From: an uncultured Actinomycetes bacterium
Lineage (GTDB): Bacteria > Actinomycetota > Thermoleophilia > RBG-16-64-13
Assembly: GCA_963706025.1 (NCBI GenBank)
Contig: CAVPLM010000003.1
Span: forward strand, 32,001 to 96,000
Direction of reading: 5' to 3'
DNA length: 64,000 nucleotides
The translations under genes were made by a program, and so were the position numbers. Below are positions 1 to 64,000 of the stretch, one piece after another (the first letter of the stretch is position 1; each line of letters opens with the position of its first letter). A model generated the notes under the pieces. The model saw only the letters and a program-made list of their open reading frames with translations. It made no database searches and was not told the origin of the DNA.

Positions 1-1
1 C

Positions 2-580
2 GTGGACCTCATGCGACTCCACGGCCAGATACACGAAATGCGCCAACAGCTGGGCATCTTTTCTCCCCACCACGACAGGCGAGAACGTGCCGAAGTCCGG
101 TCCTCCCAGTGCGTCGAGGCCCTCTCCAACGTCAGGGCCCGCGTCGGCACCCGCGTCGGCACCTGCGCCGGCATCTACGAGCGCGGGCCGCGGGCCGGCG
201 CCCGCCGCGAGCCCCGAAGACAACTCAAGAGAGGGTTGCGCTTCGGTCAGGCTCACCCCGAGCCGCTGCACGACAGGGCGTATGAGCGAGAAAGCAGGCA
301 CATAGAGATAGACAGACTCGGGAGCACTCGCTCGTTGGATGCGCTCCCAAGCCGAGTCGACAGCGGTGGTGACAACGACCTGCAGACGCCAGACCGCCAG
401 GTAGTGCACGGGACCGCCCACAGCCAACTCAGTGGTCACCGCTGCGGTCAAGGGAGCGAACGAATGCAATCCGTCTCCTCGAGGTTCGTGGACCCGCCCG
501 CAGACCGGACAGATGAAAAGGGCTGCCTCGTCACCGCCCTCCAGTGCTGAGTCGCAATGGTCGCAGAGCAGAGGGACCAA
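2..580 (-). CDS. Zinc-ribbon protein of unknown function, partial (runs off the left edge)
   Basis: Not in the ORF track. Manual translation from TTG at 580: LVPLLCDHCDSALEGGDEAALFICPVCGRVHEP...YLAVWRLQV...YLYVPAFSL, open to the window edge. Two CxxC motifs; starts 2 nt after the stop of the upstream zinc-ribbon gene. Confidence 0.65.
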   Translation of the reverse strand, partial: MVPLLCDHCDSALEGGDEAALFICPVCGRVHEPRGDGLHSFAPLTAAVTTELAVGGPVHYLAVWRLQVVVTTAVDSAWERIQRASAPESVYLYVPAFSLIRPVVQRLGVSLTEAQPSLELSSGLAAGAGPRPALVDAGAGADAGADAGPDVGEGLDALGGPDFGTFSPVVVGRKDAQLLAHFVYLAVESHEVH

Positions 581-581
581 G

Positions 582-1739
582 TCAGCTGGAGAAAGGCTCG
601 TGGTACTCCACCTCCCTCTGCAGTCGGAACCGCCACACCAGAAGTATCGCCAGCACAGACACTATCACGGCACCGACCATCGTTGGCGCCGGTGCAGCTT
701 CCCCGGACGAACCAAGCCACAACAGGAGGGCGGCCAAGCTCGCCAGAACCAAGACCTGCATCACCAGGACCGTCACCCGTGCCCGATTGTCAACCGGGAC
801 CTTGGCCGAATTGACAATCCCATCCCGACCGTTGATCACGATCCGGTAGGAACGGTTCCCATCCTGATACCGCAGTAACCATAGAGGGTAGTAGAGCAGC
901 GCGGTCGACTCCCGGAGAGCGAACACGTGGCTGTCCGGAGACTCCGCTCCGGACATGGGGAGCAGCGCGGCTTTCCTCCCCGCCTCGGCCACCTGGTCGG
1001 CCGTGCCCTCCGCGTCCAAGACAGTGGCCGACGGATCGAGCTCCCCGGCTAGGAGGGGAAGCATCAGCTCCCGCCCGGTGATCCGCGGCCGAGTGGCTCC
1101 GAGCGCCGCCAGGTCGGTGGCTGCTTCGTACAATCGTCGCTCCTGCAGACACGGCGCTTCGACCCCTTCGCGCTCCAACTTCAGGTCCAGTCGCTCGCTC
1201 TTCTCGTCGCCCACCAACTCGTATCGGGTGCGAAGCCTGTGACCGAACTCCCAGCCCGCGATCAGAGCCTTGTGCTCCCAGATCGGAGCGTAGACCAGTC
1301 GAGCCTCGGCAAGAGACGACTCGCGAGCCCGCCTGGCTATCCCGGGATGCTCTTTGAGCCAAACGGCTGCCGCAGCCATAGCCTCGAGCCGATCCACCCG
1401 GGCTGGGAAGTACCAGCGGGAGAACCCGCCATTCTCTTTCACCGCCACCCGCACTCCGCAGTGACCGCAGACAAGTACCCGCCGACCTTCTCGTGCGCTG
1501 AGGGGACCGGCGCACTGCGGGCACCGGACGGAGCGCAGCACCTGCTCGTCCGCATCTGCCGGAGGAGCAGGGGCGGCCTGGAGGGCGCCCGGCGCCCTCC
1601 AGGCCCCCCCGGGTGTCTCCCGAGTCAGAGTCGACCCACAGGAGGCGCAGACCGCCATATCGGCGTAGGCCGGCAACCGCACGGGTGCGCCGCACTGGGG
1701 GCAACTGTACTCAGTACTGATGTTGGCCGTTGCATCCAT
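582..1739 (-). CDS. Double zinc-ribbon membrane protein
   Basis: Two CPxCG...CxxCG ribbons at the N-terminus (CPQCGA/CASCGS, CPQCAG/CGHCGV), YxPxW motifs and two C-terminal hydrophobic helices. Confidence 0.8.
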   Translation of the reverse strand: MDATANISTEYSCPQCGAPVRLPAYADMAVCASCGSTLTRETPGGAWRAPGALQAAPAPPADADEQVLRSVRCPQCAGPLSAREGRRVLVCGHCGVRVAVKENGGFSRWYFPARVDRLEAMAAAAVWLKEHPGIARRARESSLAEARLVYAPIWEHKALIAGWEFGHRLRTRYELVGDEKSERLDLKLEREGVEAPCLQERRLYEAATDLAALGATRPRITGRELMLPLLAGELDPSATVLDAEGTADQVAEAGRKAALLPMSGAESPDSHVFALRESTALLYYPLWLLRYQDGNRSYRIVINGRDGIVNSAKVPVDNRARVTVLVMQVLVLASLAALLLWLGSSGEAAPAPTMVGAVIVSVLAILLVWRFRLQREVEYHEPFSS

Positions 1740-1759
1740 CGTCCTGCTAATCTATCGCC

Positions 1760-2633
1760 GTGCTTGCTCCCGACCTTGAATCCCGTCGCGCCGCCCCCCG
1801 GGTGATCGCCGCCGATCTCGACGGTACCCTGCTGCCGTTGCTGCTGGACGGCACCCAGGCGCTCACTCCCCTTACCGTCAGGACAGTGAGGGCGCTCGAC
1901 CGTGCCGGCATCGGCACCATCTTGGTGACCGGCCGGATGTTCCGCTCGGCGGCCCGCTATGCCCGGGATCTGGGTCTGGACGGCCCGGTGGCCGCGTATC
2001 AGGGCGCTCTCATCCGCGAGGTGGGCACGGGCCGTCTGCTGCACCACGATCCCCTGTCCGTGGAGCTTGCCCTGGAGGTCCTCAGTCTCCTCGAGCCTCT
2101 CGGACATCCCGTGAATCTCTATATCGAGGACGAACTGTACGTGGCCAGAAGGACCGAGGAGGTCGAACGTTACGAACGCCTTTCGGGCATGAAGCCGAAC
2201 GTGGTCGGAACACTGAGCAGCTTTCTGGACCGGCCCGCCACCAAGATCGGCGTGGGCGGTGACCCCGCCGTTATCGACGAACTGCTCGCCCGCCTGCAGG
2301 CCCATTTCGGAAGACGCCTCATCGTCGTCAAGACCTGGCCGTTCTTCCTCGAGATGACCAGCCCGACGGCCACGAAGGCCCGAGCGCTTCAGATCCTGGG
2401 CGAACGCCTGGGTTTCGCTGCGCGCGACGTGCTGGCCTTCGGTGACTCCTACAACGACGCCGATATGCTCGCCTGGGCGGGTACGGGTGTGGCCATGCGG
2501 GGAGCGCCCCCGGAAGTTGTCGCCGCGGCCGATTTCGTATGCGATCCGGTCGAAGAAGACGGGTTCGCCCACTATCTCATGAGCCAGCCCTGGTTCCCGG
2601 CCAGAGGAGCCCCCGGCGGAGGAAGCTATCTAG
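1760..2633 (+). CDS. Cof-type HAD-IIB family hydrolase (probable +1 insertion near 2600)
   Basis: DLDGTLL, VTGR, K and FGDSYNDADML HAD motifs. Removing one base near 2600 gives the end PPEEPPAEEAI with TAG at 2631-2633, overlapping the stop of the convergent gene. The ORF-track extension to 2866 is probably artefactual. Confidence 0.9.
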
Positions 2634-3775
2634 GCATACCTCAGCACCCCGGCCACGCCTCCCAACTCCTCGAGCACCGGGATGTTCTCGCCCACCTCCA
2701 CTTGGCCGTTCTGCAGGATCGCCAGCCGCACTATCTCGCCGACGGCGTCGGCGACAGGCACCGTGCCTCCACCGCACACCGGGCAGCGCTTGGCCTCGGT
2801 GAGACCCACCCAGGTGCATTCCAGGCAACTCCAGCCGGGCGCCCTGTAGTTGCGGTCGACGAGTAGGGTCTGCACCTGGTGACGTCCCAAGGCGCCCAGC
2901 ACGTCGTCGAAGCCGGAGACGCCCCTGCCTCCACCGCCTAAGCCCTCCTTGATGCGCGCCGCCAGGTCCACCATCTCCTCGTGCCGAGCCTTCTCCACCG
3001 CCTCTCGAGCGCTCACCAGCATCTGCCCGATGGTAGCGGCCGCATCGAAGGGGATCTCGGCCACGATCTTGGCCGATACCGCAGCCGGAAGCGTGCGCCG
3101 GAAAGCGCTCGCGATGTCGTGCTGCGCGCACAGCGCCACCCGGCTCACCCCGGAGCTCTCGAGTAGCTTGGCCAGCGCGCTCCCGACTTCTTTGTAGTGC
3201 AGATCGACCAACGCGCCCTGGCGGGCCGCCGCATAGTATTCCTTGATCGATACTTCACCGCTCTCGCGATCGCTGCTCCGCAACCAGGGACCGGTAAGGT
3301 CGTCCTCTTTGGCGACCCCCCATTCATCCATCAGATACAGGCTGGACTCGTCCCGGCTCACGCGGGCCACCACAAACGGTTCGAGCAGAGAAAGAGCATG
3401 GGCCACCGGCCGCACGTACGGCGACGGTTCGATCACCAGCCGGTTGACCAGACGGAAAGGGAGTTCGATCCGCTCGTAGTAGTGGGCTCCCCCATCGACG
3501 AACAACGCCAGGCCTTGGGTCGTGGAGGTCACGTCGTACTTGAGCACATCGAGCACGTACTCCAGATCGCTTTCAAGAAGGCGCTTCCCTTCTTTGGAAG
3601 TGGCGTGCTCTTTGGTGATGCGGTTGAACTCGCTGTTGAGAAAGGTCGGGGCGAACTGGCGCCAATCATCCAGGCGACTCGTGGAGAGGGTGACGGTGAG
3701 AAATACCTCTCGAGACGCCCGCGCCCCGGCCAACCTCTTCAACTTCTCCTTGGCCACTGACGCGCTTTCGATCAT
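2630..3775 (-). CDS. Bacterial aeRF1/pelota-like (baeRF) protein without GGQ, with C-terminal Zn ribbon
   Basis: GLALFVDG and LVIEPSPYVRP in the N-domain; eRF1 domain-3-like GFDDVLGAL...VQTLLV; CLEC/CPVC insert; C-terminal LGGVAGVLRY. Confidence 0.8.
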   Translation of the reverse strand: MIESASVAKEKLKRLAGARASREVFLTVTLSTSRLDDWRQFAPTFLNSEFNRITKEHATSKEGKRLLESDLEYVLDVLKYDVTSTTQGLALFVDGGAHYYERIELPFRLVNRLVIEPSPYVRPVAHALSLLEPFVVARVSRDESSLYLMDEWGVAKEDDLTGPWLRSSDRESGEVSIKEYYAAARQGALVDLHYKEVGSALAKLLESSGVSRVALCAQHDIASAFRRTLPAAVSAKIVAEIPFDAAATIGQMLVSAREAVEKARHEEMVDLAARIKEGLGGGGRGVSGFDDVLGALGRHQVQTLLVDRNYRAPGWSCLECTWVGLTEAKRCPVCGGGTVPVADAVGEIVRLAILQNGQVEVGENIPVLEELGGVAGVLRYA

Positions 3776-4068
3776 GAGGCACCGCCTTTGCCTCGGTCCT
3801 CTGGCTCCGCCGGCTCGGACTTGCCCTGCTCAGCCGTCTCTTGCTTGGCCCGCTCTGCCGCCTGCGCGGCCTGCTGGTCGTGGAGAGCCTGCTCTCTCCG
3901 CCACCGTTCCTCCCGCTCGCGGAACTTGTCCACCAGGGCGGACTTCCCCTTGTCTCGGGTGGGATCCGCCATATTCAACGTGCCTGGATCGGAAAGCGCC
4001 GCCTCCATCTTCTGGGTGGGAGTAAGTGGGCGCTCCCTGCCGGAGCGCTCGACCTTCTTATCGGCCAT
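3772..4068 (-). CDS. Small charged hypothetical protein (98 aa)
   Basis: ATG at 4068 after AAAGGGGA RBS; its stop overlaps the start of the baeRF gene (ATGA). Confidence 0.6.
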   Translation of the reverse strand: MADKKVERSGRERPLTPTQKMEAALSDPGTLNMADPTRDKGKSALVDKFREREERWRREQALHDQQAAQAAERAKQETAEQGKSEPAEPEDRGKGGAS

Positions 4069-4213
4069 CGTGTCCCCTTTCCGTGCGTAGAAAGCGCGGC
4101 CTGTGGTCGCGGGGCTGTGGTTGGTTACTACCCATAGCCGAAAGAGACCTAAACGGCGGCAGGGGGAGCGCGTCCTCCCCGCGCGAGGCCTCTCCGTGGC
4201 GAATGAAGCGCCC

Positions 4214-4253
4214 GCGGAGGACAAGGCGCGTTGCGGAGGACAAGGCGCGTTGC
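4214..4253. repeat. Perfect 19-bp tandem duplication GCGGAGGACAAGGCGCGTT x2 in a divergent intergenic region
   Basis: Copies at 4214-4232 and 4233-4251, read directly. Confidence 0.9.
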
Positions 4254-4369
4254 CATTCAAGCCGCCCCGTCCCCCGCGACCGGCGTCCGTTGATCCTGTT
4301 TGTCTTGCTACCCCGGTTGGGGATATTGTGGAAACGACAAGCCCCGAGGCGAATGGAGGAACTCTCTCC

Positions 4370-6851
4370 ATGGAAGACTTTGAGAAGCTGGGCGCGTTCT
4401 ATCTTGGCCGCGAATACGACCTCTCCACGAAAGAGATGGGTGGCCTCCTCCTGTACGACTCGAAAGATCTGGTCACTCACGGTGTGTGCGTGGGCATGAC
4501 GGGGAGCGGCAAGACAGGCCTTTGCATCGGCCTGCTGGAAGAAGCCGCCATCGACGGAGTCCCCTCGATAGTCATCGACCCGAAGGGAGACCTGGCCGAC
4601 CTGATGCTCACCTTCCCCGAGCTCCGTCCCGAGGACTTCCGCCCCTGGGTCAGCCAAGAAGAGGCGGCCAAGAAGAGCCTCTCCATCGATGATTTCGCCA
4701 CGCAGCAGGCCGAGATGTGGAAGAAGGGGCTTGCCGACTGGGGGCAGGATCCAGGCAGGATCCAACGCCTGAAAGACGCTGCCGATTTCACCATCTACAC
4801 CCCCGGCTCCAACGCCGGGCTGCCGGTGAGCATCCTCAAGTCATTTGCCGCCCCCTCGCCGGCCGTTCGGGCCGATGACGAGGCGCTCCGGGACCGCATC
4901 AACACGGCGGTGACCAGCATCCTGGGTCTGGTGGGCGTGACGGCAGATCCTATCCAGAGCCGGGAGCACATCCTGCTCTCGAGCTTGTTCTATTCGGTCT
5001 GGTCGGCCGGCCAAGACCTGGACCTTGCCGGTCTGATCCAGCAGATCCAGAAACCACCTTTCACCCGGGTGGGCGTTCTCGACCTGGATTCTTTCTATCC
5101 GGCCAAGGAACGCTTCGAGCTGGCCATGCTGCTCAACAACCTGCTTGCGGCTCCGACCTTCCAGACCTGGCTGGAGGGAGACGCGCTCGACATCGGTCAG
5201 ATGCTGTTCACCAGCGAGGGAAGACCTCGGGTCTCTATCTTCTCGATCGCACACCTCTCCGACACGGAACGCATGTTCTTCGTGTCACTGCTCTTGAACG
5301 AGGTGCTGGGTTGGGTGCGGGCGCAGCAGGGCACGGGTAGCCTGCGGGCCATCATCTACATGGACGAGATCTTCGGCTTCTTCCCTCCGGTCGCCGAACC
5401 GCCTTCCAAACGTCCCCTCTTGACCCTGCTCAAGCAGGCCCGAGCCTTCGGGGTGGGGATCCTGCTGGCCACGCAGAACCCGGTGGATCTCGACTACAAG
5501 GGCCTCGCGAACGCCGGGACGTGGTTCATCGGCCGTCTGCAGACAGAACGCGACAAGGCCCGCCTGCTCGAGGGTCTGGAGGGCGTGGCCGCGGGTTCTG
5601 AGAGCAAGTTCGACCGCCAGAAGATGGAAGAGACCCTGGCCGGCCTCGGAAAGCGCGTCTTCCTCATGTACAACGTGCACGAGGACGCCCCGGTGGTGTT
5701 CCAGACCCGTTGGGCGCTGTCTTACCTGCCCGGCCCGCTGACGCGGGCCCAGATCAAGACCCTCATGGACCCGCGCCGGCCGGTGGCGGCCCCAGCCGGC
5801 TGCGCCCCAGCCAGCAGTTCCCCAGGCCGCGCCCGGACCGGCGACGGGAGCCGGGGTACCCCCGGCGGCCGCGGCGGCCGCGGGGCCGGCCGCGACGAAC
5901 GAACCGCCGGCACTGCCTCCCGAGATCCCGCAGTTCTACTTGCCGCTTCGCGGCGCCACCCCGCCCAGCCCCGACCTGGTCTACCGGGCCGGCGTCATTA
6001 CCGCTGCCACCGTCAACTTCGTGAGCACCGGGAGTGGGGCGAGCACCTCCACCAAGATCCGACGCATCGCCTCGGCCCCCGAGAGCGCTCTGGCGCTCGA
6101 CTGGGATGCCGCTGCGGTACTCGAATCGCCCCTAGAGGATCTCGACCGGCTGCCCTATCCCGGAGCCGCTTTTGCGGAACTGCCTCCCGCCATGACCAAG
6201 CTGACCTCCTACCGCTCCTGGGAATCGGATTTCAAGGCCTGGGCCTTCCGCACGCAGGCAGCGGAGGTGTTCAAGAGTCCCGGTCTCAAGATGACTTCCA
6301 ACCCTGGGGAGACCGAAGGGGAGTTCCGAACTCGGCTCCAGCTGGCCGCTCGGGAGACACGAGACGACCTCAGCGAGAAGCTACGCCAGAAGTATGCCGC
6401 CAAGACGGCGACCCTCAAGCAGCAGGAGCTGCGCGCAGAGCAGGCGGTCGACCGGGAGGCCGAACAGTCCAAGGGCCGCAAGATGCAAACGGCCATCTCG
6501 TTCGGATCCACCATCCTGGGAGCCTTCTTGGGACGTAAGGCCCTCAGCACGAGCACTTTGGGCCGGGCCACCACGACCATGCGTGACGTGGGTCGTAGCC
6601 TCGACGAGAGCGGCGATGTCAAACGGGCCGAGGAGACACTGGTTGCAGTCAAGCAGAAGCAGGCCGACCTCGAAGCTGAGTTCCAGGCGGAACTCGATGG
6701 CCTCGAAGCCCAGATCGACCCGATGGCGGAGCCCCTGGACAAGATACTGATGCGACCGCGCAAGAGCGACATCACTGTGGATTCCCTGGGGCTCGTCTGG
6801 ATGCCCTATTGGCGAGACGTAACCGGTTCACTGACGAGCGCCTGGGGATAG
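4370..6851 (+). CDS. HerA/FtsK-like (DUF87-type) P-loop ATPase with C-terminal coiled coil (+1 insertion near 5798)
   Basis: Walker [15 protein letters not shown], Walker [19 protein letters not shown]. Continues through an Ala/Pro linker into ORF 5940-6851. GGAGG RBS before ATG 4370. Confidence 0.85.
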
Positions 6852-6888
6852 CGCGAAAAGAGGTCCACCAGACCGTTACCGAGGAGGA

Positions 6889-7344
6889 ATGAGTATGCTC
6901 AAGGAGTTCAGGGCGTTCATCGAGCGAGGCAACCTGCTGCAGTTGGCCGTCGCGTTCATCATGGGCGTCGCCTTCGCCGCGGTGATCGTCTCGTTGGTGA
7001 ACGACATCATCATGCCGGCCATAGGCTATGCACTGGGAGGAGTGGACTTCACCAGTCTGTTCGCGGTGATAAAGGAAGGCGACCCCGCCGGGCCGTACAA
7101 CACCGTCGCTCAGGCCAAGGAAGCCGGTGCCGTCACCATCAACTACGGTATCTTCATCAACACGATCATCGTGTTCATCATCGTCGCCCTGGTCCTGTTC
7201 TTGATCGTCAAGGCCTACATGAAGACCCAGAAACCGGCCGAAGAGGCCAACAAAGACTGCCCCTTCTGCTTCACCTCCATCCCGATCGCGGCCGTGCGCT
7301 GCCCGAACTGCACCTCGGAGCTTCCTGCCGGCGTCAAGACGTGA
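6889..7344 (+). CDS. mscL: Large-conductance mechanosensitive channel with C-terminal CxxC-x10-CxxC tail
   Basis: MLKEFRAFIERGNLLQLAVAFIMG, SLVNDIIMP, YGIFINTIIVF; GAGGAGG RBS. Confidence 0.95.
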   Translation: MSMLKEFRAFIERGNLLQLAVAFIMGVAFAAVIVSLVNDIIMPAIGYALGGVDFTSLFAVIKEGDPAGPYNTVAQAKEAGAVTINYGIFINTIIVFIIVALVLFLIVKAYMKTQKPAEEANKDCPFCFTSIPIAAVRCPNCTSELPAGVKT

Positions 7345-7394
7345 CCCTGGAGACGTGACCGGCGCCGGTCGCCGGATCTGACAGCCACCACAGC

Positions 7395-7430
7395 CGGGGC
7401 GGGGCGCGGAGCGCCCCGCCCCGCTCTTCC
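7395..7430 (+). terminator. GC-rich hairpin downstream of mscL
   Basis: 13-bp stem CGGGGCGGGGCGC-GGA-GCGCCCCGCCCCG followed by CTCTTCC. Confidence 0.6.
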
Positions 7431-7486
7431 CCCGGGCCCCGGCCCGAGAGTCCGGTCGGCAGGCTGCGGCTATACTCTCCGCCACC

Positions 7487-9945
7487 ATGGCTCAGCACCC
7501 TCCCACTCAGGACCACGTCTTCTTCGCCACCTGCCCGCGAAACACGGAGGGGTTGCTGCTCGATGAACTGCGAGCGCTCGGAGCGATCAGCGCTGTGGAG
7601 ACACGGGCCGGGGTCATCGTTCACCGGGCCGCTCGCACTGGCCTATCGCGCCTGCCTATGGTCCCGGATCGCAAGCCGGGTGCTCATGCGGATGGTCTCC
7701 TTTCCCGCCTCCAGTGCGGACGACCTCTACGAAGGGATCTCGGTGGTCCCTTGGGAGGATCACCTCGACCCCCGAGGGACGCTGGCAGTCGAAGTCACCT
7801 CCACCATCCGGCAGGGACCGCTCGCCCAGCTCAACACCCACTTCGCCGAGCAGCGCGTCAAGGACGCCGTGGTCGACCGTTTCCGCGCAAAGACCGGGAC
7901 GCGACCGGGAGTGGACCTGGCTCGGCCTGACGTCCGCATCAATCTCCACCTGACCCCGGCTGAGACCATCGTCAGTCTCGACCTGTCAGGAGACGGACTC
8001 CATAGGCGCGGCTACCGCATGGGGACCGGTGAAGCCCCCCTCAAGGAGAACCTCGCTGCCGCCGTCCTGATGCGAGCCGGGTGGCCGCGCATCGCCGCCG
8101 GCGGCGGGTCGTTGCTCGACCCCCTGTGCGGCTCGGGCACGCTGCTCATCGAGGGGGCGCTGCTGGCCGGTGACGCGGCCCCCGGTCTGCGGCGTGACTA
8201 CTTCGGTTTCCTGGGATGGAAAGCATTCGATCCCCGGAGCTGGCGGGACCTCCTCGAGGAGGCTGAAGAGCGCCGGGAGCTGGGCCTCCAGCGCCTGCCG
8301 GCCTTCCTGGGTTTCGACCACGACACGAGGGCGATCGGCGCCGCCCGCGCGAACGCCCGTAGGGCCGGACTCGCCGGCCGTGTCATGTTCGAGCGTCGTG
8401 AACTCGCCGCGCTGACCGTCCCTCACCGAGAAGACACGTCGCCCACATCCCTGTCCTTGTCGCCGGCACCCCCGGGCCTGGTGATCGCCAACCCCCCCTA
8501 CGGCAAGCGACTCGGTGATGTGCCGGAACTCGTAGAGCTCTACGAGACGCTGGGGGAGAGGTTGAAGACCTCATTCTCCGGATGGGAGGCGGCCGTCTTC
8601 ACGGGGAACCCGGAGTTGGGTGCCCATCTCGGTCTTCGCGCTCACCGCACCAACGTCTTGTACAACGGCCCGCTCCCCTGCCGCGTGCTGCTGTTTCACA
8701 TCGATCCCGCGGGTTACCAGGTTCCCGTCCGCAGCCGACGCGGTTCACACGCCGCCACGGATCCCAGCGGACCCGAGACTCCTGCCGGAGGTGACACCGG
8801 GCACGGCCCCGCGACCGTCGCCGCGGAGGAGTCGCGAAGGCTTGTATCACGCAGCCGCAGCGGCGATACCTCCGGTGCCGTCATGTTCGCGAACCGCCTC
8901 CGCAAGAACCTGAAACACCTCAGACGCTGGGCGGTCCGAGAGAACATCCACTGCTATCGTCTCTACGACGCCGACCTGCCCGAGTATGCAGTCGCCATCG
9001 ACCTGTATCACGATCAGGCCCACGTGCAGGAGTACGCTCCCCCAGACACCGTCGATCCTGTCCGCGCTCGCCGCCGGCTCCGGGACATCATGGCCGTCGT
9101 TCCCGAAGTGCTGGAGATACCACCTGATCACGTGGTCCTCAAGACCCGCCGGCCCCAGCGGGGAGCCGATCAGTATCAGAAGCTGGGTGACGAAGGCAGC
9201 CTCCTAGAGGTAGAGGAGGGTGGCCTTCGCTTCCTGGTCAACCTCACCGATTACCTCGATACCGGCCTGTTTCTCGATCACCGGCTCACCCGGAAGCTGA
9301 TCCGCGACCTGGCTCCCGGCCGGCGCTTTCTCAATCTCTTCGCCTACACCGGTTCCGCCAGCGTCTACGCAGCCGCCGGTGGAGCAGCCTCCACTACCAC
9401 CGTCGATCTCTCGATCACCTACCTGGACTGGGCCCGCCGCAATCTGGATATCAACGGTTTCTCGGGACCCGAACACGGCTTCGTCCGGGCGGACTGCCTG
9501 GAGTGGCTGGCGCAGGCGGGCGCGGCCCGCCGGCCCGGCGCCGGCCCGCCCGGCGCCGGCCCCTACGACCTTATATTCCTCGACTCCCCCACCTTCTCGA
9601 ACTCCAAGAGCATGAACGCCACCTTAGACGTCCAGCGCGACCACCCCTGGCTCATCAGAAGCCGCCGCGGGCCTCCTCTCGCCGGACGGTATCCTGCTGT
9701 TCTCCACCAATTACCGCCACTTCAAGCTGGATCCAGGGGTGGCTGAAGAATATGAGGTGACCGACATCACCAAAAAGACGATCCCGCCTGATTTTGCCCG
9801 GAATCCCCGCATCCACGTCTGTCTCGACATCGCCCTGGCTACGTCTCGGCGCTCGGATCCGGCAGCCCGGACAGCGACCGGGTCCCGTACCGGGCCGGCC
9901 ACCGGGCAGACCATCAAGCCGGCCGGAGGTCGCGGTGCCGGCTGA
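7487..9945 (+). CDS. rlmKL: Bifunctional 23S rRNA methyltransferase RlmK/RlmL (+1 insertions near 7616 and 9660)
   Basis: THUMP region, LHRRGYR, APLKENLAAA, DPLCGSGT, NPPYG, MFANRLRKN, YRLYDADLPEY, DYLDTGLFLDHR, FLNLFAYTG, DVQRDH, and after the shift IPPDFARNPRIH. Confidence 0.93.
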
Positions 9946-11715
9946 CCCGGTCCGTTTCCCGTCCAACACCGAACTGGCTCACGTATTCCAGACTATCGCC
10001 GACTATCTGGCGTTGGATGGGCAGTCCACCTATCGCATCCTGGCCTATGAGAAAGCGGCGACCCTCTTTCGCGACCACCCCGTCCGGGTAGCAGAGATGG
10101 CCGTTCGGGGGGAGCTACGCGAGCTACCCGGCGTGGGCCAGGCGATCGAGGCCAAGGTGCTCGAATACACCGCCACCGGCGACATCGCGTTCTTGCAGGG
10201 ACTGAGGGAACGCTATCCGGAGGGCCTGCTGGAGGTCATGCGCCTGCCGGGCATGGGCCCCAAGAAGACCCGTCTCGTGTGGGAGCTCGCGGGTGTGGGA
10301 GACCTCAGGGACTTGGAGCGGGCCTGCCGCGAAGGACGGATCAGCGGCCTACCAGGCATGGGGGAGAAGACCGAGGCCAAGCTGCTGCGTGCCCTGGAGG
10401 TCTGGACCGCTCGGGCCGCGGGAGGGGCCGAGCCCCGCCGCCTGCGCGCCGTGGTAGAGCCGCAAGCAAGCCGCTTGGTTGACGCGCTGCGCATGTTGCC
10501 GGCCGTCGTCGCCGCCGACTACGCCGGCAGCCTTGCGCCGTCTCCGCGCCACCGTGCGCGACATCGACCTGGTGGTCGCCTCGACCCAACCCGCGGCAGT
10601 GATGGACCACTTCAGCTACTCTGGCCGAACTTGAACAGATCGACGAGCGCGGCGAGACCAAGTTGACCGCCAAGACCCACACCGGTTTGGGTGTCGATCT
10701 CCGGATCGTCCCTCCGGAGTCCTACGGCGATCTTCTGCAACACCTGACCGGCAGCGCCGAGCACAACGTCGCTCTCCGCGGCCACGCTCAGCGCCGAGGA
10801 TACAAGATCAGCGAGTACAACGTGGAGCACCTCGAGTCAGGCCGGCTCATCACCTGCGCCACCGAAGCCGAGGTCTACGGATTGGTGGGCTTGAGCTACA
10901 TCCAGCCCGAACTACGGGAGAACCAGGGGGAGATCGAAGCGGCCGAAAAGGGAGCGCTCCCGGACCTGATTGAGCTCCCGGACCTGCGGGGCGACCTGCA
11001 CGTCCACTCCGACTGGACCGACGGCCGCGCCAGCCTGGAGCAGATGGCTCTGGCCGCCAGGGCGAGGGGCTTGGACTACCTCTGCTTCTGCGACCACTCC
11101 CAGTCCTTGGCCATGACCGGAGGTCTGGGGCCGGAGCGTCTGCTGGCCCAGGGCGAGGTTATCCGAGCCCTCGACGCCCGTCTGGATGGGATCGTTCTCC
11201 TGACCGGCATCGAGGTAGACATCCTAGCCGACGGCCGCCTGGACCTGCCCGATGAGGCCCTGGCCCGGCTGGACTTCGTGACTGCCAGCATCCATTCCGG
11301 GTTCGGCCAGCCGCAGGCGCAGATCATGCAGCGGCTCTTGGGCGCCATGCACAACCCTCATGTGCACTCGATCGCCCACCCGAGCGGCCGCCTTCTGGGG
11401 CGTCGCGACCCCTACCAAGTGGACATAGAGACACTGGCTCGAGCGGCGGCCGAGACCGGCACGCTCCTTGAGATCAACGGTTCCCCCGACCGCCTGGACC
11501 TGACCGCCTTCGCGGCCCGCCGGGCGGCGGCTCTGGGCGCCAAGATGGTCATCTGCAGTGACGCCCACAGCACGAGTGATTTCGACAACCTGGAACGGGC
11601 GGTGGCGGAGGCGCGGCGCGGCTGGCTCACTGCCGCCGACGTGGTCAACACCCGGCTCTGGGATGACGTAAGGTCCTATCCGACCCGATCGACGGAGGGC
11701 CCACGCCGGCCGTGA
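9935..11715 (+). CDS. polX: DNA polymerase X / PHP-domain 3'-5' exonuclease (+1 insertions near 10531 and 10614)
   Basis: HhH motifs LPGVG and LPGMGPK; reconstructed GSLRR...VRDIDL and VDLR acidic triad; TGSAEHN; PHP motifs DLHVHSDWTDG, DHS and SDAH. Confidence 0.92.
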
Positions 11716-11754
11716 TCCGCGGCCTCTAGGCCCCGCGGCCGCTCATGGGACGAG

Positions 11755-12006
11755 TCAGCGCCGTCCCGAAGTGGCCCATCGCCCGCACTCGTCGTGGGAT
11801 TCCTCTCCGGCTACGATCGCTTCCAGGAGCCGTGCCAGCCCGCTTTCGGGCAAGGTGACCACCCAGCAGCCACAGAGCGCCTGCGCCAGTTGGTCGAGAC
11901 GCCTCTCATCGGGGCGGATAGCTGCCGCCATGCAATCGGCCGGCAGCGCGATCGACGCGCCGCAGCCGGGGCATTTCCAGGTCTCAGGAGCACCCGTGGC
12001 CGTCAA
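11755..12006 (-). CDS. Small Cys-rich hypothetical protein
   Basis: WKCPGCG and LCGCW motifs; fills the gap between convergent genes. Confidence 0.35.
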   Translation of the reverse strand: MTATGAPETWKCPGCGASIALPADCMAAAIRPDERRLDQLAQALCGCWVVTLPESGLARLLEAIVAGEESHDECGRWATSGRR

Positions 12007-12134
12007 AGATCAGAACCCTTCCGCACTAGGGGGGAACAAGGAACCGCTACCACGAGTATCGGCGGGGAGCAGCCGTCTCATGAGCGGCTGGGGTGCACCG
12101 GCGCCCGCGACTGAGACGCCTGGCCGATCCAAGG

Positions 12135-13898
12135 CTAACTGCCGCCGAAACAGTAGAAATAGCCGTCCCGGCTACCCAAATAGATCTTGCCCTTCCACAC
12201 AGCGGGCGTGGACTCGAGGGCGCTGCCGGAGGGCACCTTGTACTCCCAGACCACCGGCGGATCGATGCGGGTGTCGCTCACATCCCACGCGTGGAGCACG
12301 CCGTAGGTATCGCCTACGATGAGGGTCTTGTCGACCACCACACAGCTGGCCCACGTGTGCTCGGCGATGGTCTTCCTCCAGACGATCTCGCCGGTCTGCC
12401 GGTCGATGCCTAGAAGCGCGCCACCATGGGTGGGGATGTAGAGCATGCCTTTGTAGATACAGGGTGTGGCCCAGATGCCGTACTCACCTCCCGACACCTT
12501 GGTGATCGCCTGCGACCACACCAGCGGGGTCTGGCCTTCCCCGGTCTTGCGAGGATCGAGCTTGAAGATCTGGCCCACCTGTTTGGAGCGCTCGGTGACC
12601 CCCCTCGAGCTGTCGGAATGCTGGGCGACATAAAGGAAGCCCTCTTCGTCCGCCACGATGGTGGCGTCGGTGTCGTCGCCGGTCCAGTATCTGAAGACCA
12701 CGGGATATGCGTCCTTGCCCTTGGCCGGTGCCTCGCCCTCCGCCAGTTCTTCGAGGGTGACGCTCACGTCGAGGCCGGTGACAAGACCGCCGGAATTCGA
12801 GAAATAGACCCGATCTCCCACCAGGCAGGGCGAGTTCTCCACCGACACATCCTTGCTACCGAGCTTGTCGAGCTCGCTCTGGGTCCAGCTGGGGAAGTCT
12901 AGAACGATCTCGGGATCGACGGTCACCTTGCCGGTGGAATCCTCACCGCGGTTCAGCTTGAGGATGTAGAAGTGGCTGTTCTCGCCGCCCACAAAAGCGT
13001 AATCGTTGCGGATGACTACGCTCGAGTCCCAATCGTCGTTCCAGACCCGGTTCGGCAATTCGTCGGCGTCGAGATTGAAGAGCTCTGTCGGTTTGTCGCG
13101 GTCGATGGCAATGATGCGCCACTTGTTGTCCCTACAGCCCATGTAGATAAGGGGATAGCCGTCAGGGTCGACCACCGCCGTCCCCTTGAAGATGTCGCCG
13201 CCTTTGAAGTCGGGCAGCAGCTTCTCTCCCGTCTCGGCGTCGAGGAAGTGGATCTTGTAGTCGTACGCGCCAAACACCACCCAGGTCGTACCGTCCCGCT
13301 CGAAGATGCAGGGTTGACCGGTCCAACCGGTACCGGTCCAGGTCTTCGTCACCCCCAGATTGGTGGAGGTACCGGACATGGGCCCGAACTTCCACAGGAT
13401 CTGCAGGTTCGACGGCACCGGTCCCTCGCCGTAGTAGGTGCGGGAGCCGTTGCCGCGGAACATGGTCAGTCCCTCGAACTTGGTCTGGATGGGACCATAG
13501 AAGCTACCGGGGACACGGGGGTCGCCCGGTTCGTTGGGGTCGCCCTTGCCGGGTGCGACTGTGGTATTGGGGCTGGCCTTACCGGTGGACACCGAGATGT
13601 CCACCGTACCGGACACGCCGGCCGTGCTGGACGTGGACCCGCTGCTCGAAGTGCCGGTGGTCGAGGTAGTCCCTGTATCGCCTGTGCTCGTGGACGTGCT
13701 CGTGTTGCCGCTCGTCGATGTCTCTGTGGTGGAGGTGATCCCGCCGGCGTCATCGCCACAGCCGCGGACGGCGACCACGACCAGAAGCACCACGACGACC
13801 ACAGAGGCAACGAGCGCGAGCAGGCGCAATATGGAGCGGCGGCGCCGCTGGCGGCGCCGCCGCTCGAGACTATCTCGGTTGGTCCTGCTCGCTTCCAC
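12135..13898 (-). CDS. Membrane-anchored PQQ-like beta-propeller protein with Ser/Thr-rich linker
   Basis: Arg-rich N-terminus, one TM helix, T/S linker, TMFRGNGSR and repeated W-containing propeller blades (ESTPAVWKGKIYLGSRDGYFYC). Confidence 0.85.
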   Translation of the reverse strand: MEASRTNRDSLERRRRQRRRRSILRLLALVASVVVVVLLVVVAVRGCGDDAGGITSTTETSTSGNTSTSTSTGDTGTTSTTGTSSSGSTSSTAGVSGTVDISVSTGKASPNTTVAPGKGDPNEPGDPRVPGSFYGPIQTKFEGLTMFRGNGSRTYYGEGPVPSNLQILWKFGPMSGTSTNLGVTKTWTGTGWTGQPCIFERDGTTWVVFGAYDYKIHFLDAETGEKLLPDFKGGDIFKGTAVVDPDGYPLIYMGCRDNKWRIIAIDRDKPTELFNLDADELPNRVWNDDWDSSVVIRNDYAFVGGENSHFYILKLNRGEDSTGKVTVDPEIVLDFPSWTQSELDKLGSKDVSVENSPCLVGDRVYFSNSGGLVTGLDVSVTLEELAEGEAPAKGKDAYPVVFRYWTGDDTDATIVADEEGFLYVAQHSDSSRGVTERSKQVGQIFKLDPRKTGEGQTPLVWSQAITKVSGGEYGIWATPCIYKGMLYIPTHGGALLGIDRQTGEIVWRKTIAEHTWASCVVVDKTLIVGDTYGVLHAWDVSDTRIDPPVVWEYKVPSGSALESTPAVWKGKIYLGSRDGYFYCFGGS

Positions 13899-13902
13899 GA
13901 GC

Positions 13903-14412
13903 CTACTCTATCACCAGTTCCAGCAGCTCACGGCCGAACACCCCGGTGGTGTTGTCGGTGAACGCCGCCCGTCGCGGCTCCACTCGATACACGCCTATGC
14001 TCCGGGTCACCTCCGCCAGCCCCGGCCGGCGCAGCAGTTCACGCACGAAGGGAAAGCGTCTCAGGTATACCGCCAGGGCCGCGGCTTTGGCGGCCCCAGT
14101 CAGCAGCCGAGCCTCGCCCCACAGCTGAACTCCCTGGATCGCCTCCCAGTCTCGGTAGTCCTCGCTGACCGTCACTGCCACAGGCGCCGCCTTCCCGATG
14201 TGCGATCCGTGGAGGCTCGCCGGTTTGCTGAGAAACACCAGTCGGAACGAGTCGTCCATGGCATAGAAGACGCTGGCGGCGTGGGGCGCGTTCCCCGGTG
14301 TCCCCGGTGCCGCGGGGCCCACGGTGGCGATGGTCATGGTGTGATGCGCTTTCAGATAGCGCTGCACCCGGCCGCGCAGATCGTCCCCGCCGGCAGATCC
14401 GTCCCCCGGCAC
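13903..14412 (-). CDS. Pyridoxamine 5'-phosphate oxidase-like FMN-binding split-barrel protein (UPF0306/YhbP-like)
   Basis: HTMTIAT, PHAASVFY, FLSKPASLH, IQGVQLWG, DNTTGVFGR. Confidence 0.8.
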   Translation of the reverse strand: MPGDGSAGGDDLRGRVQRYLKAHHTMTIATVGPAAPGTPGNAPHAASVFYAMDDSFRLVFLSKPASLHGSHIGKAAPVAVTVSEDYRDWEAIQGVQLWGEARLLTGAAKAAALAVYLRRFPFVRELLRRPGLAEVTRSIGVYRVEPRRAAFTDNTTGVFGRELLELVIE

Positions 14413-14415
14413 CGA

Positions 14416-15057
14416 TCACCCACTGGGCGGATCGTCTGTGCCCCGTCCCTCAGGCGGCGCGCCCGCCGGCCCACAGAACCTCCGGCCACTCGGCCAACGC
14501 TTGAACAGGTGGCACTCCACCCCGAACTGGTCGAGCATCTTGCCCACGGTCTGGTCGACGATGTCGGCGATGGTCTCCGGCTGATGATAGAAACTGGGTA
14601 CTGGGGGAAGGACCACGGCCCCGTTCTCGGTCACCGCGGCCATCAGGCGCAGATGGCCCAGATGTAGCGGGGTCTCCCGTACTACCAGCACCAGTTTGCG
14701 TCGCTCCTTCAGCACCACGTCGGCGGCACGCACCAGCAGAGTGTCGTTGTAACTGTTGCCGATGGCCGACAGGCTCTTGATGGAGCAGGGAGCCACGATC
14801 ATCCCAATCGTGAGGAAGGAGCCCGAAGAGATCGGAGCGTCGATCTCATCGTTCGCGTACACCGCGTCGGCAAGTGCTTCCACCTGCGCGCGGGTGAATC
14901 CGGTCTCGGACTCGGCCACCCGTTGGGCCGCCTCACTCATGACCAGATGGGTCTCGATGGGCGTATCCCGGAGCACTTCGAGCAGGCGGATCCCGTAGAT
15001 CGTCCCCGAGGCTCCGGAGATGCCCACGACCAGACGCCTATTCTCGCCGTTGCTCAC
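14416..15057 (-). CDS. ubiX: Flavin prenyltransferase
   Basis: VGISGASGTIYG, SSGSF, PCSIKSL, RAADVVLKERRKLVLVVRETPL, PPVPSFY. Confidence 0.96.
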   Translation of the reverse strand: MSNGENRRLVVGISGASGTIYGIRLLEVLRDTPIETHLVMSEAAQRVAESETGFTRAQVEALADAVYANDEIDAPISSGSFLTIGMIVAPCSIKSLSAIGNSYNDTLLVRAADVVLKERRKLVLVVRETPLHLGHLRLMAAVTENGAVVLPPVPSFYHQPETIADIVDQTVGKMLDQFGVECHLFKRWPSGRRFCGPAGAPPEGRGTDDPPSG

Positions 15058-15059
15058 GA

Positions 15060-15335
15060 CTATCCTCCTGCGATGGGGGGAAGGAGCCGGATCTCGTCAC
15101 CGTCGGTCAACGGCGCAGCCAGTCCGCCGGCCTGGCGCGCATTGCGCCCGTTCACGAACACGCCCACCCACACGCTTCCGTCATCGCGGAAGATGCGGGT
15201 CTTAAGTCGAGGCAGCCGGGCGACGCAGTCGGCAAGAGCCTCGGCCACCGTCGTCCCTTCGCACTCCATCCGCGCAGGGCCATCGGCGCCGACGATTCCC
15301 ACCGGCAGTCTGATGAGCGCTTTGGCCACGACCAC
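15060..15335 (-). CDS. MoaD/ThiS-family sulfur carrier
   Basis: Ubiquitin-like 91 aa with VFVNG and C-terminal LPPIAGG. Confidence 0.9.
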   Translation of the reverse strand: MVVAKALIRLPVGIVGADGPARMECEGTTVAEALADCVARLPRLKTRIFRDDGSVWVGVFVNGRNARQAGGLAAPLTDGDEIRLLPPIAGG

Positions 15336-15338
15336 CTC

Positions 15339-15815
15339 TCACACCGGCGCCGGGAGTTTCTCGATCTTGCTCATGCGCACATCCACAGCCAAGACGTGCG
15401 GATTCTGGCAGAAAGCCACGCACTGGGGCGTTCCGTCACACAGGTCGCACTTGTAGGCGACGGCCCGGTCGGGGTGCTCGCGTATGACGTCGTAGGGGCA
15501 GGCCTCGTAGCACAAGCCGCAGTTGGTGCACTTCTCCTCGTTGACCTTCAGCACGTAGCCCACGGCCGGGTCGAGCCCGATGGCGTGCACTTCAATCGGA
15601 TGCCGCTCGATGGCATCTTCGGGACAGGCGTCGGCGCACTTTGCACAGGCGGTCTGCAGGCAGGTGTGCCCTTTGACGACGATGGTCGTCGGATTGACCT
15701 CGGCAAACAGCCGGGCGACCGAGGGACGATAGGCGCCTTCGTGCCAAGCCGAACAGGCCAACTCGCACATGTGGCAGCCGGTACACTTCTTGTTGCTGAT
15801 CATAACGTGTGGCAT
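15339..15815 (-). CDS. Multi-[4Fe-4S] electron-transfer subunit of the aldehyde oxidoreductase
   Basis: CTGCHMCELAC, CLQTACAKCADACP, CTNCGLCYEACP, KCDLC...CVAFC; ATG 15815 after AAAGGGA. Confidence 0.9.
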   Translation of the reverse strand: MPHVMISNKKCTGCHMCELACSAWHEGAYRPSVARLFAEVNPTTIVVKGHTCLQTACAKCADACPEDAIERHPIEVHAIGLDPAVGYVLKVNEEKCTNCGLCYEACPYDVIREHPDRAVAYKCDLCDGTPQCVAFCQNPHVLAVDVRMSKIEKLPAPV

Positions 15816-15843
15816 CGATGTCCCTTTCTGCGGCGCGCGCCGT

Positions 15844-17646
15844 CTACAGACGGACGTCCACTCCCACCTCGGCCAGCTTGGCCTCCGTGGGCACCCCGTT
15901 TTCGTCCCAGCCGCGAAGCTCATAGTACTCCTGGAGGGCGTCGACAAAAGCCTGCTCGCCGACAGCCTTGCCGGCCGACGGCCCCTCCGCGAACGCGAAC
16001 TCGGGCGCATAGAGCTTCCGGGGCAAGGTGTCGGCCTCCACGCCCTCGCGCAGATTGAACAGACGTCCCAAGTTCCAGATGCGCTCGCCCGTGAGCATGA
16101 TCTCGTCCTCGGTGAAGTCCCGTTTCCAGACATGCTTGAGCATCTGGCACAACTGGTCGGGATTGACCGCCCAGAAGTCGCACCATATGCCGCTGAACTT
16201 GATGGAGCTGAAGTTCTGCCCAATGAAGCCGTTGTCCACATTGCCTTTGATTATCTGCTCGGCCTTGCCTTCGAGACTGTCCGGCGGGCGAGTGCCTTCG
16301 ACCACCTCGTCGGCGATGGGATAGGACCTCATGTGGCAGCCACCCCGGTCGGAAGTGGCATAGTTGACGCTCATGCCAAAGGCTCCCCTGGGGTCATAGC
16401 CGGGCAGTTCGAGATTCTTGACCTCCATGGCCATCTCGGGCACGCCGTATTTGGCGGCCAGAGCCCGGGCCCCCAGGGCAAGTTCGGCACCTGCGCCCTC
16501 GCGCTTCGCGATCAGGCCCGGCGCTACCAGGTAACCCTCCGCTTCCCCGAAGCGAAGACCAAAATCGGCGACGCCCTTCTCGGTCATGTCCATGGCCAGG
16601 CCCACGACGGACCCCGACGAGATGGTGTCGAGGCCCCACTCGTCACACTCGTGGTTGAAGCGCATCAGCGCCTCGATATCGCCCACACCGCAATTCGCCC
16701 CACAAAGGGCGATGGTCTCGTACTCCGGTCCCTCGGTCTTCAGCCCACCGGCCTCGTGCACCTGGCGGCAGCCGAGAGCGCATTGGTAGCAGGCCCGGTT
16801 GGCCACTTTGACCTTCAACATAGCCTCCGAATTGATGCCTTCCACGCCTTCGAAGGTCCCTTGAGACCAGTTGCGGGTGGGAAGCACTCCGGCGCCGTTC
16901 ATCGGATCCACCAGGATGGGGGTCCCTTCCTCGTTCGCCCAGAGGTTGAAATCGGTGAGGACGTGCTCCTTGTGGATGCGGGCGATGTCGGCCAGGAACG
17001 CCCGGGCGTCGCCCACCGCGACCGAGCCGGTGCCCCGGATGGCGACGGCCTTGAGGTTCTTGGAGCCGAAGAGGGCGCCGTGCCCGCCGCGGCCGGCCTT
17101 GTGATACTGGTCGGTGCTCAAGCACGCCCAAGGTATGAGGTTCTCTCCGGCCGGCCCGATGGAAAGCACCTTGGCGTCCTTGTCGAGATCGGCGCGCAGT
17201 GCCGCTTCGATCGCGGAGGTCTTCAGACCCCAATACTTCCGCTCGGCCGGGATCAACTTGATCTTGTCGTCCTTGATCCACAGCACGACAGGCTCCGGGG
17301 CCTTGCCGGTGATGATGATCAGATCGTAGCCGGCGAACTTCATCTCCGGAGCGAACGAACCCCCAACATAGCTGTCGTCCAGGATGCCGGTGATGGGGCT
17401 CTTGGCTCCCACCACCAGCCGCGACGCTGTGCTCACGTTGGTCCCGGCGAAGGGTCCGGTTACGAGAAAGACCGGGTTCTCCGGCGACCAGGGATCGACC
17501 TTGGGTGGCACGTATTCCCACATGTAGCGCAGCAAGAGGCCTTTCCCACCGACGTAGCGCTCGGCCCACTCCATGTTGAGAGGCTCGACCGCGCTCATTC
17601 CGGTGCCCAGATCGATCCGCAGCACCTTTCCTTGATAGAAGTCCAA
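15844..17646 (-). CDS. aor: Tungsten-type aldehyde:ferredoxin oxidoreductase catalytic subunit
   Basis: KSPITG, IGPAGEN, AGRGGHGALFGSKNLKA, CYQCALGC, GPEYET, GLDTIS, GYDPR, RGGCH, RGWDENGVP. Confidence 0.95.
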   Translation of the reverse strand: MDFYQGKVLRIDLGTGMSAVEPLNMEWAERYVGGKGLLLRYMWEYVPPKVDPWSPENPVFLVTGPFAGTNVSTASRLVVGAKSPITGILDDSYVGGSFAPEMKFAGYDLIIITGKAPEPVVLWIKDDKIKLIPAERKYWGLKTSAIEAALRADLDKDAKVLSIGPAGENLIPWACLSTDQYHKAGRGGHGALFGSKNLKAVAIRGTGSVAVGDARAFLADIARIHKEHVLTDFNLWANEEGTPILVDPMNGAGVLPTRNWSQGTFEGVEGINSEAMLKVKVANRACYQCALGCRQVHEAGGLKTEGPEYETIALCGANCGVGDIEALMRFNHECDEWGLDTISSGSVVGLAMDMTEKGVADFGLRFGEAEGYLVAPGLIAKREGAGAELALGARALAAKYGVPEMAMEVKNLELPGYDPRGAFGMSVNYATSDRGGCHMRSYPIADEVVEGTRPPDSLEGKAEQIIKGNVDNGFIGQNFSSIKFSGIWCDFWAVNPDQLCQMLKHVWKRDFTEDEIMLTGERIWNLGRLFNLREGVEADTLPRKLYAPEFAFAEGPSAGKAVGEQAFVDALQEYYELRGWDENGVPTEAKLAEVGVDVRL

Positions 17647-17768
17647 AGCAGCCCCCTTGATGACGGGATAGACTCAGCGCGGCAGCCGCTCGCGGCTCGT
17701 CCCCGCACGCACCACCATTGTAGACAAGGGCCGCAGACCCGACAACAGACGCTTCTTCACGGCGCGGG

Positions 17769-20238
17769 CTACCTTCCAGCCGCGTCGAGCGATTTGAGCA
17801 ACTGGCCCGTGCGGCCCGCGACCACACCGAGTCCCGTGTTGTTCAGATGCACTCGGTCGGGGCTGAAGAACCTCGGATCGAGTTCGCAACCCTGCAGCCC
17901 TATGAATCGGTCGGCGCCCACATCGACGATCGCGTCGGCGAACCCAGGCCATGTTGCCCGTATCAGTCTGTTGAGCGTCTGCCGGTCGGCTTCGAGATTC
18001 GGAGGATAGACTCCGTCTGATCGAGGGAGCGTGGTCAGCACCACCACCGTGTATCCGGCCGCTCTTCGCCCCAAACAGTATTCCCTCAGCCGCGAATAGA
18101 CCGTCCCTGGGGTGTGGGCCCAGTGCCGCATGTCGTTGGTCCCGCCCCACACGACGACCACGTTCTGCCCCAGATCGGACCGGTATAGCGGATCCACTTT
18201 GGATGGAGCGTTGGCGAGCATGTCCTGTAGCCTCTGCCCCCCGATGCCGAGATTCACCCACTTCACGCCGGGACGGAACCTGCGCATCAACTGACTGGGG
18301 TAGGGATCCGTGGCGGTGGAGCCCGCGGTCAGCGAATCCCCGTCGAAGACGATGTTGCCGATGGGTTCGATGGTCGGTACGTGCGGCACGGCCCCGCTGC
18401 TCGAGCCGCCCGCGGCTCCCGAGGGGCCGGTCGGGAAATCCGAATCGTAGAGGGGACCGCGAACACGTAGCAAGTTGGCCAGTAGCTGGGCTATCTCGCC
18501 ACGGGTCGCCGGCGCCAGGAGATCCCAGCCCGATAGGTCGATTCCGTCGAGGAGGCCATTGTATTCGGCCGTATGCGCGTTGGCTCCATGATCGGGATCG
18601 GAGAACCCGCTCGTTCCACCGGTCCAGTCGGCTGGGGGTGAGGCGAGAGCCCAGGGGAGATAGACTCCGGCGGCGCGGACCACCAGAGTGACGGCCTGCG
18701 CCCGGCTGATCGAGGCCCAAGGCCGGAACAACCCCTCGCGATAGCCCTGGACGAGCCCGTAGTGATACGCAGCCGACACGTACTCCCGAGGATAGAGAGG
18801 AGATACGTCCTGTCCCAGATCGAGGAATGGAGCCGGCAGTATTCCCGGGTAGACCGGCATGCCCAGTGTCCCATCCAACATTTTGGCCATCTGTGCCCGC
18901 CGGACCGGCTCACCCGGGCGGAAGGTGCCATCGGCGAACCCGCCGATGATCTGCTTCGTCCACAGACAGGCAACTGCTTCATAGTAGAGGTCGCCGCGCT
19001 CAAGGTCGGAGAACGGTGACCGGGTGGGGAAAGAGGCGTTCCAGCCGAAAGACGAGGCAAGCAGGGCCAGCTCCGGCCCGGCCCTGCCGCCCATATCGAC
19101 GACCCGAAAGATATCGCTTCGCCCCCCGCCCATCGGCACCAATTCGACATAGGGCACGTCCCCGCCATCCCCTCCGTAACACCAGCGATAATCGAAAGCC
19201 TCGTTGTTGGTCACGTCCAGAAGGTCCTCGATCGCACGGTCCGTCATTTTCACGAGGTGGACCGCGTCGCCACTCCCGTCCACCCTGGCTAGGAGGAAGC
19301 CTTGGCCGCCCGGCCCAGCTTGAGGCGCCCAGCCGTTCGGTATGGACACCTGGGATTCCCTGCCCGTATCGAGGGCGTAGACGTAGAAGCCTCGATTGGC
19401 GGGAAAGGACTCGGCATTCCTGTCGAATGCGATAGACAGACCGGTCACCGAGCTGAATACTCACCTCGGAGCCGGAGGCCGTTTCGGAGCCGGAGGCCGT
19501 TTCGGAGCCGGACCCGACCTCAGGGCTGTAGATCGGCTCAGAGCCGGCCGACGCGTTGAACTCGCTCGCGACCCAGCATCCGTTGCCGGCCCCTTTGATG
19601 GACAAGACCGGCTCACCCGCGGCGTCGACGACGTTGAGCGAGGCCGCGCCACTTCCCCGCGTTTCATAGAGAACGTAGCGCCCGTCGGGGGATACGGCCG
19701 GCGACGACGCGTCCTCGATCCTCCACGCGACCCGCTCCTCGCCCGCGCCTGCAGGTGGTCCGTCAAAGACCACCGTTGTGCGCTGGTCGCCGTCCACCAG
19801 CTCCCGCTCTTCCCACGCCAAGGCGCCACCATCGAGAGACCACGCCGGATGACCAAGGGCCTTGCCTTGGGCGGGCACGACCATCGCGACGCCCACTGAC
19901 TCCTCGTAGCGCCAGATGTCGCCGAGGTGGACGAAGTACAGGACGCGGGCCGGCGCGCCGCTGCCGGCCCGCGCCTGGGCGGCACCGGGCGCGTCTTCGG
20001 CGGCCGCGGGGGTGGCAGAAACCGCCCACAGGCCGGCCAGTACAAGCAGGAAGACCAGGAGCCGAAGCAGCGCCCAGCGTGCAGAGCATGGGCGCCCATT
20101 CGTTTCCGTGGACGACCCACGCAGGCGGCCCCGCCCTCGGGTCCTGCGCCGCTCCCGCGAGCTTGCACGGCTGCACGTGCCCCCGTCACGCGTGCTGCGC
20201 CGCTCCCGCGCCTCGGCGATCGACCCGACCACCTTCAT
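17769..20238 (-). CDS. Secreted S-layer-homology protein with TolB-like N-terminal repeats and C-terminal SGNH/GDSL hydrolase (+1 insertion near 19455; start uncertain)
   Basis: Signal-peptide-like LLVFLLVLAGLWAVSATPAAA; PAWSLDG and PAVSPDG repeats; SLH motifs GFADGTFRPGEPVRRAQ and GYREGLFRPWASISRAQ; SGNH blocks GDSLT, G, GTND and DRVH. Confidence 0.8.
19467..19511. repeat. 18-bp coding tandem repeat (GSETAS units)
   Basis: CGGAGCCGGAGGCCGTTT about 2.5 copies. Confidence 0.8.
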
Positions 20239-20352
20239 GCTTCTTCCAGCTTCCTCAAAGATCCACGCCCCCACGCGCCCGTCGTATCGCTACTTGTCCC
20301 TGGCCGACGATATCGTATGATGGCGAAAAAGACCGAGAGGTTTCAGGTGAAC

Positions 20353-21036
20353 ATGGCAAAAGGAACAGGGGCGACAGCGAAGGAGTCCGGAGCCGCTCAC
20401 GCCCGAGAGATCATCGCCCGCTTGAGAGAAGAGTATCCCGACGCCGGTATCGTGCTCGATTACGGCAGTGATTGGGAGTTGCTCGTGGCCGTCATCCTCT
20501 CCGCCCAGTGCACGGACAAGATGGTCAATCAGGTCACAGCCAAGCTCTTTCAGAAGTACCGCACCATCGAGGACTACGCCTCCGCCGAACCGGCTGAATT
20601 CGAGATCGACATCCGGCCCACGGGCTTCTTCCGCAACAAGACGAAGCACATCATCGCCGCGGCGCAGAAGGTCCTGAGCGACTTCCAGGGAGAGGTACCC
20701 GCCAGCATGGCCGAACTCCTGACTCTGCCGGGGGTCGCGCGAAAGACCGCCAACATCGTGCTGGGCAACGCCCACCCGGACGCCTATTCCACTGATCCCG
20801 ACGCGGGCATCGCCGTGGACACGCACGTGAACCGACTCAGCCAGAGGCTCGGCCTGGCGACATCTTCCGACTCCGACAAGATCGAGAGGGAGTTGATGGT
20901 TATCGTCCCCCGAGCCGATTGGTTCCGGCTGACCTACCTGCTGATCGAGCACGGTCGCGCCGTCTGTATGGCCAAGCGCCCCCGCTGCGGGGAGTGCCTG
21001 CTGCAGGACATCTGCCTTTCGGCGTTCAAGGTCTGA
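20353..21036 (+). CDS. nth: Endonuclease III
   Basis: [13 protein letters not shown], Hh[20 protein letters not shown] and FCL motif [17 protein letters not shown]. Confidence 0.95.
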
Positions 21037-21161
21037 CCCGCCGGGCGGTTGACGCTTCCGGTCCTCGCCTATACCATCGCACAGTCGATCTACGGCCCTA
21101 CGTACCGGCCCCAGGGTCGGACGGGGGACAGGTGAGCCGCGCTACGCAAGGGGAACAACGC

Positions 21162-22520
21162 ATGATCAGAGACCGGAAGCACGAGTGCATGAGCCGCAAG
21201 GAGCTCGGGCAGCTGCAGGGAGAGCGCCTGGGCGCCCAGGTCAGACGGGTCTACGAGCGGGTCCCCTTCTACAAGAACCTGTTCGACCGTGAGGAGATCG
21301 TCCCCGAACGCATCCACGGTCTCGACGACCTCCCCCGTCTCCCGTTCACCACGAAGCACGGCCTACGCGACAACTACCCCTTCGGTCTTCTGGCGGTACC
21401 GCCCAAGGAGGTGGTCCGTATCCATGCGTCGTCGGGCACCACCGGGAAGCCGACCACCTGTGGCTACACCCGTGGCGACATCGACATGTGGGCTGAAGTC
21501 ATGGCCCGCTCCCTTGTAGGCGCGAGCACCACCGACGAAGACGTGGTCCAGGTCGCCTACGGCTACGGTCTTTTCACCGGAGGACTGGGGGCTCACTACG
21601 GGGCGGAGTTGATCGGCGCCTCCGTCATCCCCATATCGGGCAGCAACACGCAACGCCAGCTCATGCTCATGCAGGACTACGGCTCCACGGTGATCTGCTG
21701 CACCCCCAGCTTCGTCCTGTATCTCTGGGACGTGGCCCAGCAGCTCGGGCTGGACGTCACCAGTTTCCCGCTCCGGGTGGGAGTGCTCGGAGCCGAACCC
21801 TGGTCGGAAGCCATGCGGCGCGATATCGAGCAGAAATGGAACATCAAGGCCTGCGACATCTACGGGCTCTCCGAGATCATCGGTCCCGGCGTGTCGTGTG
21901 AGTGCATCGAGGCCCAGTCGGGTCTCCACATCAACGACGATCACTTCTTGCCCGAGATCATCGATCCCGAGACCGGGGAGGTCCTACCCGAAGGAGAGTT
22001 GGGCGAACTGGTCTTCACCACTCTGACCAAGGAGGCCATGCCGCTCATCCGCTACCGCACCGGCGATATCACCCGGCTGGATTCCGAACCCTGCATCTGT
22101 GGGCGAACCAGCACGCGCATGCACCGTGTATCGGGGCGCTCGGACGACATGCTGATCATTCGAGGGGTCAACGTCTTTCCCAGCCAGGTGGAATCGGTGC
22201 TGCTGATGTCACCTCAGGTGGAGCCGCACTACCAGTTGGTGGTGAACCGCAAGGGCGCCATGGACACCATGGACGTGCTGGTGGAGATCTCCCCGGCCCT
22301 TTACAGGGAAGTCTCCGAAGCCATCCTCTCGTTGGACGACGTCACGATGTTCACCGAGCACGACGCTCTCCTCGATCTTAAGCAGCAGATCCAGAAGAAC
22401 GTTAAGGACATCATCGGCATCAGCGTGAATGTGGCTTTCAAGGAGCCGGGATCTATCGAGCGCAGTGAGGGCAAGGCTCAGCGGGTGCTCGACCTACGCA
22501 AGGACCAGGGCGACAAGTAG
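21162..22520 (+). CDS. paaK: Phenylacetate--CoA ligase family protein
   Basis: [72 protein letters not shown]. Confidence 0.92.
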
Positions 22521-22653
22521 CACCGGGGCGGCTCGCAAGGACCGCGACCGATCGGTGTCTGGCAGTTCCCGCATCCCCGCCCGGCGACAGCGATGGATAG
22601 CCTGAGCCGGACCGGCCCTGGATATCGCGTATGCTATGCTTGGGTATAGCGAA

Positions 22654-22725
22654 ATGGACACCTCGGACGATCCTCCAAGTACCCGACTCCCCACGGCGCC
22701 CTTCCGCCGGGTGACCTCCCTATGA
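22654..22725 (+). other. 23-aa Pro-rich upstream ORF (MDTSDDPPSTRLPTAPFRRVTSL) whose TGA overlaps the CNNM/CorC gene ATG
   Basis: ATG 22654, TGA 22723-22725 overlapping ATG 22722; TATGCT -10-like hexamers just upstream. Confidence 0.45.
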
Positions 22726-24047
22726 GCACGACCGCCATCGAGATAATCGGCGTCGTCCTTCTGGTGGTCGTCAACGCGTTCTTCGTGATATCCGAGTTCG
22801 CCATCGTCAAGGTGCGCGACACGAGGGTGGCCGAGTTGGCCGCCATGGGCAGCCGGCGGGCGCGGGTGGCCGATCACATCGTCAATCACCTCGACGCCTA
22901 CCTGTCGGCGACTCAGCTGGGAGTCACCGTCGCCAGCCTGGGGCTGGGTTGGCTGGGCGCATCGGCTTTCACAGATATCTTCGACGTGGCCTTGAGTCGT
23001 ACAGCCGCGGCGATCCTCGCCTTCGTCTTTGTGACCTTCGTCACCATCATCTTCGGCGAGTTGGTCCCCAAGTCACTGGCCATACGCAAGGCCGAGCGCT
23101 CCACACTCATCGTCGCCTTGCCCCTACGCTGGTTCTACCTCATCACCCGCCCTTTGACCTGGCTCATGTATATCTCCGCGGCCGGCATCCTCAGAGTCTT
23201 CCGCATCCAGCCCGCGTCGGAACGCGATCTGGCCCATTCCGAGGAAGAGCTACGGATGATCATCGAGGCCAGTCAGGAAGGGGGCCACATCGACGAGGTG
23301 GAGCAGACCCTCATGCGCCGCGCCCTCACTTTCGGTGACCGCGCGGTGGGCGACATCATGGTGCCTCGCACCGAGATGGCCGCCCTACCCACCTCGACCC
23401 TCGTCAGTCAGGCTATCGAGGAGATCGCGGAGACGAATCACACAAGGTACCCGGTCTATGAGGAGGACGTCGACAACATCGTGGGCTACGTCCACGTCAA
23501 GGACCTCTACCGGATGCCGCTCGACGCCACCTTGCGGCGCCTTCTGCGCCCCATCGGCTTCATCGCCGAGACATCGAACATAGAGCTTGCTCTGCAGCGC
23601 TTTCAGAGCACGCGCACGCCGCTCACCATCGTGGTCGACGAGCACGGCGGCACGGCGGGCATCGTCACCATCCAGGACGTGGTGGAGGAGCTGATCGGCG
23701 AGGTTCAGGACGAGTTCGACCTGGAGGCGCCGGAAGTCGAGGACCGCGGGGACGGCAGCTACTCCATCGACGGTGGGGCCCGGATCGACTATCTGGAGAG
23801 CCTTCTGGGACTGGACGTGCCCGAAGAGGGCTTTCCCACCTTGGGTGGCCGGGTCTTCGAGCAGCTGCAGCGACGCCCCCAGGTGGACGACGAGGCTCAG
23901 ATAGGCGAATTCCATGCCCAGGTCCTCGAGGTGGACGGGATGCGCATCTCCCGGGTGCTCCTCAGCCGGCGCGCTGCGGAGGAAGAGGAAGGCGAACTTG
24001 AAGACGCGGAGGGCGCCGAGCCCGGCGGCGAATACTCTGACGACTGA
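22722..24047 (+). CDS. CNNM (DUF21)-CBS-CorC hemolysin-family protein, putative Mg2+/Co2+ efflux
   Basis: NAFFVISEFAIV, YLSATQLGVT, FGELVPK, MVPRTEM, HTRYPV, VVDEHGGTAGIVT, GEVQDEFD, TLGG. Confidence 0.93.
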   Translation: MSTTAIEIIGVVLLVVVNAFFVISEFAIVKVRDTRVAELAAMGSRRARVADHIVNHLDAYLSATQLGVTVASLGLGWLGASAFTDIFDVALSRTAAAILAFVFVTFVTIIFGELVPKSLAIRKAERSTLIVALPLRWFYLITRPLTWLMYISAAGILRVFRIQPASERDLAHSEEELRMIIEASQEGGHIDEVEQTLMRRALTFGDRAVGDIMVPRTEMAALPTSTLVSQAIEEIAETNHTRYPVYEEDVDNIVGYVHVKDLYRMPLDATLRRLLRPIGFIAETSNIELALQRFQSTRTPLTIVVDEHGGTAGIVTIQDVVEELIGEVQDEFDLEAPEVEDRGDGSYSIDGGARIDYLESLLGLDVPEEGFPTLGGRVFEQLQRRPQVDDEAQIGEFHAQVLEVDGMRISRVLLSRRAAEEEEGELEDAEGAEPGGEYSDD

Positions 24048-24152
24048 CCCGTGACCGGCTCGCACCCTGAGTCCGTCGAGATGCCTACCTGATTTCGAGC
24101 CCGAGCTGCTGTTGTGCGCCCCCGATCGCCGCAGCAGGGTATCATTCGCCGC

Positions 24153-27100
24153 ATGAGACCGATCGAGGTACCGTTCGATTCTGACGCCCTTCGGGCGAAC
24201 CTTGCAGGCACCACTCAAGAGGTGGTCATTCCCGACCGCTATCTGCCACTGGTCCAGGCCGTCGACGGCTTGTACGGTGTACGCACGCCCCTGACCGAGA
24301 CCCTGGCCGAGTATTTCCACGCCTTTCGCAACGTCGACCTGCTCATCGACGGCTTTCAGACCATCCTTCTGCGCAATTGGACCTACTTCGAGCGTTCAGA
24401 AGACCGCGCTCGGTGCTTCGGGCTGCTCTCCGAACTGGTGCTCGACCTTCTCGATACCCCACTTACCGAGGGGCAGACGTCGTTGTTGCTGCGCCAGTTG
24501 CTCTCTTGGTGCACCACGGCTCTGCGCGGACCCTTCTCCGACGCTTACGACGACAGCCTGCAGGCCGTAGCCGAATGCCTCTCCCGATCGCTTTCCCGGC
24601 AACCGCTTGCTTTCTTGGAGCGGGACGCCCTGGTGCGTGGTGTTGTCGAGCGAGCCGCGAAACGGCCTGCCGTCGAACTGGTGTTCTCCGAGCTCTACCG
24701 GGACCTCCTGCTTCTGGGGTACCGGAGGCTGAGCGAGCGACTGCCCATACCCCAATGGGCCACTTCGACCGAGGCAGAGCTCGCCGACGCCGAAGCCGTC
24801 GCCGCCAACTTCTCGCTGTTGGCCCCAGAGCGGATCGCCGGACTCATGGCACGAGCGGAGAGTGCGTCGCTCCCCGACCTGCTGTCCCCTGAACTTCCGG
24901 TCTTCTCCGCCATCCTCGACCAGGCCATCGACCAGGTCTTCCGGATCGATGACCTCGAGGATCGCTTCGCAGTCTGCCTCTATTTCCTTAAAGACGACAC
25001 CCTGGGCTACCGTCAAAACGAGGTGATGGTCGACCTGCTGGGAGTGATCAGACAGCTCATGAAGCCCGAGCGGCACATGGACGTCGATCGTATCCTAAGC
25101 CGCCTCACCCGCTTCTTCCGGGCGCGCGACAACCAGTTCCTTCTCATGCGCTTCCAGTGCTACGAAGCCATCGGAGTGGCTATCGGCGAGGCAGGCAACG
25201 TGGCGGCGGCCGACCACGTCATCGAGGACGTGCTCTCCTGGCGGTTCCAGTACCCCGACATAAGGGGCGCCACGGACGACTGGGAGACGATGGTCAACCC
25301 GTTCCACCTGCCCAAGATCCGCTGCTGGATGCACATCGTCGAGTCCAATCCCTCCCTCTACGAACGATTGGCCGCCGCCCTCAACGTGCAGCTGCGCCTG
25401 GGCGGCGTATACATCGCCGACACCGACCTCTTCCAGCGTGATGTCACCCTCTTCCTGAACGCCGATATCCGGCCCATATACTTCGTGGCCAAGCAGTTGC
25501 TCCGAGCGTTCCCCGTGTACTTCAACGACGTGGGCGCCGAAGGCGAGTTGCGGTCCGTGTCTACCGAGATAGACGAGATCTGTGGGCGTCGGGACACGCT
25601 CATGCATTTCATCCGCAAGCAATCCCACGCTGAGTCGTCCAACCGCTTGGTGGCTTTCAGCAGGGCGGTGCTCTCCTATTGGATGACTCTGGACCCCTCC
25701 GGTCTGGAGCCCTACATTTCGGCCAATACCATGGCCGCCGTGCACCGGGAATCGGAATGGGCCGAGGAGCCCCACGCTGTTCTTCTCGGACTTTGGGCGG
25801 CTCTCGAGGATGGGAGACGCCCAGACGGGAACGCGGGGCCGAACCTGGAGTCGTTCCTCGATCGGTTGGTCAGTCTCCCGCCGTCCGCGCTGGAGGAACT
25901 GGTCGGCGGGCTGCCCGGGCCGGAAGACAGCGGCTCGACGGGCCCCCGCCGGGTCCTTCTCATGGTCCGCACCTATCAGCTACTCGCCCAGAAGTACTCG
26001 CTGTCGGCCGACAATATAGGTCCGGCCGTCGCTCACCATCTGCAACTCGACGCAAAGATTCGGCTCAAATTCGCGAGGGCCTTGCGCGCCTGGCAGGCCG
26101 AGCCCAAAGCCTCGGCCCGCGACCATCTGCTCGACGTGGCTCTGACCGTGCTCGAACAGTTGAAAGACATCATCTTGAATCCCTCGCCATCAGTGGCGGT
26201 GGAGAACATCTACCAGAAGCGGCATATCGCCGCCGGCATCCCCTCCATGTACGGCAACTACAGCGAGCCGAAGTTCGATGCTCTGGGCCTTTCCTTCCGG
26301 GTGGAGAACCTGGTGGCCCGCTTGCTTGAGGACCTGGTTACCGAGGGCACCGACGCGTATGTGACCCGCGACTCCCTGCGGCGAATGGCCGTCGCCATAA
26401 GACGGTTCGAACGCGCCTTGGCGGCGGGTGGCGTTGATTCCCGCAACCTGGCCGCCAACCTGCGCCTGCTCGAGTCCAGTTTCAGCAGCCACAATTTCAC
26501 CTTCCATCAGTATCGCAACGTGTTCCAGTTCATCGTCGGCTCGGTCACCGAGTTGTCGCGCACCTCGATACTCAGCCACGACCAAGTGCTGCGCGCGGTA
26601 CTCGAACACGACCCCCGGCAGTGCGAAGCCCGCTGCCTCTCGCTCGACGCGACGGCCGAGGTGGTCCTGCGGGAAGTGCTGGTCACAGCTCTGGGCATGC
26701 AGACCCTGGACCGCTACGTCTCCGCTGCTCTACACCAGATCTCCACCCTTGCCGGGCGCCTTAGCAATCAGGCCTTGACCCGGATGATGAACTACGACCC
26801 CGAACGCCTGGTCTCCCCAATACACGAGGCCAAGCCCAGCACGGACGACCAGATGACCCTGGGCTTCAAGGGACTGGGGCTCAAGCAGATGGCTTCGTAC
26901 AAGCATCGAGTCCCCGAGGGCTTCATCCTCAGCACCGAGCTGTTCGGCGCCTGGCCTGCCATGTCTCACCGGCCCCTTTACGACGACACTCTCGAGCGTA
27001 TCCGCAAAGCGCTGGGCCGTCTGGAGAGAGAGACGGGGCTCCGTCTGGGCGACCCCGCCCGCCTGCTCACGCTCTCGATCCGATCCGGCGCGGCCATTTC

Positions 27101-28340
27101 CCTGCCAGGGCTCATGACCACCTTCGTCGACGTTGGCCTGAACGACAGATTGGCGGAGGCTCTCTCGCGCCGGCCTGGATTCGATTGGGCAGCCTGGGAT
27201 TCGTACCGGCGGTTCCTTCAGTCGTGGGCCATGGCGTCGGGCGTCGACCGGGACTTCTTCGACGGGATCATGAACGAGTTCAAGCTGCGCTACGGCATCG
27301 AACGCAAGCTCGACTTTCTCCCCGAGCACATGCGCGAACTGGCCTTCACGTACAAGGCCCGCGGCCGGGAGCTGGGGGTCAAGTACACCGACGATCCTTT
27401 CCGCCAGGTCGTCGGCTGTATGCGGAAGGTCCTGGCATCCTGGGATTCGCCCGAGGCCAAGCTCTACCGCCGTTACCTCGGGGTGGCCGAGGAGTGGGGC
27501 ACCGCCGTTGTGGTGCAGAGAATGGTCTTCGGGAATCTCAGCCGCGAATCGGGTTCTGGTGTCACGTTCACGCGCAACCCCTTGGAGCCGTATAGCAGCC
27601 AGGTTCGGCTTTTTGGCGACTTCACCGCCCGGAGCCAAGGCGAGGACCTAGTGGCCGGCCTTGTGTTCCCCCTGCCCATCTCCGAAGCGCAGCGCCTCGG
27701 CAGCCCCACCTACCGGGGCATAGAGCATTCTCTGGAGCGGGATTACCCGGAGGTCTACCTGGCACTGCTCGCAATCGCCCGGGACCTGGTGAACACGCGG
27801 GAGTTCGACCCCCAAGAGATCGAGTTCACCTTCGAGTCCGCGTCCGGACAGGATCTTTACGTCCTTCAGAAACGGGCGATGGTGCAACAACAGACGACGG
27901 AGATGCCCTATTTCGACACTTCCTCGCCGCACTTCGGCCCGCCCGCCGCCGTAGGCATGGGGGTGGCCGGTGGCGCCTACTCAGGAAGAGCGGCGATCAA
28001 CGCCCGGCAGATCTCCCGCCTCCTCGCCCACGCCCCTGACGACAACATCCTGCTGCTCAGGCCCGACACCGTGCCCGAGGACATCGCCATGATCGCCCAG
28101 GTCTCCGGCCTGCTCACCGCCAGGGGCGGAGCCACGTCACATGCGGCCGTCACCGCCAAGCGTCTGGGGAAGGTCGCCGTGGTCGATTGCCGAGAGTTGG
28201 ATGTGGTCGAGCACCGAGGGGTCGCGTACCTCGCCGGAACGAAGATCAAGGCCGGCGATTGGCTCTCCATAGACGGCCGTACCGGCAATATCTTCTGGGG
28301 ACGCATCCCTACTCTGGCGCGACCCATCATCTCCCTCTAG
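24153..28340 (+). CDS. Large dikinase-like protein: ~900-aa unknown N-terminal region, PPDK-type ATP-grasp domain and phospho-His swivel domain; no PEP/pyruvate-binding barrel
   Basis: LGFKG, VPEGF, SIRSGAAISLPG, WDSYRRF, GTAVVVQRMVFGN, SGSGVTFTRNP, QGEDLVAG, EIEFT, LQKR, and TARGGATSHAAV; the protein ends just after SIDGRTGNIFWG. Confidence 0.85.
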   Translation: MRPIEVPFDSDALRANLAGTTQEVVIPDRYLPLVQAVDGLYGVRTPLTETLAEYFHAFRNVDLLIDGFQTILLRNWTYFERSEDRARCFGLLSELVLDLLDTPLTEGQTSLLLRQLLSWCTTALRGPFSDAYDDSLQAVAECLSRSLSRQPLAFLERDALVRGVVERAAKRPAVELVFSELYRDLLLLGYRRLSERLPIPQWATSTEAELADAEAVAANFSLLAPERIAGLMARAESASLPDLLSPELPVFSAILDQAIDQVFRIDDLEDRFAVCLYFLKDDTLGYRQNEVMVDLLGVIRQLMKPERHMDVDRILSRLTRFFRARDNQFLLMRFQCYEAIGVAIGEAGNVAAADHVIEDVLSWRFQYPDIRGATDDWETMVNPFHLPKIRCWMHIVESNPSLYERLAAALNVQLRLGGVYIADTDLFQRDVTLFLNADIRPIYFVAKQLLRAFPVYFNDVGAEGELRSVSTEIDEICGRRDTLMHFIRKQSHAESSNRLVAFSRAVLSYWMTLDPSGLEPYISANTMAAVHRESEWAEEPHAVLLGLWAALEDGRRPDGNAGPNLESFLDRLVSLPPSALEELVGGLPGPEDSGSTGPRRVLLMVRTYQLLAQKYSLSADNIGPAVAHHLQLDAKIRLKFARALRAWQAEPKASARDHLLDVALTVLEQLKDIILNPSPSVAVENIYQKRHIAAGIPSMYGNYSEPKFDALGLSFRVENLVARLLEDLVTEGTDAYVTRDSLRRMAVAIRRFERALAAGGVDSRNLAANLRLLESSFSSHNFTFHQYRNVFQFIVGSVTELSRTSILSHDQVLRAVLEHDPRQCEARCLSLDATAEVVLREVLVTALGMQTLDRYVSAALHQISTLAGRLSNQALTRMMNYDPERLVSPIHEAKPSTDDQMTLGFKGLGLKQMASYKHRVPEGFILSTELFGAWPAMSHRPLYDDTLERIRKALGRLERETGLRLGDPARLLTLSIRSGAAISLPGLMTTFVDVGLNDRLAEALSRRPGFDWAAWDSYRRFLQSWAMASGVDRDFFDGIMNEFKLRYGIERKLDFLPEHMRELAFTYKARGRELGVKYTDDPFRQVVGCMRKVLASWDSPEAKLYRRYLGVAEEWGTAVVVQRMVFGNLSRESGSGVTFTRNPLEPYSSQVRLFGDFTARSQGEDLVAGLVFPLPISEAQRLGSPTYRGIEHSLERDYPEVYLALLAIARDLVNTREFDPQEIEFTFESASGQDLYVLQKRAMVQQQTTEMPYFDTSSPHFGPPAAVGMGVAGGAYSGRAAINARQISRLLAHAPDDNILLLRPDTVPEDIAMIAQVSGLLTARGGATSHAAVTAKRLGKVAVVDCRELDVVEHRGVAYLAGTKIKAGDWLSIDGRTGNIFWGRIPTLARPIISL

Positions 28341-28527
28341 AGCCGCCCGCCTGGGCCGGCCATGAGGTCACCTAACGACGCGACCGTACTCCGATGTCCC
28401 TGCGCGCGCTGGAATCCGGGCGCTTCTGGAAGTACCCTGGAAAGAAGAGACACGCGTCCGCCGCCGAACCGCAACGGCACCGGCGCTCGGACGGTAATCG
28501 GAATCTAGGAGATGGGAGGCCTGGCCA

Positions 28528-29763
28528 ATGAGCGCGCCGCGCAAGCTGGGGATCAACGGGCTGGGACGGATCGGGAAGCTAACCCTGTGGTACCACCTGG
28601 GTCACGATGACTTCGACTGCTTCGTGATCAACGTGGGCCGCCAGGTGGGGACTTCGCTTCAGTCCGTCGTCGAGTACGTCAGCAAGGACAGCACTTACGG
28701 GCCGCTGCACCGTTATCTGTACGGTCATCAGGGCAAGAGGGACATCGAGGTGGTCGATGAGGCGGCAGGACTTGTCAGGGCGCACGGCAAGGAGATCATC
28801 CTCCTGCGAGAAGCCCGCAATCCCAAAGATATCCCCTGGCGTGACCACGGAGTGAGCCTGGTGGTGGAATGCACCGGCACATTCCGGGATCCCCACGCCG
28901 ACGCCGAGGACCCGAAAGGGGCGCTCCGGGGCCATCTGGCCGCCGGAGCGCGAACGGTCGTGCAGAGCTCCCCGTTCAAGAGCAAGACCAAGGGAGTGCC
29001 GCTGCCTGAAGACACCGCCATCCTGATCAACGGCATCAACCACTCCGAGTATGATCCGGGCAAGCACAAGATCGTCTCAGCCGCCTCCTGCACCACCACG
29101 GCTCTTGCTCACATGATGCGGCCTCTGCTGGCCCGGGACCTCACCCGGCATATGATCACCGCGGGGATGAGCACCGTCCACGCGGTCACCAACAGCCAGC
29201 CGGTGCTCGACGCGGTCCCGGGTTCGGGCGCTACCGACCTCCGCAAGACCCGCGCCGCCATGAACAACATCGTTCTGACGTCCACCAACGCCGCAAAGGC
29301 GCTCGAGCAGGTCATGCCCGAGGTAGCCCGCATCGGCTTCATGGCCGATTCGGTGCGCATCCCTACTGCCAGCGTGAGCCTGATCATCCTGAATGTCACC
29401 TTCCAGAGCGAGAGCCTGCCCGACGGGACGGTGACGGTGGACCGCGAAGCCATCAACGCCATCTACCGGGAAGCTTCCGAAGGCGAGGCCCGAGGTCTAC
29501 TCAAGTACAGCGAGGAGCAGAACGTCTCCGCGGACATGTTGGGTGAAGACGCGGCAGTGGTGATCGAAGCGGTGGAGACCCACACCCGCACCGGTTTCGT
29601 CGATCTAAGGATACCGGACTGCCAACCCGGGGGTGAGACCGCCTATCGCGATCACCGCATGCCGCTCACTCACGTGAAGGTCTTCGGCTGGTACGACAAC
29701 GAGATGGGCAGCTACACATATCGGCTGGGCGAGCTCACCAGCCACGTCGCGGGGAGTATGTAA
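28528..29763 (+). CDS. Divergent GAPDH-family (type I-like) dehydrogenase
   Basis: GINGLGRIG, VVECTG, SAASCTTTAL (catalytic Cys), TVHAVT (His), STNAAKA, RIPT, WYDNE. Confidence 0.85.
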   Translation: MSAPRKLGINGLGRIGKLTLWYHLGHDDFDCFVINVGRQVGTSLQSVVEYVSKDSTYGPLHRYLYGHQGKRDIEVVDEAAGLVRAHGKEIILLREARNPKDIPWRDHGVSLVVECTGTFRDPHADAEDPKGALRGHLAAGARTVVQSSPFKSKTKGVPLPEDTAILINGINHSEYDPGKHKIVSAASCTTTALAHMMRPLLARDLTRHMITAGMSTVHAVTNSQPVLDAVPGSGATDLRKTRAAMNNIVLTSTNAAKALEQVMPEVARIGFMADSVRIPTASVSLIILNVTFQSESLPDGTVTVDREAINAIYREASEGEARGLLKYSEEQNVSADMLGEDAAVVIEAVETHTRTGFVDLRIPDCQPGGETAYRDHRMPLTHVKVFGWYDNEMGSYTYRLGELTSHVAGSM

Positions 29764-29792
29764 GGCAGTTCCCTCACGGTTATCCTTCGCGA

Positions 29793-30378
29793 CTACTCCC
29801 CCACGGTCAGGATCGTGGCTTCGATCCGGGGCCGGGCCCGCGGCCCGGCCCCGGACTCAGATCCCTGTGTTCGAAAGATCTCGAGCCGAGCCATGGTCCG
29901 GGGGCGGCCGAACCGCCGTGGCCCGGCCGAGCCGGGGTTGAGATACAGCACGTGGTCACGCTCCTCGACCGAGGCCAGATGGCTGTGTCCGAATATGACC
30001 GCCGCGAGGTCTCCGCCGGCCTTTGGCCCGCCTCCGCCTGGTTCGGTCCGCAGCCCCCGCGCAATGTGGCCGACCAGGATACGCGCACCCCCTATGGTCA
30101 CCTCGGCCCGCGCAGGGAGGCTTCCGGCCCAGGCAGAGCAGATCGCAGTTACCCCTCACCGCCGTGACCGGAGCCATCGCCTGCAGAGCAGCCAGCACCT
30201 GGGGAGAGCCCACATCACCCGCGTGGATGATATGGTCGACTCCCTGGAGCAGCTTTAGGACCTGGGGATACAGCTGCCCATGGGTGTCGGAAAGGACGCC
30301 CACCACGATCGAGCCCCTTGCCGTTGAATGGTCCAAGCCTTGATTCCCCTCTGCGGTCGTTGGCGCGCAGGCTTTCAA
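29793..30378 (-). CDS. YfcE/MJ0936-type metallophosphoesterase (+1 insertion near 30138; start uncertain)
   Basis: SDTHG, HAGD and RGNCD in ORF 29956-30378; FGHSH and LNPGS in ORF 29793-30101. Confidence 0.85.
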
Positions 30379-30389
30379 AGGTCATCCTT

Positions 30390-31475
30390 CTAGAGGAGAT
30401 CCACGTACAGGTCCTCGGCCAGATCGTTCCCCGGTGGGAGGTGGCCCTGTTCGTGAGCATATCGGGCGAGCAACTCGCTCTCGCGCTGCGTGTAGAGGGG
30501 GTCGAGTTCCACTTTGAAGAAGGCGACCGTGACGCAGGCCGGCTCCGCTAACGCCTCAGCCAGACCCTGCCGCAGGTTCGCTACTCCTCCGATGCGGAGG
30601 ATCTGTCCTTCCGGGTCCATGAGTTGGAAGACGCCGGCCTCGCAGGGGACCGCCGTCATTATCGCAAGATCGACCGCCTGCCAAGCCTCGGGAGGTAGTA
30701 CGGGCGTACAAAGACCGCTCTTCGCGCGGCGATCGGCCAGCCAGCGCGCCCCGTCTTCCCCAGGCGCGGTGAGCGCACCCGCGGGGCAGACCATGACGCA
30801 GTGCCCGCAGAACGTGCAGCCCGAAACGCGCAGGGTGTCCCGCTTCGGACGCGCCACGAAGCCTGGCGGGGGATCCACCGACCGGGCGACCATCTCCAGC
30901 GCCCGACCGGCCTGCGGTGAAGTGTCGCACACCATCACGCACCGGCCGCAGCCGATGCACAATCCCGGTTCGCGCCGGATGCGCCCTTCCCGAACTGCAT
31001 CGCGCGGCACGGTAACCGAACCCCGAGCCAGGCTTCCTTCCGAGTCGAGATGGGCTACCATCTTGCCCAGTTCGCAGCGACCGAACTGGTCGCAACACCG
31101 TGCGTCCGCAGGATGGCCGTACGTGCACTGGTCCCGAGTGCAGCCGTCGCGGTCAGGGCAGGCAAGGCAGACGTGCGGATGCCGGGCCAGGATGCGCGCC
31201 AACCGCTCCAGCCGCGCCGCGGCCAGCCCCGGGTCTTGGGTGGTCACCTCCAGATCGGCGGCAGCCCTCGTGACGCAGGCGAGGGCCACGGACCCATCCT
31301 GAAGCCGCACAACACACAGCCCGCACTCGACTCCGCCCACCCCCGCCCGCGCGCAGCAAGCCAGGCCAGGATAGAAGCAGAGACGAGGAACATAGCGCCC
31401 GGCCGCGTCACAGGCTTCGAGGAGGGTCGTCCCGTCCGCGACGGTGACGGCCGCCCCGTCGACGCGCATCTGCAT
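30390..31475 (-). CDS. NuoG/hydrogenase N-terminal-like FeS protein ([2Fe-2S], His-ligated [4Fe-4S], 2x[4Fe-4S]) with BzdV-like C-terminal domain
   Basis: VPRLC...CGLCVV...ACVT; HPHVCLACP; CIGCGRCVMVC and CTFCGHCVMVCP; C-terminal GVFQL...YTQRESELL...PPGND. BzdV similarity is from recall. Confidence 0.75.
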   Translation of the reverse strand: MQMRVDGAAVTVADGTTLLEACDAAGRYVPRLCFYPGLACCARAGVGGVECGLCVVRLQDGSVALACVTRAAADLEVTTQDPGLAAARLERLARILARHPHVCLACPDRDGCTRDQCTYGHPADARCCDQFGRCELGKMVAHLDSEGSLARGSVTVPRDAVREGRIRREPGLCIGCGRCVMVCDTSPQAGRALEMVARSVDPPPGFVARPKRDTLRVSGCTFCGHCVMVCPAGALTAPGEDGARWLADRRAKSGLCTPVLPPEAWQAVDLAIMTAVPCEAGVFQLMDPEGQILRIGGVANLRQGLAEALAEPACVTVAFFKVELDPLYTQRESELLARYAHEQGHLPPGNDLAEDLYVDLL

Positions 31476-31519
31476 CTCTACGCTCGAGGCGTTCACCAGC
31501 TGCTGCCAGGCTCCGGCCG

Positions 31520-31813
31520 CTACCAGCTGTGGCGCAGCGCCCCGGCCGGGCAGGCGTCGGTGCAGGGAAGCTTGTGCTCCGAACCGCCGCTGCCGTTCTG
31601 ACCCTTGCACATGGAGCAAACCTCGCGGAGACGCTTCCGAGTCTTCTCCACCACCACAGCCACCAGGTCGTCGTAGTCGTCCGGCTCGACCGCGTAGACG
31701 CTCTGAGGGCAGGCGGTGACACACGGGTGGTGGGCGCAACGGGCGCAGAGACCGCCGTCGATGGTGATGTAGTAGAAGCCGGAGCCGTCCTCATAACCGT
31801 AGTTGGCGATCAT
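31520..31813 (-). CDS. bzdM: Benzoyl-CoA reductase-associated ferredoxin
   Basis: MIANYGYEDGSG-YITID, CxxC...CVTACP, CSMC...CTDACP...HSW; start overlaps the bzdQ stop (ATGA). Confidence 0.75.
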   Translation of the reverse strand: MIANYGYEDGSGFYYITIDGGLCARCAHHPCVTACPQSVYAVEPDDYDDLVAVVVEKTRKRLREVCSMCKGQNGSGGSEHKLPCTDACPAGALRHSW

Positions 31814-32703
31814 GCCGCGGCCGCCTTCTCCTTCTCCGCCTTCCTATGGAGAGAGTGAGCGAAGAGAGCCGCGCCCAGGGCGCCGGCGATCTGCGGGTCG
31901 AGCACCGAGTCCACCGGCAGCTTCACGGCCTCCACTCCGATCAGCCGCTCGATGCGCCGGGTCACCCCGATGTTCTTGCCGATGCCGCCCGTGATGAAGA
32001 ACTCGCGCTCCACCTCCATGCGCTCGATCAGTCCGGCCACCCGCTGGGCCATAGCCCCGCAGTAGGCGGCGAGCACTCGTTCGACGCTCCAGCCCGCTCG
32101 CAGCAGCGATGTGGCCTCCGACTTCGCGAACACGGTGCACACGTTGCTCACCGGAGGCGGTTCCTCGTCGATCTCGAATGAGCGCCGGCCGATATCCTCG
32201 ATCGGCACCGAAAGCGCGTCGGCGATGACTTCCATGCCCCGACCCGTCCCGGCCGCGCACTTGTCGTTCATGATGAAGTTGAGCACCTTGCCCCGCTCGT
32301 CGCAGCGGATGACCTTGCAGTCTTGGCCGCCCATGTCGAGGATGGTGCGCACGCTGGGCCCGCCCATGTAGTTGGCCCCCCGGGCGTGACAGGCGATCTC
32401 GGTGATGGTGCGGTCGGCGAAGGGTACGTTCACCCGGCCGTAGCCGGTGCCGACAGCGTAGCTCACGTCATCCAAGGTGAGGCCCAGGGACTCGCTCGCC
32501 CCTTTGAAGGCGCGCAGGGCGCTGTCAGGGCTCGAAGAGCCGGTGCGGGTGGAATGGAAGGAGAGCAGCTTGCCATCGGCGAGCAGCACGGCCTGAGAGC
32601 TCACCGACCCGACATCGATCCCCACCATGACGGCGGAGGCCATCCTCCAGTCGAGGTCAGGGGCCTGCCAGGTTCGTTCACTCCATCTCCAGAAATCTTG
32701 CAT
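31810..32703 (-). CDS. bzdQ: Benzoyl-CoA reductase bzd-type ATPase subunit Q (ASKHA activator family)
   Basis: N-terminal FWRWSE extension, GIDVGSVSSQAV, GTGYGRVNVPFA, TEIACHARGA, DMGGQDCK, MNDKCAAGTGRG, CTVFAKSE, TGGIGKN. Confidence 0.85.
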   Translation of the reverse strand: MQDFWRWSERTWQAPDLDWRMASAVMVGIDVGSVSSQAVLLADGKLLSFHSTRTGSSSPDSALRAFKGASESLGLTLDDVSYAVGTGYGRVNVPFADRTITEIACHARGANYMGGPSVRTILDMGGQDCKVIRCDERGKVLNFIMNDKCAAGTGRGMEVIADALSVPIEDIGRRSFEIDEEPPPVSNVCTVFAKSEATSLLRAGWSVERVLAAYCGAMAQRVAGLIERMEVEREFFITGGIGKNIGVTRRIERLIGVEAVKLPVDSVLDPQIAGALGAALFAHSLHRKAEKEKAAAA

Positions 32704-32877
32704 CTGTCCCCTCGCTCCCAGAGTCCTTCCTCAGCTCGGGCGCCGACCGGCCGGCCCAAGCGGCACCGGTGGATGATACCCGGCCGAAACGAGAGCGGGA
32801 AGAGGAGACCGCTCGTATCTTGGCGGCAACATCCCGTCCCTCACGAGTGGAATAGGGCTAAGGTACACGCGCAAGAT

Positions 32878-32910
32878 GGTAGGGTAGTAATGATACATTA
32901 CTTCCTTACC
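32878..32910 (+). promoter_or_regulatory. Palindromic operator upstream of the toxin-antitoxin operon
   Basis: AGTAATG-ATA-CATTACT (32886-32902), extended imperfectly by GGTAGGGT/TCCTTACC, directly before the AGGAG RBS. Confidence 0.7.
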
Positions 32911-32920
32911 AGGAGTTGTC

Positions 32921-33157
32921 ATGGAGACGCGAGCAGTGAGCAAGCTGACCAGCAAGTATCAGACCACGATCCCGGCGTGCATCCGGGATGCTCTGGGGCT
33001 ATCCAAGGGGGACTCGATGGTCTTCGAGACCGCAGACAATGGGACTGTGACCATGCGCAAGGCTGTCCCGCTGGACCTGGAGTTCGCCGGGGCGCTCGAG
33101 CCGCTTCTGTCAGAATGGGATTCCGACGAGGATGAGGAAGCCTACCGTGGCCTATGA
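32921..33157 (+). CDS. AbrB/MazE/SpoVT-family antitoxin
   Basis: SKLTSKYQTTIPACIRDALGLSKGD; acidic tail LSEWDSDEDEEAYRGL. Confidence 0.92.
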   Translation: METRAVSKLTSKYQTTIPACIRDALGLSKGDSMVFETADNGTVTMRKAVPLDLEFAGALEPLLSEWDSDEDEEAYRGL

Positions 33158-33518
33158 TCAGTGGGCCGTCGTCGTGGTGCCTTTTCCGTTCACCGACCGC
33201 AACACCCGGCGTCGTCGACCGGCGGTGGTGGTATCGCGTCCCTCCGAACTCGGCGCCCTCGTCAACCACAGTGTCCTTGCCATGATCACAAGCGCCGGCC
33301 ATCGCCGCTGGCCTCTCGACGTACCTATCACCGATCTCGCCACGGCCAGCATACCCGCACCGTCGGTAGTGCGCATGAAGCTGTTCACCCTGGATGACCG
33401 CCTCGTGCAACGACAGGCCGGGATGTTGGCCGCCATCGACGCCGCCGCGGTCGCTGAAGCGCTGGGCAGGTTGCTCTCGATTCGCTCGCAGGGTCGACTA
33501 GACCAGGCCGACGGCTAG
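33147..33518 (+). CDS. PemK/MazF-family toxin
   Basis: VVVVPFPFTD...RRRPAVVVS, AMITS, PSVVRMKLFTLD; GTG start overlaps the antitoxin end. Confidence 0.92.
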   Translation: MAYDQWAVVVVPFPFTDRNTRRRRPAVVVSRPSELGALVNHSVLAMITSAGHRRWPLDVPITDLATASIPAPSVVRMKLFTLDDRLVQRQAGMLAAIDAAAVAEALGRLLSIRSQGRLDQADG

Positions 33519-33525
33519 AGATTTC

Positions 33526-33556
33526 CCAGCCGGGGTGTGAGGCATCCCCGGCCTGG
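33526..33556. terminator. Hairpin between the convergent toxin and bzdP genes
   Basis: CCA-GCCGGGG...CCCCGGC-CTGG stem. Confidence 0.5.
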
Positions 33557-34339
33557 CTACCCCGGCGGCGCCGCCTCCCAGGCTATGAGGGCCGCGCCAT
33601 GCGCGCCTAGGTATTCGGCATCCGCCAGGACGTAGATATCCACCCCGCCCAAAGCCTCGGACAAGGATTTCACGAACCCGATGTTCAAGGCGGCCCCGCC
33701 GCCCAGCACGACCGGGTCCACGACGCCGATGCGCCGCACCATCGCCGACACCCGGCCGGCCATGGCGTCGTGCACGGCCCGGGCGATGTCGGCGGGAGGC
33801 GTGTTGGCGTGGATGAGGCTCACCACCTCAGACTCGGCGAACACGGTGCACTGAGCGTTCATGGGGATGGTCTCGGTGGAATCGAGAGAGGCTTTGGCGA
33901 AATCGTCCAGCGTCATGTCCAGCGCCCGGCTCATGGCCTCCACAAAGGCACCCGCCCCAGCGGCGCATTTCTCGTTGATGGCGAAGTCGACCACCTTGCC
34001 GCCATCGCCCAGACGGATGGCGCGGGCTTCGTCCGCGCCCACGTCGATGACAGTGCGGGCCCCCGGGTAGAGGTCGAAGGCGCCGCGGCCGTCCGCCGCG
34101 ACTTCGGTGGGCTGCTGACTCGCAGAAGAAAGGGCCTTCCGCCCGGCGCCGGTAGCCGCGACCACGTCGATGTCTTCGCGCCGGATGCCCGCTGCCGCGG
34201 CCGCTTGGGCCAGTCCCCGCTCCGCGGACTCCTCGTGGTCAAAACCGGAGGCCACGGCCGACCGAGCTACCAGCTCGCCATCTTTGAGGAGCACGACGTG
34301 CACGTTCTTCGCGCCCAAGTCGATACCCGCTACGATCAT
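33557..34339 (-). CDS. bzdP: Benzoyl-CoA reductase bzd-type ATPase subunit P / CoA-substrate activase
   Basis: AGIDLGAKN, ATGAGRK, IDVGADEAR, INEKCAAGAGAFVEAMSRAL, MNAQCTVFAESEVVSLIH; same strand and context as bzdQ/bzdM. Confidence 0.78.
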   Translation of the reverse strand: MIVAGIDLGAKNVHVVLLKDGELVARSAVASGFDHEESAERGLAQAAAAAGIRREDIDVVAATGAGRKALSSASQQPTEVAADGRGAFDLYPGARTVIDVGADEARAIRLGDGGKVVDFAINEKCAAGAGAFVEAMSRALDMTLDDFAKASLDSTETIPMNAQCTVFAESEVVSLIHANTPPADIARAVHDAMAGRVSAMVRRIGVVDPVVLGGGAALNIGFVKSLSEALGGVDIYVLADAEYLGAHGAALIAWEAAPPG

Positions 34340-34974
34340 GCCCGGCTAATCCGCCATTCTGCCGGGTCGAGCGCAAGCCCACAAGCGAGAGCCTTCACAT
34401 TCATTTCCTCGGTGCCCGCCGGTACCACGCCCATCACCGCTTTGCGTAGCGACTCGACCGAGACTATGCCCGTGATTCCCGCCACCGCGCCCAACGTAAG
34501 GATGTTCATGGTCTGTTGACGCCCTGTCTGCTCCACCGCCAGGCGGGTGAACGGGATCCCGAAGCTGACACCCCCGAACGCGGGCGGCTCGACGACATAC
34601 TCGAGGTCGTACATGAGAACGCCATTGGGGCGTAGGTACCGAGCGTAGCCCCTCGCCGAGTCTTGAGACAGGGCCACGAGCAGATCGACCTGGTCCAACT
34701 CGGGGTAGTCTATCGGCTGGTCCGAGATGAGGATGTCACTGCGGCTGTAGCCGCCACGCGCCTCCGGTCCGTACGACTGCGTCTGCACCACGTAGCGATG
34801 ATCTCGCGTGGCCGCCATCGCTAGGATGACACCCATGAGGATCACACCCTGGCCGCCGCTCCCCGCAAAACGCACCTCCAGGAAGTCGCGCGTCGCCAGC
34901 AGACCCGTGGCCACCTGCGCCTGATCGGGGCTGGGGTCCGCGCCGTCGGGTCCGTCCGGAGCTGCGGCTCTCAC
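34336..34974 (-). CDS. korC: 2-oxoacid:ferredoxin oxidoreductase gamma subunit
   Basis: RFAGSGGQGVIL, QSYGPEARGG. Confidence 0.9.
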   Translation of the reverse strand: MRAAAPDGPDGADPSPDQAQVATGLLATRDFLEVRFAGSGGQGVILMGVILAMAATRDHRYVVQTQSYGPEARGGYSRSDILISDQPIDYPELDQVDLLVALSQDSARGYARYLRPNGVLMYDLEYVVEPPAFGGVSFGIPFTRLAVEQTGRQQTMNILTLGAVAGITGIVSVESLRKAVMGVVPAGTEEMNVKALACGLALDPAEWRISRA

Positions 34975-35870
34975 TAGTCCTCCTCCTGGCCGGCCTGCTC
35001 GGCGGCCTCTGCTGCGGCCCCTTGCTCCGCCTCCGCGCGAGCCCGCTCTGCGGCCTCCGCGGTGGCGCGGGCCGCCATCTCCGCATAGGTCCGCTGGAAC
35101 TCAGGCGCGTCGACATCGCGGTGAAGTATCCCCGTTACGATCTTGTCCGCCAGTTCTTCGGCGGACATCGTCGCTGCTTTGCTTTTCGACACCGATCTGG
35201 CTTTCTCTTCATCCAGCATCGCCACCGCGCTCGCGGGCTTGTTCCGCTTGCCGTATTCCGTAGGGCACGGGACGACCGCTTCGATGAACGCGAAACCCGG
35301 GTGCTGGATCCCCTGCTTGATGAGCTTCTCCAAGGGCCTGATCTGGGCCGCAGTGCCCCGGGCCACGAAGCTTGCTCCCGCCGCCTCAGCCAACCGGCAC
35401 AGGTCGAAGGGCGGCTCTGCCTGGCCGTAGGGGGCCGTGGTGGCCCGATCACCCAGTTCCATCGTGGGGGAGAGCTGACCGCCGGTCATGCCGTAGATCT
35501 GGTTGTTGAACAAGATGCAGGTTATGTCGATGTTGCGCCGGCAGGCGTGGATCAAGTGGTTGCCTCCGATCGCGGCGCCGTCGCCGTCGCCGGTAACCAC
35601 GATCACGGTGAAATCGGGCCTGGCCATCTTTATTCCGGTAGCAAAAGCCAGCGCGCGGCCGTGGATCGCATGCACGCTACCGAGATCGACATAACCGGCC
35701 GCCCTGCTGGAGCAGCCGATGCCACCCACCACCACTGTCTCCTCGCGCTTCAACCCCAGATCGACCGCAGCCCGCAGGAAGGCCCCCGTCACTATGCCGA
35801 TCCCACAACCGGCGCACCAGATATGTGGGAGCCGCTCACTGTGCAGGAACTGCTCGATCTCGAGGGTCAT
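34974..35870 (-). CDS. korB: 2-oxoacid:ferredoxin oxidoreductase beta subunit (TPP-binding)
   Basis: WCAGCG, GIGCS, GDGDGAAIGGNH, NNQIYGMTGGQ, PCPT. Confidence 0.93.
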   Translation of the reverse strand: MTLEIEQFLHSERLPHIWCAGCGIGIVTGAFLRAAVDLGLKREETVVVGGIGCSSRAAGYVDLGSVHAIHGRALAFATGIKMARPDFTVIVVTGDGDGAAIGGNHLIHACRRNIDITCILFNNQIYGMTGGQLSPTMELGDRATTAPYGQAEPPFDLCRLAEAAGASFVARGTAAQIRPLEKLIKQGIQHPGFAFIEAVVPCPTEYGKRNKPASAVAMLDEEKARSVSKSKAATMSAEELADKIVTGILHRDVDAPEFQRTYAEMAARATAEAAERARAEAEQGAAAEAAEQAGQEED

Positions 35871-35933
35871 AGAGACCTCCCGTCGACCGTCCGTACTTGG
35901 CCGACCGCAGCGCGGTCCGCATCGCCCGCTGCG

Positions 35934-37112
35934 TCAGACCGTCTCATACTTGCCCACCAACTGGGTCACCCGCTCGAGGATCTCGCGCGGGGTGATCAGG
36001 GTTCCGTCGACCTTGCCCATGCTGATCACGGTCGTCCAGTTCTCGGCCATCTTGCGAACCTCGCGCGCATACTGGCCCAGGTTCAACTCGGGGATCAGGA
36101 TGAACTCTACCCGCCGGGCCACCGCCTGGATGATCTCCACCGGTAAGGGGAAAAGGGTGTAGAGGTGGAGCACCTCCACCGGCAGTCCTTCTTGGTCGGC
36201 CAGCTTCCAGGCCGCCCGAGCGCTGCGCGCACAGGAGCCGTATGCCACGATGCACACCCGGCCCTTGCCCTCGTTCTTGATGTCGTAGAGGCAGAGCTCA
36301 TCCCTGTGGTTGCCCACCTTGTCGAAGAGCTCGCGCAGGAACTGCTCGCTCTTCGCGTTCTCGTTCGCGGGGAACCCGGTCTCGTCGTGGATGAGTCCGG
36401 TCACGTGGGGATGGGTCTTCGAGCCCAGGACGTGAGGCGGATGCACCTCTCGCACAAGATCAGGATGGACGTATCCGGGGGTGAAGTCGAAATCACCGCT
36501 CGTGAGCCGGTATCGGCTGGCGAGTTCGGGAGAGAAGCTCTCCCGCATGTGACCGACCACCTCATCGGCCAGCAGTGTGACCGGGGTGCGGAAGCGCTGG
36601 CCGAAGCGCACTGCCGCCATGGTCAGCCGGTACATATCGGCCACGTTCGAAGCCGCCAGCACGATGGCGGGGTGGTCGCCGTGGGTACCCCATCGGGCCT
36701 GCATGACGTCGCCTTGCGACGGGGCGGTCGGGCGCCCGGTCGAGGGACCCGCCCTCATGACATCTACGATGACGAGTGGCGCCTCCGCCATGATGGCGTA
36801 GCCGATGGCCTCCTGCATCAGCGAGAAGCCGGGGCCGGAGGTGGCGGTCATAGCCAGCTGGCCGGCCAAAGACGCCCCGATGCAGGCGCAGATCGAGGCG
36901 ATCTCATCCTCCATCTGAACGAAGACGCCGCCCACCCTAGGCAGCTCATAAGCCATGGCTTCCATTATCTCGGAGCTGGGAGTGATGGGATATCCGGCGA
37001 AGAAACGGACCCCGGCGTCAAGAGCGCCCAAGGCACACGCCCGGTTTCCCTGGACCAACATGCTGGTCTGGTCAATCTGCTCCCGTAACAGGTGAGTGTG
37101 CCAGAGTTCCAT
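35934..37112 (-). CDS. korA: 2-oxoacid:ferredoxin oxidoreductase alpha subunit
   Basis: FFAGYPITPSSE, QMEDE, TATSGPGFSLMQE, RAGPSTG, ELNLGQY. Confidence 0.93.
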   Translation of the reverse strand: MELWHTHLLREQIDQTSMLVQGNRACALGALDAGVRFFAGYPITPSSEIMEAMAYELPRVGGVFVQMEDEIASICACIGASLAGQLAMTATSGPGFSLMQEAIGYAIMAEAPLVIVDVMRAGPSTGRPTAPSQGDVMQARWGTHGDHPAIVLAASNVADMYRLTMAAVRFGQRFRTPVTLLADEVVGHMRESFSPELASRYRLTSGDFDFTPGYVHPDLVREVHPPHVLGSKTHPHVTGLIHDETGFPANENAKSEQFLRELFDKVGNHRDELCLYDIKNEGKGRVCIVAYGSCARSARAAWKLADQEGLPVEVLHLYTLFPLPVEIIQAVARRVEFILIPELNLGQYAREVRKMAENWTTVISMGKVDGTLITPREILERVTQLVGKYETV

Positions 37113-37130
37113 CTCGACCCGGCCCTGCGG

Positions 37131-37796
37131 CTACTGTCCGCTCCGCCGCTCGTTATCCGGCGAGCGGAGATAGGCGATGATCACGTCGGCCAACTTGTGG
37201 ATGAGGAGGTCGCCGGGCACCGACTCCGGAAACAAGACCCCCGACCGGCACCTCTGCACGTTCTCCTCCTGGGCCGCCTGCCACAGCCGGGAAGCGACCC
37301 GAGCCGCCGACTCCGGGTCCGAATGCCCGATCTGGGCCGCATGGCCCATCAGGATGTCAACCTCGAGGCTCTCCACCTGCGCCTTGTAGCGGTAGCCCCG
37401 CTGCCGCAGGACGGAGTCGGTAGCGCCGCACACCACGAAAGCCTCGAGTAGTCTGTCGTTTCCTCTGGTCGCCGCCTGTTTGATCTCGACCAGACCGCGC
37501 ACGGTTCGTTCAAGCGAAAGCGCAGTCCAGTCGACCTTGGCCGCCTGCTCGCGTATCTGCATCTCTTCGCGGCCGTGCACCCTCTCCTGCACCGCATGGA
37601 GAAGAGCGGTCTTGTCTTCGAAGCGGGCATAGAAAGTACCGATGGACGTGTCCGACCGGCGCACCACCTCTGCAACGGTGAGCGCTTCGTAGCCCTTTGT
37701 TCGGATCAGCGTCTCCGCAGTCCTGAGGATCCGCTCCAAAGAGTCGGAACTGCGTTGCTGACGGGGCGTCTTGACGGCGTGTGCGGACTCGGCCAC
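37131..37796 (-). CDS. TetR/AcrR-family regulator, probably leaderless
   Basis: PRQQRS...LTVAEVVRRSDTSIGTFYARFEDK HTH; TAGAAT 6 nt before the GTG start. Confidence 0.92.
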   Translation of the reverse strand: MAESAHAVKTPRQQRSSDSLERILRTAETLIRTKGYEALTVAEVVRRSDTSIGTFYARFEDKTALLHAVQERVHGREEMQIREQAAKVDWTALSLERTVRGLVEIKQAATRGNDRLLEAFVVCGATDSVLRQRGYRYKAQVESLEVDILMGHAAQIGHSDPESAARVASRLWQAAQEENVQRCRSGVLFPESVPGDLLIHKLADVIIAYLRSPDNERRSGQ

Positions 37797-37847
37797 AGTG
37801 CGATTCTATCACCGGATCGGCAGGGACACCACCTTCTGTCACCTGAC

Positions 37848-37876
37848 TTGACGATAGAATCTAGATTCTATATTCT
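37848..37876 (+). promoter_or_regulatory. Sigma70-type promoter TTGACG-N17-TATTCT with a perfect 18-bp palindrome ATAGAATCTAGATTCTAT across the spacer
   Basis: -35 at 37848-37853, palindrome at 37854-37871, -10 at 37871-37876; points toward gltA and lies next to the divergent tetR. Confidence 0.8.
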
Positions 37877-38038
37877 ATGCGGCGCTCGCCCGTCCGGGAG
37901 CCCTCCCCCCTGGCTCCCGACGGGCTCGAGCCCACCGCCCTCCTCCGACCCTCGACAAGAGAGGCGTCACGATCATCGACTGGCCGGTAGACTATCGCGA
38001 GAACCCCATCCTAGGAGACGAGCAGAAAGGTCGGGGAT

Positions 38039-39397
<1,359 letters not shown>

Positions 39398-39421
39398 CCG
39401 TTCGCTCGGGCGGGGACGATC

Positions 39422-39775
39422 CTAGAAGTGCGCGACCGCGGTGGACTCCTGGGCTAGGTAGCCCTTCAGAAAGGGAAGGTGCCTCAGGAAGTAGGTCTCG
39501 GGTTCGGTGCGGATCGTCACCTCGTACCACCGACTGCTCGCCTTGTGGTATCCGGCTGCGATGAGCTGCACGCCCGCTTCGTCGGCGATCCCCTGGACCA
39601 CCGCTTCGGCCGCCGTCTCGCTGCCTTTTGTGGCCACGAACGTCTGGGCAGCCTGCTCCGCTGCACCTTTGGCCACTTCCACCGCGGTGCGGTGAGCCGC
39701 ATACATCCCCAGGCCGTCGACCACCAACGCGGCGGCGACCGCCAGTACGATAACGATTACTATAATCGCCCTCAT
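39422..39775 (-). CDS. Small membrane-anchored protein, TadE/TadG pseudopilin-like
   Basis: N-terminal TM ending VVDG, followed by an Ala-rich helix (AKGAAEQAA). Confidence 0.6.
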   Translation of the reverse strand: MRAIIVIVIVLAVAAALVVDGLGMYAAHRTAVEVAKGAAEQAAQTFVATKGSETAAEAVVQGIADEAGVQLIAAGYHKASSRWYEVTIRTEPETYFLRHLPFLKGYLAQESTAVAHF

Positions 39776-39805
39776 ACGTATTGGAACGACGATCGAACTC
39801 GAAAG

Positions 39806-41881
39806 TTACGCACGGGCCCTGCGTCGCCGTATACCCAGGACCGCAAGAGTCACCGCGCCCACGACCACGGCCGCCAGCACCGCCCAGGGAAGAAACGTCA
39901 TCACCGTGACCGGGCGGACAGAGTGACTCAACTGGTCGAGCGTGCTCGCGCCGGCCATCAATCGGACATCCAGACGAAAGGGGTTTTCGGCGGTCACGAC
40001 TTCCACAGGCACCTCGTTCCCACCCGGTTGAAGTTCGACCGCGAACGATCCTCCGTCGGGAAGGGTCAGGCCATCCCCGGCCAATTGCACCTCCACCTCG
40101 AGCGGGTAGTCGGCCCCATTGTCCACAGACAGGGTCACCGTTCCCCGGCGCCCGATGATCCGGGTGGGGGCGGCACCCGCGAACTTCACCTTGTCCAACT
40201 CGCCTTCGGCCATGGTCAGAGCCTGCTCCGCGTAGGAGAGACCGATGCTGGCCACTTTCGGGCTGGTCTGGGGATGCCACCACCAGCGACTCTCCGCGGT
40301 ATAGAGCAGGCGGCGGGCACTCTCCACGGGTCCTGCGGCAGGGTCGGCGGCCGCGGCCAAGTCGGCCACGGCTGCGTGCGCAGCCCGGAGGCTGGCGAGC
40401 ATAGCCCCTTCGATATAGCCCTGGGCCCCGCTTGCGCTCCGGGTCAGCAGAACCGGCCGCGTGTCCGGGACGTGGGCGCGGAGAAGCGACGTGAGGGTCT
40501 GCGTCTCGACCCAAGCTGCCCCAGTCAAGGACTCACCGATGGCCTCCAGGTAGGAGCTCGGCGGCACCATGAAATCCCCCCCCGGAGTGATCACCAGCGC
40601 GTCCCTGGGAACAAGCGCGAGCTCTGTCGCCAACCCGGCGAAGAACACCCCCGCGTCCCAGGGGGGCACCATCAAGGAGTGGAGGCTGCTGCTCGTGAAG
40701 ACGAGGGTGACGCGGTCGTTGTCGGTATCGCGCACCCGCGCGGCCACGGCCCCCTCAGCCACCGGCTCGGTGAGATCCGCAGCAAGCTGACCGTCCACGA
40801 CGACGTGATCGATGGAGGCCTGTCCATAGTAGGCCAGGCTCTCGGTAGTCATGTCCAGATCGGGCGAATAGGCTCCGACGGGCACCGACGCCAGGCCCAG
40901 GGTCTGCCTCAACTCCTGCTTGCCCAGTTGTATCTGATCGAAACCGTCCCGCCATCCCTCCGCCGCCAGCGCGCCGAGAGCCGCGCCGGAGTAAGGACCG
41001 GCAGCCATCTCGACAGTCTCCGCGCCCCCCATGTCTTTGAATGCCGCCAAGACCTCGACGGCGTTCTTGGCAGCCGGATCATCCGCGCTCACCTCCTCGG
41101 GCGCGCCGGAGCCGTCAAGTCGTACGTAGCCGTCGGCCATGTCCCGGAGTTGGGTCAGGAGGATGGGCTCGATAGCCACGGTGAACCGCCAGTCGGGGAA
41201 CCGGCGGGACAGCTCGGTGACCGCGTGCAGATTGGAAGAGGACCCGTTCGAAGGGGCGACGGCCTGCTCCAATACCTGGTCGAAGAAGGTCCCGGTCGGA
41301 TCGCGATGTACCCCCAGGGCGACCGGCAGCACAAAGGCCACGTCGAGAGGTAGCTCTCGCGGAGCCACCTTGCCGAACCACGCCGACCCCGTCGCGCCGA
41401 CCACTCCGCCCGAACTCAACTCGACCGTGACCAGATAACCCCCGGGAAGAGCCAGGAGGTCGCCCGGGATGAGCACGGGGATGGTCCATGGCTCTAGGCC
41501 CGCTCCTGTTGAGGTCTCGGCGGGGAGGGAAGGGCCGATACCGGCCGAGAAACTCGCCGCCTCCGGCAGTCGGGGGTCCGCCTGGCCCACCTGAGAAGGC
41601 TCGGCCGGTCCGGTGATCCGCACCGCCAGTTCGGCCTCGACCGCCGGGTACGCGCCCTCGCCCTGGATCCTCAGGGTGACACTCTGACCCACCAGGCTGA
41701 GGCCGGGTCTCGCCTCGACAGTGAGGGTGTCGGCGGCCTGCGCGGGCGACGCCGGCAAGGCGGCCAGGAGGATCATGGCCACGGTCAGCGCGGCCACAGC
41801 GACGACGAAGGCCGCGACGGGCGGGAGCGGACGCCGACTGGGCGTACGGCGAAGCATGAAGGGCGATCCGGCGAGCCTCAT
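39806..41881 (-). CDS. DUF6049-like secreted/membrane-anchored protein
   Basis: Signal peptide, TVAIEPILL and AGPYS motifs, YTAESRWW, Ig-like region, C-terminal TM plus RRRRARA. Confidence 0.7.
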   Translation of the reverse strand: MRLAGSPFMLRRTPSRRPLPPVAAFVVAVAALTVAMILLAALPASPAQAADTLTVEARPGLSLVGQSVTLRIQGEGAYPAVEAELAVRITGPAEPSQVGQADPRLPEAASFSAGIGPSLPAETSTGAGLEPWTIPVLIPGDLLALPGGYLVTVELSSGGVVGATGSAWFGKVAPRELPLDVAFVLPVALGVHRDPTGTFFDQVLEQAVAPSNGSSSNLHAVTELSRRFPDWRFTVAIEPILLTQLRDMADGYVRLDGSGAPEEVSADDPAAKNAVEVLAAFKDMGGAETVEMAAGPYSGAALGALAAEGWRDGFDQIQLGKQELRQTLGLASVPVGAYSPDLDMTTESLAYYGQASIDHVVVDGQLAADLTEPVAEGAVAARVRDTDNDRVTLVFTSSSLHSLMVPPWDAGVFFAGLATELALVPRDALVITPGGDFMVPPSSYLEAIGESLTGAAWVETQTLTSLLRAHVPDTRPVLLTRSASGAQGYIEGAMLASLRAAHAAVADLAAAADPAAGPVESARRLLYTAESRWWWHPQTSPKVASIGLSYAEQALTMAEGELDKVKFAGAAPTRIIGRRGTVTLSVDNGADYPLEVEVQLAGDGLTLPDGGSFAVELQPGGNEVPVEVVTAENPFRLDVRLMAGASTLDQLSHSVRPVTVMTFLPWAVLAAVVVGAVTLAVLGIRRRRARA

Positions 41882-41967
41882 GGCGCTTCAGTGTAGCATG
41901 GGGCCTTGCGGGGCCCGGACACAGCTCGGCCGTTCTGGGACCGGTTCTTGACCCCGAAGGCTCCGCC

Positions 41968-42474
41968 TCAACCGGAAGTGGCGATGCGGGGCGGCATCCG
42001 CTTTACCAGCCGGATCACACTCCCTTCGGCGTCGTTGTCCGTCTGCTCCATGGAGTCGACCAGAGCCCGGATGATAGTAAGCCCCAGCCCTCCGCCGCTC
42101 ATGGGGTCACAGAGACTCGAGGGCGAGATACGATGGCGCCGGTCGGGATCGAAGACAGTGATCTCCCAGGCCTCCGGCGACAAGTAGAAGTCCACACGCA
42201 GGGACGATGCCGGCTCTTCCAGGCCCTCCCCTTCGCGTTCCCCTTCGTCAGGAGGAACACATCCGTCCGTGTCACCGAGAAAGCAGTTGCAGGCCTCGGT
42301 GACCACCACCTTGAGGTCGGCTATCGACTCTTCGTCGAGCGCCTCGTGCGTCCCCAGGGCCCCTACCACCAAACGGCACAGAGCTACGTATTCCGGCCTG
42401 CTGGGGATCGTGAGCGATAGGGGCCGCTGTGCACCCGCTCGTTCATCGGTTCGTTGTTCGGCCTCTCGCGCCAT
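41968..42474 (-). CDS. RsbW-like anti-sigma factor / HATPase_c protein
   Basis: LTIPSRPEYVALCRL, DLKVVVTEACN, GGLGLTIIRALVD, IRLVKR. Confidence 0.88.
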   Translation of the reverse strand: MAREAEQRTDERAGAQRPLSLTIPSRPEYVALCRLVVGALGTHEALDEESIADLKVVVTEACNCFLGDTDGCVPPDEGEREGEGLEEPASSLRVDFYLSPEAWEITVFDPDRRHRISPSSLCDPMSGGGLGLTIIRALVDSMEQTDNDAEGSVIRLVKRMPPRIATSG

Positions 42475-42575
42475 GGTTGAAGCTTCCCCAAGGCTGCGGG
42501 CTCCTAAACCGGACTTCGGCATCGATGACCCGCGCGACCTACGTCCACCGGGAAGCCAGGAAGCGGCTTTGGGGC

Positions 42576-43616
42576 CTAATCCCAGGCCTGGACCACCCCC
42601 AGCACCCCCAGGTCTTCCCCGCAAGTGGTACACAGCCCCCGTTCGACCCAGAGCTTCTCGATCTTGTGCTCGCCCCGTTGGATCACCGTGCGCCCACAGG
42701 CCGGACAGATGGTGTTCCGCGCAGGGTGACCCTGCACATTGCCGATGTAGACGAACCGCAGTCCGGCCGCCTTGCCCAGCGTCACGCCCCGCTCCAGTGC
42801 CTTGATCGGCGTAGGGGGAAGGTAGGAAAGCTCGAAATCCGGGAGAAAGCGGGTCACATGCCAGGGAGTCCCTGCTCCCAACTGCCCGCGCACCCAGCCG
42901 GCCATGGCCTTGAGACTGGCGTCGTCGTCGTTCAACCCCGGGACGATGTTGGAGACCACCTCTACGTGGCATCCGTGCTTCTGCCTGGCCCTTACCGCCG
43001 CTGCCAGAGCCGGGGTGGGATCCTTGACCTTGGTAAGACGGGCCCACCCTTCTGCCGTAGCCGCTTTGAGATCGAACTTGAAGGCGTCGACGACCGGGGC
43101 CACGTAGTCGAGAGCCGACTCGGCGACATAGGCCGCCGTGACGAGCGCCGTGTAGAGGCCCGCTTCCTTGAACGCCGAGCAGACATCGTGCACATACTCG
43201 ATCCAGACCACCGGGTCGTTGTAGGTGAAGGCCACGCCGGAAAGCTTGTGTTTGAGGGCCATGGCCACCGCGTCGCCGGCGGTGAGCACCGGCAACCGGG
43301 CCGTCTCTGTGCGGGCGCTGGCATGCGAAATCTGCCAGTTCTGGCAGCCGCTGCAGAGCACGTTGCAGCCGTAACTGCCGAGAGAGAGCGCGCGGGTGCC
43401 GGGGTGGAAGTGAAAGAACGGCTTCTTCTCGATCTCGTCGCTGATGATGGTCGCCGGCCGGTCGTAGGTGAGGCTGACCATCCGGCCGGCGCGCACTCCT
43501 CGCGCCCTGCACAGCCCCTCCGCATTCTCAGCCACCAGGCAATAGTGGGGACACAGCGTGCACCGGATCTTGTCGCCGCCGGCGTCTTCCCAGAAAAGAG
43601 CCTCGCCCGCGCTCAA
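42576..43616 (-). CDS. amrS: AmmeMemoRadiSam system radical SAM enzyme
   Basis: CTLCPHYC, IEKKPFFHFHPG, CNVLCSGCQNWQIS, FTYNDP, WHVTRF, YIGNV, TICPACG. Confidence 0.92.
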   Translation of the reverse strand: MSAGEALFWEDAGGDKIRCTLCPHYCLVAENAEGLCRARGVRAGRMVSLTYDRPATIISDEIEKKPFFHFHPGTRALSLGSYGCNVLCSGCQNWQISHASARTETARLPVLTAGDAVAMALKHKLSGVAFTYNDPVVWIEYVHDVCSAFKEAGLYTALVTAAYVAESALDYVAPVVDAFKFDLKAATAEGWARLTKVKDPTPALAAAVRARQKHGCHVEVVSNIVPGLNDDDASLKAMAGWVRGQLGAGTPWHVTRFLPDFELSYLPPTPIKALERGVTLGKAAGLRFVYIGNVQGHPARNTICPACGRTVIQRGEHKIEKLWVERGLCTTCGEDLGVLGVVQAWD

Positions 43617-43987
43617 CGCCCGCCGTCCTCTCCGGAATCGGCGCGCACCCGCGGATCGGTGTCCCTTTCGACCACCAGGAGCACTGCCGCGGACGCAAAC
43701 CCGCGCGCCGCGGACGCAAGGCCGCCTGCCGCGGCCGGGAACGACATCGCACCGACCGGGTCTTCTGATAGTGGATCTTCTGCTGAGGCCATGGGGCTCA
43801 TAATAGGTGGCCAAGTATACGCTCGCCGCGCTCGCGGCCTCCGAACGCGCCGAATAGTTAGACAGACTGGACCAAACCGTGATATTCATTCATAGTGGGT
43901 TTTGGTCAAGTGAATCGGGGGGTCCGGGTTTTCCTGCGAAGTAGTACTTTCGTCGGCGCCCGGTCACAGAATCAGGAGGTGGGAGCG

Positions 43988-44885
43988 TTGAAAAGGAAAC
44001 ATGTCCTATTGATCGCACTGGTCGTGCTGGTGCTGACTTTGGTCCCGGTCCTGTCCGCCTGCGGGGATGAGGAGGAGACGACGACCACAGCCGCCGCGAC
44101 AGAGACAACGGCGGCCGGGACTGAGACCACAGCCGCCGGTGACGACGCGGCCGCTATCGCGGACGCGGCCATCGCCGCGGTGACCAAGTCCGATGCCATC
44201 GAGACGCCCAAGACCATCACCGCGGGTAAGCTTCAGGCCGGGTCGGACACTGTCTTCGCCCCCATGGAATTCTCCGACGAGAAGGGGGGCTACATAGGGT
44301 TCGACGTGGATCTGTGCACTGCTCTGGCCAAGAAGATGGGCCTGGAGCTCGAGGTGGTCTCGACTGCTTGGGATGGCCTCATCTCGGGCCTGCTGGGGGA
44401 CCGTTGGGACATAATCATGTCGGGAATGAGCATAACTGAGGAGCGGCTGAAGGAAATCAACTTCACCGACCCGTACCTGCCGACCAACCTTGCGATCACC
44501 ACCAGAGTCGATGCCCCAATCGCCGACGCGGCAGGGCCTGGTCGGCAAGATAGTCGGTGTACAGGTCAACACCACGGGGCAGTTCGCGGTCGAGGAAATC
44601 GCCGGGGTCAAGGAGATCAAGAAGTACGACGACAGCCTGCTGGCAATCCAAGAACTACTGGCCGGGCGTGTGGACGCCGTGGTCAATGATTCCCCCGTGA
44701 ACTCGTACTACATCGCGGGCAAGCCGGAGTTTGCCAACACCGGCAAGATAGGAACGGATGACAACTACGGCTTCGGCATCAAGAAGGAGAACACCGACCT
44801 CCTTGCCGCGATGAACGCGGCGCTCGGGGAGCTCAAGGCCGACGGAGTCTACGACAAGATCCACGCCAAGTGGTTCGGCGAATGA
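43988..44885 (+). CDS. Polar amino acid ABC transporter substrate-binding lipoprotein (+1 insertion near 44534)
   Basis: Lipobox LSAC, Thr/Ala linker, GFDVD, WDGLI, SITEER, GVQVNTTG, GRVDAVVND. Confidence 0.9.
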
Positions 44886-44913
44886 TACGGAGGGACGAAA
44901 GAGCCTGAGTCTG

Positions 44914-44955
44914 ACGGGGGCCGGCCCCAAGCATCCGGCCCCCGTTTCGTCTTCT
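44914..44955 (+). terminator. Intercistronic stem-loop after the substrate-binding gene
   Basis: ACGGGGGCCGG-10 nt-CCGGCCCCCGT followed by TTCGTCTTCT. Confidence 0.7.
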
Positions 44956-44977
44956 CGACGGATGAGAGGAGCGCCAG

Positions 44978-45751
44978 TTGGGTAATCTGATCGAATACTA
45001 CTTCAACCCGGAAATCTTCAGAGAGTCCCTCTGGCTGCTCATCAAGACCCTGCCTATAGTGTTCGAGGTGCTCGTCATGGGCCTCGTTCTCTCCTACGCC
45101 TGGGGCTTGCTGCTCGCACTGATGCGTCTGTCGCGCGTTGGGGTTGTCAACAAGGTGGCGGGTGCCTACATCGATTTCTTCCGCGGCTTGCCTCTGCTTC
45201 TGCTGTTCATCTTCATCTACTACGGCCTCGCGATTGCCGGAATCAAGCTCAGCGCCATCGCTTCCGGGGTGCTGGGGCTGACCCTCTGTTACGGCGCCTA
45301 TTCGGCCGAGATCTTCCGAGCGGGCATCCAGGCCATCCCCAAAGGCCAGATGGAGGCGGCGCGCTCACTCGGCATGACCGGCAGCCAAGCGATGCTCAAT
45401 GTCATACTGCCCCAGGCAATCAAGCTTGTGATCCCGCCGTTGACGAACGAGTTCATCGCCATGATCAAGGACACCTCTCTGATGTCGGTGATCGCCGTTC
45501 CGGAACTGCTCTTCACAGCCAAGGAGAAGATGGGGGTGACCGCCAATCCGACCCCTCTCACTGTGGCGGCGATCATCTACGTCGTCTTCACCATACCGCT
45601 GATCCGGGTAGCCGCACGTCTCGAGACCCGAAGGAGAAAGCCGCGGCCACCGGACCGGCCGGCAACGGCAGGCGACATCTCCCCCGAAGCGGAGGCGCAG
45701 CTTCATTCCGCTGATATCGCCGGGCAAATGCCCAAGGGAGGGTATGGGTGA
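44978..45751 (+). CDS. Polar amino acid ABC transporter permease
   Basis: [30 protein letters not shown] (EAA loop), IKDTSL. Confidence 0.95.
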
Positions 45752-46487
45752 GACTTTGACTGCGATGATCGAGCTCATTGACGTTCACAAATCCTTCGGG
45801 CAGCTGGAGGTGCTCAAGGGGGTGGACCTCACTGTCACCAAGAAGGAAGTGGTCGTGGTCATCGGTGTGTCCGGATCAGGCAAGTCGACCATGCTGCGCT
45901 GCATAAACGGGTTGGAGCCGATCCAGAAGGGCAAAGTACTCATCGAGGGCGAGGATCTCCACGGCCCACACACCGATCCCAACAAGATCCGCCAGCGCAT
46001 CGGTATGGTCTTCCAGAGCTTCAATCTCTTCCCTCACAAGAACGCCTTGCAGAACGTGATGATGGCCCCGCTCAAAGTCCAGAAGAAACCAAAAGAGGAG
46101 GTCGAGCAGATCGCGCATGATCTCCTCATCAAAGTGGGTCTGGCCGAGAAGGCCGATGCGTACCCGGACGAGCTCTCTGGGGGCCAGCAGCAGCGGGTCG
46201 CCATCGCCCGCGCCCTGGCCATGCAGCCGGACATGATGCTGTTCGACGAGGTGACCTCCGCCCTGGACCCCGAACTGGTTGCCGAGGTGCTGACCGTCAT
46301 GCAGCTCCTGGCCGAAGCCGGCATGACCATGGTGGTGGTGACACACGAGATGGGCTTCGCCCGCGAGGTGGGTTCGAGGCTGATCTTCATGGACGGCGGC
46401 GTGATCGTCGAAGAGGGCGACCCTCGGGAGATGATCGTGAACCCCAAGGAGCCGCGCACGCAGAAGTTCCTGAGCATGGTGCTCTAG
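45744..46487 (+). CDS. Polar amino acid ABC transporter ATP-binding protein (GlnQ-like)
   Basis: [41 protein letters not shown]. Confidence 0.96.
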
Positions 46488-46541
46488 GGAGCGGGCGCAG
46501 AAGCCGGCCCGCGTTCATCCGGTGCGCTGTCACCGGCGGCG

Positions 46542-47301
46542 CTACGGTTCCTTCGACTCCTCCACCGCCAGCTCGTCGACAACCGGCTGGTCCACGACCG
46601 GCTTCTCGGCCCCGGCTCCAGTTCGTGTTCCCCGGTCGCAGGCTCGTCCAACCCCGACTCCCCTGGCGGCCGGGTCGGCCGACGCCGGCGCCAGCGCACG
46701 AGTCCCCAGGCGATGAGCGCTACCACGACCACGCCCAGCACTATGTAGAAGATGTGGTTGTAGCGGCTGAATTGCTCCTGCAGCCTTGCCCCAGGGATCT
46801 TCACCGGCCGCTTTGCCGGCCACGTAGCCCAGGTAGGCGAGACGCGGCGTTCCAGGGGATGGAGCCTAGAGCTGAATAGAGCAAGAACTTGCCGAACGGC
46901 ATCCGGGCTATACCCGCCGGCAGAGAGATGAAGGTGCGCACTCCCGGCATCATGCGGGTGAAGAAGACCGTCACCTCCCCGTGTCGATCGAACCAGCGCT
47001 CGGCCTTGTCCAGGTGGTGGGGGGACACGAGAACGTAGCGGCCGTATCTCAGGAATAGCGCCCGTCCCCCATAGCGCCCTACGGCGTAAGCGATGCTCGA
47101 GCCGATCAGGTTCGCGACTGTGGCCACCGTAATGACCATCCAGAGCTCCGTGTGGCCCTGAGCGGCCAGGAATCCCCCGTAGGGGACGACGATCTCGCTG
47201 GGTATGGGGATGCAGGCGCTCTCGGCCGTCATCGTCAGAAAGACGATCAGAAGACCGTAGTTCTCCAACAGAGGGATGAGCCAGTCCTGGAAGAAACTCA
47301 T
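46542..47301 (-). CDS. DedA-family membrane protein (2-3 +1 insertions near 46845, 46785 and possibly 46610)
   Basis: ESACIPIPSE, YAVGRYGG, FDRHG, RMMPGVRTFISLPAG; final TM helix lies in a shifted frame. Confidence 0.88.
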
Positions 47302-47411
47302 GGCCGGCTATTCTACAGGAGGCCGCGTCAGATCGACGCGAGACATGGTGGCTACCCGGGCTCTCGGACGATGCCCCGGAGTCGGGTCCCGGGTCGTGCC
47401 GAAGGGGTGGC

Positions 47412-47939
47412 CTAGAAACCTGCATTGTCGAGCGTCCGCTGCATATTGTCCCAGTGAGTAGCCGGCCAGGTGACCCGGTCGCAGGTGGGACAGTACGTGA
47501 ACCTGGTCTGAGTCTGAGCCACGTAGCGCGGGACACGTTCTCTCACCTCGTACGGGGCGCGCAGTTCGAGCCGACCGTTGCAGACCAGGCACCGAGGTTC
47601 GCCTCGGCGCCGCAGTCCCTCCTCGGAGCGGAGTTGCTGCAGTTGCTCGGCAAGAAGATCCGCGCGCACCAGGACGGCCCGCACGTGGCCGCGCCGAACG
47701 GGCCGGCGCTCCACGAGCAGAGTGTCGCGGGTGAGGACGACCCGGTCCTCCTCAGCAGCGCGCGCAAGCACCGCCGCCGGGGCCCCGGACCGGTCCCAAA
47801 CCGTGTCGTATCCCAGCAGACGCAGCCAGCGCACCAGCCGGCCCAGCGTGCGGTCTACGAGAAACCGTGATGGCTCCATGCTCGCGCCCGCCGGCGCATC
47901 CTCGCGGATGTCGCCAATGGCATCCTCCGTGCCCGCCAT
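47412..47939 (-). CDS. Stand-alone Mut7-C (PIN-like) RNase domain protein
   Basis: FLVDRTLGRLVRWLRLLGYD, VLTRD, RCLVCN, CPTCDRVTWPATH. Confidence 0.88.
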   Translation of the reverse strand: MAGTEDAIGDIREDAPAGASMEPSRFLVDRTLGRLVRWLRLLGYDTVWDRSGAPAAVLARAAEEDRVVLTRDTLLVERRPVRRGHVRAVLVRADLLAEQLQQLRSEEGLRRRGEPRCLVCNGRLELRAPYEVRERVPRYVAQTQTRFTYCPTCDRVTWPATHWDNMQRTLDNAGF

Positions 47940-47959
47940 GCCGCCACCCAGGTCCGGCC

Positions 47960-48298
47960 TCAGAAGGGCCCCTCCAGTCGTCTCAGTGCCTGTTCGAAGC
48001 ATTCTCGCAGCCGGTCCTCGACATCCTCGTAGTCTACGTATTCGGGCGCGGTCTCGTAACCTCTCCGGCGGTGCCGCAGATCCTGCTCCACCTGACCGGC
48101 CAGATGCGTGGTCTCGTCGTCCAACCGGCGCATGAACTCGTCCGGACCCAGCTGCTCAAGGAGAGCCGATAGATAGGCGAGGCATGCGGTGAAGGCCTCG
48201 GTGGGATCGGCGATACCCGCCGACGGCAGTTCCAAGAAATAGTCGGCGAAGGCCCGTTTGAACGCCAGCCGCGCCTCTTGCGGAGAACCTTGGGCCAT
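47960..48298 (-). CDS. Hypothetical helical protein
   Basis: 112-aa ORF in an apparent operon with its neighbours; TAAGG before ATG. Confidence 0.6.
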   Translation of the reverse strand: MAQGSPQEARLAFKRAFADYFLELPSAGIADPTEAFTACLAYLSALLEQLGPDEFMRRLDDETTHLAGQVEQDLRHRRRGYETAPEYVDYEDVEDRLRECFEQALRRLEGPF

Positions 48299-48305
48299 GG
48301 AGACC

Positions 48306-48785
48306 TTACGGGGTGTAGGCCACCTCGCGCCAAGAAGGATGAGGGGGCGGACCTATGTGGCGGGAGCGGTGACCGGTGGGGAAGTAGACGAAAGAACCCG
48401 ATTCATCGTCGAACGCGACCTCGAGTTGTCCTTCGATCAAGCGCAGATCGAGCCACGCACCGCGAAAGACCAGCTCGCGGAGCCAGTACACCAGGCATTC
48501 CCCGTGCAGGGTGAGCACCTCTTCGCCTCGTTGGAGAAGATACTCTCCCAGTGGGCTGACGGGGAATTCGATGCCGCCCGCGGCCACCAACTGCACCAGA
48601 TCTGCCCGTTCGTCCTGGCGCAGCGTGCCAGGATCGACCAGTCCCAGCTCCACGGCGGCCATCTCCACCCGTTGGGAGAAGTCCACGCTATTGAACCCAT
48701 AGCGGAAGCTGCGGAACTCGAGGACGTAGTCCTCGCCGGATGAGTAGTTGGGATGGGTGTGCCGGTTCTCGGGCGCCATTGACAT
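48306..48785 (-). CDS. Hypothetical protein
   Basis: Protein-like composition from ATG 48785 (HPNYSSGEDYVLEF...YWLRELVFRGAWLD); GGGGG RBS and TACAAT upstream. Confidence 0.7.
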   Translation of the reverse strand: MSMAPENRHTHPNYSSGEDYVLEFRSFRYGFNSVDFSQRVEMAAVELGLVDPGTLRQDERADLVQLVAAGGIEFPVSPLGEYLLQRGEEVLTLHGECLVYWLRELVFRGAWLDLRLIEGQLEVAFDDESGSFVYFPTGHRSRHIGPPPHPSWREVAYTP

Positions 48786-48902
48786 CCCCCGGAACGTTCG
48801 CTCGATCGCTGCTTCATTATTGTAGCAAGGAGAGAGGCCCGCTGTGACCAGAGCCCCACGTGCTCGCTTGTGCGAGTAGCGGCGACGATTCATAATGAGG
48901 CC

Positions 48903-49613
48903 ATGAAAGCACCGACACGCCTGATCGCGACCGCGCTCGTTTCTTTCCTGCTGGTAGCCGCCCTGACCGGGGTGACTGCTTGTGACGACACGAGCAGCGA
49001 CGTCGACCCGGACGCTGTCCTCGCCCAGGCCTCGGCCAACATGAAGGAGATCGCGGGCTTTCACTTCGTCTACGAGGTGCACCAGCCGTCATCGGCGGAG
49101 CCCGGCTCCGGCCTCTACATCGCCCGCATCACCGGTGACGTCAACTCCGAGGGCAGCATGCAGGGCACCGTCGACGCCACCTTCGGCGGCATCCCCGTGT
49201 CGATCGGGCTCGTGGTCATCGGCGATACATACTACATCCAAGACCCTTTGTCGAAGAAATGGCAGACTCTCGCGGCAGCGGACAGCCCGGTGGGCAAGCT
49301 GAACCTCCAGGCGGGGACCATCCAGATCCTCGAGCGCATCACCGACACCTCCTATGAGGGCACGGAGAGCAAGGGCGGTACCGAGACCTACCACATCAGC
49401 GGCAAGGTCGCGGCCGAAGAGGTGAAGGCGATCGCGGGACTCGTGGACACTACCGACAGCTTCCCCACGGATATCTGGGTAGGTGTCGAAGACTACCTGG
49501 TTTACGAAGTCGACATCGAAGGAGCGGCGACCCCTAACGAGGATCCCGATATCTGGCGGAGCATCATTCTCTCCGATCTGGACGTCTTCGTAGACATCCA
49601 ACCGCCGCAATAG
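48903..49613 (+). CDS. LppX/LprAFG-family lipoprotein
   Basis: Lipobox VTAC, GFHF, VVIGDTYY, GTETYHISG, IWVG, terminal VDIQPP; CATAAT 6 nt before ATG. Confidence 0.82.
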   Translation: MKAPTRLIATALVSFLLVAALTGVTACDDTSSDVDPDAVLAQASANMKEIAGFHFVYEVHQPSSAEPGSGLYIARITGDVNSEGSMQGTVDATFGGIPVSIGLVVIGDTYYIQDPLSKKWQTLAAADSPVGKLNLQAGTIQILERITDTSYEGTESKGGTETYHISGKVAAEEVKAIAGLVDTTDSFPTDIWVGVEDYLVYEVDIEGAATPNEDPDIWRSIILSDLDVFVDIQPPQ

Positions 49614-49615
49614 TC

Positions 49616-51239
49616 GTGGAAACGCAGGCGGCCATGATCGAGGCCGTACCCACGCGAGTCCCCCGCAGGGCGATTCTCGCCATGGCAGCTTTGTGCGTGG
49701 CCGTGTTCGTCGCCGCCCTCGATCAGACCATGGTCCTCACGGTCATGCCGGCCATGATGGTGTCCTTCTACATCGATCTGGCCCGCATCAACGACGCCGG
49801 CTGGATCATCACCGGCTACCTCCTCGGCTACACGATAGCGATGCCGCTGTTCGGCCGCCTGGCCGACGTGTACGGGCGGCGCTCCATGTGCATCGTGGCC
49901 TTGGGGCTGTTCATGATAGGGAGCGCATTCTGCGTCGTCCTCACCCAACTTGATCTATTCGTCGCCGCCCGGGTGGTGCAGGCGATGGGTGGAGGGGCTC
50001 TGGTGCCCATCGCCATGGCCGCAGCCGCCGACATGTTCCCTGTGGAGCGGCGGGCTCTCATCCTCGGCATCATCGGCGGGTCCGCCGAGGCGGGCGGGGT
50101 CCTAGGCCCCATATACGGAGCTTCTCTGGCCCTCTTGTGGAACTGGCGTCTGATCTTCTTGGTCAACATACCCTTGTGTCTGTTCCTCATCGCGGTCTGC
50201 TGGCGACTGCTGCGGCCGGGAGCGATACCCAGCCAACGGGACGATCGCGGCGAAGCCGTGGAGCTGGAACCCATCCCAGGGAGCGGGAAGACCCGGTGGT
50301 GGCAGAAAGGACGGGTCGACTACGTCGGAGCCGCTCTGATGGCCCTCGCTCTCGCCGGGGTCACCATCGGGCTGGGCACGGGTACCCAGACGGTGGGCGC
50401 CGGCAACGCGACCGCGTCGACACCGGTGCGGTGGCCCTGGCTGGTGGTAAGCGCCGCAGCCTTCGTCGCCTTCGTGCTTTTCGAGCGGCGCCACCCGAGA
50501 CCCCTCATCCGCCTGGACTTCTTCAAGCGCCCGCCCTTCGCCGCCGCCAACATCGCCCACTTCCTCGTGGGCGCAGCCTCTGATCATCGGGATGGTGGAG
50601 ATACCCCTCTATGCGTATACGCTCTTCGGCATGACGCAGATCGAAGGGGGCCTGCTTCTCATCCGCTTGACGCTCATGATCCCGGTGGGAGCGGTGATCG
50701 GAGGGTGGCTGGCGGACTACGTCGGTTACCGGGCTACGGCCGTGCTGGGGTTCCTCATCACTTGCGGGGGCTATCTGCTGGTCAGCCGCTGGCCACTCGA
50801 GCCGACCGGGCTCACCATGACCAGAGACCTGATGATCAGTGGGTTCGGCTTCGGCCTGGTGGTCGGCCCCATCGGCGCCACCGCCATATCCTCAGTGGGT
50901 AGGCGGTGGATGACCACGGGGTCGGCGCTGGTGACCGTCTCGCGCATGATCGGCATGGTGGTGGGTCTCTCCGCCCTTAGCTCGTGGGGGGTCCGTCGCT
51001 TCAACGCCCTGGTGGCGAACATCACCACTCCCATCTTCAGGCCGCCCGGCCTCACCGACGCGGAGTGGCAGGCCAGGGTCGACGCGGCCACGGCCGCCAC
51101 CAAAGCTGCCGGCCACGCCGTTTTCAGCGACTTCTTCGTCATTGCAGCTATCATCATCGGCCTGGCGGTGATCCCGGCGATGTTCTTCTACAGCAAGAAG
51201 GCCAGGGGAGCGTCGCGACTTCCCTTCTTGCCCCATTGA
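49616..51239 (+). CDS. DHA2-type MFS transporter resembling mycobacterial P55/Rv1410c (+1 insertion near 50577)
   Basis: ALDQT, YLLGYTIAMPLFGRLADVYGRR, QAMGGGALVP, EAGGVLGP, SRMIGMVVGLSALSSWG..RF; starts 3 nt after the lipoprotein gene. Confidence 0.85.
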
Positions 51240-51383
51240 CCTCGACGATCCCCCCAGCCCGCCAACACGGCGAGAGGCGCGGAAGGAGAAGGGGTGAGGT
51301 CAGGCGGCGTGAATTGAAGCGACGACTCCCTGTCCGAGCGCTCGGCTAGAATTGGCAAGACCAGCGATACGAAGCGAGGTGCC

Positions 51384-52422
51384 GTGAAGCGAAGACCAAC
51401 TCGATCTGGGAACGCCGTTCGATCCGGATCTTCCCGCCGAGCCCACGCGGGTAGCGATCTGCGACCTGTCGCCCGGCACCCTTGTGAACGGCGTCTATAT
51501 GCTTGCCGCGAGAGAGACCCGGAACACCAAAGCCGGCAAACCCTTCTTCAAGCTGCGACTCAGCGACCGCACCGGTACCATCGACTGCACGGTCTGGGAG
51601 ACCGAGGCGCTGGAACCCGGTCTCAAGCCTGGAGACCTGGTACAGGTCGCGGCCCGGGTCTCCGAGTATCTGGGCAAGCCGCAACTAGAAGCTACCGCCG
51701 TGTCTTCCGCGCCGCCCGGAGCGGCCCGGCCCCGGGATTTCCTGCCCTCCACCTACCGCGACATCGAGGAGCTGAGGGGCTTCCTACAGTTTCACATCGA
51801 TTCGGTGACCGACCGAGACTACAGCGCTCTCCTGGCCCGTTTCTTCGGAGAGGCCGGATTCATGGAGACCTTCACCACGGCGCCGGCAGCCAAGCTCTAC
51901 CATCACGCCTACCTGGGTGGATTGGTGGAGCACACCGTGGCCGTGGCCGAGATGTGTGAGTTCGTCGCTCAGCAGTACGGCCGGGTCGATCGCGATCTGC
52001 TGCTCACCGCCGCCCTCTTGCATGACGTAGGCAAGACCCAGGAACTGTCCTTTGAGACCGTGATCGATTTCACCGATTCCGGACGCTTCCTCGGTCATGT
52101 CATCCAGGGGGTCACCTTGGTGTCCGAGAGGGCCAAGGAGGTGCCGTCGTTTCCGGAGGCCAAACTCCAGCAGCTGCTCCACTGCATCGTCAGTCACCAC
52201 GGAGAGCTGGAATGGGGATCCCCCAAGCGGCCCAAGACCCTCGAAGCTCTCATACTCCACCATGTCGACAACCTCGACGCCAAGGTCAAGGGCTTCCTCG
52301 AGATCGTCGATGGATCGCGCGACGCCCCTTGGACGGATCTCCGCAACCTTTTCCGGAGGCCCTTGCACGTGCCCAAGGCGACCCATCAGGAGGACGACTT
52401 CCTGCCCCCGAGCGAAGACTAG
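51384..52422 (+). CDS. yhaM: YhaM/Cbf1-like 3'-5' exoribonuclease (OB fold plus HD); probable +1 insertion right after the start
   Basis: LSDRTG, APAAKLYHHAYLGGLVEH, LLHDVGK, GHV, SHHG, HHVDNLDAK. Confidence 0.85.
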
Positions 52423-52465
52423 CCCGAGGCGCGCGCCCGAGGGACGCGGCCGAGCGATGCGGCTC

Positions 52466-53566
52466 CTAGCTTTCTTCTTCGCGCAGGGTCTCGTCGATGG
52501 TCTGAACGATCTCGCCGTCGACCTCGGTCGGAGCCGGCAGCTTGACGCCTGCGTCCTCCGGGTCCCGTCCCAACAGCGCCGATTCGCCCGTCATCATGGC
52601 ATCGAAGGCTTTGGCCTTCAGACGGCTCCGGGTCTCCTCGATGCGACCCCGCATGGCTTCGTAGTCCACGCCCAATCCTTCCGCCCCCGCCGGGGGATAT
52701 TCCTCCGCCTCAACCACGCTGGGGAAGTCAGAATCGCCCACCGTGGACGCCGTCGATCCCTGGATCTCCGACGCGGGTCCTTCCTCTGCTGAAGGCTCGA
52801 CCGCCAATGCCTCGCCGATTACCGGCTCGAATCCAGACGTCGCGGCAGCTTCCGCGCCCGCCACGCCGCTCCCGACGATGAAAGGCTGCTCGAGCTCACG
52901 CCGGATGCGACGGCGCGTCTCTTCGATACGAGCCTTGAGATCGTCCGCCAGAGTGACAATAGGAGCGGCTTCGATCTCCACCAGCTCGGCCTCCGGCTCC
53001 TCGGCCTCCGGCTCCTCGACCGCCGGCTCCTCGACCGGGGGCTCCGCGACCGCCGGCTCCCCTAACTCCACCTCTTCGATGGCCGCAGCCTCGACGTCCG
53101 GTTCCACCTCAGGTTCCACCGCAGGGATCTCCGCCCACACAGGTATACCTTCAGCGTCCAGGGGTTCTACCTCCACTGAGGCGTAGGGTTCCATCTCCGC
53201 GGGCATAGGGGGCATCATCTCTTCCAGGGCTTCTTCCTCCCCAGGGGTCGCGGATGGTTCCCAACCGGCGCCAGGTAGCGGCTCTTCTAGCAGCTCCGGG
53301 GCGGCAAAGACCTCCGCTTCGGTCGCAAGACCGGCCGCGGCGAAGTCGTACTCGGAGGCTTCGGCCGTCCACGGCACCGTCTCGGCGACCTCACCCCCAA
53401 AGCTCGGGGACACCGTCGCGCCCTGCGGGGAGACCGGCTGCGAGGAAGGCGACCAGAGGTCTTTCCAGTCCTTCCGCGCGTTCTTCTGAAAGAACAGAAA
53501 CCCCAGGGCGACTCCCAGAGCGACTCCCAGTAGGGTTCCCTCAAGGAATCTTGTCGTACTGCGCAT
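52466..53566 (-). CDS. Acidic low-complexity membrane-anchored hypothetical protein
   Basis: N-terminal TM (LLGVALGVALGFLFF), Glu/Pro/Ala-rich body, two RIEETR helices. Confidence 0.7.
   Translation of the reverse strand: MRSTTRFLEGTLLGVALGVALGFLFFQKNARKDWKDLWSPSSQPVSPQGATVSPSFGGEVAETVPWTAEASEYDFAAAGLATEAEVFAAPELLEEPLPGAGWEPSATPGEEEALEEMMPPMPAEMEPYASVEVEPLDAEGIPVWAEIPAVEPEVEPDVEAAAIEEVELGEPAVAEPPVEEPAVEEPEAEEPEAELVEIEAAPIVTLADDLKARIEETRRRIRRELEQPFIVGSGVAGAEAAATSGFEPVIGEALAVEPSAEEGPASEIQGSTASTVGDSDFPSVVEAEEYPPAGAEGLGVDYEAMRGRIEETRSRLKAKAFDAMMTGESALLGRDPEDAGVKLPAPTEVDGEIVQTIDETLREEES
52985..53060. repeat. Degenerate 15-bp coding tandem repeat (EEPAV/EEPEA units)
   Basis: GGCTCCTCG-based units at a 15-nt period. 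Confidence 0.7.
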
Positions 53567-53734
53567 CGCGATTCCCCTCCTTGTTACCTGTCGATCTCCG
53601 CCGGCTCTGCTCGACCAGGTCAATTCTAATCCGAGTCACCACTTCTCGCCCGCTGCCCGCTTTCCTTGTATCCCGGCTTCGAATCGAGGCGATGGTCTTC
53701 TATCGGCCCCGGATGGCGGAAGCTTGACCCAGAC

Positions 53735-55144
53735 TCAGCCTTCGTGGCCTTCAGGCATACCCCGACGCAATGCCCTCATCTTCTCCAAGAAATCCCGAAT
53801 TCGAGCTTCATCACCATTGCCGGTGGGGCGATAGAACTCTCTATCCTGAAGGTTCTCGGGCAGATATCGCTGGGCGACGTAACCCCCACTCTCGTGGGGA
53901 TACTCATATCCTACTCCATGGCCGAGGCTTCTGGCCCCCGTGTATCCCGTGCTCCGCAAGACCACTGGAGGATACTGAGCTCCGTGCTGTTCCACCTCCT
54001 GCAGAGCCGCTTCGACCCCCGCATAGGACGCATTGGATTTGGGGGCGCAACTGAGGTATGTCACCCCCTGAGCGAGGTTGATGCGGCACTCGGGCAGGCC
54101 TACGAACTCCACCGCACGCGACACCGCTACCGCTAGTTCCAAGGCCCGGGGATCTGCATTGCCCACGTCCTCGGACGCGAAGACGACCAGACGGCGGGCG
54201 ATGAACTTCGGGTCCTCACCGCCGGTGAGCATCACCGCCAGGTAGTAGAGAGCCGCATCCGGGTCGGAACCACGCAGGCTCTTGATGAAGGCGGAGATGA
54301 CATCGTAGTGGGCATCGGCTCCTTTGTCGTACAGCACCAGCTTGCGCTGGGCGGCGGCCTGGACCACGGCCTCGTCCACCCGCTCCTTGCCGGTCGAGCG
54401 GGCAAGAACCAATGAACGCTCCAGGATGGTGAAGGCCCGCCGCGCGTCGCCCAGCGCGGAGTCGGCGATCAGGTCGAGCACCGGCCCCTCCACGGCCGGA
54501 ATGCTCCCGGCTTCGCCGGGGAGATCGGTGGTCGTCGCGGTCGCGCCCGCGGTAGCCGCGGCCCCGCCGGCCGCCGGGCCGGCAGGACCGAGAAGAGCCC
54601 TGTCCAAGAGCGTCCGGATCTCGGCGCTCCGTAACGGCCGGAACTCGAAAAGCTCGCAGCGGGAGATGAGCGCCGGGATGACCTCGAAATAGGGATTCTC
54701 AGTAGAAGCCCCGATGAGGGAGATGATGCCGTCTTCGACCGCGTGTAGCAGTGCGTCCTGCTGAGCCTTGGAGAAGCGGTGGATCTCATCGATGAAGAGC
54801 AAGGTCCGCCGTTTGCTCTGAGCCCGCCGGTGCCGGGCCCGCTCGATGACCTTACGCACCTCGCCGACACCGGAGCTGACCGCCGAAAGCTCCTCATAGA
54901 CCGAGCCCGTCTGGGTAGCGACCAGCCGGGCCACCGTGGTCTTACCGGTGCCGGGAGGGCCGAAGAAGACCATGGAGCCGACCGTACCCGTCTCGATCGC
55001 TACCCGCAGGGGAGCGCCCGGCCCAAGAAGATGCGCCTGCCCGACGACGTCATCGAGACGCTGCGGCCGCATGCGCGCCGCCAGCGGCGCGTTCTCGGAG
55101 AGGTCGGCCTCCAGAGCGGCGCTGAAAAGATCTGCTTCCTCCAT
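53735..55144 (-). CDS. rarA: Replication-associated recombination protein A (MgsA/RarA)
   Basis: PLAARMRP, GPPGTGKTT, FIDEIHRF, STENPYF, SAFIKSLRGSDPDA, ASEDVGNADP. Confidence 0.96.
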   Translation of the reverse strand: MEEADLFSAALEADLSENAPLAARMRPQRLDDVVGQAHLLGPGAPLRVAIETGTVGSMVFFGPPGTGKTTVARLVATQTGSVYEELSAVSSGVGEVRKVIERARHRRAQSKRRTLLFIDEIHRFSKAQQDALLHAVEDGIISLIGASTENPYFEVIPALISRCELFEFRPLRSAEIRTLLDRALLGPAGPAAGGAAATAGATATTTDLPGEAGSIPAVEGPVLDLIADSALGDARRAFTILERSLVLARSTGKERVDEAVVQAAAQRKLVLYDKGADAHYDVISAFIKSLRGSDPDAALYYLAVMLTGGEDPKFIARRLVVFASEDVGNADPRALELAVAVSRAVEFVGLPECRINLAQGVTYLSCAPKSNASYAGVEAALQEVEQHGAQYPPVVLRSTGYTGARSLGHGVGYEYPHESGGYVAQRYLPENLQDREFYRPTGNGDEARIRDFLEKMRALRRGMPEGHEG

Positions 55145-55297
55145 ATTCTGGATTCTAGCAGTGCTCGACCGTCGAGCGGGCCCTCAAGAGAAGCCCCCGG
55201 ATGTGCGCCCCGACCGCGTAGCACCTGCGATGGAGTCGGCCCCTTACCGAGAGACGGCATCATTGGTTAGAATTACCCGGAAAATCGCTCGTGAGAG

Positions 55298-55810
55298 GTG
55301 AGCTTGCCCCGTCAGGTGCTGGTCCTGAATTCGACCTATGAGCCGGTTAATGTATGCTCGACCCGGCGGGCGGTCGTGCTCTTGCTCAAGGAAAAGGCGG
55401 AAGTCCTGGAGGCGGGCAAAGGTCTCATCCGGTCGGAGAGAGCGACGCTCGTCGCCCCGGTGGTGATCCGTCTCCGCTCCTATGTGCGCCTACCCCGGGC
55501 CGACAACCGCCGGCTCTCAAGGCGGACCATCCTCGCTCGAGACGGTTTCCGCTGCCAGTACTGCGGCAGCACTCGCCATCTGACCATCGACCACGTCGTC
55601 CCCCGCAGCCGGGGCGGCCCGAACTCGTGGGAGAACGTGGTCACTTCGTGCGCTCCGTGCAACGTCCGCAAGGGGGCCTGCTTGCCTTCGGAAGTCGGGA
55701 TGTCGCCCTCGCGGAAGCCGCGCCCACCTATGCCCGGCGATTTCGTGCTGGCTTCGAACCGCACCGTACCCGATGCCTGGCTGCCCTACCTGGAGTTCGC
55801 CGTGGCTTAG
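55298..55810 (+). CDS. HNH endonuclease (McrA/HNH_5 type)
   Basis: VLVLNSTYEP, RDGFRCQYCG, TIDHVVPRSRGG, WENVVTSCAPCNVRKG. Confidence 0.92.
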   Translation: MSLPRQVLVLNSTYEPVNVCSTRRAVVLLLKEKAEVLEAGKGLIRSERATLVAPVVIRLRSYVRLPRADNRRLSRRTILARDGFRCQYCGSTRHLTIDHVVPRSRGGPNSWENVVTSCAPCNVRKGACLPSEVGMSPSRKPRPPMPGDFVLASNRTVPDAWLPYLEFAVA

Positions 55811-55867
55811 AACTCGTTTGGCGGGGCGCCCCTTGGCCGGCCGGCCTCACAACCCGCCGTCCCGCTC

Positions 55868-56845
55868 CTACTCGGATACCTGGAAGCTTCCCATCCTCAA
55901 GTACTTGGCGCGCCTCAGACGCAGCCTCTCTGCTGGATCCAGGCGCTCCAACTCGCCCAGAGCCAGCTGCACTTCACGCATGACCCGTTTTGCCGTCACC
56001 CGATGATCGAGATGGGCGCCGCCGGTGGGTTCGGGGATGACCTGATCGATGAGGCCGAGCTCCAGCAGGTCGCGCGCGTTGAGCCGCAGGGCTTCCGCCG
56101 CCCGGGGCGCCTCGGCCGCGTCGCGCCACACGAGCGCGGCACATCCTTCCGGAGAGATGACCGAGTACACCGAGTTCTCCAGCATCAGTACCCGGTCGGC
56201 GACGGCCAGAGCCAGAGCCCCACCCGAACCGCCCTCTCCGATCACCACGGTCACCGTGGGGACGGCAAGATTGGCGAAAGCCTCGATGCTCTTGGCGATG
56301 GCCCCCGCCTGCCCGCCCTCCTCCGCATCCTTGCCGGGATAAGCCCCGCCAGTGTCCACGAGAGTCACCACCGGTAGCCCGAACTTCTCGGCCAGTCGGG
56401 CCAAGCGCACCGCCTTGCGATAGCCCTCGGGTCGGGCCATGCCGAAGCTGCGTTCCTGCCTCTCTTGCAGGCTGTGTCCCTTCTGGTGACCGATGAGCAC
56501 GATGCGCCGCGACCCCAGTGTGCCCAGGCCGCCTACCACCGCCTTGTCATCGCCGCGCAGCCGGTCTCCCCGAAGCTCCAAAAAGTCCGGGATGCTTTGG
56601 GCCACGTAGTCCAGGGTCTGCGGACGTTCCTGGTGCCTGGCGATCTGGACCGTGTTCCAGGCGGCCTTCGAACCATCGCGAGCCTTGAGCGCTTCCAGGC
56701 GGTCTTGGATCTTCTTGATCTCCTCCGAATAGGTCGCCCTCTGCATGGCCGGGAGGTTGCGCAACTCCTGCAGGCGCTGCAACAGGCTCGGCGCCTCATC
56801 CGAGGATTGCTTCTTCGCGCTGGACGGCTTGTCGGGCTCAGCCAC
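55868..56845 (-). CDS. accA: Acetyl-CoA carboxylase carboxyltransferase alpha
   Basis: ARHQERP, GHQKG, FGMARPEGYRKA, GEGGSGGALA, YSVISPEGCA. Confidence 0.95.
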   Translation of the reverse strand: MAEPDKPSSAKKQSSDEAPSLLQRLQELRNLPAMQRATYSEEIKKIQDRLEALKARDGSKAAWNTVQIARHQERPQTLDYVAQSIPDFLELRGDRLRGDDKAVVGGLGTLGSRRIVLIGHQKGHSLQERQERSFGMARPEGYRKAVRLARLAEKFGLPVVTLVDTGGAYPGKDAEEGGQAGAIAKSIEAFANLAVPTVTVVIGEGGSGGALALAVADRVLMLENSVYSVISPEGCAALVWRDAAEAPRAAEALRLNARDLLELGLIDQVIPEPTGGAHLDHRVTAKRVMREVQLALGELERLDPAERLRLRRAKYLRMGSFQVSE

Positions 56846-57687
56846 TAGATCCGCCCTTCCCCAACAGCGTCAGCAAGCGCGTTAGGACTCCTTTTAGCTG
56901 CCGCCGGTCCACCACCAGATCGACCTGGCCGTGAGCAAGCTGCGACTCCGACGAGCCGAACCCGGGAGGAAGCTTCTCTCGCGTCGTCTGCTCGATGACC
57001 CGAGCCCCCGCGAAGCTCATGACAGCTCCCGGCTCGGCGATGATGACGTCGGCCACCGTCGAGAAGCTTGCGAACACTCCGCCGGTGGTGGGATGGGTGA
57101 GGATGGTGATGTAGGGGAGCCGGGCCTCGTTCAACATCTGCACCGCCACCACCGTCTTGGCCATCTGCATCAACGAGAGCAGCCCCTCTTGCATACGGGC
57201 TCCACCGGAAGCGGCTACCACGACCAACGGCATCTCCCGTTCTACCGCGGTGTTGGCCAGCCGGCAGAAACGTTCCCCCACTACCGAGCCCATCGACCCG
57301 CCCATAAAATGGAAATCCAGCACTCCCAGCGCGGCCGGATGGCTGCCTATCTCGCACAGCACGGCCAGCATGGCCTCCGTCAATCCCGTCGCCCGTTGCG
57401 CCTCGGAGACGCGCTCCGTATACGGACTTCAGATCGAAGAACTCCAGGGGATCGCCGGGGCGCAACTCCTCCGCCACGATCTGGACGGTCCCTTCGTCCG
57501 CAAGCTGGGCAACGCGGGCAGGAGCGCGCAGGGGATAGTGGTAGCCGCAGTGTGGGCAGACGTTCATCGAACGTTCCAGCTCCCCCTCTCCCAGAGGGGA
57601 CGAGCACTTCTTGCAGCGCTCCCCCTCCTCGACCAATGGGGCTGGAGCCTCCGTCCTGGTGACCTGTACTGTTACGTACTTAGCCAT
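56838..57687 (-). CDS. accD: Acetyl-CoA carboxylase carboxyltransferase beta (+1 insertion near 57424)
   Basis: Zn finger CKKC...CPHC; FMGGSMGSVVGE, SGGARMQEG, PTTGGVFAS, FAGARVIEQT. Confidence 0.93.
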
Positions 57688-58942
57688 GCCAGCGGCGGAA
57701 CACTATGGCGGCGTTGTGCCCGCCAAACCCGAAGCTGTTCGATATGGCCACTTCCACCTCTGCGTCCCGGGCTACGTTGGGAACGTAGTCGAGGTCACAA
57801 AGAGCATCAGGGTACTCCAGATTGATCGTGGGGGGAATCCTGCCGGCCTCCATGGCCAGTACTGTCGCCGCGGCTTCCAGCCCGCCCGCGGCACCCAGAC
57901 AGTGGCCGAAGATGCTCTTGTTCGAACTGACCATCACCTGGGCGGCTCGTTCACCCAGGGCCAGTCTGATGGCCTTGGTCTCCATGATGTCGCCGAGAGG
58001 CGTGGAGGTCCCGTGTGCATTCACATAGTCGACCTCGGACGGATCGACGCCGGCATCGCGAAGGGCCCTGCTCATGGCCATAGCGGCCGGCTCCCCGGTC
58101 TCGTCGGGCTCGGTGAGGTGGAACGCGTCGCCGCTCATCCCGTATCCGACTATCTCGGCATAGATGTGGGCCCCGCGCTTGAGAGCATGTCCCAGCTCTT
58201 CGAGTACCAGGACTCCGCTTCCCTCGCCCATCACGAAACCGTCGCGCTGGGCGTCGAACGGCCGGCTGGCTCTCTCCGGCTCGTCGTTGCGGGTGGAGAG
58301 GGCGCGCAGAGCAGCAAACGCCGACATGCCCACTTCATTGACCGCCGCTTCGGCTCCGCCCGCCACCATGGCCGTCGCATCGCCGCGCCGGATGACTGCA
58401 AAGGCATCCCCCAGCGCGTTCGTGCCGGCCGCGCAGGCGGTACAAGTGGCGTTGACCGGGCCTTTGAGCCCCAGAAGCATGGAACTGTTCGCGGAGGCCA
58501 TGTTGGGGATCATCATGGGGATGAAGAAGGGGTTCACCCGGGTGGGGCCCTTCTCCAGTAGGACTCCGATCTGCTCGTAGAAGGTGTCGAGCCCGCCCAC
58601 TCCGGAGCCGATGAGCGCTCCGATCGCATACGGATCCTCCGCCACCGCGTAGCCGGAGTCCTCCAGGGCCATCACCGCGGCCGCCGCCCCATACTGGGCG
58701 TAGCGGTCCATGCGCTTGGCCATCTTCCTATCGATGAACTCCAGGGGATCGAAGCCCCGCACTTCCGCGGCGATCCTCACCGGGAAACCGCTGGTATCGA
58801 ACCGTTCGATGAGCCGTACGCCCGATCGTCCGTTCACAAGGCCCTCGAAGAACGGGTCCTTGCCGATACCGAGGGCAGAGACCACACCCACCCCGGTAAC
58901 GACCACACGCCTATACTCGATCGTCCTCGTCGTCTCGAACAT
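57680..58942 (-). CDS. fabF: Beta-ketoacyl-ACP synthase II
   Basis: RRVVVTG, TACAAG, NAHGTST, GHCLGAAG, SNSFGFGGHN. Confidence 0.96.
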   Translation of the reverse strand: MFETTRTIEYRRVVVTGVGVVSALGIGKDPFFEGLVNGRSGVRLIERFDTSGFPVRIAAEVRGFDPLEFIDRKMAKRMDRYAQYGAAAAVMALEDSGYAVAEDPYAIGALIGSGVGGLDTFYEQIGVLLEKGPTRVNPFFIPMMIPNMASANSSMLLGLKGPVNATCTACAAGTNALGDAFAVIRRGDATAMVAGGAEAAVNEVGMSAFAALRALSTRNDEPERASRPFDAQRDGFVMGEGSGVLVLEELGHALKRGAHIYAEIVGYGMSGDAFHLTEPDETGEPAAMAMSRALRDAGVDPSEVDYVNAHGTSTPLGDIMETKAIRLALGERAAQVMVSSNKSIFGHCLGAAGGLEAAATVLAMEAGRIPPTINLEYPDALCDLDYVPNVARDAEVEVAISNSFGFGGHNAAIVFRRWHG

Positions 58943-58963
58943 TTCAGTCACCTCCTCGGGCTA

Positions 58964-59719
58964 CTAGATACCCAGTCCGCCGTCCACCGGAAGCACGGCG
59001 CCGGTGATGAACGAGGCCGAGTCGCCCACCAGGAAGGCCACAGCCGCGGCTACGGCTTCAGGTGTGCCGATCCGACCCATGGGGATCTGGCTGACGATAG
59101 CGTTCCGGGCGGTCTCGTTCAGGGCGGCCGTCATCTCGGTCTCGATGTAGCCCGGGGCAACGGCATTGACGCGCACGTTGCGCGACGCGACCTCCCGAGC
59201 GAGCGACTTCGTCAAGCCTATCAGCCCGGCCTTGGCCGCCGAATAGTTTACCTGCCCGGCATTGCCCCGTCTTCCCACCACGCTGGAGATGCTCACGATA
59301 GAGCCTCGACGCCGCTTAATCATGCCGCGGAGCACGGCTTTGCTCATCAGAAAGGCACCCTTGAGGTTCACGGCGAGTACGGCATCCCAATCAGCTTCGC
59401 TCATGACCAGCGCCAGCCCATCGCGGGTTATCCCGGCATTGTTGACCAGGATGTCCACCGGGCCTAGAGCCGATTCCACCGTGGAGACGGCAGCACGGGC
59501 TTCGTCCTCCTTCGAAATGTCGGCCCTCACGAAGGTCGTAGCCCGACCGGTCGCCTGCTCCACGTCGCGAGCCGTCTCGGCGCCGGTCCCGGCAACATCG
59601 ACGATGGCCACCTTAGCTCCTTGCTCGGCCAGCCGCAGGGCTATGGCGAGCCCGATACCCCTGGCCCCCCCGGTCACCAGCGCCACCTGCCCTTGCAGGG
59701 GTGTGTCTCTCTCTTCCAT
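58964..59719 (-). CDS. fabG: 3-oxoacyl-ACP reductase
   Basis: TGGARGIG, NNAGITRD, GQVNYSAAK, APGYIET. Confidence 0.95.
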   Translation of the reverse strand: MEERDTPLQGQVALVTGGARGIGLAIALRLAEQGAKVAIVDVAGTGAETARDVEQATGRATTFVRADISKEDEARAAVSTVESALGPVDILVNNAGITRDGLALVMSEADWDAVLAVNLKGAFLMSKAVLRGMIKRRRGSIVSISSVVGRRGNAGQVNYSAAKAGLIGLTKSLAREVASRNVRVNAVAPGYIETEMTAALNETARNAIVSQIPMGRIGTPEAVAAAVAFLVGDSASFITGAVLPVDGGLGI

Positions 59720-59720
59720 A

Positions 59721-60749
59721 TCAGCGCTCGTTCCCTCGATCGTTCTTTGCGGAGATCCCCTGTCCGCCCTGGGGAAGGCTGTCGAGCACTTTGTGCAGGC
59801 TTTCGGCGTCTCCGGTCGACGACATGGGCAGATCTCGGGCTATTCGCTTCATCAGCCCCGTTAGCACATTGCCTGGACCCACTTCCAGGCCCCGGTCGGG
59901 AGGGACCTCGTCCTCCAGAACCGCAGCCATACTCTGGCTGAACCGCACCGGTGACATCAGCTGTCGAGCCAGCACTTGCGCCAACTCCTCGGGTTCCGGA
60001 TATCGCACCTCGGTGGTCGAGAAGAACCGGCCGCCGGCCTCAGCGCCGGTGACGCCGCCGCCGGACGGCCCGGAGGTCCCTTCGGCGCCTTCTGCCGCCT
60101 TGAAGACCACCTCGCCTAAGGCCCGCGAAAGAGATTCCGCAGCGCCGGCCATGAACGGGGTGTGGAACGCTCCCGACACCGGCAAGGCCACCACCAGCTT
60201 CGCACCTAGGGATCGGGCCAGCTCACCGGCCGTTTTGACCGACTCCACCGAGCCCGCGATGACTACCTGACCGGGGGAATTGTAGTTCGCCGGCCACACT
60301 TCCGGTAAGGAGGCGCACATCTGCTCGACGACTTCGGTCTCCAGGCCGACGATGGCGGCCATGGTGCTGCGTCGCTCCTCGCTGCACACCTGCATGCCTA
60401 CGCCTCGCGCCTCTACGACCCTCAGAGCGTCGGGGAAAGCCAGTTGGCCCGTGGCCACCAGAGCCGAGTACTCCCCTAGCGAGTGGCCCGCCGCCACGGT
60501 GAAAGAGGCGCCGTTTTCTTCCAGCAGCCTCCACACGGCTACGCTGCAGGTGAGAAGGGTCAATTGGGTGCGGTCGGTGCGCGTGAGCTCCTCCATGGAC
60601 CCGTGCCGGCACACCTCACCGATGTCCCAGCCCAGGACCTCGCCGGCTTCTGCGAACGTCGCCCGGGCGACAGGGTACTCCCACAGGTACTCGGCCATGC
60701 CCGCATACTGACTCCCCTGCCCGGGGAAAAGGATCAGCAACCCTCCCAT
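59721..60749 (-). CDS. fabD: Malonyl-CoA:ACP transacylase
   Basis: FPGQGSQ, GHSLGEY, VSGAFH, EVGPG. Confidence 0.95.
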   Translation of the reverse strand: MGGLLILFPGQGSQYAGMAEYLWEYPVARATFAEAGEVLGWDIGEVCRHGSMEELTRTDRTQLTLLTCSVAVWRLLEENGASFTVAAGHSLGEYSALVATGQLAFPDALRVVEARGVGMQVCSEERRSTMAAIVGLETEVVEQMCASLPEVWPANYNSPGQVVIAGSVESVKTAGELARSLGAKLVVALPVSGAFHTPFMAGAAESLSRALGEVVFKAAEGAEGTSGPSGGGVTGAEAGGRFFSTTEVRYPEPEELAQVLARQLMSPVRFSQSMAAVLEDEVPPDRGLEVGPGNVLTGLMKRIARDLPMSSTGDAESLHKVLDSLPQGGQGISAKNDRGNER

Positions 60750-60750
60750 G

Positions 60751-61827
60751 TCATCTCCTCTCGCCCCATTCGAGAAGGCAGGCCCCCCAGGTGAGTCCCG
60801 CCCCGAAACCCATTAGCAGCACCAGATCGCCCTCACGAAGCCGCCCCTCCGCCCGGGCCTCGTGGAGGCACAACGGGATGGAGGCGCAGGACGTGTTGCC
60901 GTATCTCTGCAGATTCGTGCAGATCTTGTTCCGGGGGATGCCCAGCTTCTTGGACGCCGCTTCGATGATGCGCAGATTGGCCTGATGGGGCACGAAGAGA
61001 TCGACCTCCTCCACGGTCCTGCCGCACCGTTCCAGTACGCGACCGGCCGACCCCACCACCACCCGGGTGGCAAACTTGTATACCTCCCTCCCGTTCATCT
61101 TCATGAAGTGCTGGTGTTCGTCCACCGTCGCATGCGAGGCGGGGAGACGGGAGCCGCCTGCCGGTACCGAGAGGATGTCGATTCCCGACCCGTCGTTGCC
61201 GAGGTCGAAGCCCAGGATACCCCCTTGTGCCGGCGCGGCCGGCGACCCGGTCGCAGGCGCGCGCCCACCTCGTGCGGGGAGAGGGGGCATCGCCGAGACG
61301 ACGGCGGCGCCCGCTCCGTCTCCGAACAGCACGGCGGTGGCCCGTTCGTCCCAATCCAGAATCCTAGAGATGACCTCGGCACCCACCACCAAGACGTTCT
61401 CGTGAAGCCCGCCGGCCACTGCTCCAGCCGCCATGGCCAGCGCGTAGACGAAGCCGGTGCAGCCCGCGGATACGTCAAAGGCGCCGGCGTTGACGCAGCC
61501 GGTCTCAAAGGCGACGCGCGCAGCCGTCGCCGGCATGATCTGATCGGGAGAGACCGTCGCGGTTATCACCAGGTCGACGCTTTCCGGAGAGAGACCCGCA
61601 TCGGCAAGTGCGCGCTCGGCCGCGGGAACGCCGAGATCGGATGAACACAGCCCGGGCTCGGCCACCCTGCGTTCCCTGATGCCGGTCCTCTGCTGAATCC
61701 ATTGGTCCGAGGTGTCAAGAGCGGCGGCCAGATCGTCATTGGTGACGATCTTAGAAGGGAGATGAACGCCCAGACCCGTTATGGTCACAGGTCTACCGAT
61801 CAGCGTAGTCACTCCGCTCCCAAGCAT
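60751..61827 (-). CDS. fabH: Beta-ketoacyl-ACP synthase III
   Basis: RTGIRER, AGCTGF, LFGDGAGA, PHQANLRI, GNTS, GFGAGLTWG. Confidence 0.95.
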   Translation of the reverse strand: MLGSGVTTLIGRPVTITGLGVHLPSKIVTNDDLAAALDTSDQWIQQRTGIRERRVAEPGLCSSDLGVPAAERALADAGLSPESVDLVITATVSPDQIMPATAARVAFETGCVNAGAFDVSAGCTGFVYALAMAAGAVAGGLHENVLVVGAEVISRILDWDERATAVLFGDGAGAAVVSAMPPLPARGGRAPATGSPAAPAQGGILGFDLGNDGSGIDILSVPAGGSRLPASHATVDEHQHFMKMNGREVYKFATRVVVGSAGRVLERCGRTVEEVDLFVPHQANLRIIEAASKKLGIPRNKICTNLQRYGNTSCASIPLCLHEARAEGRLREGDLVLLMGFGAGLTWGACLLEWGERR

Positions 61828-61830
61828 CGA

Positions 61831-62259
61831 CTATGGCTCGACGACCGCGAAGGTGAGGGTGCCACTGCAGGAGAGCTCGGCCCCCACGAAGGCCTTGGCC
61901 TGCCCTCTTCCTATGCTCCCCCGTCGTTGGGCCAAACGTGTCTCCAGCCGAAGAGTCTCGCCGGGGACTACCGGTCGACGAAAGCGCACGTTGTCGACCC
62001 CGGCGAACAGCACGATCTTCCCCCGGGCCTCAGCCGACGATAGAAGAGCGACCGCCCCGGTCTGGGCAAGGGCTTCGAGCTGAAGCACGCCTGGGAAGAC
62101 GGAGTATCCGGGGAAGTGGCCCCTGAACACGTCGTCCGAGGCTAGTATGTCCTTTTCGGCGATTGCATACTCTCCGGGGACCAGCTCCACCACCCGGTCC
62201 AGCAGCAAGAAGGGCTCCCGATGCGGGATTATCGCCTCGATCTGTTTCCTGTCCAGCAA
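61831..62259 (-). CDS. fabZ: 3-hydroxyacyl-ACP dehydratase
   Basis: IPHREPFLLLDR, GHFPG, PGVLQLEALAQ, FRRPVVPG. Confidence 0.95.
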   Translation of the reverse strand: MLDRKQIEAIIPHREPFLLLDRVVELVPGEYAIAEKDILASDDVFRGHFPGYSVFPGVLQLEALAQTGAVALLSSAEARGKIVLFAGVDNVRFRRPVVPGETLRLETRLAQRRGSIGRGQAKAFVGAELSCSGTLTFAVVEP

Positions 62260-62377
62260 TCCGTCACCTGCCGATCGACGATGCGCCTGAGTCCCGGCCG
62301 CGAGGTGCTAGTATTGTCCAGGATGAGTCTGGCCTTTTCAAGGAAACCCTCCTCCCCCGGGAAATAGCCGGCCGCCG

Positions 62378-64000
62378 GTGCAGCTGCAACTCTCGCTTGC
62401 GGTGGCCGACAGACTCCACGAGACCATGTTGGTGCGTGGAGAACCGCTTGATGCGGTGGAAGCCGTCCGCCTGCTCGTCGCCTCCCCGAACGCTCCCGTG
62501 GCTCTCTGTGACGAGATCCTGGCCGCGCTTGTGGAGCACGACCAGCGGTTCTGCTGGAAGGACGTCCACGCGGGACTGGCGGCTACCGGCGCCCGCCAGG
62601 TCTCGCTGCATCACTGGGAAGTGCCCGACCCCGATCTGGCCGATGTCCCCTTCGTGGCCCTCGACCTGGAGACTACGGGGGCGCGACCTGGGCTCAGCAA
62701 GATCACGGAGATCGGAGCGGTGAGGATCGAGGGCTTCCAGGAAGTGAGACGCTTCAGCACGCTTGTGAACCCACTCAGACCTATCCCGCCCATCATCACC
62801 CAGATCACGGGGATCACGCAGGAGATGGTGGCCGAGGCGCCGCGTATCGAAGAAGTCATCCCTGAGCTGCTGGAGTTCCTTGAGGGAGCGATCGTGGTGG
62901 CACACAACGCGTCGTTCGACGTGGGCTTTCTCAACTACGAGCTTCGCCGCCTGAAAGGTCGCAGGCTCGGGGATGGAGCCATCGACACCTTGCCCCTGGC
63001 CCGGGCGCTGGCCCCGGGTCTGCCCAACTATCGCCTGCATACGGTTGCCGAGGCTCTGGGTGCGCCGGTAACGGCCTGCCATCGCGCCCTCGCCGATGCC
63101 CAGGCCGCCGGGTATGTCTTCGTCACCCTGGTAGGGCGCCTGCAGGAACGAGGCATCACTCGTCTGGGCGAGGCCCGGTCGTACATCAGCCCCGCTTCCC
63201 ACGGTGCGTTGGAGAAGCTGCGATTGACCCGAGATGTTCCCCGGACTCCCGGCACGTACCGCTTCGTCGACAAGGATGGCATCATCCTGTACGTGGGCAA
63301 GGCCGATCGACTGCGCGAGAGGGTGCGCTCGTACTTCGTGGCCCATGGCGATCATTCCCGCAAAGTGCGACAGGCGGTGCGCCTGGTGGACCGCATAGAT
63401 TGGGAAGAGGCCGGCACACCTCTCGAGGCCGTGGTTCGAGAACAGGAGCTCATCCTCCAGCACCGACCTCCCTGCAACTTCCACGGAGGTCGACCGGAGA
63501 GCTACGTCTACCTCAAAGTAGGAGGTTCCGGTCCTGGTCTGAACCTCTACGTCAGCAACCGGCCACCCGCCTGGCTTGTCGCGTCAGAGACCGATGGCGA
63601 CCGGTCGCGGGGAGGCGGGGCCGGGCCTTCTCGCCTTCCTCTGGTCATCGGCCCGTTCCGCGGCCGCGCCCGGCTCAACGCGGCCTTGGATCTGCTCCAA
63701 CGCTGTTACCCCGTGCGCCGCTGCCCCAGGCGCCCCGACGGACGTCCCTGTGTGCGTGGGGAAGGGAACCACTGCCTCGCCCCATGCACCGGTGACCCCC
63801 TGGTCCGAACCGAACACGACACCCTGGTGATGGGAATCGTCGGTTGGCTAGCAGGTCACGCCGAAACGAGCCTCCCGGATCCTTTGGAGCGCGCTCAGGA
63901 GGTCGTGCGGTCTCTGTCCCGCCAAAGACGGTACGAACAGGCCCAGAACCTTCAGGAGGCGTGCGACCATCTGCTGAGTGTGTGCCGCTCCTATCAGTCT
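62378..64000 (+). CDS. DEDDh exonuclease fused to a UvrC-like GIY-YIG domain, partial (runs off the right edge)
   Basis: Not in the ORF track. Manual translation from GTG 62378: FVALDLETTG, ITEIGAV, VAHNASFD, IDTL, HRALADA, then PGTYRF...LYVGKA..LRERVRSYF and a Cys cluster. Confidence 0.88.
   Translation, partial: MQLQLSLAVADRLHETMLVRGEPLDAVEAVRLLVASPNAPVALCDEILAALVEHDQRFCWKDVHAGLAATGARQVSLHHWEVPDPDLADVPFVALDLETTGARPGLSKITEIGAVRIEGFQEVRRFSTLVNPLRPIPPIITQITGITQEMVAEAPRIEEVIPELLEFLEGAIVVAHNASFDVGFLNYELRRLKGRRLGDGAIDTLPLARALAPGLPNYRLHTVAEALGAPVTACHRALADAQAAGYVFVTLVGRLQERGITRLGEARSYISPASHGALEKLRLTRDVPRTPGTYRFVDKDGIILYVGKADRLRERVRSYFVAHGDHSRKVRQAVRLVDRIDWEEAGTPLEAVVREQELILQHRPPCNFHGGRPESYVYLKVGGSGPGLNLYVSNRPPAWLVASETDGDRSRGGGAGPSRLPLVIGPFRGRARLNAALDLLQRCYPVRRCPRRPDGRPCVRGEGNHCLAPCTGDPLVRTEHDTLVMGIVGWLAGHAETSLPDPLERAQEVVRSLSRQRRYEQAQNLQEACDHLLSVCRSYQS

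Follow-up and report, generated by a model that had tools for sequence, protein, structure and literature searches.

A dikinase without a pyruvate barrel and its conserved pairing with a divergent GAPDH paralogue

Introduction

To our knowledge, the reactions of lower glycolysis and gluconeogenesis are considered completely mapped, and phosphoglycerate kinase (PGK) is taken to be the sole enzyme interconverting 3-phosphoglycerate and 1,3-bisphosphoglycerate. In succinyl-CoA synthetase, a mobile phospho-His hands phosphate to a carboxylate, and several kinase/reductase pairs (ProB/ProA, ArgB/ArgC and aspartokinase/Asd) operate via acyl phosphates. Rifampin phosphotransferase (RPH) is reportedly a dikinase retargeted by a swapped acceptor module. 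VadK (Rv1127c) of Mycobacterium tuberculosis is described as a derivative of pyruvate phosphate dikinase (PPDK) that has lost the barrel and consists of the ATP-binding and His domains only; it undergoes autophosphorylation on a His residue and also interacts with enzymes in the metabolic pathway that it tunes (PMC13400623). As the two-component HpeHI system shows, dikinases can be retargeted by a change of acceptor module, and their modules can sit on separate proteins (PMC12167813).

Here, we analyzed a 64,000-nt stretch of DNA (hereafter, the window) from an uncultured Actinomycetes bacterium, in which a barrel-less dikinase gene is followed by a gene for an atypical GAPDH, designated GapX. 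A literature search found no paper on this barrel-less dikinase family.

The Gene Pair and Its Surroundings

The two genes and the spacer between them are as follows.

24153..28340, + strand: barrel-less dikinase gene, 1395 aa (ATG 24153, TAG 28338-28340)
28341..28527, + strand: intergenic spacer, 187 nt, with a purine-rich ribosome-binding site before ATG 28528
28528..29763, + strand: GapX, 411-aa GAPDH paralogue (Gp_dh_N, Gp_dh_C)

The open frame of the dikinase extends from 24114 to 28340 (+) and encodes 1408 aa when counted from a GTG; however, the ATG at 24153 is the likely start, giving a protein of 1395 aa, in agreement with a 100%-identical database protein of that length and with the starts of orthologues. 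The original prediction had described an uninterrupted reading frame of about 1395 aa with a PPDK-type C-terminal part, followed on the same strand by an atypical GAPDH and accompanied by neither pgk nor tpi, all of which were borne out by the sequence and gene content of the window. Upstream of the pair lie genes for a CNNM/CorC transporter, an AMP-binding ligase and endonuclease III, and downstream follow Fe-S, BcrAD/BadFG and 2-oxoacid:ferredoxin oxidoreductase genes that run on the opposite strand; no pgk or tpi adjoins the pair at this locus. Neither a terminator-like site nor an Rfam match was found in the spacer, which is spanned by short contigs from RNA libraries (a weak indication).

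Dikinase Machinery Without a Pyruvate Barrel

The C-terminal part of the dikinase comprises two recognizable domains.

26841..27881, + strand: PPDK-type ATP-grasp nucleotide-binding domain, residues ~897-1243 (TIGR01828, PF01326, PDB 5jvn, VIA)
28047..28286, + strand: phospho-His swivel (PEP-utilizers mobile) domain, residues ~1299-1378 (PF00391, PPDK alignment, VIA)

The only Pfam families in the protein were PPDK_N (PF01326; 958-1186, E 2e-19) and the PEP-utilizers mobile domain (PF00391; 1312-1391, E 6e-17), with positions in the 1408-aa numbering from the GTG start, and Pfam gave no match to PEP-utilizers_C (PF02896). The last 503 aa, including the TSHAA phospho-His motif, align with PPDK residues 18-518 of PDB 5jvn (E 2e-72), and the protein ends where this alignment stops (residue 518 of about 875). 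Alignment to PPDK predicts that His1330 (codon 28140-28142), which lies in a G-G-A-T-S-H-A-A motif, carries the phosphate; the S-H-A of this motif is invariant among 43 sequences from several phyla. Fold comparison by VIA matched the ATP-grasp domain to 1vbg (Z 31.6) and RPH (5hv1, Z 23.3) and the swivel domain to 2fm4 (Z 15.1); the dikinase also matched HpeI 9goj (Z 17.2), and the ATP-grasp domain resembled succinyl-CoA synthetase, citryl-CoA synthetase and ACLY entries at the fold level only (Z 8.5-9.4). The model fits 1kbl with an rmsd of 3.0 A over 545 columns and 1vbg with 14 A; given the conformational states that we take 1kbl and 1vbg each to represent, it shows the swivel domain solely in the nucleotide-facing state. 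The view that the C-terminal half would work like the first half of PPDK is well supported by these alignments.

Nevertheless, "pyruvate phosphate dikinase" is the wrong name for this protein, as had been anticipated, since it has no barrel and scores below both PPDK-related cut-offs. TIGR01828 (PPDK) matched at model positions 12-336 of 865 only, with 320.5 bits against a cut-off of 843.45, and membership was rejected together with the missing PF02896 barrel. Membership of the two-domain VadK group (NF004531, "truncated PPDK", ~490-534 aa) was rejected as well, as the score was 255 bits against a cut-off of 456 (model positions 22-299 of 534, E 1e-75) and the window protein has 890 further residues. 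Two ways in which an ordinary PPDK might have been hidden here were also considered. The N-terminal region is all-alpha in the AlphaFold model and thus not a permuted PEP-binding barrel, and no stand-alone barrel gene was found in a PF02896 search of the 92%-complete genome, whose sole PEP-utilizers_C match lies inside an ordinary PPDK encoded on another contig.

The N-terminal Helical Region

The remaining two thirds of the dikinase can be divided as follows.

24153..26828, + strand: N-terminal region, residues 1-892, all-alpha (AlphaFold pLDDT 86.7, pTM 0.79)
24222..25442, + strand: candidate alpha-solenoid (helical repeat) part, residues ~24-430 (VIA-align rows spanning residues 24-430)
25233..25682, + strand: conserved block 1, residues 361-510 (conservation profile; invariant columns, 43 sequences)
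26133..26312, + strand: conserved block 2, residues 661-720 (conservation profile, invariant columns, model)

Pfam and PDB sequence searches returned neither a family nor a relative for the first ~890 aa, in line with the earlier description of some 900 aa unlike recognised families. Structure prediction gave a confident all-alpha model, and fold searches, in which the VIA-align rows spanned residues 24-430, returned helical-repeat matches only, none of them a fold relative of established function. For residues 24-430, the best VIA match was a designed helical repeat (Z 13.1), followed by HEAT/ARM-like proteins, and the Z scores of 8-13 to designed and natural helical repeats fall in a range that the tool calls common for helical proteins; Foldseek TM-scores of the helical-repeat matches were 0.10-0.17. 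In the model, the N-terminal region looks like an alpha-solenoid plus helical bundles. It resembles a scaffold of helices in which two blocks are highly conserved. This fold class usually binds proteins, and no small-molecule kinase-like pocket or familiar small-molecule-binding fold was recognised in the fold searches, so that a protein acceptor or partner is at least as plausible as a carboxylate acceptor.

Sequence conservation suggests that the region is highly constrained and no mere linker. Across 43 sequences just 24-33% identical between clades, 55 columns are invariant, including 3 His, 11 Arg/Lys and 10 Asp/Glu, and they are concentrated in the two blocks. Invariant residues of block 1 are H385, R390, D423, T424, D425, D430, R467, D474, R479, D481, R488, K489, H492 and E494. 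Block 2 contains the only beta-hairpin of the region in the model (residues 683-704, window 26199-26264), the tip of which, modelled with low confidence, carries the most conserved motif, K689-R690-H691 ... G-I-P-S-M-Y-G.

These features bear on the main rival to a metabolic role for the pair, namely that the dikinase is a VadK-like regulatory phospho-His kinase or scaffold, which we consider a realistic, if doubtful, possibility. The protein would then autophosphorylate on His1330, and its helical domain would bind GapX, the ordinary GAPDH or another protein; the enzyme would either phosphorylate this partner or tune flux through the GAPDH step in response to ATP, AMP and PPi. The precedent of VadK, the E-value of the NF004531 match, a modelled solenoid of a typically protein-binding kind and the position of the most conserved motif on a flexible hairpin tip are all consistent with such a role, as are the clade-specific insertions of GapX (see below), which could be docking surfaces, and the presence of PGK, which leaves no metabolic gap to fill. 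On the other hand, the two short blocks are so rich in invariant His, Asp, Glu, Arg and Lys that they resemble an active site more than an interface, the NF004531 score is far below its cut-off, and a regulator has no obvious need for a dedicated GAPDH paralogue with an altered cofactor pocket that is kept in 105 of 110 genomes.

GapX, a Divergent GAPDH Paralogue

GapX contains the Rossmann NAD(P)-binding domain (PF00044, E 4.5e-16) and the catalytic domain (PF02800, E 1e-24) of GAPDH, but scores 305.5 bits against TIGR01534, below the equivalog cut-off of 367.2, and also falls below the cut-offs of all eight other NCBIfam GAPDH or Epd models that were listed, G3PDH_Arsen and Epd among them. 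An ordinary gap is present in the same genome. In a tree, GapX formed its own clade on a long branch (47 rows versus 24 canonical rows, branch support 100 on both sides), and it carries nine clade-specific insertions of 3-11 residues each.

Residues were compared in the numbering of Bacillus stearothermophilus GAPDH via alignment. Cys149 and His176 of GAPDH are catalytic, and Thr179 and Arg231 are ligands of the C3 phosphate; the counterparts of all four are kept in 112/112 GapX sequences, the catalytic pair being Cys188 (29089-29091) and His218 (29179-29181) in the window protein. GapX thus appears, from its residues, to retain what phosphorylating catalysis needs. Asp32 selects NAD, and its loss marks NADP(H) use, as in GapB. 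This residue is replaced by Val, Thr, Ile or Leu in all 112 GapX sequences, followed by an invariant inserted Gly-Arg, whereas it is Asp in 57/57 neighbouring canonical gaps; in the window protein, N35-V36-G37-R38 (28630-28641) replaces the N-D of ordinary GAPDH. The closest PDB sequence matches were the engineered B. stearothermophilus GAPDHs 1dbv and 3dbv, which we take to be NADP-specificity mutants. Further differences from canonical gap include SCTTT (112/112) in place of SCTTN (57/57), Tyr178 to Val/Ala and NDQ to NSQ, as well as two changes at the phosphate site, Arg195 to Lys (108/112) and Gly209 to Asn (77/112).

The phosphate-site changes could equally well fit a different substrate. 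A dikinase/reductase pair acting on another acid, in which the N domain binds another phosphorylated or anionic carboxylate, or some other acceptor, and GapX reduces the acyl phosphate to a product other than glyceraldehyde 3-phosphate, seems unlikely to us. It would agree with the substitutions that set the substrate and phosphate sites of GapX apart from those of ordinary GAPDH, with its failure to reach any NCBIfam GAPDH or Epd cut-off, and with the retargeting of dikinases by acceptor-module change noted above for RPH and HpeHI; however, the holders of the C3 phosphate (Thr179 and Arg231 counterparts) are invariant in GapX, and it is gap, pgk and tpi, rather than genes of another pathway, that recur in the neighbourhood.

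Linkage and Distribution of the Pair

Loci were judged for adjacency when at least 1.4 kb was available on both sides. GapX adjoins the dikinase in 58/63 genome loci, 11/12 close metagenome loci and 30/35 distant metagenome loci, and the relatives with an adjacent GapX include members of other phyla at 35-44% identity. In the distant group, adjacent copies share 47-58% identity with GapX, compared with about 30% for ordinary gap. A comparison of lists for 301 genomes of the class, in which the N domain was found in 110 and GapX in 106, showed both in 105, the dikinase only in 5, GapX only in 1 and neither in 190. The pairing is thus real and crosses bacterial phyla, and the proposed linkage of the two genes in other genomes holds. 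The N domain is represented by 447 clusters at 50% identity, with members assigned by source name to Actinomycetota, Bacteroidota, Myxococcota, Desulfobacterales, Syntrophales and Candidatus Delongbacteria. Pairwise identities of dikinase and GapX correlate strongly (r = 0.96, 210 pairs from 21 loci), a value that would also arise from shared ancestry alone.

Exceptions to the pairing were observed, and they raise the question of whether linkage reflects only shared regulation or history, the dikinase having a target apart from GapX, such as a polymer or cell component bound by the solenoid. GapX is not adjacent at 11 judgeable loci; one clade (L127, L135 and L149) keeps rapZ and a GNAT acetyltransferase gene upstream of the dikinase and no GapX downstream, and the five genomes with a dikinase and no detected GapX are 57-96% complete. 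Gene order also varies: 33 genome loci have GapX downstream on the same strand, and another 33 have it upstream in divergent orientation. Such an explanation is very unlikely in our view, because adjacency persists across phyla and in both arrangements, co-occurrence is near-perfect genome-wide (105 with both versus 6 with one) and GapX is the very clade found with the dikinase.

The pair also lies near genes of lower glycolysis. An ordinary gap is located at most 2.2 kb away in 30/76, 9/25 and 21/55 loci, and one clade has the order dikinase-gapX-gap-pgk-tpi-secG. Since the window organism encodes pgk in its genome, and the pair lies directly upstream of gap-pgk-tpi in distant relatives, "PGK-independent" cannot mean PGK-less.

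Proposed Function

Our tentatively preferred reading is that the pair forms a PGK-independent dikinase/NADP(H)-GAPDH couple, one functional unit at the 3-phosphoglycerate/1,3-bisphosphoglycerate/glyceraldehyde-3-phosphate step. By homology, ATP, probably with phosphate, would be held in the ATP-grasp domain, and the beta-phosphate would pass to His1330 of the swivel domain with release of AMP and PPi. The swivel domain may then ferry the phosphate to a second site in the N-terminal helical domain, which would replace the pyruvate barrel, the putative acceptor site being formed by the two invariant charge-rich blocks (361-510 and 661-720). There, the carboxylate of 3-phosphoglycerate would be phosphorylated to give 1,3-bisphosphoglycerate, and GapX, acting as a phosphorylating GAPDH whose cofactor pocket is of the NADP(H) type, would reduce this to glyceraldehyde 3-phosphate. 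The helical domain may dock GapX too, so that the labile acyl phosphate would be handed over directly. The net reaction would be 3-PG + ATP + Pi + NADPH -> GAP + AMP + PPi + NADP+ + Pi, which PPi hydrolysis could pull. With textbook hydrolysis energies, 1,3-BPG + AMP + PPi -> 3-PG + ATP + Pi is near equilibrium (about -4 kJ/mol). The route may operate in the opposite direction as well, with formation of ATP from AMP and PPi.

The couple is favoured by a dikinase machinery that is intact without an acceptor barrel, by the constrained N-terminal region, by gene adjacency and co-occurrence, by the separate clade and the residues of GapX, by the lower-glycolysis neighbours, and by the phospho-His and acyl-phosphate precedents together with the near-equilibrium energetics. 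Several observations count against it: PGK in the genome, and next to the pair in relatives, makes the dikinase/GapX route redundant and dearer in ATP; the modelled solenoid-and-bundle fold is usually typical of protein binders and shows no recognisable small-molecule kinase-like pocket; the swivel domain is modelled solely in the nucleotide-facing state; some loci and genomes have the dikinase without an adjacent or detected GapX (11 and 5, respectively); and the phosphate site of GapX is changed at Arg195 and Gly209.

A more speculative version, which we regard as improbable, is that GapX itself is the acceptor module in trans, the N domain docking the GapX oligomer so that the swivelling phospho-His could enter the GAPDH active site or come to lie beside it, with 1,3-bisphosphoglycerate being made or consumed unreleased. 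Such a PPi-coupled dikinase-GAPDH machine would tie the GAPDH step to ATP <-> AMP + PPi, bypassing phosphoglycerate kinase, and in the glycolytic direction it would allow energy-limited anaerobes to draw additional ATP equivalents from PPi at a second glycolytic step, as with PPDK at pyruvate.

Implications

The dikinase and gapX constitute a large two-gene unit, strongly conserved and, as far as we know, not yet studied, in which a phospho-His dikinase is joined to a dedicated GAPDH. The unit suggests that lower glycolysis or sugar synthesis includes a step or control point that has not been described before. If the unit is catalytic, it would represent a new central-carbon reaction and a new acceptor domain for the dikinase superfamily, and models of many anaerobes from sediments and digesters would need a different ATP/PPi bookkeeping. 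In the regulatory case, the recent VadK idea of a PPDK turned pathway-tuning kinase would reach glycolysis in many phyla. Whichever reading holds, the database names "pyruvate, phosphate dikinase" and "PEP/pyruvate-binding domain-containing protein" are misleading, and dikinases misnamed in this way inflate PPDK counts in metagenome-based metabolic reconstructions.

Comparison with Known Systems

PPDK (EC 2.7.9.1; TIGR01828; PDB 1kbl, 1dik, 5jvn and 1vbg) shares with the window dikinase the order of ATP-grasp and swivel domains, the T-S-H motif and about 30% identity across ~500 aa; however, PPDK has a C-terminal PEP/pyruvate TIM barrel, whereas the window protein ends just past the swivel domain and carries ~890 additional all-alpha N-terminal residues absent from PPDK. 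VadK and the NF004531 group are likewise PPDK-derived and have lost the barrel, but VadK, with about 490 aa, has neither the N-terminal helical domain nor a partner GAPDH, and the pathway concerned is the methylcitrate cycle.

Succinyl-CoA synthetase and ATP-citrate lyase, together with ProB/ProA, ArgB/ArgC and aspartokinase/Asd, work in the way proposed here, through an ATP-grasp domain, a mobile phospho-His that phosphorylates a carboxylate, and a GAPDH-like or related dehydrogenase that reduces the acyl phosphate; none is known to be related in sequence to the N domain. GapX shares the type I GAPDH fold with GapB-type NADP(H) GAPDHs, ArsJ-associated GAPDH and Epd, and is like the GapB type in the loss of the NAD-specifying Asp32, the coexistence with an ordinary gap and the retention of catalytic Cys and His, but differs from these special GAPDHs in its separate clade, its nine insertions and its tie to the dikinase instead of pgk or arsJ. 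In RPH and HpeHI, too, phosphate is delivered by ATP-grasp and swivel His to an acceptor site that is separate and differs from family to family; the acceptor domains of these two systems are small alpha/beta modules between or after other domains, whereas the candidate acceptor module of the window dikinase is an 890-aa N-terminal helical domain without a relative, with a dehydrogenase as its fixed partner.

The dikinase and its PPDK-type half

The original prediction described a giant PPDK-like dikinase that lacks the pyruvate/PEP domain and is paired with a divergent GAPDH, and re-examination of the frame, domains, spacer and neighbours proved this description right in every point. The two genes are arranged as follows.

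24114-28340, + strand: dikinase, a single open frame with a likely ATG at 24153, giving 1395 aa
28341-28527, + strand: spacer of 187 nt between dikinase and gapX, with a ribosome-binding site
28528-29763, + strand: gene of GapX, the 411-aa GAPDH paralogue, with both GAPDH domains present

The length of 1395 aa is that of a 100%-identical database protein, and the starts of orthologues coincide. Pfam detected just two domains, both in the last third of the protein: the PPDK nucleotide-binding domain and the PEP-utilizers mobile domain. The NCBIfam PPDK model was matched only at positions 12-336 of 865 (320 bits vs a cut-off of 843). The last 503 residues correspond to residues 18-518 of plant PPDK (PDB 5jvn, E 2e-72), including the G-G-x-T-S-H-A-A phospho-His motif, and the protein ends about 50 residues past the aligned phospho-His part, at the start of the PPDK linker to the PEP/pyruvate barrel. 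His1330 (1395-aa numbering), within an invariant S-H-A, is predicted to carry the phosphate. The dikinase fails the membership tests for PPDK, yet it clearly falls within the wider superfamily.

A structural model of residues 330-1395 (pLDDT 87.9, pTM 0.79) was superposed on Clostridium symbiosum PPDK 1kbl at 3.0 A over 545 columns and on maize 1vbg at 14 A. As the swivel domain is taken to face the nucleotide in 1kbl and the barrel in 1vbg, the model would represent the loading state only. In VIA-align comparisons, the modelled ATP-grasp reached Z 31.6 to PPDK, 23.3 to rifampin phosphotransferase and 17.2 to HpeI; the modelled swivel domain scored Z 15.1, and both domains were thereby confirmed.

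The assembly from which the window comes (contig 3, 32001-96000; 3.66 Mb, 92% complete, rated 7.3% contaminated) contains a full-length PPDK frame on contig 10. Since this frame bears the sole PEP-utilizers_C match of the genome, a stand-alone barrel gene completing the dikinase was ruled out, and the view that the dikinase has no separate barrel partner holds. Four more PPDK_N-containing frames were observed besides the ordinary PPDK.

Contig 3, 326425-327312: frame of 593 aa
Contig 11, 12136-13137: frame of 442 aa
Contig 30, 2119-3136: frame of 416-532 aa
Contig 5, 755271-756374: frame of 1034 aa

Dikinase-like genes that lack the barrel or diverge in other ways therefore form a whole set in this genome. 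The first ~890 residues of the dikinase (the N region) are absent from these four frames, and the N-region profile matches this genome only once.

A conserved helical N-terminal region

No Pfam family matches the N region, and when 43 N regions were scanned at a Pfam threshold of E 1, only scattered weak helical families appeared, the commonest in 6 of the 43. PDB sequence searches with the single sequence, a core profile and a 43-sequence profile gave chance-level matches (best E 0.024), and a protein atlas queried with the N region and a 340-aa core fragment gave no useful look-alike and no stored model. Relatives were found by a HMMER scan of 1.84 billion cluster representatives: 447 passed E <= 1e-3, and 208 of them passed E <= 1e-30. 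Many are 1350-1540 aa long and 26-36% identical across the whole N region. The sources (ten representatives and ten fragments) included Bacteroidales/Bacteroidota, Candidatus Delongbacteria, Myxococcota, Desulfobacterales and Syntrophales, and the proteins are labelled in databases, without exception, as PPDK, 'PEP/pyruvate-binding domain-containing protein' or hypothetical. The N region is widespread and old. The alignment of 43 N regions has 55 invariant columns, its two main groups being just 24-33% identical. Conservation is highest at residues 361-510 (H385, R390, D423, T424, D425, D430, R467, D474, R479, D481, R488, K489, H492 and E494) and 661-720 (E684, K689, R690, H691, S698, Y700, G701, Y703 and E705).

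AlphaFold2, run on the 43-sequence alignment, gave a confident model (mean pLDDT 86.7, pTM 0.79) with 48 helices and a single beta-hairpin (683-704), whose tip (688-699, pLDDT < 50) bears the most conserved motif of the family. Because this model is nearly wholly helical, a permuted PEP (TIM) barrel was ruled out, and the suggestion that the N region is something else stands. Fold searches with the N-region models led to generic helical repeats and bundles and to nothing more specific: Foldseek against the PDB returned only large alpha-solenoids (FANCI, importins) at TM 0.10-0.17, and among 48,161 chains compared by VIA-align, helical repeats matched residues 24-430, the best being a designed repeat at Z 13.1, a value ordinary for helical models by the program's own rating. 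Residues 735-875 resemble a generic four-helix bundle (Z 8-10); residues 430-892 were covered by the searches as part of larger models.

Linkage of the dikinase and GapX

Dikinase loci were collected by a genome scan with one genome per species (76 loci from the best 80 of 133 matches, all in Thermoleophilia/Gaiellales-type Actinomycetota assemblies, 61-91% identity) and by scanning metagenomes with a core alignment, which yielded 80 loci (the best 80 of at least 567); 55 of these were distant, at 35-44% core identity. Both window proteins were placed on every locus by tblastn.

Table. Adjacency of GapX to the dikinase gene
Genome loci (from the best 80 of 133), n = 76: GapX orthologue adjacent at 66 (33 downstream on the same strand, 33 upstream and divergent)
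Genome loci with >= 1.4 kb on both sides, n = 63: adjacent at 58; not at L049, L065, L068, L079, L087
Close metagenome loci (among the best 80 of at least 567), n = 25: adjacent at 17
Close metagenome loci with >= 1.4 kb on both sides, n = 12: adjacent at 11; not at L109
Distant metagenome loci (among the best 80 of at least 567), n = 55: adjacent at 36, all downstream on the same strand
Distant metagenome loci with >= 1.4 kb on both sides, n = 35: adjacent at 30; not at L135, L149, L162, L166, L169

The proposed linkage of the two genes in other genomes is thus borne out at 58/63, 11/12 and 30/35 loci with sufficient flanks; at L049 and L068, GapX lies 3-7 kb from the dikinase. The adjacent gene of distant loci is 47-58% identical to GapX, vs ~30% for ordinary gap, which itself was found within 2.2 kb at 30/76 genome, 9/25 close metagenome and 21/55 distant metagenome loci.

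In one distant clade, clustering of neighbouring open frames followed by a Pfam scan gave the order lptA-rpoN-hpf-ptsN-rapZ-EIIA(Man)-(GNAT)-dikinase-gapX-gap-pgk-tpi-secG, and rapZ-GNAT-dikinase is kept without GapX at L127, L135 and L149. At 15 of the loci L119-L157, the gene immediately upstream of the dikinase encodes a GNAT acetyltransferase, and the rpoN-hpf-ptsN-rapZ-EIIA(Man) nitrogen-PTS cluster precedes the dikinase in about 11-12 distant metagenome loci. This second phospho-His relay near the dikinase may be clade synteny only.

Co-occurrence was examined in a sample of 301 genomes of the class with the N-region profile (E <= 1e-20) and GapX (E <= 1e-90, a threshold that leaves out ordinary gap, which scores near 1e-40). 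The profiles matched 110 and 106 genomes, respectively; comparison of the two lists by hand gave 105 genomes with both, 190 with neither, five with the dikinase only (G022, G203, G253, G266 and G298, completeness 57-96%) and one with GapX only (G016), counts that stand without a statistic, as related genomes are not independent. The pair is confined to the same three families (dikinase/GapX in 48/45 of 55 genomes in f1, 50/49 of 55 in f3 and 11/11 of 56 in f2), and neither gene was detected in 134 genomes from the other nine families. One genome (G094) carries two pairs with identical scores, on contigs C9 and C12, probably a product of the assembly and not a true gene duplication. An H+-pyrophosphatase profile matched 280 of the 301 genomes, dikinase carriers and non-carriers alike, and is therefore uninformative on the dikinase.

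Pairwise identities of the dikinase and GapX correlate at r = 0.96 (210 pairs, 21 loci), which would fit co-inheritance, and common descent of the genomes would yield the same. Linkage of the two genes without functional coupling, to which the loci that keep the dikinase alone might point, is considered very unlikely in view of the adjacency across close and distant loci.

Genomic setting of the pair

The dikinase/gapX spacer contains no terminator-like site, and an Rfam search of window positions 20000-32000, spacer included, gave no match. Two metatranscriptome runs of a single study, and a further run only guessed to be RNA, supplied short contigs (~150-270 nt, 92-100% alike) that lie on the dikinase, on gapX and across the spacer. 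For transcription these contigs are a weak hint at best, and for co-transcription no hint at all, because they are silent on strand, level and a single transcript, and DNA carry-over is possible.

The window genes that flank the pair are unrelated to it on both sides: upstream are a CNNM/CorC transporter, an AMP-binding ligase and endonuclease III, and downstream, on the opposite strand, Fe-S, BcrAD/BadFG and 2-oxoacid:ferredoxin oxidoreductase genes. The latter belong to a run of several enzymes and a regulator beyond GapX (30390-37796, - strand).

30390-31739, - strand: 2Fe-2S/4Fe-4S protein
31810-32703 and 33557-34339, - strand: two BcrAD/BadFG-type ATPases
34336-37112, - strand: three 2-oxoacid:ferredoxin oxidoreductase subunits
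37131-37796, - strand: TetR regulator

This run resembles a cluster for a reductase or dehydratase that depends on an activase and has a dedicated electron supply; the same BcrAD gene comes next after the dikinase at L065, where GapX is missing. Elsewhere in the window, two long open frames without a Pfam match (15769-18009, +, 746 aa; 13534-14667, +, 377 aa) may be real orphan genes or chance frames, the window having 65% G+C. An SLH-domain GDSL lipase/esterase (17769-19448, -) and a PQQ-like beta-propeller protein (12135-13898, -) suggest cell-envelope-anchored enzymes in this actinobacterial lineage.

In the same assembly, ordinary gap and pgk genes form a pair on contig 5, and contig 3 carries a second such pair, so that the dikinase-GapX pair adds to the standard gap, pgk and PPDK enzymes and replaces none. 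In the second pair, outside the window (562425-564232), PGK is matched in two separate pieces, model positions 1-187 in a frame of 334 aa and 178-379 in one of 262 aa; a frameshift, an assembly error or contamination could account for this.

The type of GAPDH represented by GapX

GapX scores below every curated GAPDH or Epd cut-off; it fails these equivalog tests, yet its sequence puts it clearly within the wider superfamily. A quick maximum-likelihood tree was built from 71 GAPDH rows, which covered each distant locus and one in five of the close loci, with rows < 320 or > 480 aa left out. It separated 47/47 GapX from 24/24 canonical rows across one long branch, with SH-aLRT 100 on both sides; one canonical row (L126) had a long branch and an uncertain place.

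Residues were compared between 112 GapX and 57 neighbouring canonical gaps, with Bacillus stearothermophilus GAPDH numbering taken from the alignment. Neither group varies at the counterparts of Cys149, His176, Thr179 and Arg231, whereas Asp32 is present in 57/57 canonical gaps and 0/112 GapX, which have Val, Thr, Ile or Leu followed by an inserted invariant Gly-Arg. Further GapX replacements are Arg195 to Lys (108/112), S-C-T-T-N to S-C-T-T-T (112/112), Gly209 to Asn (77/112) and the Pro of I-I-P-T to Leu or Ile (107/112), and the extra length of GapX is due to nine clade-specific insertions of 3-11 residues each. The best PDB sequence matches were 1dbv and 3dbv, which are presumably B. stearothermophilus GAPDH mutants engineered for NADP, and loss of Asp32 characterizes gluconeogenic enzymes of the GapB type, which use NADP(H). 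On the basis of these residues, matches and the role of Asp32, GapX most likely works as a phosphorylating dehydrogenase that accepts NADP(H) and whose substrate is a phosphorylated three-carbon or similar acyl compound.

Possible mechanism and comparison with known systems

Homology shows that the ATP-grasp loads the swivelling His of the dikinase; from there the phosphate would pass to a site that the helical N domain either carries or holds. We tentatively prefer, as a possible reading, that the dikinase phosphorylates 3-phosphoglycerate (3-PG) to 1,3-bisphosphoglycerate (1,3-BPG), which GapX would then reduce with NADPH, because the fixed partner is a catalytically intact GAPDH, the neighbours are glycolytic, the invariant blocks of the N domain are charge-rich and precedents exist: phospho-His passes its phosphate to a carboxylate in succinyl-CoA synthetase, and kinase and reductase act via an acyl phosphate in ProB/ProA, ArgB/ArgC and aspartokinase/Asd. 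The textbook hydrolysis energies of 1,3-BPG (about -49 kJ/mol) and of ATP to AMP + PPi (about -46 kJ/mol) would put the dikinase step near equilibrium, and it could therefore run either way. A different acid as the substrate seems improbable.

Counted against the 3-PG reading are the presence of PGK in the genome and the N domain, which in the model looks like a protein-binding scaffold. The main rival, regarded as somewhat unlikely, is that the dikinase is a regulatory kinase or scaffold similar to VadK (Rv1127c of Mycobacterium tuberculosis), which is likewise a PPDK derivative without the barrel and which, according to PMC13400623, autophosphorylates on His422 and interacts with methylcitrate-cycle enzymes. 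The dikinase fails the VadK membership tests.

A full-text literature search, with subscription journals and supplements outside it, returned nothing on the dikinase-GapX family or a phosphoglycerate dikinase, and PMC2700814 deals with ordinary Geobacter PPDK and GapA/GapB. What distinguishes this dikinase is a new domain, either acceptor or docking, together with an obligate partner, the dehydrogenase GapX. Two-component dikinases do exist, as HpeHI illustrates (PMC12167813). The boldest reading, conceivable if unlikely, is that GapX itself would dock on the solenoid and serve in trans as the acceptor module, with 1,3-BPG made or used unreleased.

Follow-up and report, generated by a model that had tools for sequence, protein, structure and literature searches.

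A KorABC-linked BzdPQM electron-supply operon without its benzoyl-CoA reductase, and an unlinked HGD-D pair as its likely client

The window, a 64,000-nucleotide stretch of genome G000, carries an operon on its minus strand that is headed by the gene of a TetR-family regulator (tetR, 37131..37796; PF00440). Behind it lie the genes for the alpha subunit of a 2-oxoacid:ferredoxin oxidoreductase (korA, 35934..37112; PRK08659, 476.5 bits, cut-off 411), its beta, TPP-binding subunit (korB, 34974..35870; PRK09628, 298.6, below the cut-off of 364; PF02775) and its gamma subunit (korC, 34336..34974; PRK08537, 177.6, below the cut-off of 235; PF01558). They are followed by orthologues of BzdP, an ASKHA ATPase subunit of an electron activator (33557..34339; PF01869, BcrAD_BadFG), and BzdQ, the second ATPase subunit (31810..32703; TIGR03192 bzdQ, 416.9, cut-off 380.2), by a BzdM-type ferredoxin (31520..31813; weak 4Fe-4S dicluster matches), and by a NuoG/HydA-N-terminal-like Fe-S wire with a C-terminal DUF7508 (30390..31496; Fer2_4, NADH-G_4Fe-4S_3, Fer4), whose start is probably within 31472-31496. 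A preliminary description had put the whole series on one strand, which holds for the operon genes; an accessory insert between P and Q, encoding an AbrB/MazE antitoxin and a PemK/MazF toxin (32921..33518; PF04014, PF15937, PF02452), runs antisense on the plus strand. As described earlier, korC and P overlap by ATGA and no N or O gene lies upstream of P, nor is there one elsewhere in the locus; Q and M also overlap by ATGA, and korB and korC by TAGTG. The suspected actinobacterial lineage is supported, close homologues being labelled Thermoleophilia.

Parts of this layout vary between loci. TetR is encoded 5' of korA in most loci of the kor-PQM clade, with none seen in some g14 loci or in G013. 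The window operon has no korD, unlike those of G006 and G008, in which a korD-like gene lies 5' of korA. The P-Q gap is a spot that collects insertions in the clade, and the toxin-antitoxin insert recurs, whole or in part, in 6 of the 22 other kor-linked loci. The last protein of the operon had been labelled "V-like"; its PDB matches were to Fe-S modules only, and domain search and PDB matches revealed Fe-S domains and DUF7508 but no flavin or NAD(P)H domain. On domain content it is thereby set apart from BzdV of the CIB system, an NADPH:ferredoxin oxidoreductase. The protein is dispensable, its gene being absent from the loci of G013, G017, G006, and G044. A scan for promoters and terminators returned 1 and 2 sites, the same as in shuffled sequences. 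Three of six RNA runs were compared with window positions 27500-39500 and gave short contigs only, which cannot show transcription; examples from run X2 are 233 nt in Q and 185 nt in korC, each with 4 differences. A citrate synthase gene usually adjoins the kor-PQM locus. The genes paaK, aor, and ubiX, previously offered as supporting context, are outside the operon unit, 8-16 kb off, with gap, ppdk, and a CNNM gene in between.

P, Q, and M are genuine orthologues of the Bzd proteins and evolve under strong purifying selection. P shares 65% identity with its counterpart in the complete N-O-P-Q-M operon of G008 (no curated BzdP model matched), Q is 76% identical to Q of that genome, and M is 55% identical to the gene that follows bzdQ there. 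N and O of G008 match the Aromatoleum BzdN/O structures, and PQM descend from a complete bzdNOPQM operon of the kind that G008 has retained. The cluster cysteines Cys125 and Cys164 of P were invariant in 12/12 sequences, as were Cys149 and Cys189 of Q in 10/10. Values of dN/dS were 0.115 for korA, 0.078 for P, 0.058 for Q, and 0.073 for M. Of 61 genomes in the order, 49 carry a Q orthologue, mostly at 76-94% identity, and bzdQ was found in none of the 397 genomes from other families in a 401-genome sample of the phylum.

The association with kor recurs in other genomes. The korC gene lies directly 5' of P in 22 of 31 PQ loci in other genomes (1 uninformative, 8 differently laid out), which argues that the arrangement is not due to chance, and kor and PQM are adjacent in all 23 informative clade loci, the window included. 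In G014, which has no PQ, korABC occupies the same place and is followed directly by gnd and yfcE, so that the link may in part be positional history. KorA passes a general 2-oxoacid model, and the OGOR-specific alpha and beta models stayed below cut-off. Literature searches returned no description of this operon arrangement.

Searching the genome for BzdN/O, HgdAB-family proteins, Dch, Had, and Oah, as the preliminary description had proposed, yielded HGD-D pairs and none of the benzoyl-CoA enzymes. In G000 the best TIGR03190 match scored 67.5 against a cut-off of 453.8, TIGR03191 had no match, and Dch, Had, and Oah were not found. Across the order, bzdO exceeded its cut-off in 2 of 61 genomes and in none of the kor-PQM clade, badI did so in 0/61, Oah was found in 0/43 clade genomes, and Dch and Had were below cut-off in all five genomes tested. 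Because these enzymes were not found in G000, and Oah nowhere in the clade, the locus does not represent a benzoate pathway, and the anaerobic aromatic (benzoyl-CoA) link suggested earlier is not upheld. BamB was considered as a class II (tungsten) client: each of 8 AOR-family proteins had only a generic NCBIfam match, and the one compared with PDB was nearer to AOR than to BamB. BzdPQ is not known outside benzoyl-CoA reductase, of which it makes up one half; in this clade, from which the reductase and the ring-cleavage pathway have been lost, it is retained much as a core gene would be.

The candidate client is an unlinked HGD-D pair, termed XY, at positions 827188-829559 of contig C5 of G000 (X, 827188-828312; Y, 828318-829559). 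G000 holds two stand-alone HGD-D pairs, one with its own activator gene and XY without. The former (C5:175109-178701) was rejected as a client, having its own activator and a patchy distribution among relatives. An activator lay beside XY in 0/20 and 0/50 loci of the order (overlapping genome sets), while in a wider X'Y' family an activator adjoins in 55 of 74 informative loci and is missing from 19. Among the 61 genomes, 44 had both Q and Y, 5 only Q, 4 only Y, and 8 neither. The Y-only genomes are 51-74% complete; in two of the Q-only genomes, short frames give partial matches to X, and the remaining three (G034, 90% complete; G045, 90%; G051, 88%) gave no XY at all. In G017 (96% complete), PF01869 matched P and Q only and PF06050 matched X and Y only; of 10 clade genomes tested, 6 yielded XY as their sole stand-alone HGD-D pair. 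G014 and G072 have neither PQ nor XY, and with korABC-gnd-yfcE retained in place in G014, this fits a joint loss. Statistically the co-occurrence is weak, because it requires only 2 changes on an RpoB tree (made by a fast method, the row for G010 being wrong). CoA-transferase genes flank XY; at 25 of 44 XY loci such a gene lies immediately upstream in divergent orientation, and a PanE-like dehydrogenase gene is found at 5/44.

Six Cys of X align with six of BzdN, where they are ligands (PMC11971306), and all six are kept in 47/47 full-length wider X' relatives; X is accordingly predicted from its residues to hold a double-cubane [8Fe-9S] cluster. Y has three invariant cluster Cys (C109, C137, C363) and an active-site Glu (E80). 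The body of X belongs to the X' family (53.8 vs 0.1 bits), while its last 30-45 residues score 21.6 vs 23.7 for BzdN, with BzdN ahead in the C-terminal score for only 19 of 31 sequences. A C-terminal GP..R[VI]EAFLE motif occurs in 42/42 X, 103/111 BzdN, and 0/47 wider X' sequences, and an acidic-Leu tail in 39/42, 108/111, and 0/47, respectively. In DCCP, the helix that matches the X tail contacts the ATPase (PMC9351452). The GP motif is not exclusive: GPLNTK is found in the self-activated paralogue at C5:175109. Acidic tails are likewise present at the ends of the V-like protein and of one small operon protein; the HadC-like gene of a basal PQ operon is without GP, its protein keeping three Cys. 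The Y model is nearest to HadB (Z 39.2, rmsd 2.5, 370 aligned), ahead of BzdO (35.7). XY has 18% identity to BzdO in the structure match and belongs to a different subfamily; His131 of BzdO is Lys in Y, and His131, Gln274, and Tyr298 of BzdO are not conserved in the Y alignment. For the catalytic Ser of HadB/BzdO in Y, alignments differ by a few positions. A co-fold of Q and P with X, run with no controls, scored 0.29 vs a mark of 0.32 and was given no weight in either direction.

Taken together, KorABC, M, and PQ likely form an electron-supply line that lost BzdNO and likely activates the unlinked XY in trans, a reading to which I assign a probability of about 0.72. This agrees with the earlier proposal of an electron-supply module with its catalytic client encoded elsewhere. 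KorABC would oxidise a 2-oxoacid and reduce M, from which the electron would pass to a [4Fe-4S] cluster that P and Q are predicted to hold between them. Driven by ATP hydrolysis, it would then move from PQ into the predicted double cubane of X and reach the [4Fe-4S] site formed by three Cys in Y, and Y would take as substrate a CoA ester made by the neighbouring CoA-transferases. A change of client is plausible because the binding of PQ to its catalytic dimer is predicted to be no more than transient (PMC11971306), and in some genomes PQ may also serve further activator-less HGD-D proteins.

Three other assignments of PQ and XY were weighed against the XY reading, and all appear improbable to varying degrees. 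XY might be activated by fused BcrAD proteins or another ATPase, with PQ feeding some other low-potential client and the co-distribution reflecting common descent. Fused proteins with a pair of BcrAD domains (about 1050-1300 aa) occur in most genomes and could act in this way, being ruled out only in G017; extra activator-less HGD-D genes in G040 and G054 would provide other clients for PQ, and the 2 changes on the RpoB tree suit common descent. This remains an outside chance, as G017 has neither a fused protein nor another HGD-D gene and X bears the BzdN-like C-terminus that its wider relatives lack. A somewhat fainter prospect is that PQ acts within its own operon, ATP super-reducing M or the Fe-S wire for reductive carboxylation of an acyl-CoA by KorABC. 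The translational coupling of korC and P, the constant adjacency of kor and PQM, the want of korD, and the adjoining citrate synthase gene would all suit such a role, but acceptors with the HGD-D fold are the docking partners of the known ATPases of this class (PMC7317905, PMC9351452), 7 basal loci show PQ with no link to kor, G014 has korABC without PQ, and XY of G017 would be left without an activator.

Slightly less probable again is that the module feeds a distant aryl-CoA reductase, BzdNO having been lost in assembly or XY being a divergent ring reductase. The descent of PQM from a complete operon like that of G008, the BzdN-type Cys pattern of X, and a G000 assembly that is 92% complete lend themselves to this; against it stand the rarity or absence of bzdO, Oah, badI, Dch, and Had across the genomes searched and the BzdO residues not conserved in the Y alignment. 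Finally, PQM may be decaying relics of the lost bzd operon, as was also considered at the outset. N/O and the downstream pathway are indeed gone, insertions have entered the P-Q gap, and some genomes have lost the Fe-S gene. Decay is nonetheless largely refuted by the selection seen in the sequences and is very improbable: dN/dS was 0.058-0.086 for P, Q, and M, values for P, Q, M, and Y (0.06-0.09) resemble that of gap, the cluster cysteines are invariant, and Q persists across most of the order.

If XY is the partner of PQ, the most likely reaction, at somewhat better than even odds, is radical dehydration of a 2-hydroxyacyl-CoA, the type of client that the preliminary description had named as an alternative and that the data favour. 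Dehydration is preferred because Y is nearest to HadB, His131 is replaced by Lys, and CoA-transferase and PanE-like genes are neighbours; two-electron reduction of a non-benzoyl CoA ester ranks second, with a substantial but smaller share. A propionyl-CoA (lactoyl-CoA) route, considered on account of mutase/PCC genes beside XY, was not adopted, the mutase occurring at 3/50 loci. More tentatively, and with the odds against it, BzdPQ may be a free-standing, KOR-fed, ATP-driven electron hub whose main client XY shed its activator and acquired a BzdN-like docking tail. XY would then give a first handle on a widespread family of double-cubane/open-[4Fe-4S] heterodimers with a new reaction, for instance the two-electron reduction of a non-aromatic CoA ester or its reductive dehydroxylation.

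The proposed system combines features of several known ones. It shares with CIB BzdNOPQ and BzdM (PDB 8S02; PMC11971306, PMC5658619) orthologous P, Q, and M in the same order, X having the six Cys and a similar C-terminal tail of BzdN and Y the three Cys and Glu of BzdO; it differs in having korABC within the operon and no BzdN/O, Dch, Had, or Oah. With HadBC/HadI and HgdAB/HgdC (PDB 3O3M, 4EHT, 1HUX) it shares the HadB-like Y model with cluster Cys and Glu kept, and CoA-transferase and 2-hydroxyacid-dehydrogenase-like neighbours. HadI and HgdC are homodimers encoded in the operon, whereas the proposed activator of XY is the heterodimeric BzdPQ, encoded far off, and X has six Cys in the BzdN pattern in place of the single, three-Cys cluster of the dehydratase partner subunit. 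A double cubane is not known in any dehydratase, and PMC11971306 describes a defined catabolic role for only a single double-cubane enzyme. DCCP and DCCP-R (PDB 6ENO, 7YYL; PMC9351452, PMC7317905) have in common with XY the [8Fe-9S] cluster, predicted in X, and loading by an ASKHA ATPase, but DCCP consists of two identical subunits, each with a double cubane that serves as active site, and XY is a heterodimer in which Y, the catalytic subunit, has just three invariant Cys. KorAB/2-oxoglutarate:ferredoxin oxidoreductase has been named as the ferredoxin-regenerating system of class I BCR (PMC5736913), and here too a 2-oxoacid oxidoreductase is tied to a ferredoxin and an activator; its beta and gamma subunits score below cut-off, a delta subunit is lacking, and there is no BCR for it to serve.

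Annotations of bzdQ in these MAGs overcall aromatic degradation, because PQ persists in the clade although reductase and ring cleavage have both been lost. Activation of XY by PQ, if real, would be a natural client swap with the C-terminal tail as docking determinant, and XY would be a testable enzyme from a wide family with no known reaction, whose predicted cofactors resemble those of BzdNO. Among loci of the wider X'Y' family no pathway genes recur, and the extra neighbour seen most often is a radical SAM gene (13/80).

All genes described for the operon were found as stated, on the minus strand: tetR (37131-37796), korA (35934-37112), korB (34974-35870), korC (34336-34974), P (33557-34339), Q (31810-32703), M (31520-31813) and a final gene for an Fe-S protein (30390 to about 31496), with ATGA overlaps at both the korC/P and Q/M junctions. 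The toxin-antitoxin pair, which the preliminary description had put on the same strand, turned out to be a MazE/MazF-like pair on the plus strand (32921-33518). The last protein had been called V-like, but it carries Fe-S domains and DUF7508 alone, without a flavin or NADPH domain. For BzdV, a role as NADPH:ferredoxin oxidoreductase has been proposed (PMC5658619); korAB and bzdV have been named as the ferredoxin-regenerating system of the Bzd-type BCR (PMC5736913). A nearby yfcE-like phosphoesterase gene (29793-30378) is apparently broken across two frames, probably through a sequence error in the window, since contigs of two RNA runs lack one base at 30139. The PPDK-like protein of ~1400 aa beside gap (24114-28340) matches PPDK only in its C-terminal part and is conserved throughout the family.

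Judged by sequence, P, Q and M are true Bzd orthologues. Q scored 416.9 bits with the bzdQ model (cut-off 380.2), and P, Q and M share 65%, 76% and 55% identity with those of the related genome G008. G008 has a complete N-O-P-Q-M operon, in which N (567.4 bits) and O (584.3 bits) each exceed their cut-offs and find their best structural matches in Aromatoleum BzdN and BzdO. The cluster cysteines of P and Q are invariant, and dN/dS against congeners was 0.078-0.086 for P, 0.058-0.068 for Q and 0.073 for M, similar to the comparison gene gap (0.069-0.102); these genes are not decaying relics. The value for the Fe-S protein was 0.21. The suggested actinobacterial lineage was borne out by close homologues labelled Thermoleophilia or Actinomycetota, and in a 401-genome sample of the phylum bzdQ was confined to the family of G000, the genome holding the window.

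Catalytic N and O are indeed absent from G000 (completeness 92.3%, contamination 7.3%), where the best BzdN profile score was 67.5 against a cut-off of 453.8 and BzdO had no match. Across 61 genomes of the order, bzdO exceeded its cut-off in two and BadI in none, and Oah matches occurred in 16, all within seven other genera, with none in the 43 genomes of the clade holding G000 or the two of genus g12; Dch and Had stayed below cut-off in all five genomes tested. Within the limits of MAG completeness, a benzoyl-CoA pathway with BzdNO and Oah is gone from this clade, and the anaerobic aromatic metabolism first proposed is not supported. Oah without PQ, and Oah plus PQ without bzdO, were seen elsewhere (G005, G012, G018, G043; genera g4, g8, g28). 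A class II (tungsten) reductase may be encoded in G000: it carries eight AOR-family genes, whose products gave generic NCBIfam hits, and the one product compared with PDB is closer to AOR than to BamB. Another 2-oxoacid oxidoreductase is present in G000 in three nearly identical copies on small contigs (C1, C8, C29), which agrees with its contamination of 7%.

Comparison of 31 PQ loci from other genomes gave korC directly before P in 22, mostly between gltA and yfcE-gap-ppdk; one locus stops at Q, and eight have a basal layout. Those kor-layout genomes that the RpoB tree included fall into a single clade (12 rows, support 100). The basal operon (L053, L056, L059, L303-L307) runs (N-O)-P-Q-M-(Fe-S)-small protein, then a LytS/LytTR-type pair and, as far as contigs reach, enoyl-CoA hydratase, PanE-like dehydrogenase, CoA ligase and a HadC/HadB-like pair, with N-O present only in G008. 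Because the HadC/HadB-like pair has no activator gene of its own, PQ seems already to have a dehydratase-like client in these loci, and the operon resembles a route for 2-hydroxyacid dehydration that shares its activator with the BCR. In G008, BCR and HadC/HadB-like clients stand together in one cluster. Only the basal genomes G006 and G008 have a korD-like gene ahead of korA.

The kor-PQ junction may be partly owed to an old neighbourhood, since G014, which lacks PQ, keeps korABC-gnd-yfcE at the same chromosomal place; its ATGA coupling and retention in 23/23 informative loci suggest that it is now in use. The P-Q gap (window 32704-33556; L292-L308, L063) is an insertion hot spot, with whole or partial mazEF in 6/22 other kor-linked loci and inserts of 5-6 kb in five genomes of genus g14, and Q may need a promoter of its own. 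Tandem duplication affects korABC in G001 and G003, and korC alone in G016 and G068 (L049, L051, L063, L308).

Two stand-alone HGD-D pairs were found in G000, one with its own activator gene (C5:175109-177747) and one, XY (C5:827188-829559), without; no activator adjoined XY in 20/20 and 50/50 loci of the order (overlapping sets). XY is the predicted form of the distant dehydratase-like client envisaged earlier, and the probability of a PQ-XY partnership is put at about 0.72. Q and Y were both present in 44 of the 61 genomes, Q only in five, Y only in four and neither in eight, counting a frameshifted Q (G010) as present and a 47% hit (G053) as absent. Of the Q-only genomes, two have X matches that are partial and lie in short frames; in the other three no XY was found. 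This co-occurrence is weak evidence alone because the pattern needs just two changes on the tree. Stronger evidence comes from G017 (1.8 Mb, 96% complete), whose HGD-D matches are X and Y only. XY was the only stand-alone pair found in 6/10 clade genomes tested; the other four have additional HGD-D genes, part of them without an activator. The main loophole is that a fused two-ATPase protein, which occurs in most genomes, could take the place of PQ in activating XY, but in G017 the sole BcrAD-family matches are P and Q themselves. Further PQ clients could be the DCCP-like genes found singly next to ABC-transporter genes in G040 and G054, and one more HGD-D pair of G054 (L319:1627-2910, L320:5160-6443, L318:5265-7887), all of which lack an activator gene nearby.

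Relatives of Y are many, at about 25-30% identity, with several named ones from Firmicutes. X'-Y'-activator is the usual layout of this wider family in 80 metagenome loci (activator in 55/74 informative loci), and some proteins fuse Y' to the activator. By its sequence, X is placed as a descendant of X': its N-terminal part scored 53.8 bits with the X' profile vs 0.1 with BzdN (31 sequences), and on a fast tree, whose branches were long, it nested within X'. The stand-alone operon, with a six-Cys X', is widespread and has no shared pathway genes (L201-L280); a radical SAM gene follows it in 13/80 loci, and X-Y and Y-activator fusions exist (P0121, P0135, P0146, P0158, P0229).

The C-terminus of X resembles BzdN instead. 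Where it was readable (42/50 loci), the motif GP..R[VI]EAFLE was present in 42/42 and an acidic-Leu tail in 39/42, compared with 103/111 and 108/111 parsed BzdN, including the same ending in Aromatoleum BzdN, and 0/47 for both in wider X'; this ending was not seen in HadC, MbdN or DCCP. The DCCP C-terminal helix contacts the ATPase (PMC9351452), and the X ending is a possible docking signature. Against this, C-terminal segment profiles scored nearly evenly (BzdN 23.7 vs X' 21.6; BzdN higher in 19/31), GP is also present in the self-activated G000 paralogue, and acidic tails end other operon proteins too. D/E-D/E-L-F-like tails like those of BzdN and X close the V-like protein (window 30390-30430) and a basal-operon 86-aa protein (L053:13210-13470; L056:13900-14178), and may represent either a docking tag common to these proteins or a habit of the lineage.

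Six cysteines are invariant in X and align with the six of BzdN; all six are kept in 47/47 full-length X', whereas HadC-like proteins keep three. Those of BzdN coordinate an [8Fe-9S] double cubane, a cluster absent from dehydratases (PMC11971306), and a double cubane is predicted for X. Y has three cluster cysteines, the catalytic Glu, and Lys where BzdO has His131; alignments give no clear position for the Ser equivalent. Its model (pLDDT 94.8) matched HadB (Z 39.2), BzdO (35.7) and MbdO (34.8), at 18% identity each. A divergent 3-oxoacid-CoA-transferase-like gene lies directly upstream of XY in 25/44 loci with enough sequence and a PanE-like dehydrogenase in 5/44, while CoA-transferase genes of either type occur <=8 kb away in 38/50. 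Such neighbours are the usual company of 2-hydroxyacyl-CoA dehydratases. Together with the HadB-like fold and the lack of ring-cleavage genes, they make radical dehydration the first choice of reaction, by a modest preference. A two-electron reductase is a less probable but serious candidate, which the double cubane and the dedicated KOR-ferredoxin-ATPase supply would suit better, because a dehydratase uses the same single electron again and again (PMC11971306; PMC7317905). Electrons would pass from KorABC through M and PQ to X and Y, with the clusters and PQ-XY binding likewise predicted.

Parts of this system are already known. Searches of the open-access literature, which leaves out most subscription journals, gave no account of BzdPQ working for a different HGD-D subfamily in the absence of BzdNO. 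In 20/50 loci (L105-L154) XY has a DUF3795 gene nearby. In G000, the final 31 codons of Y recur (84% identical; C5:837105-837197, L083) just past a methylmalonyl-CoA mutase/PCC block, which suggests that the end of Y was the insertion site of this block.
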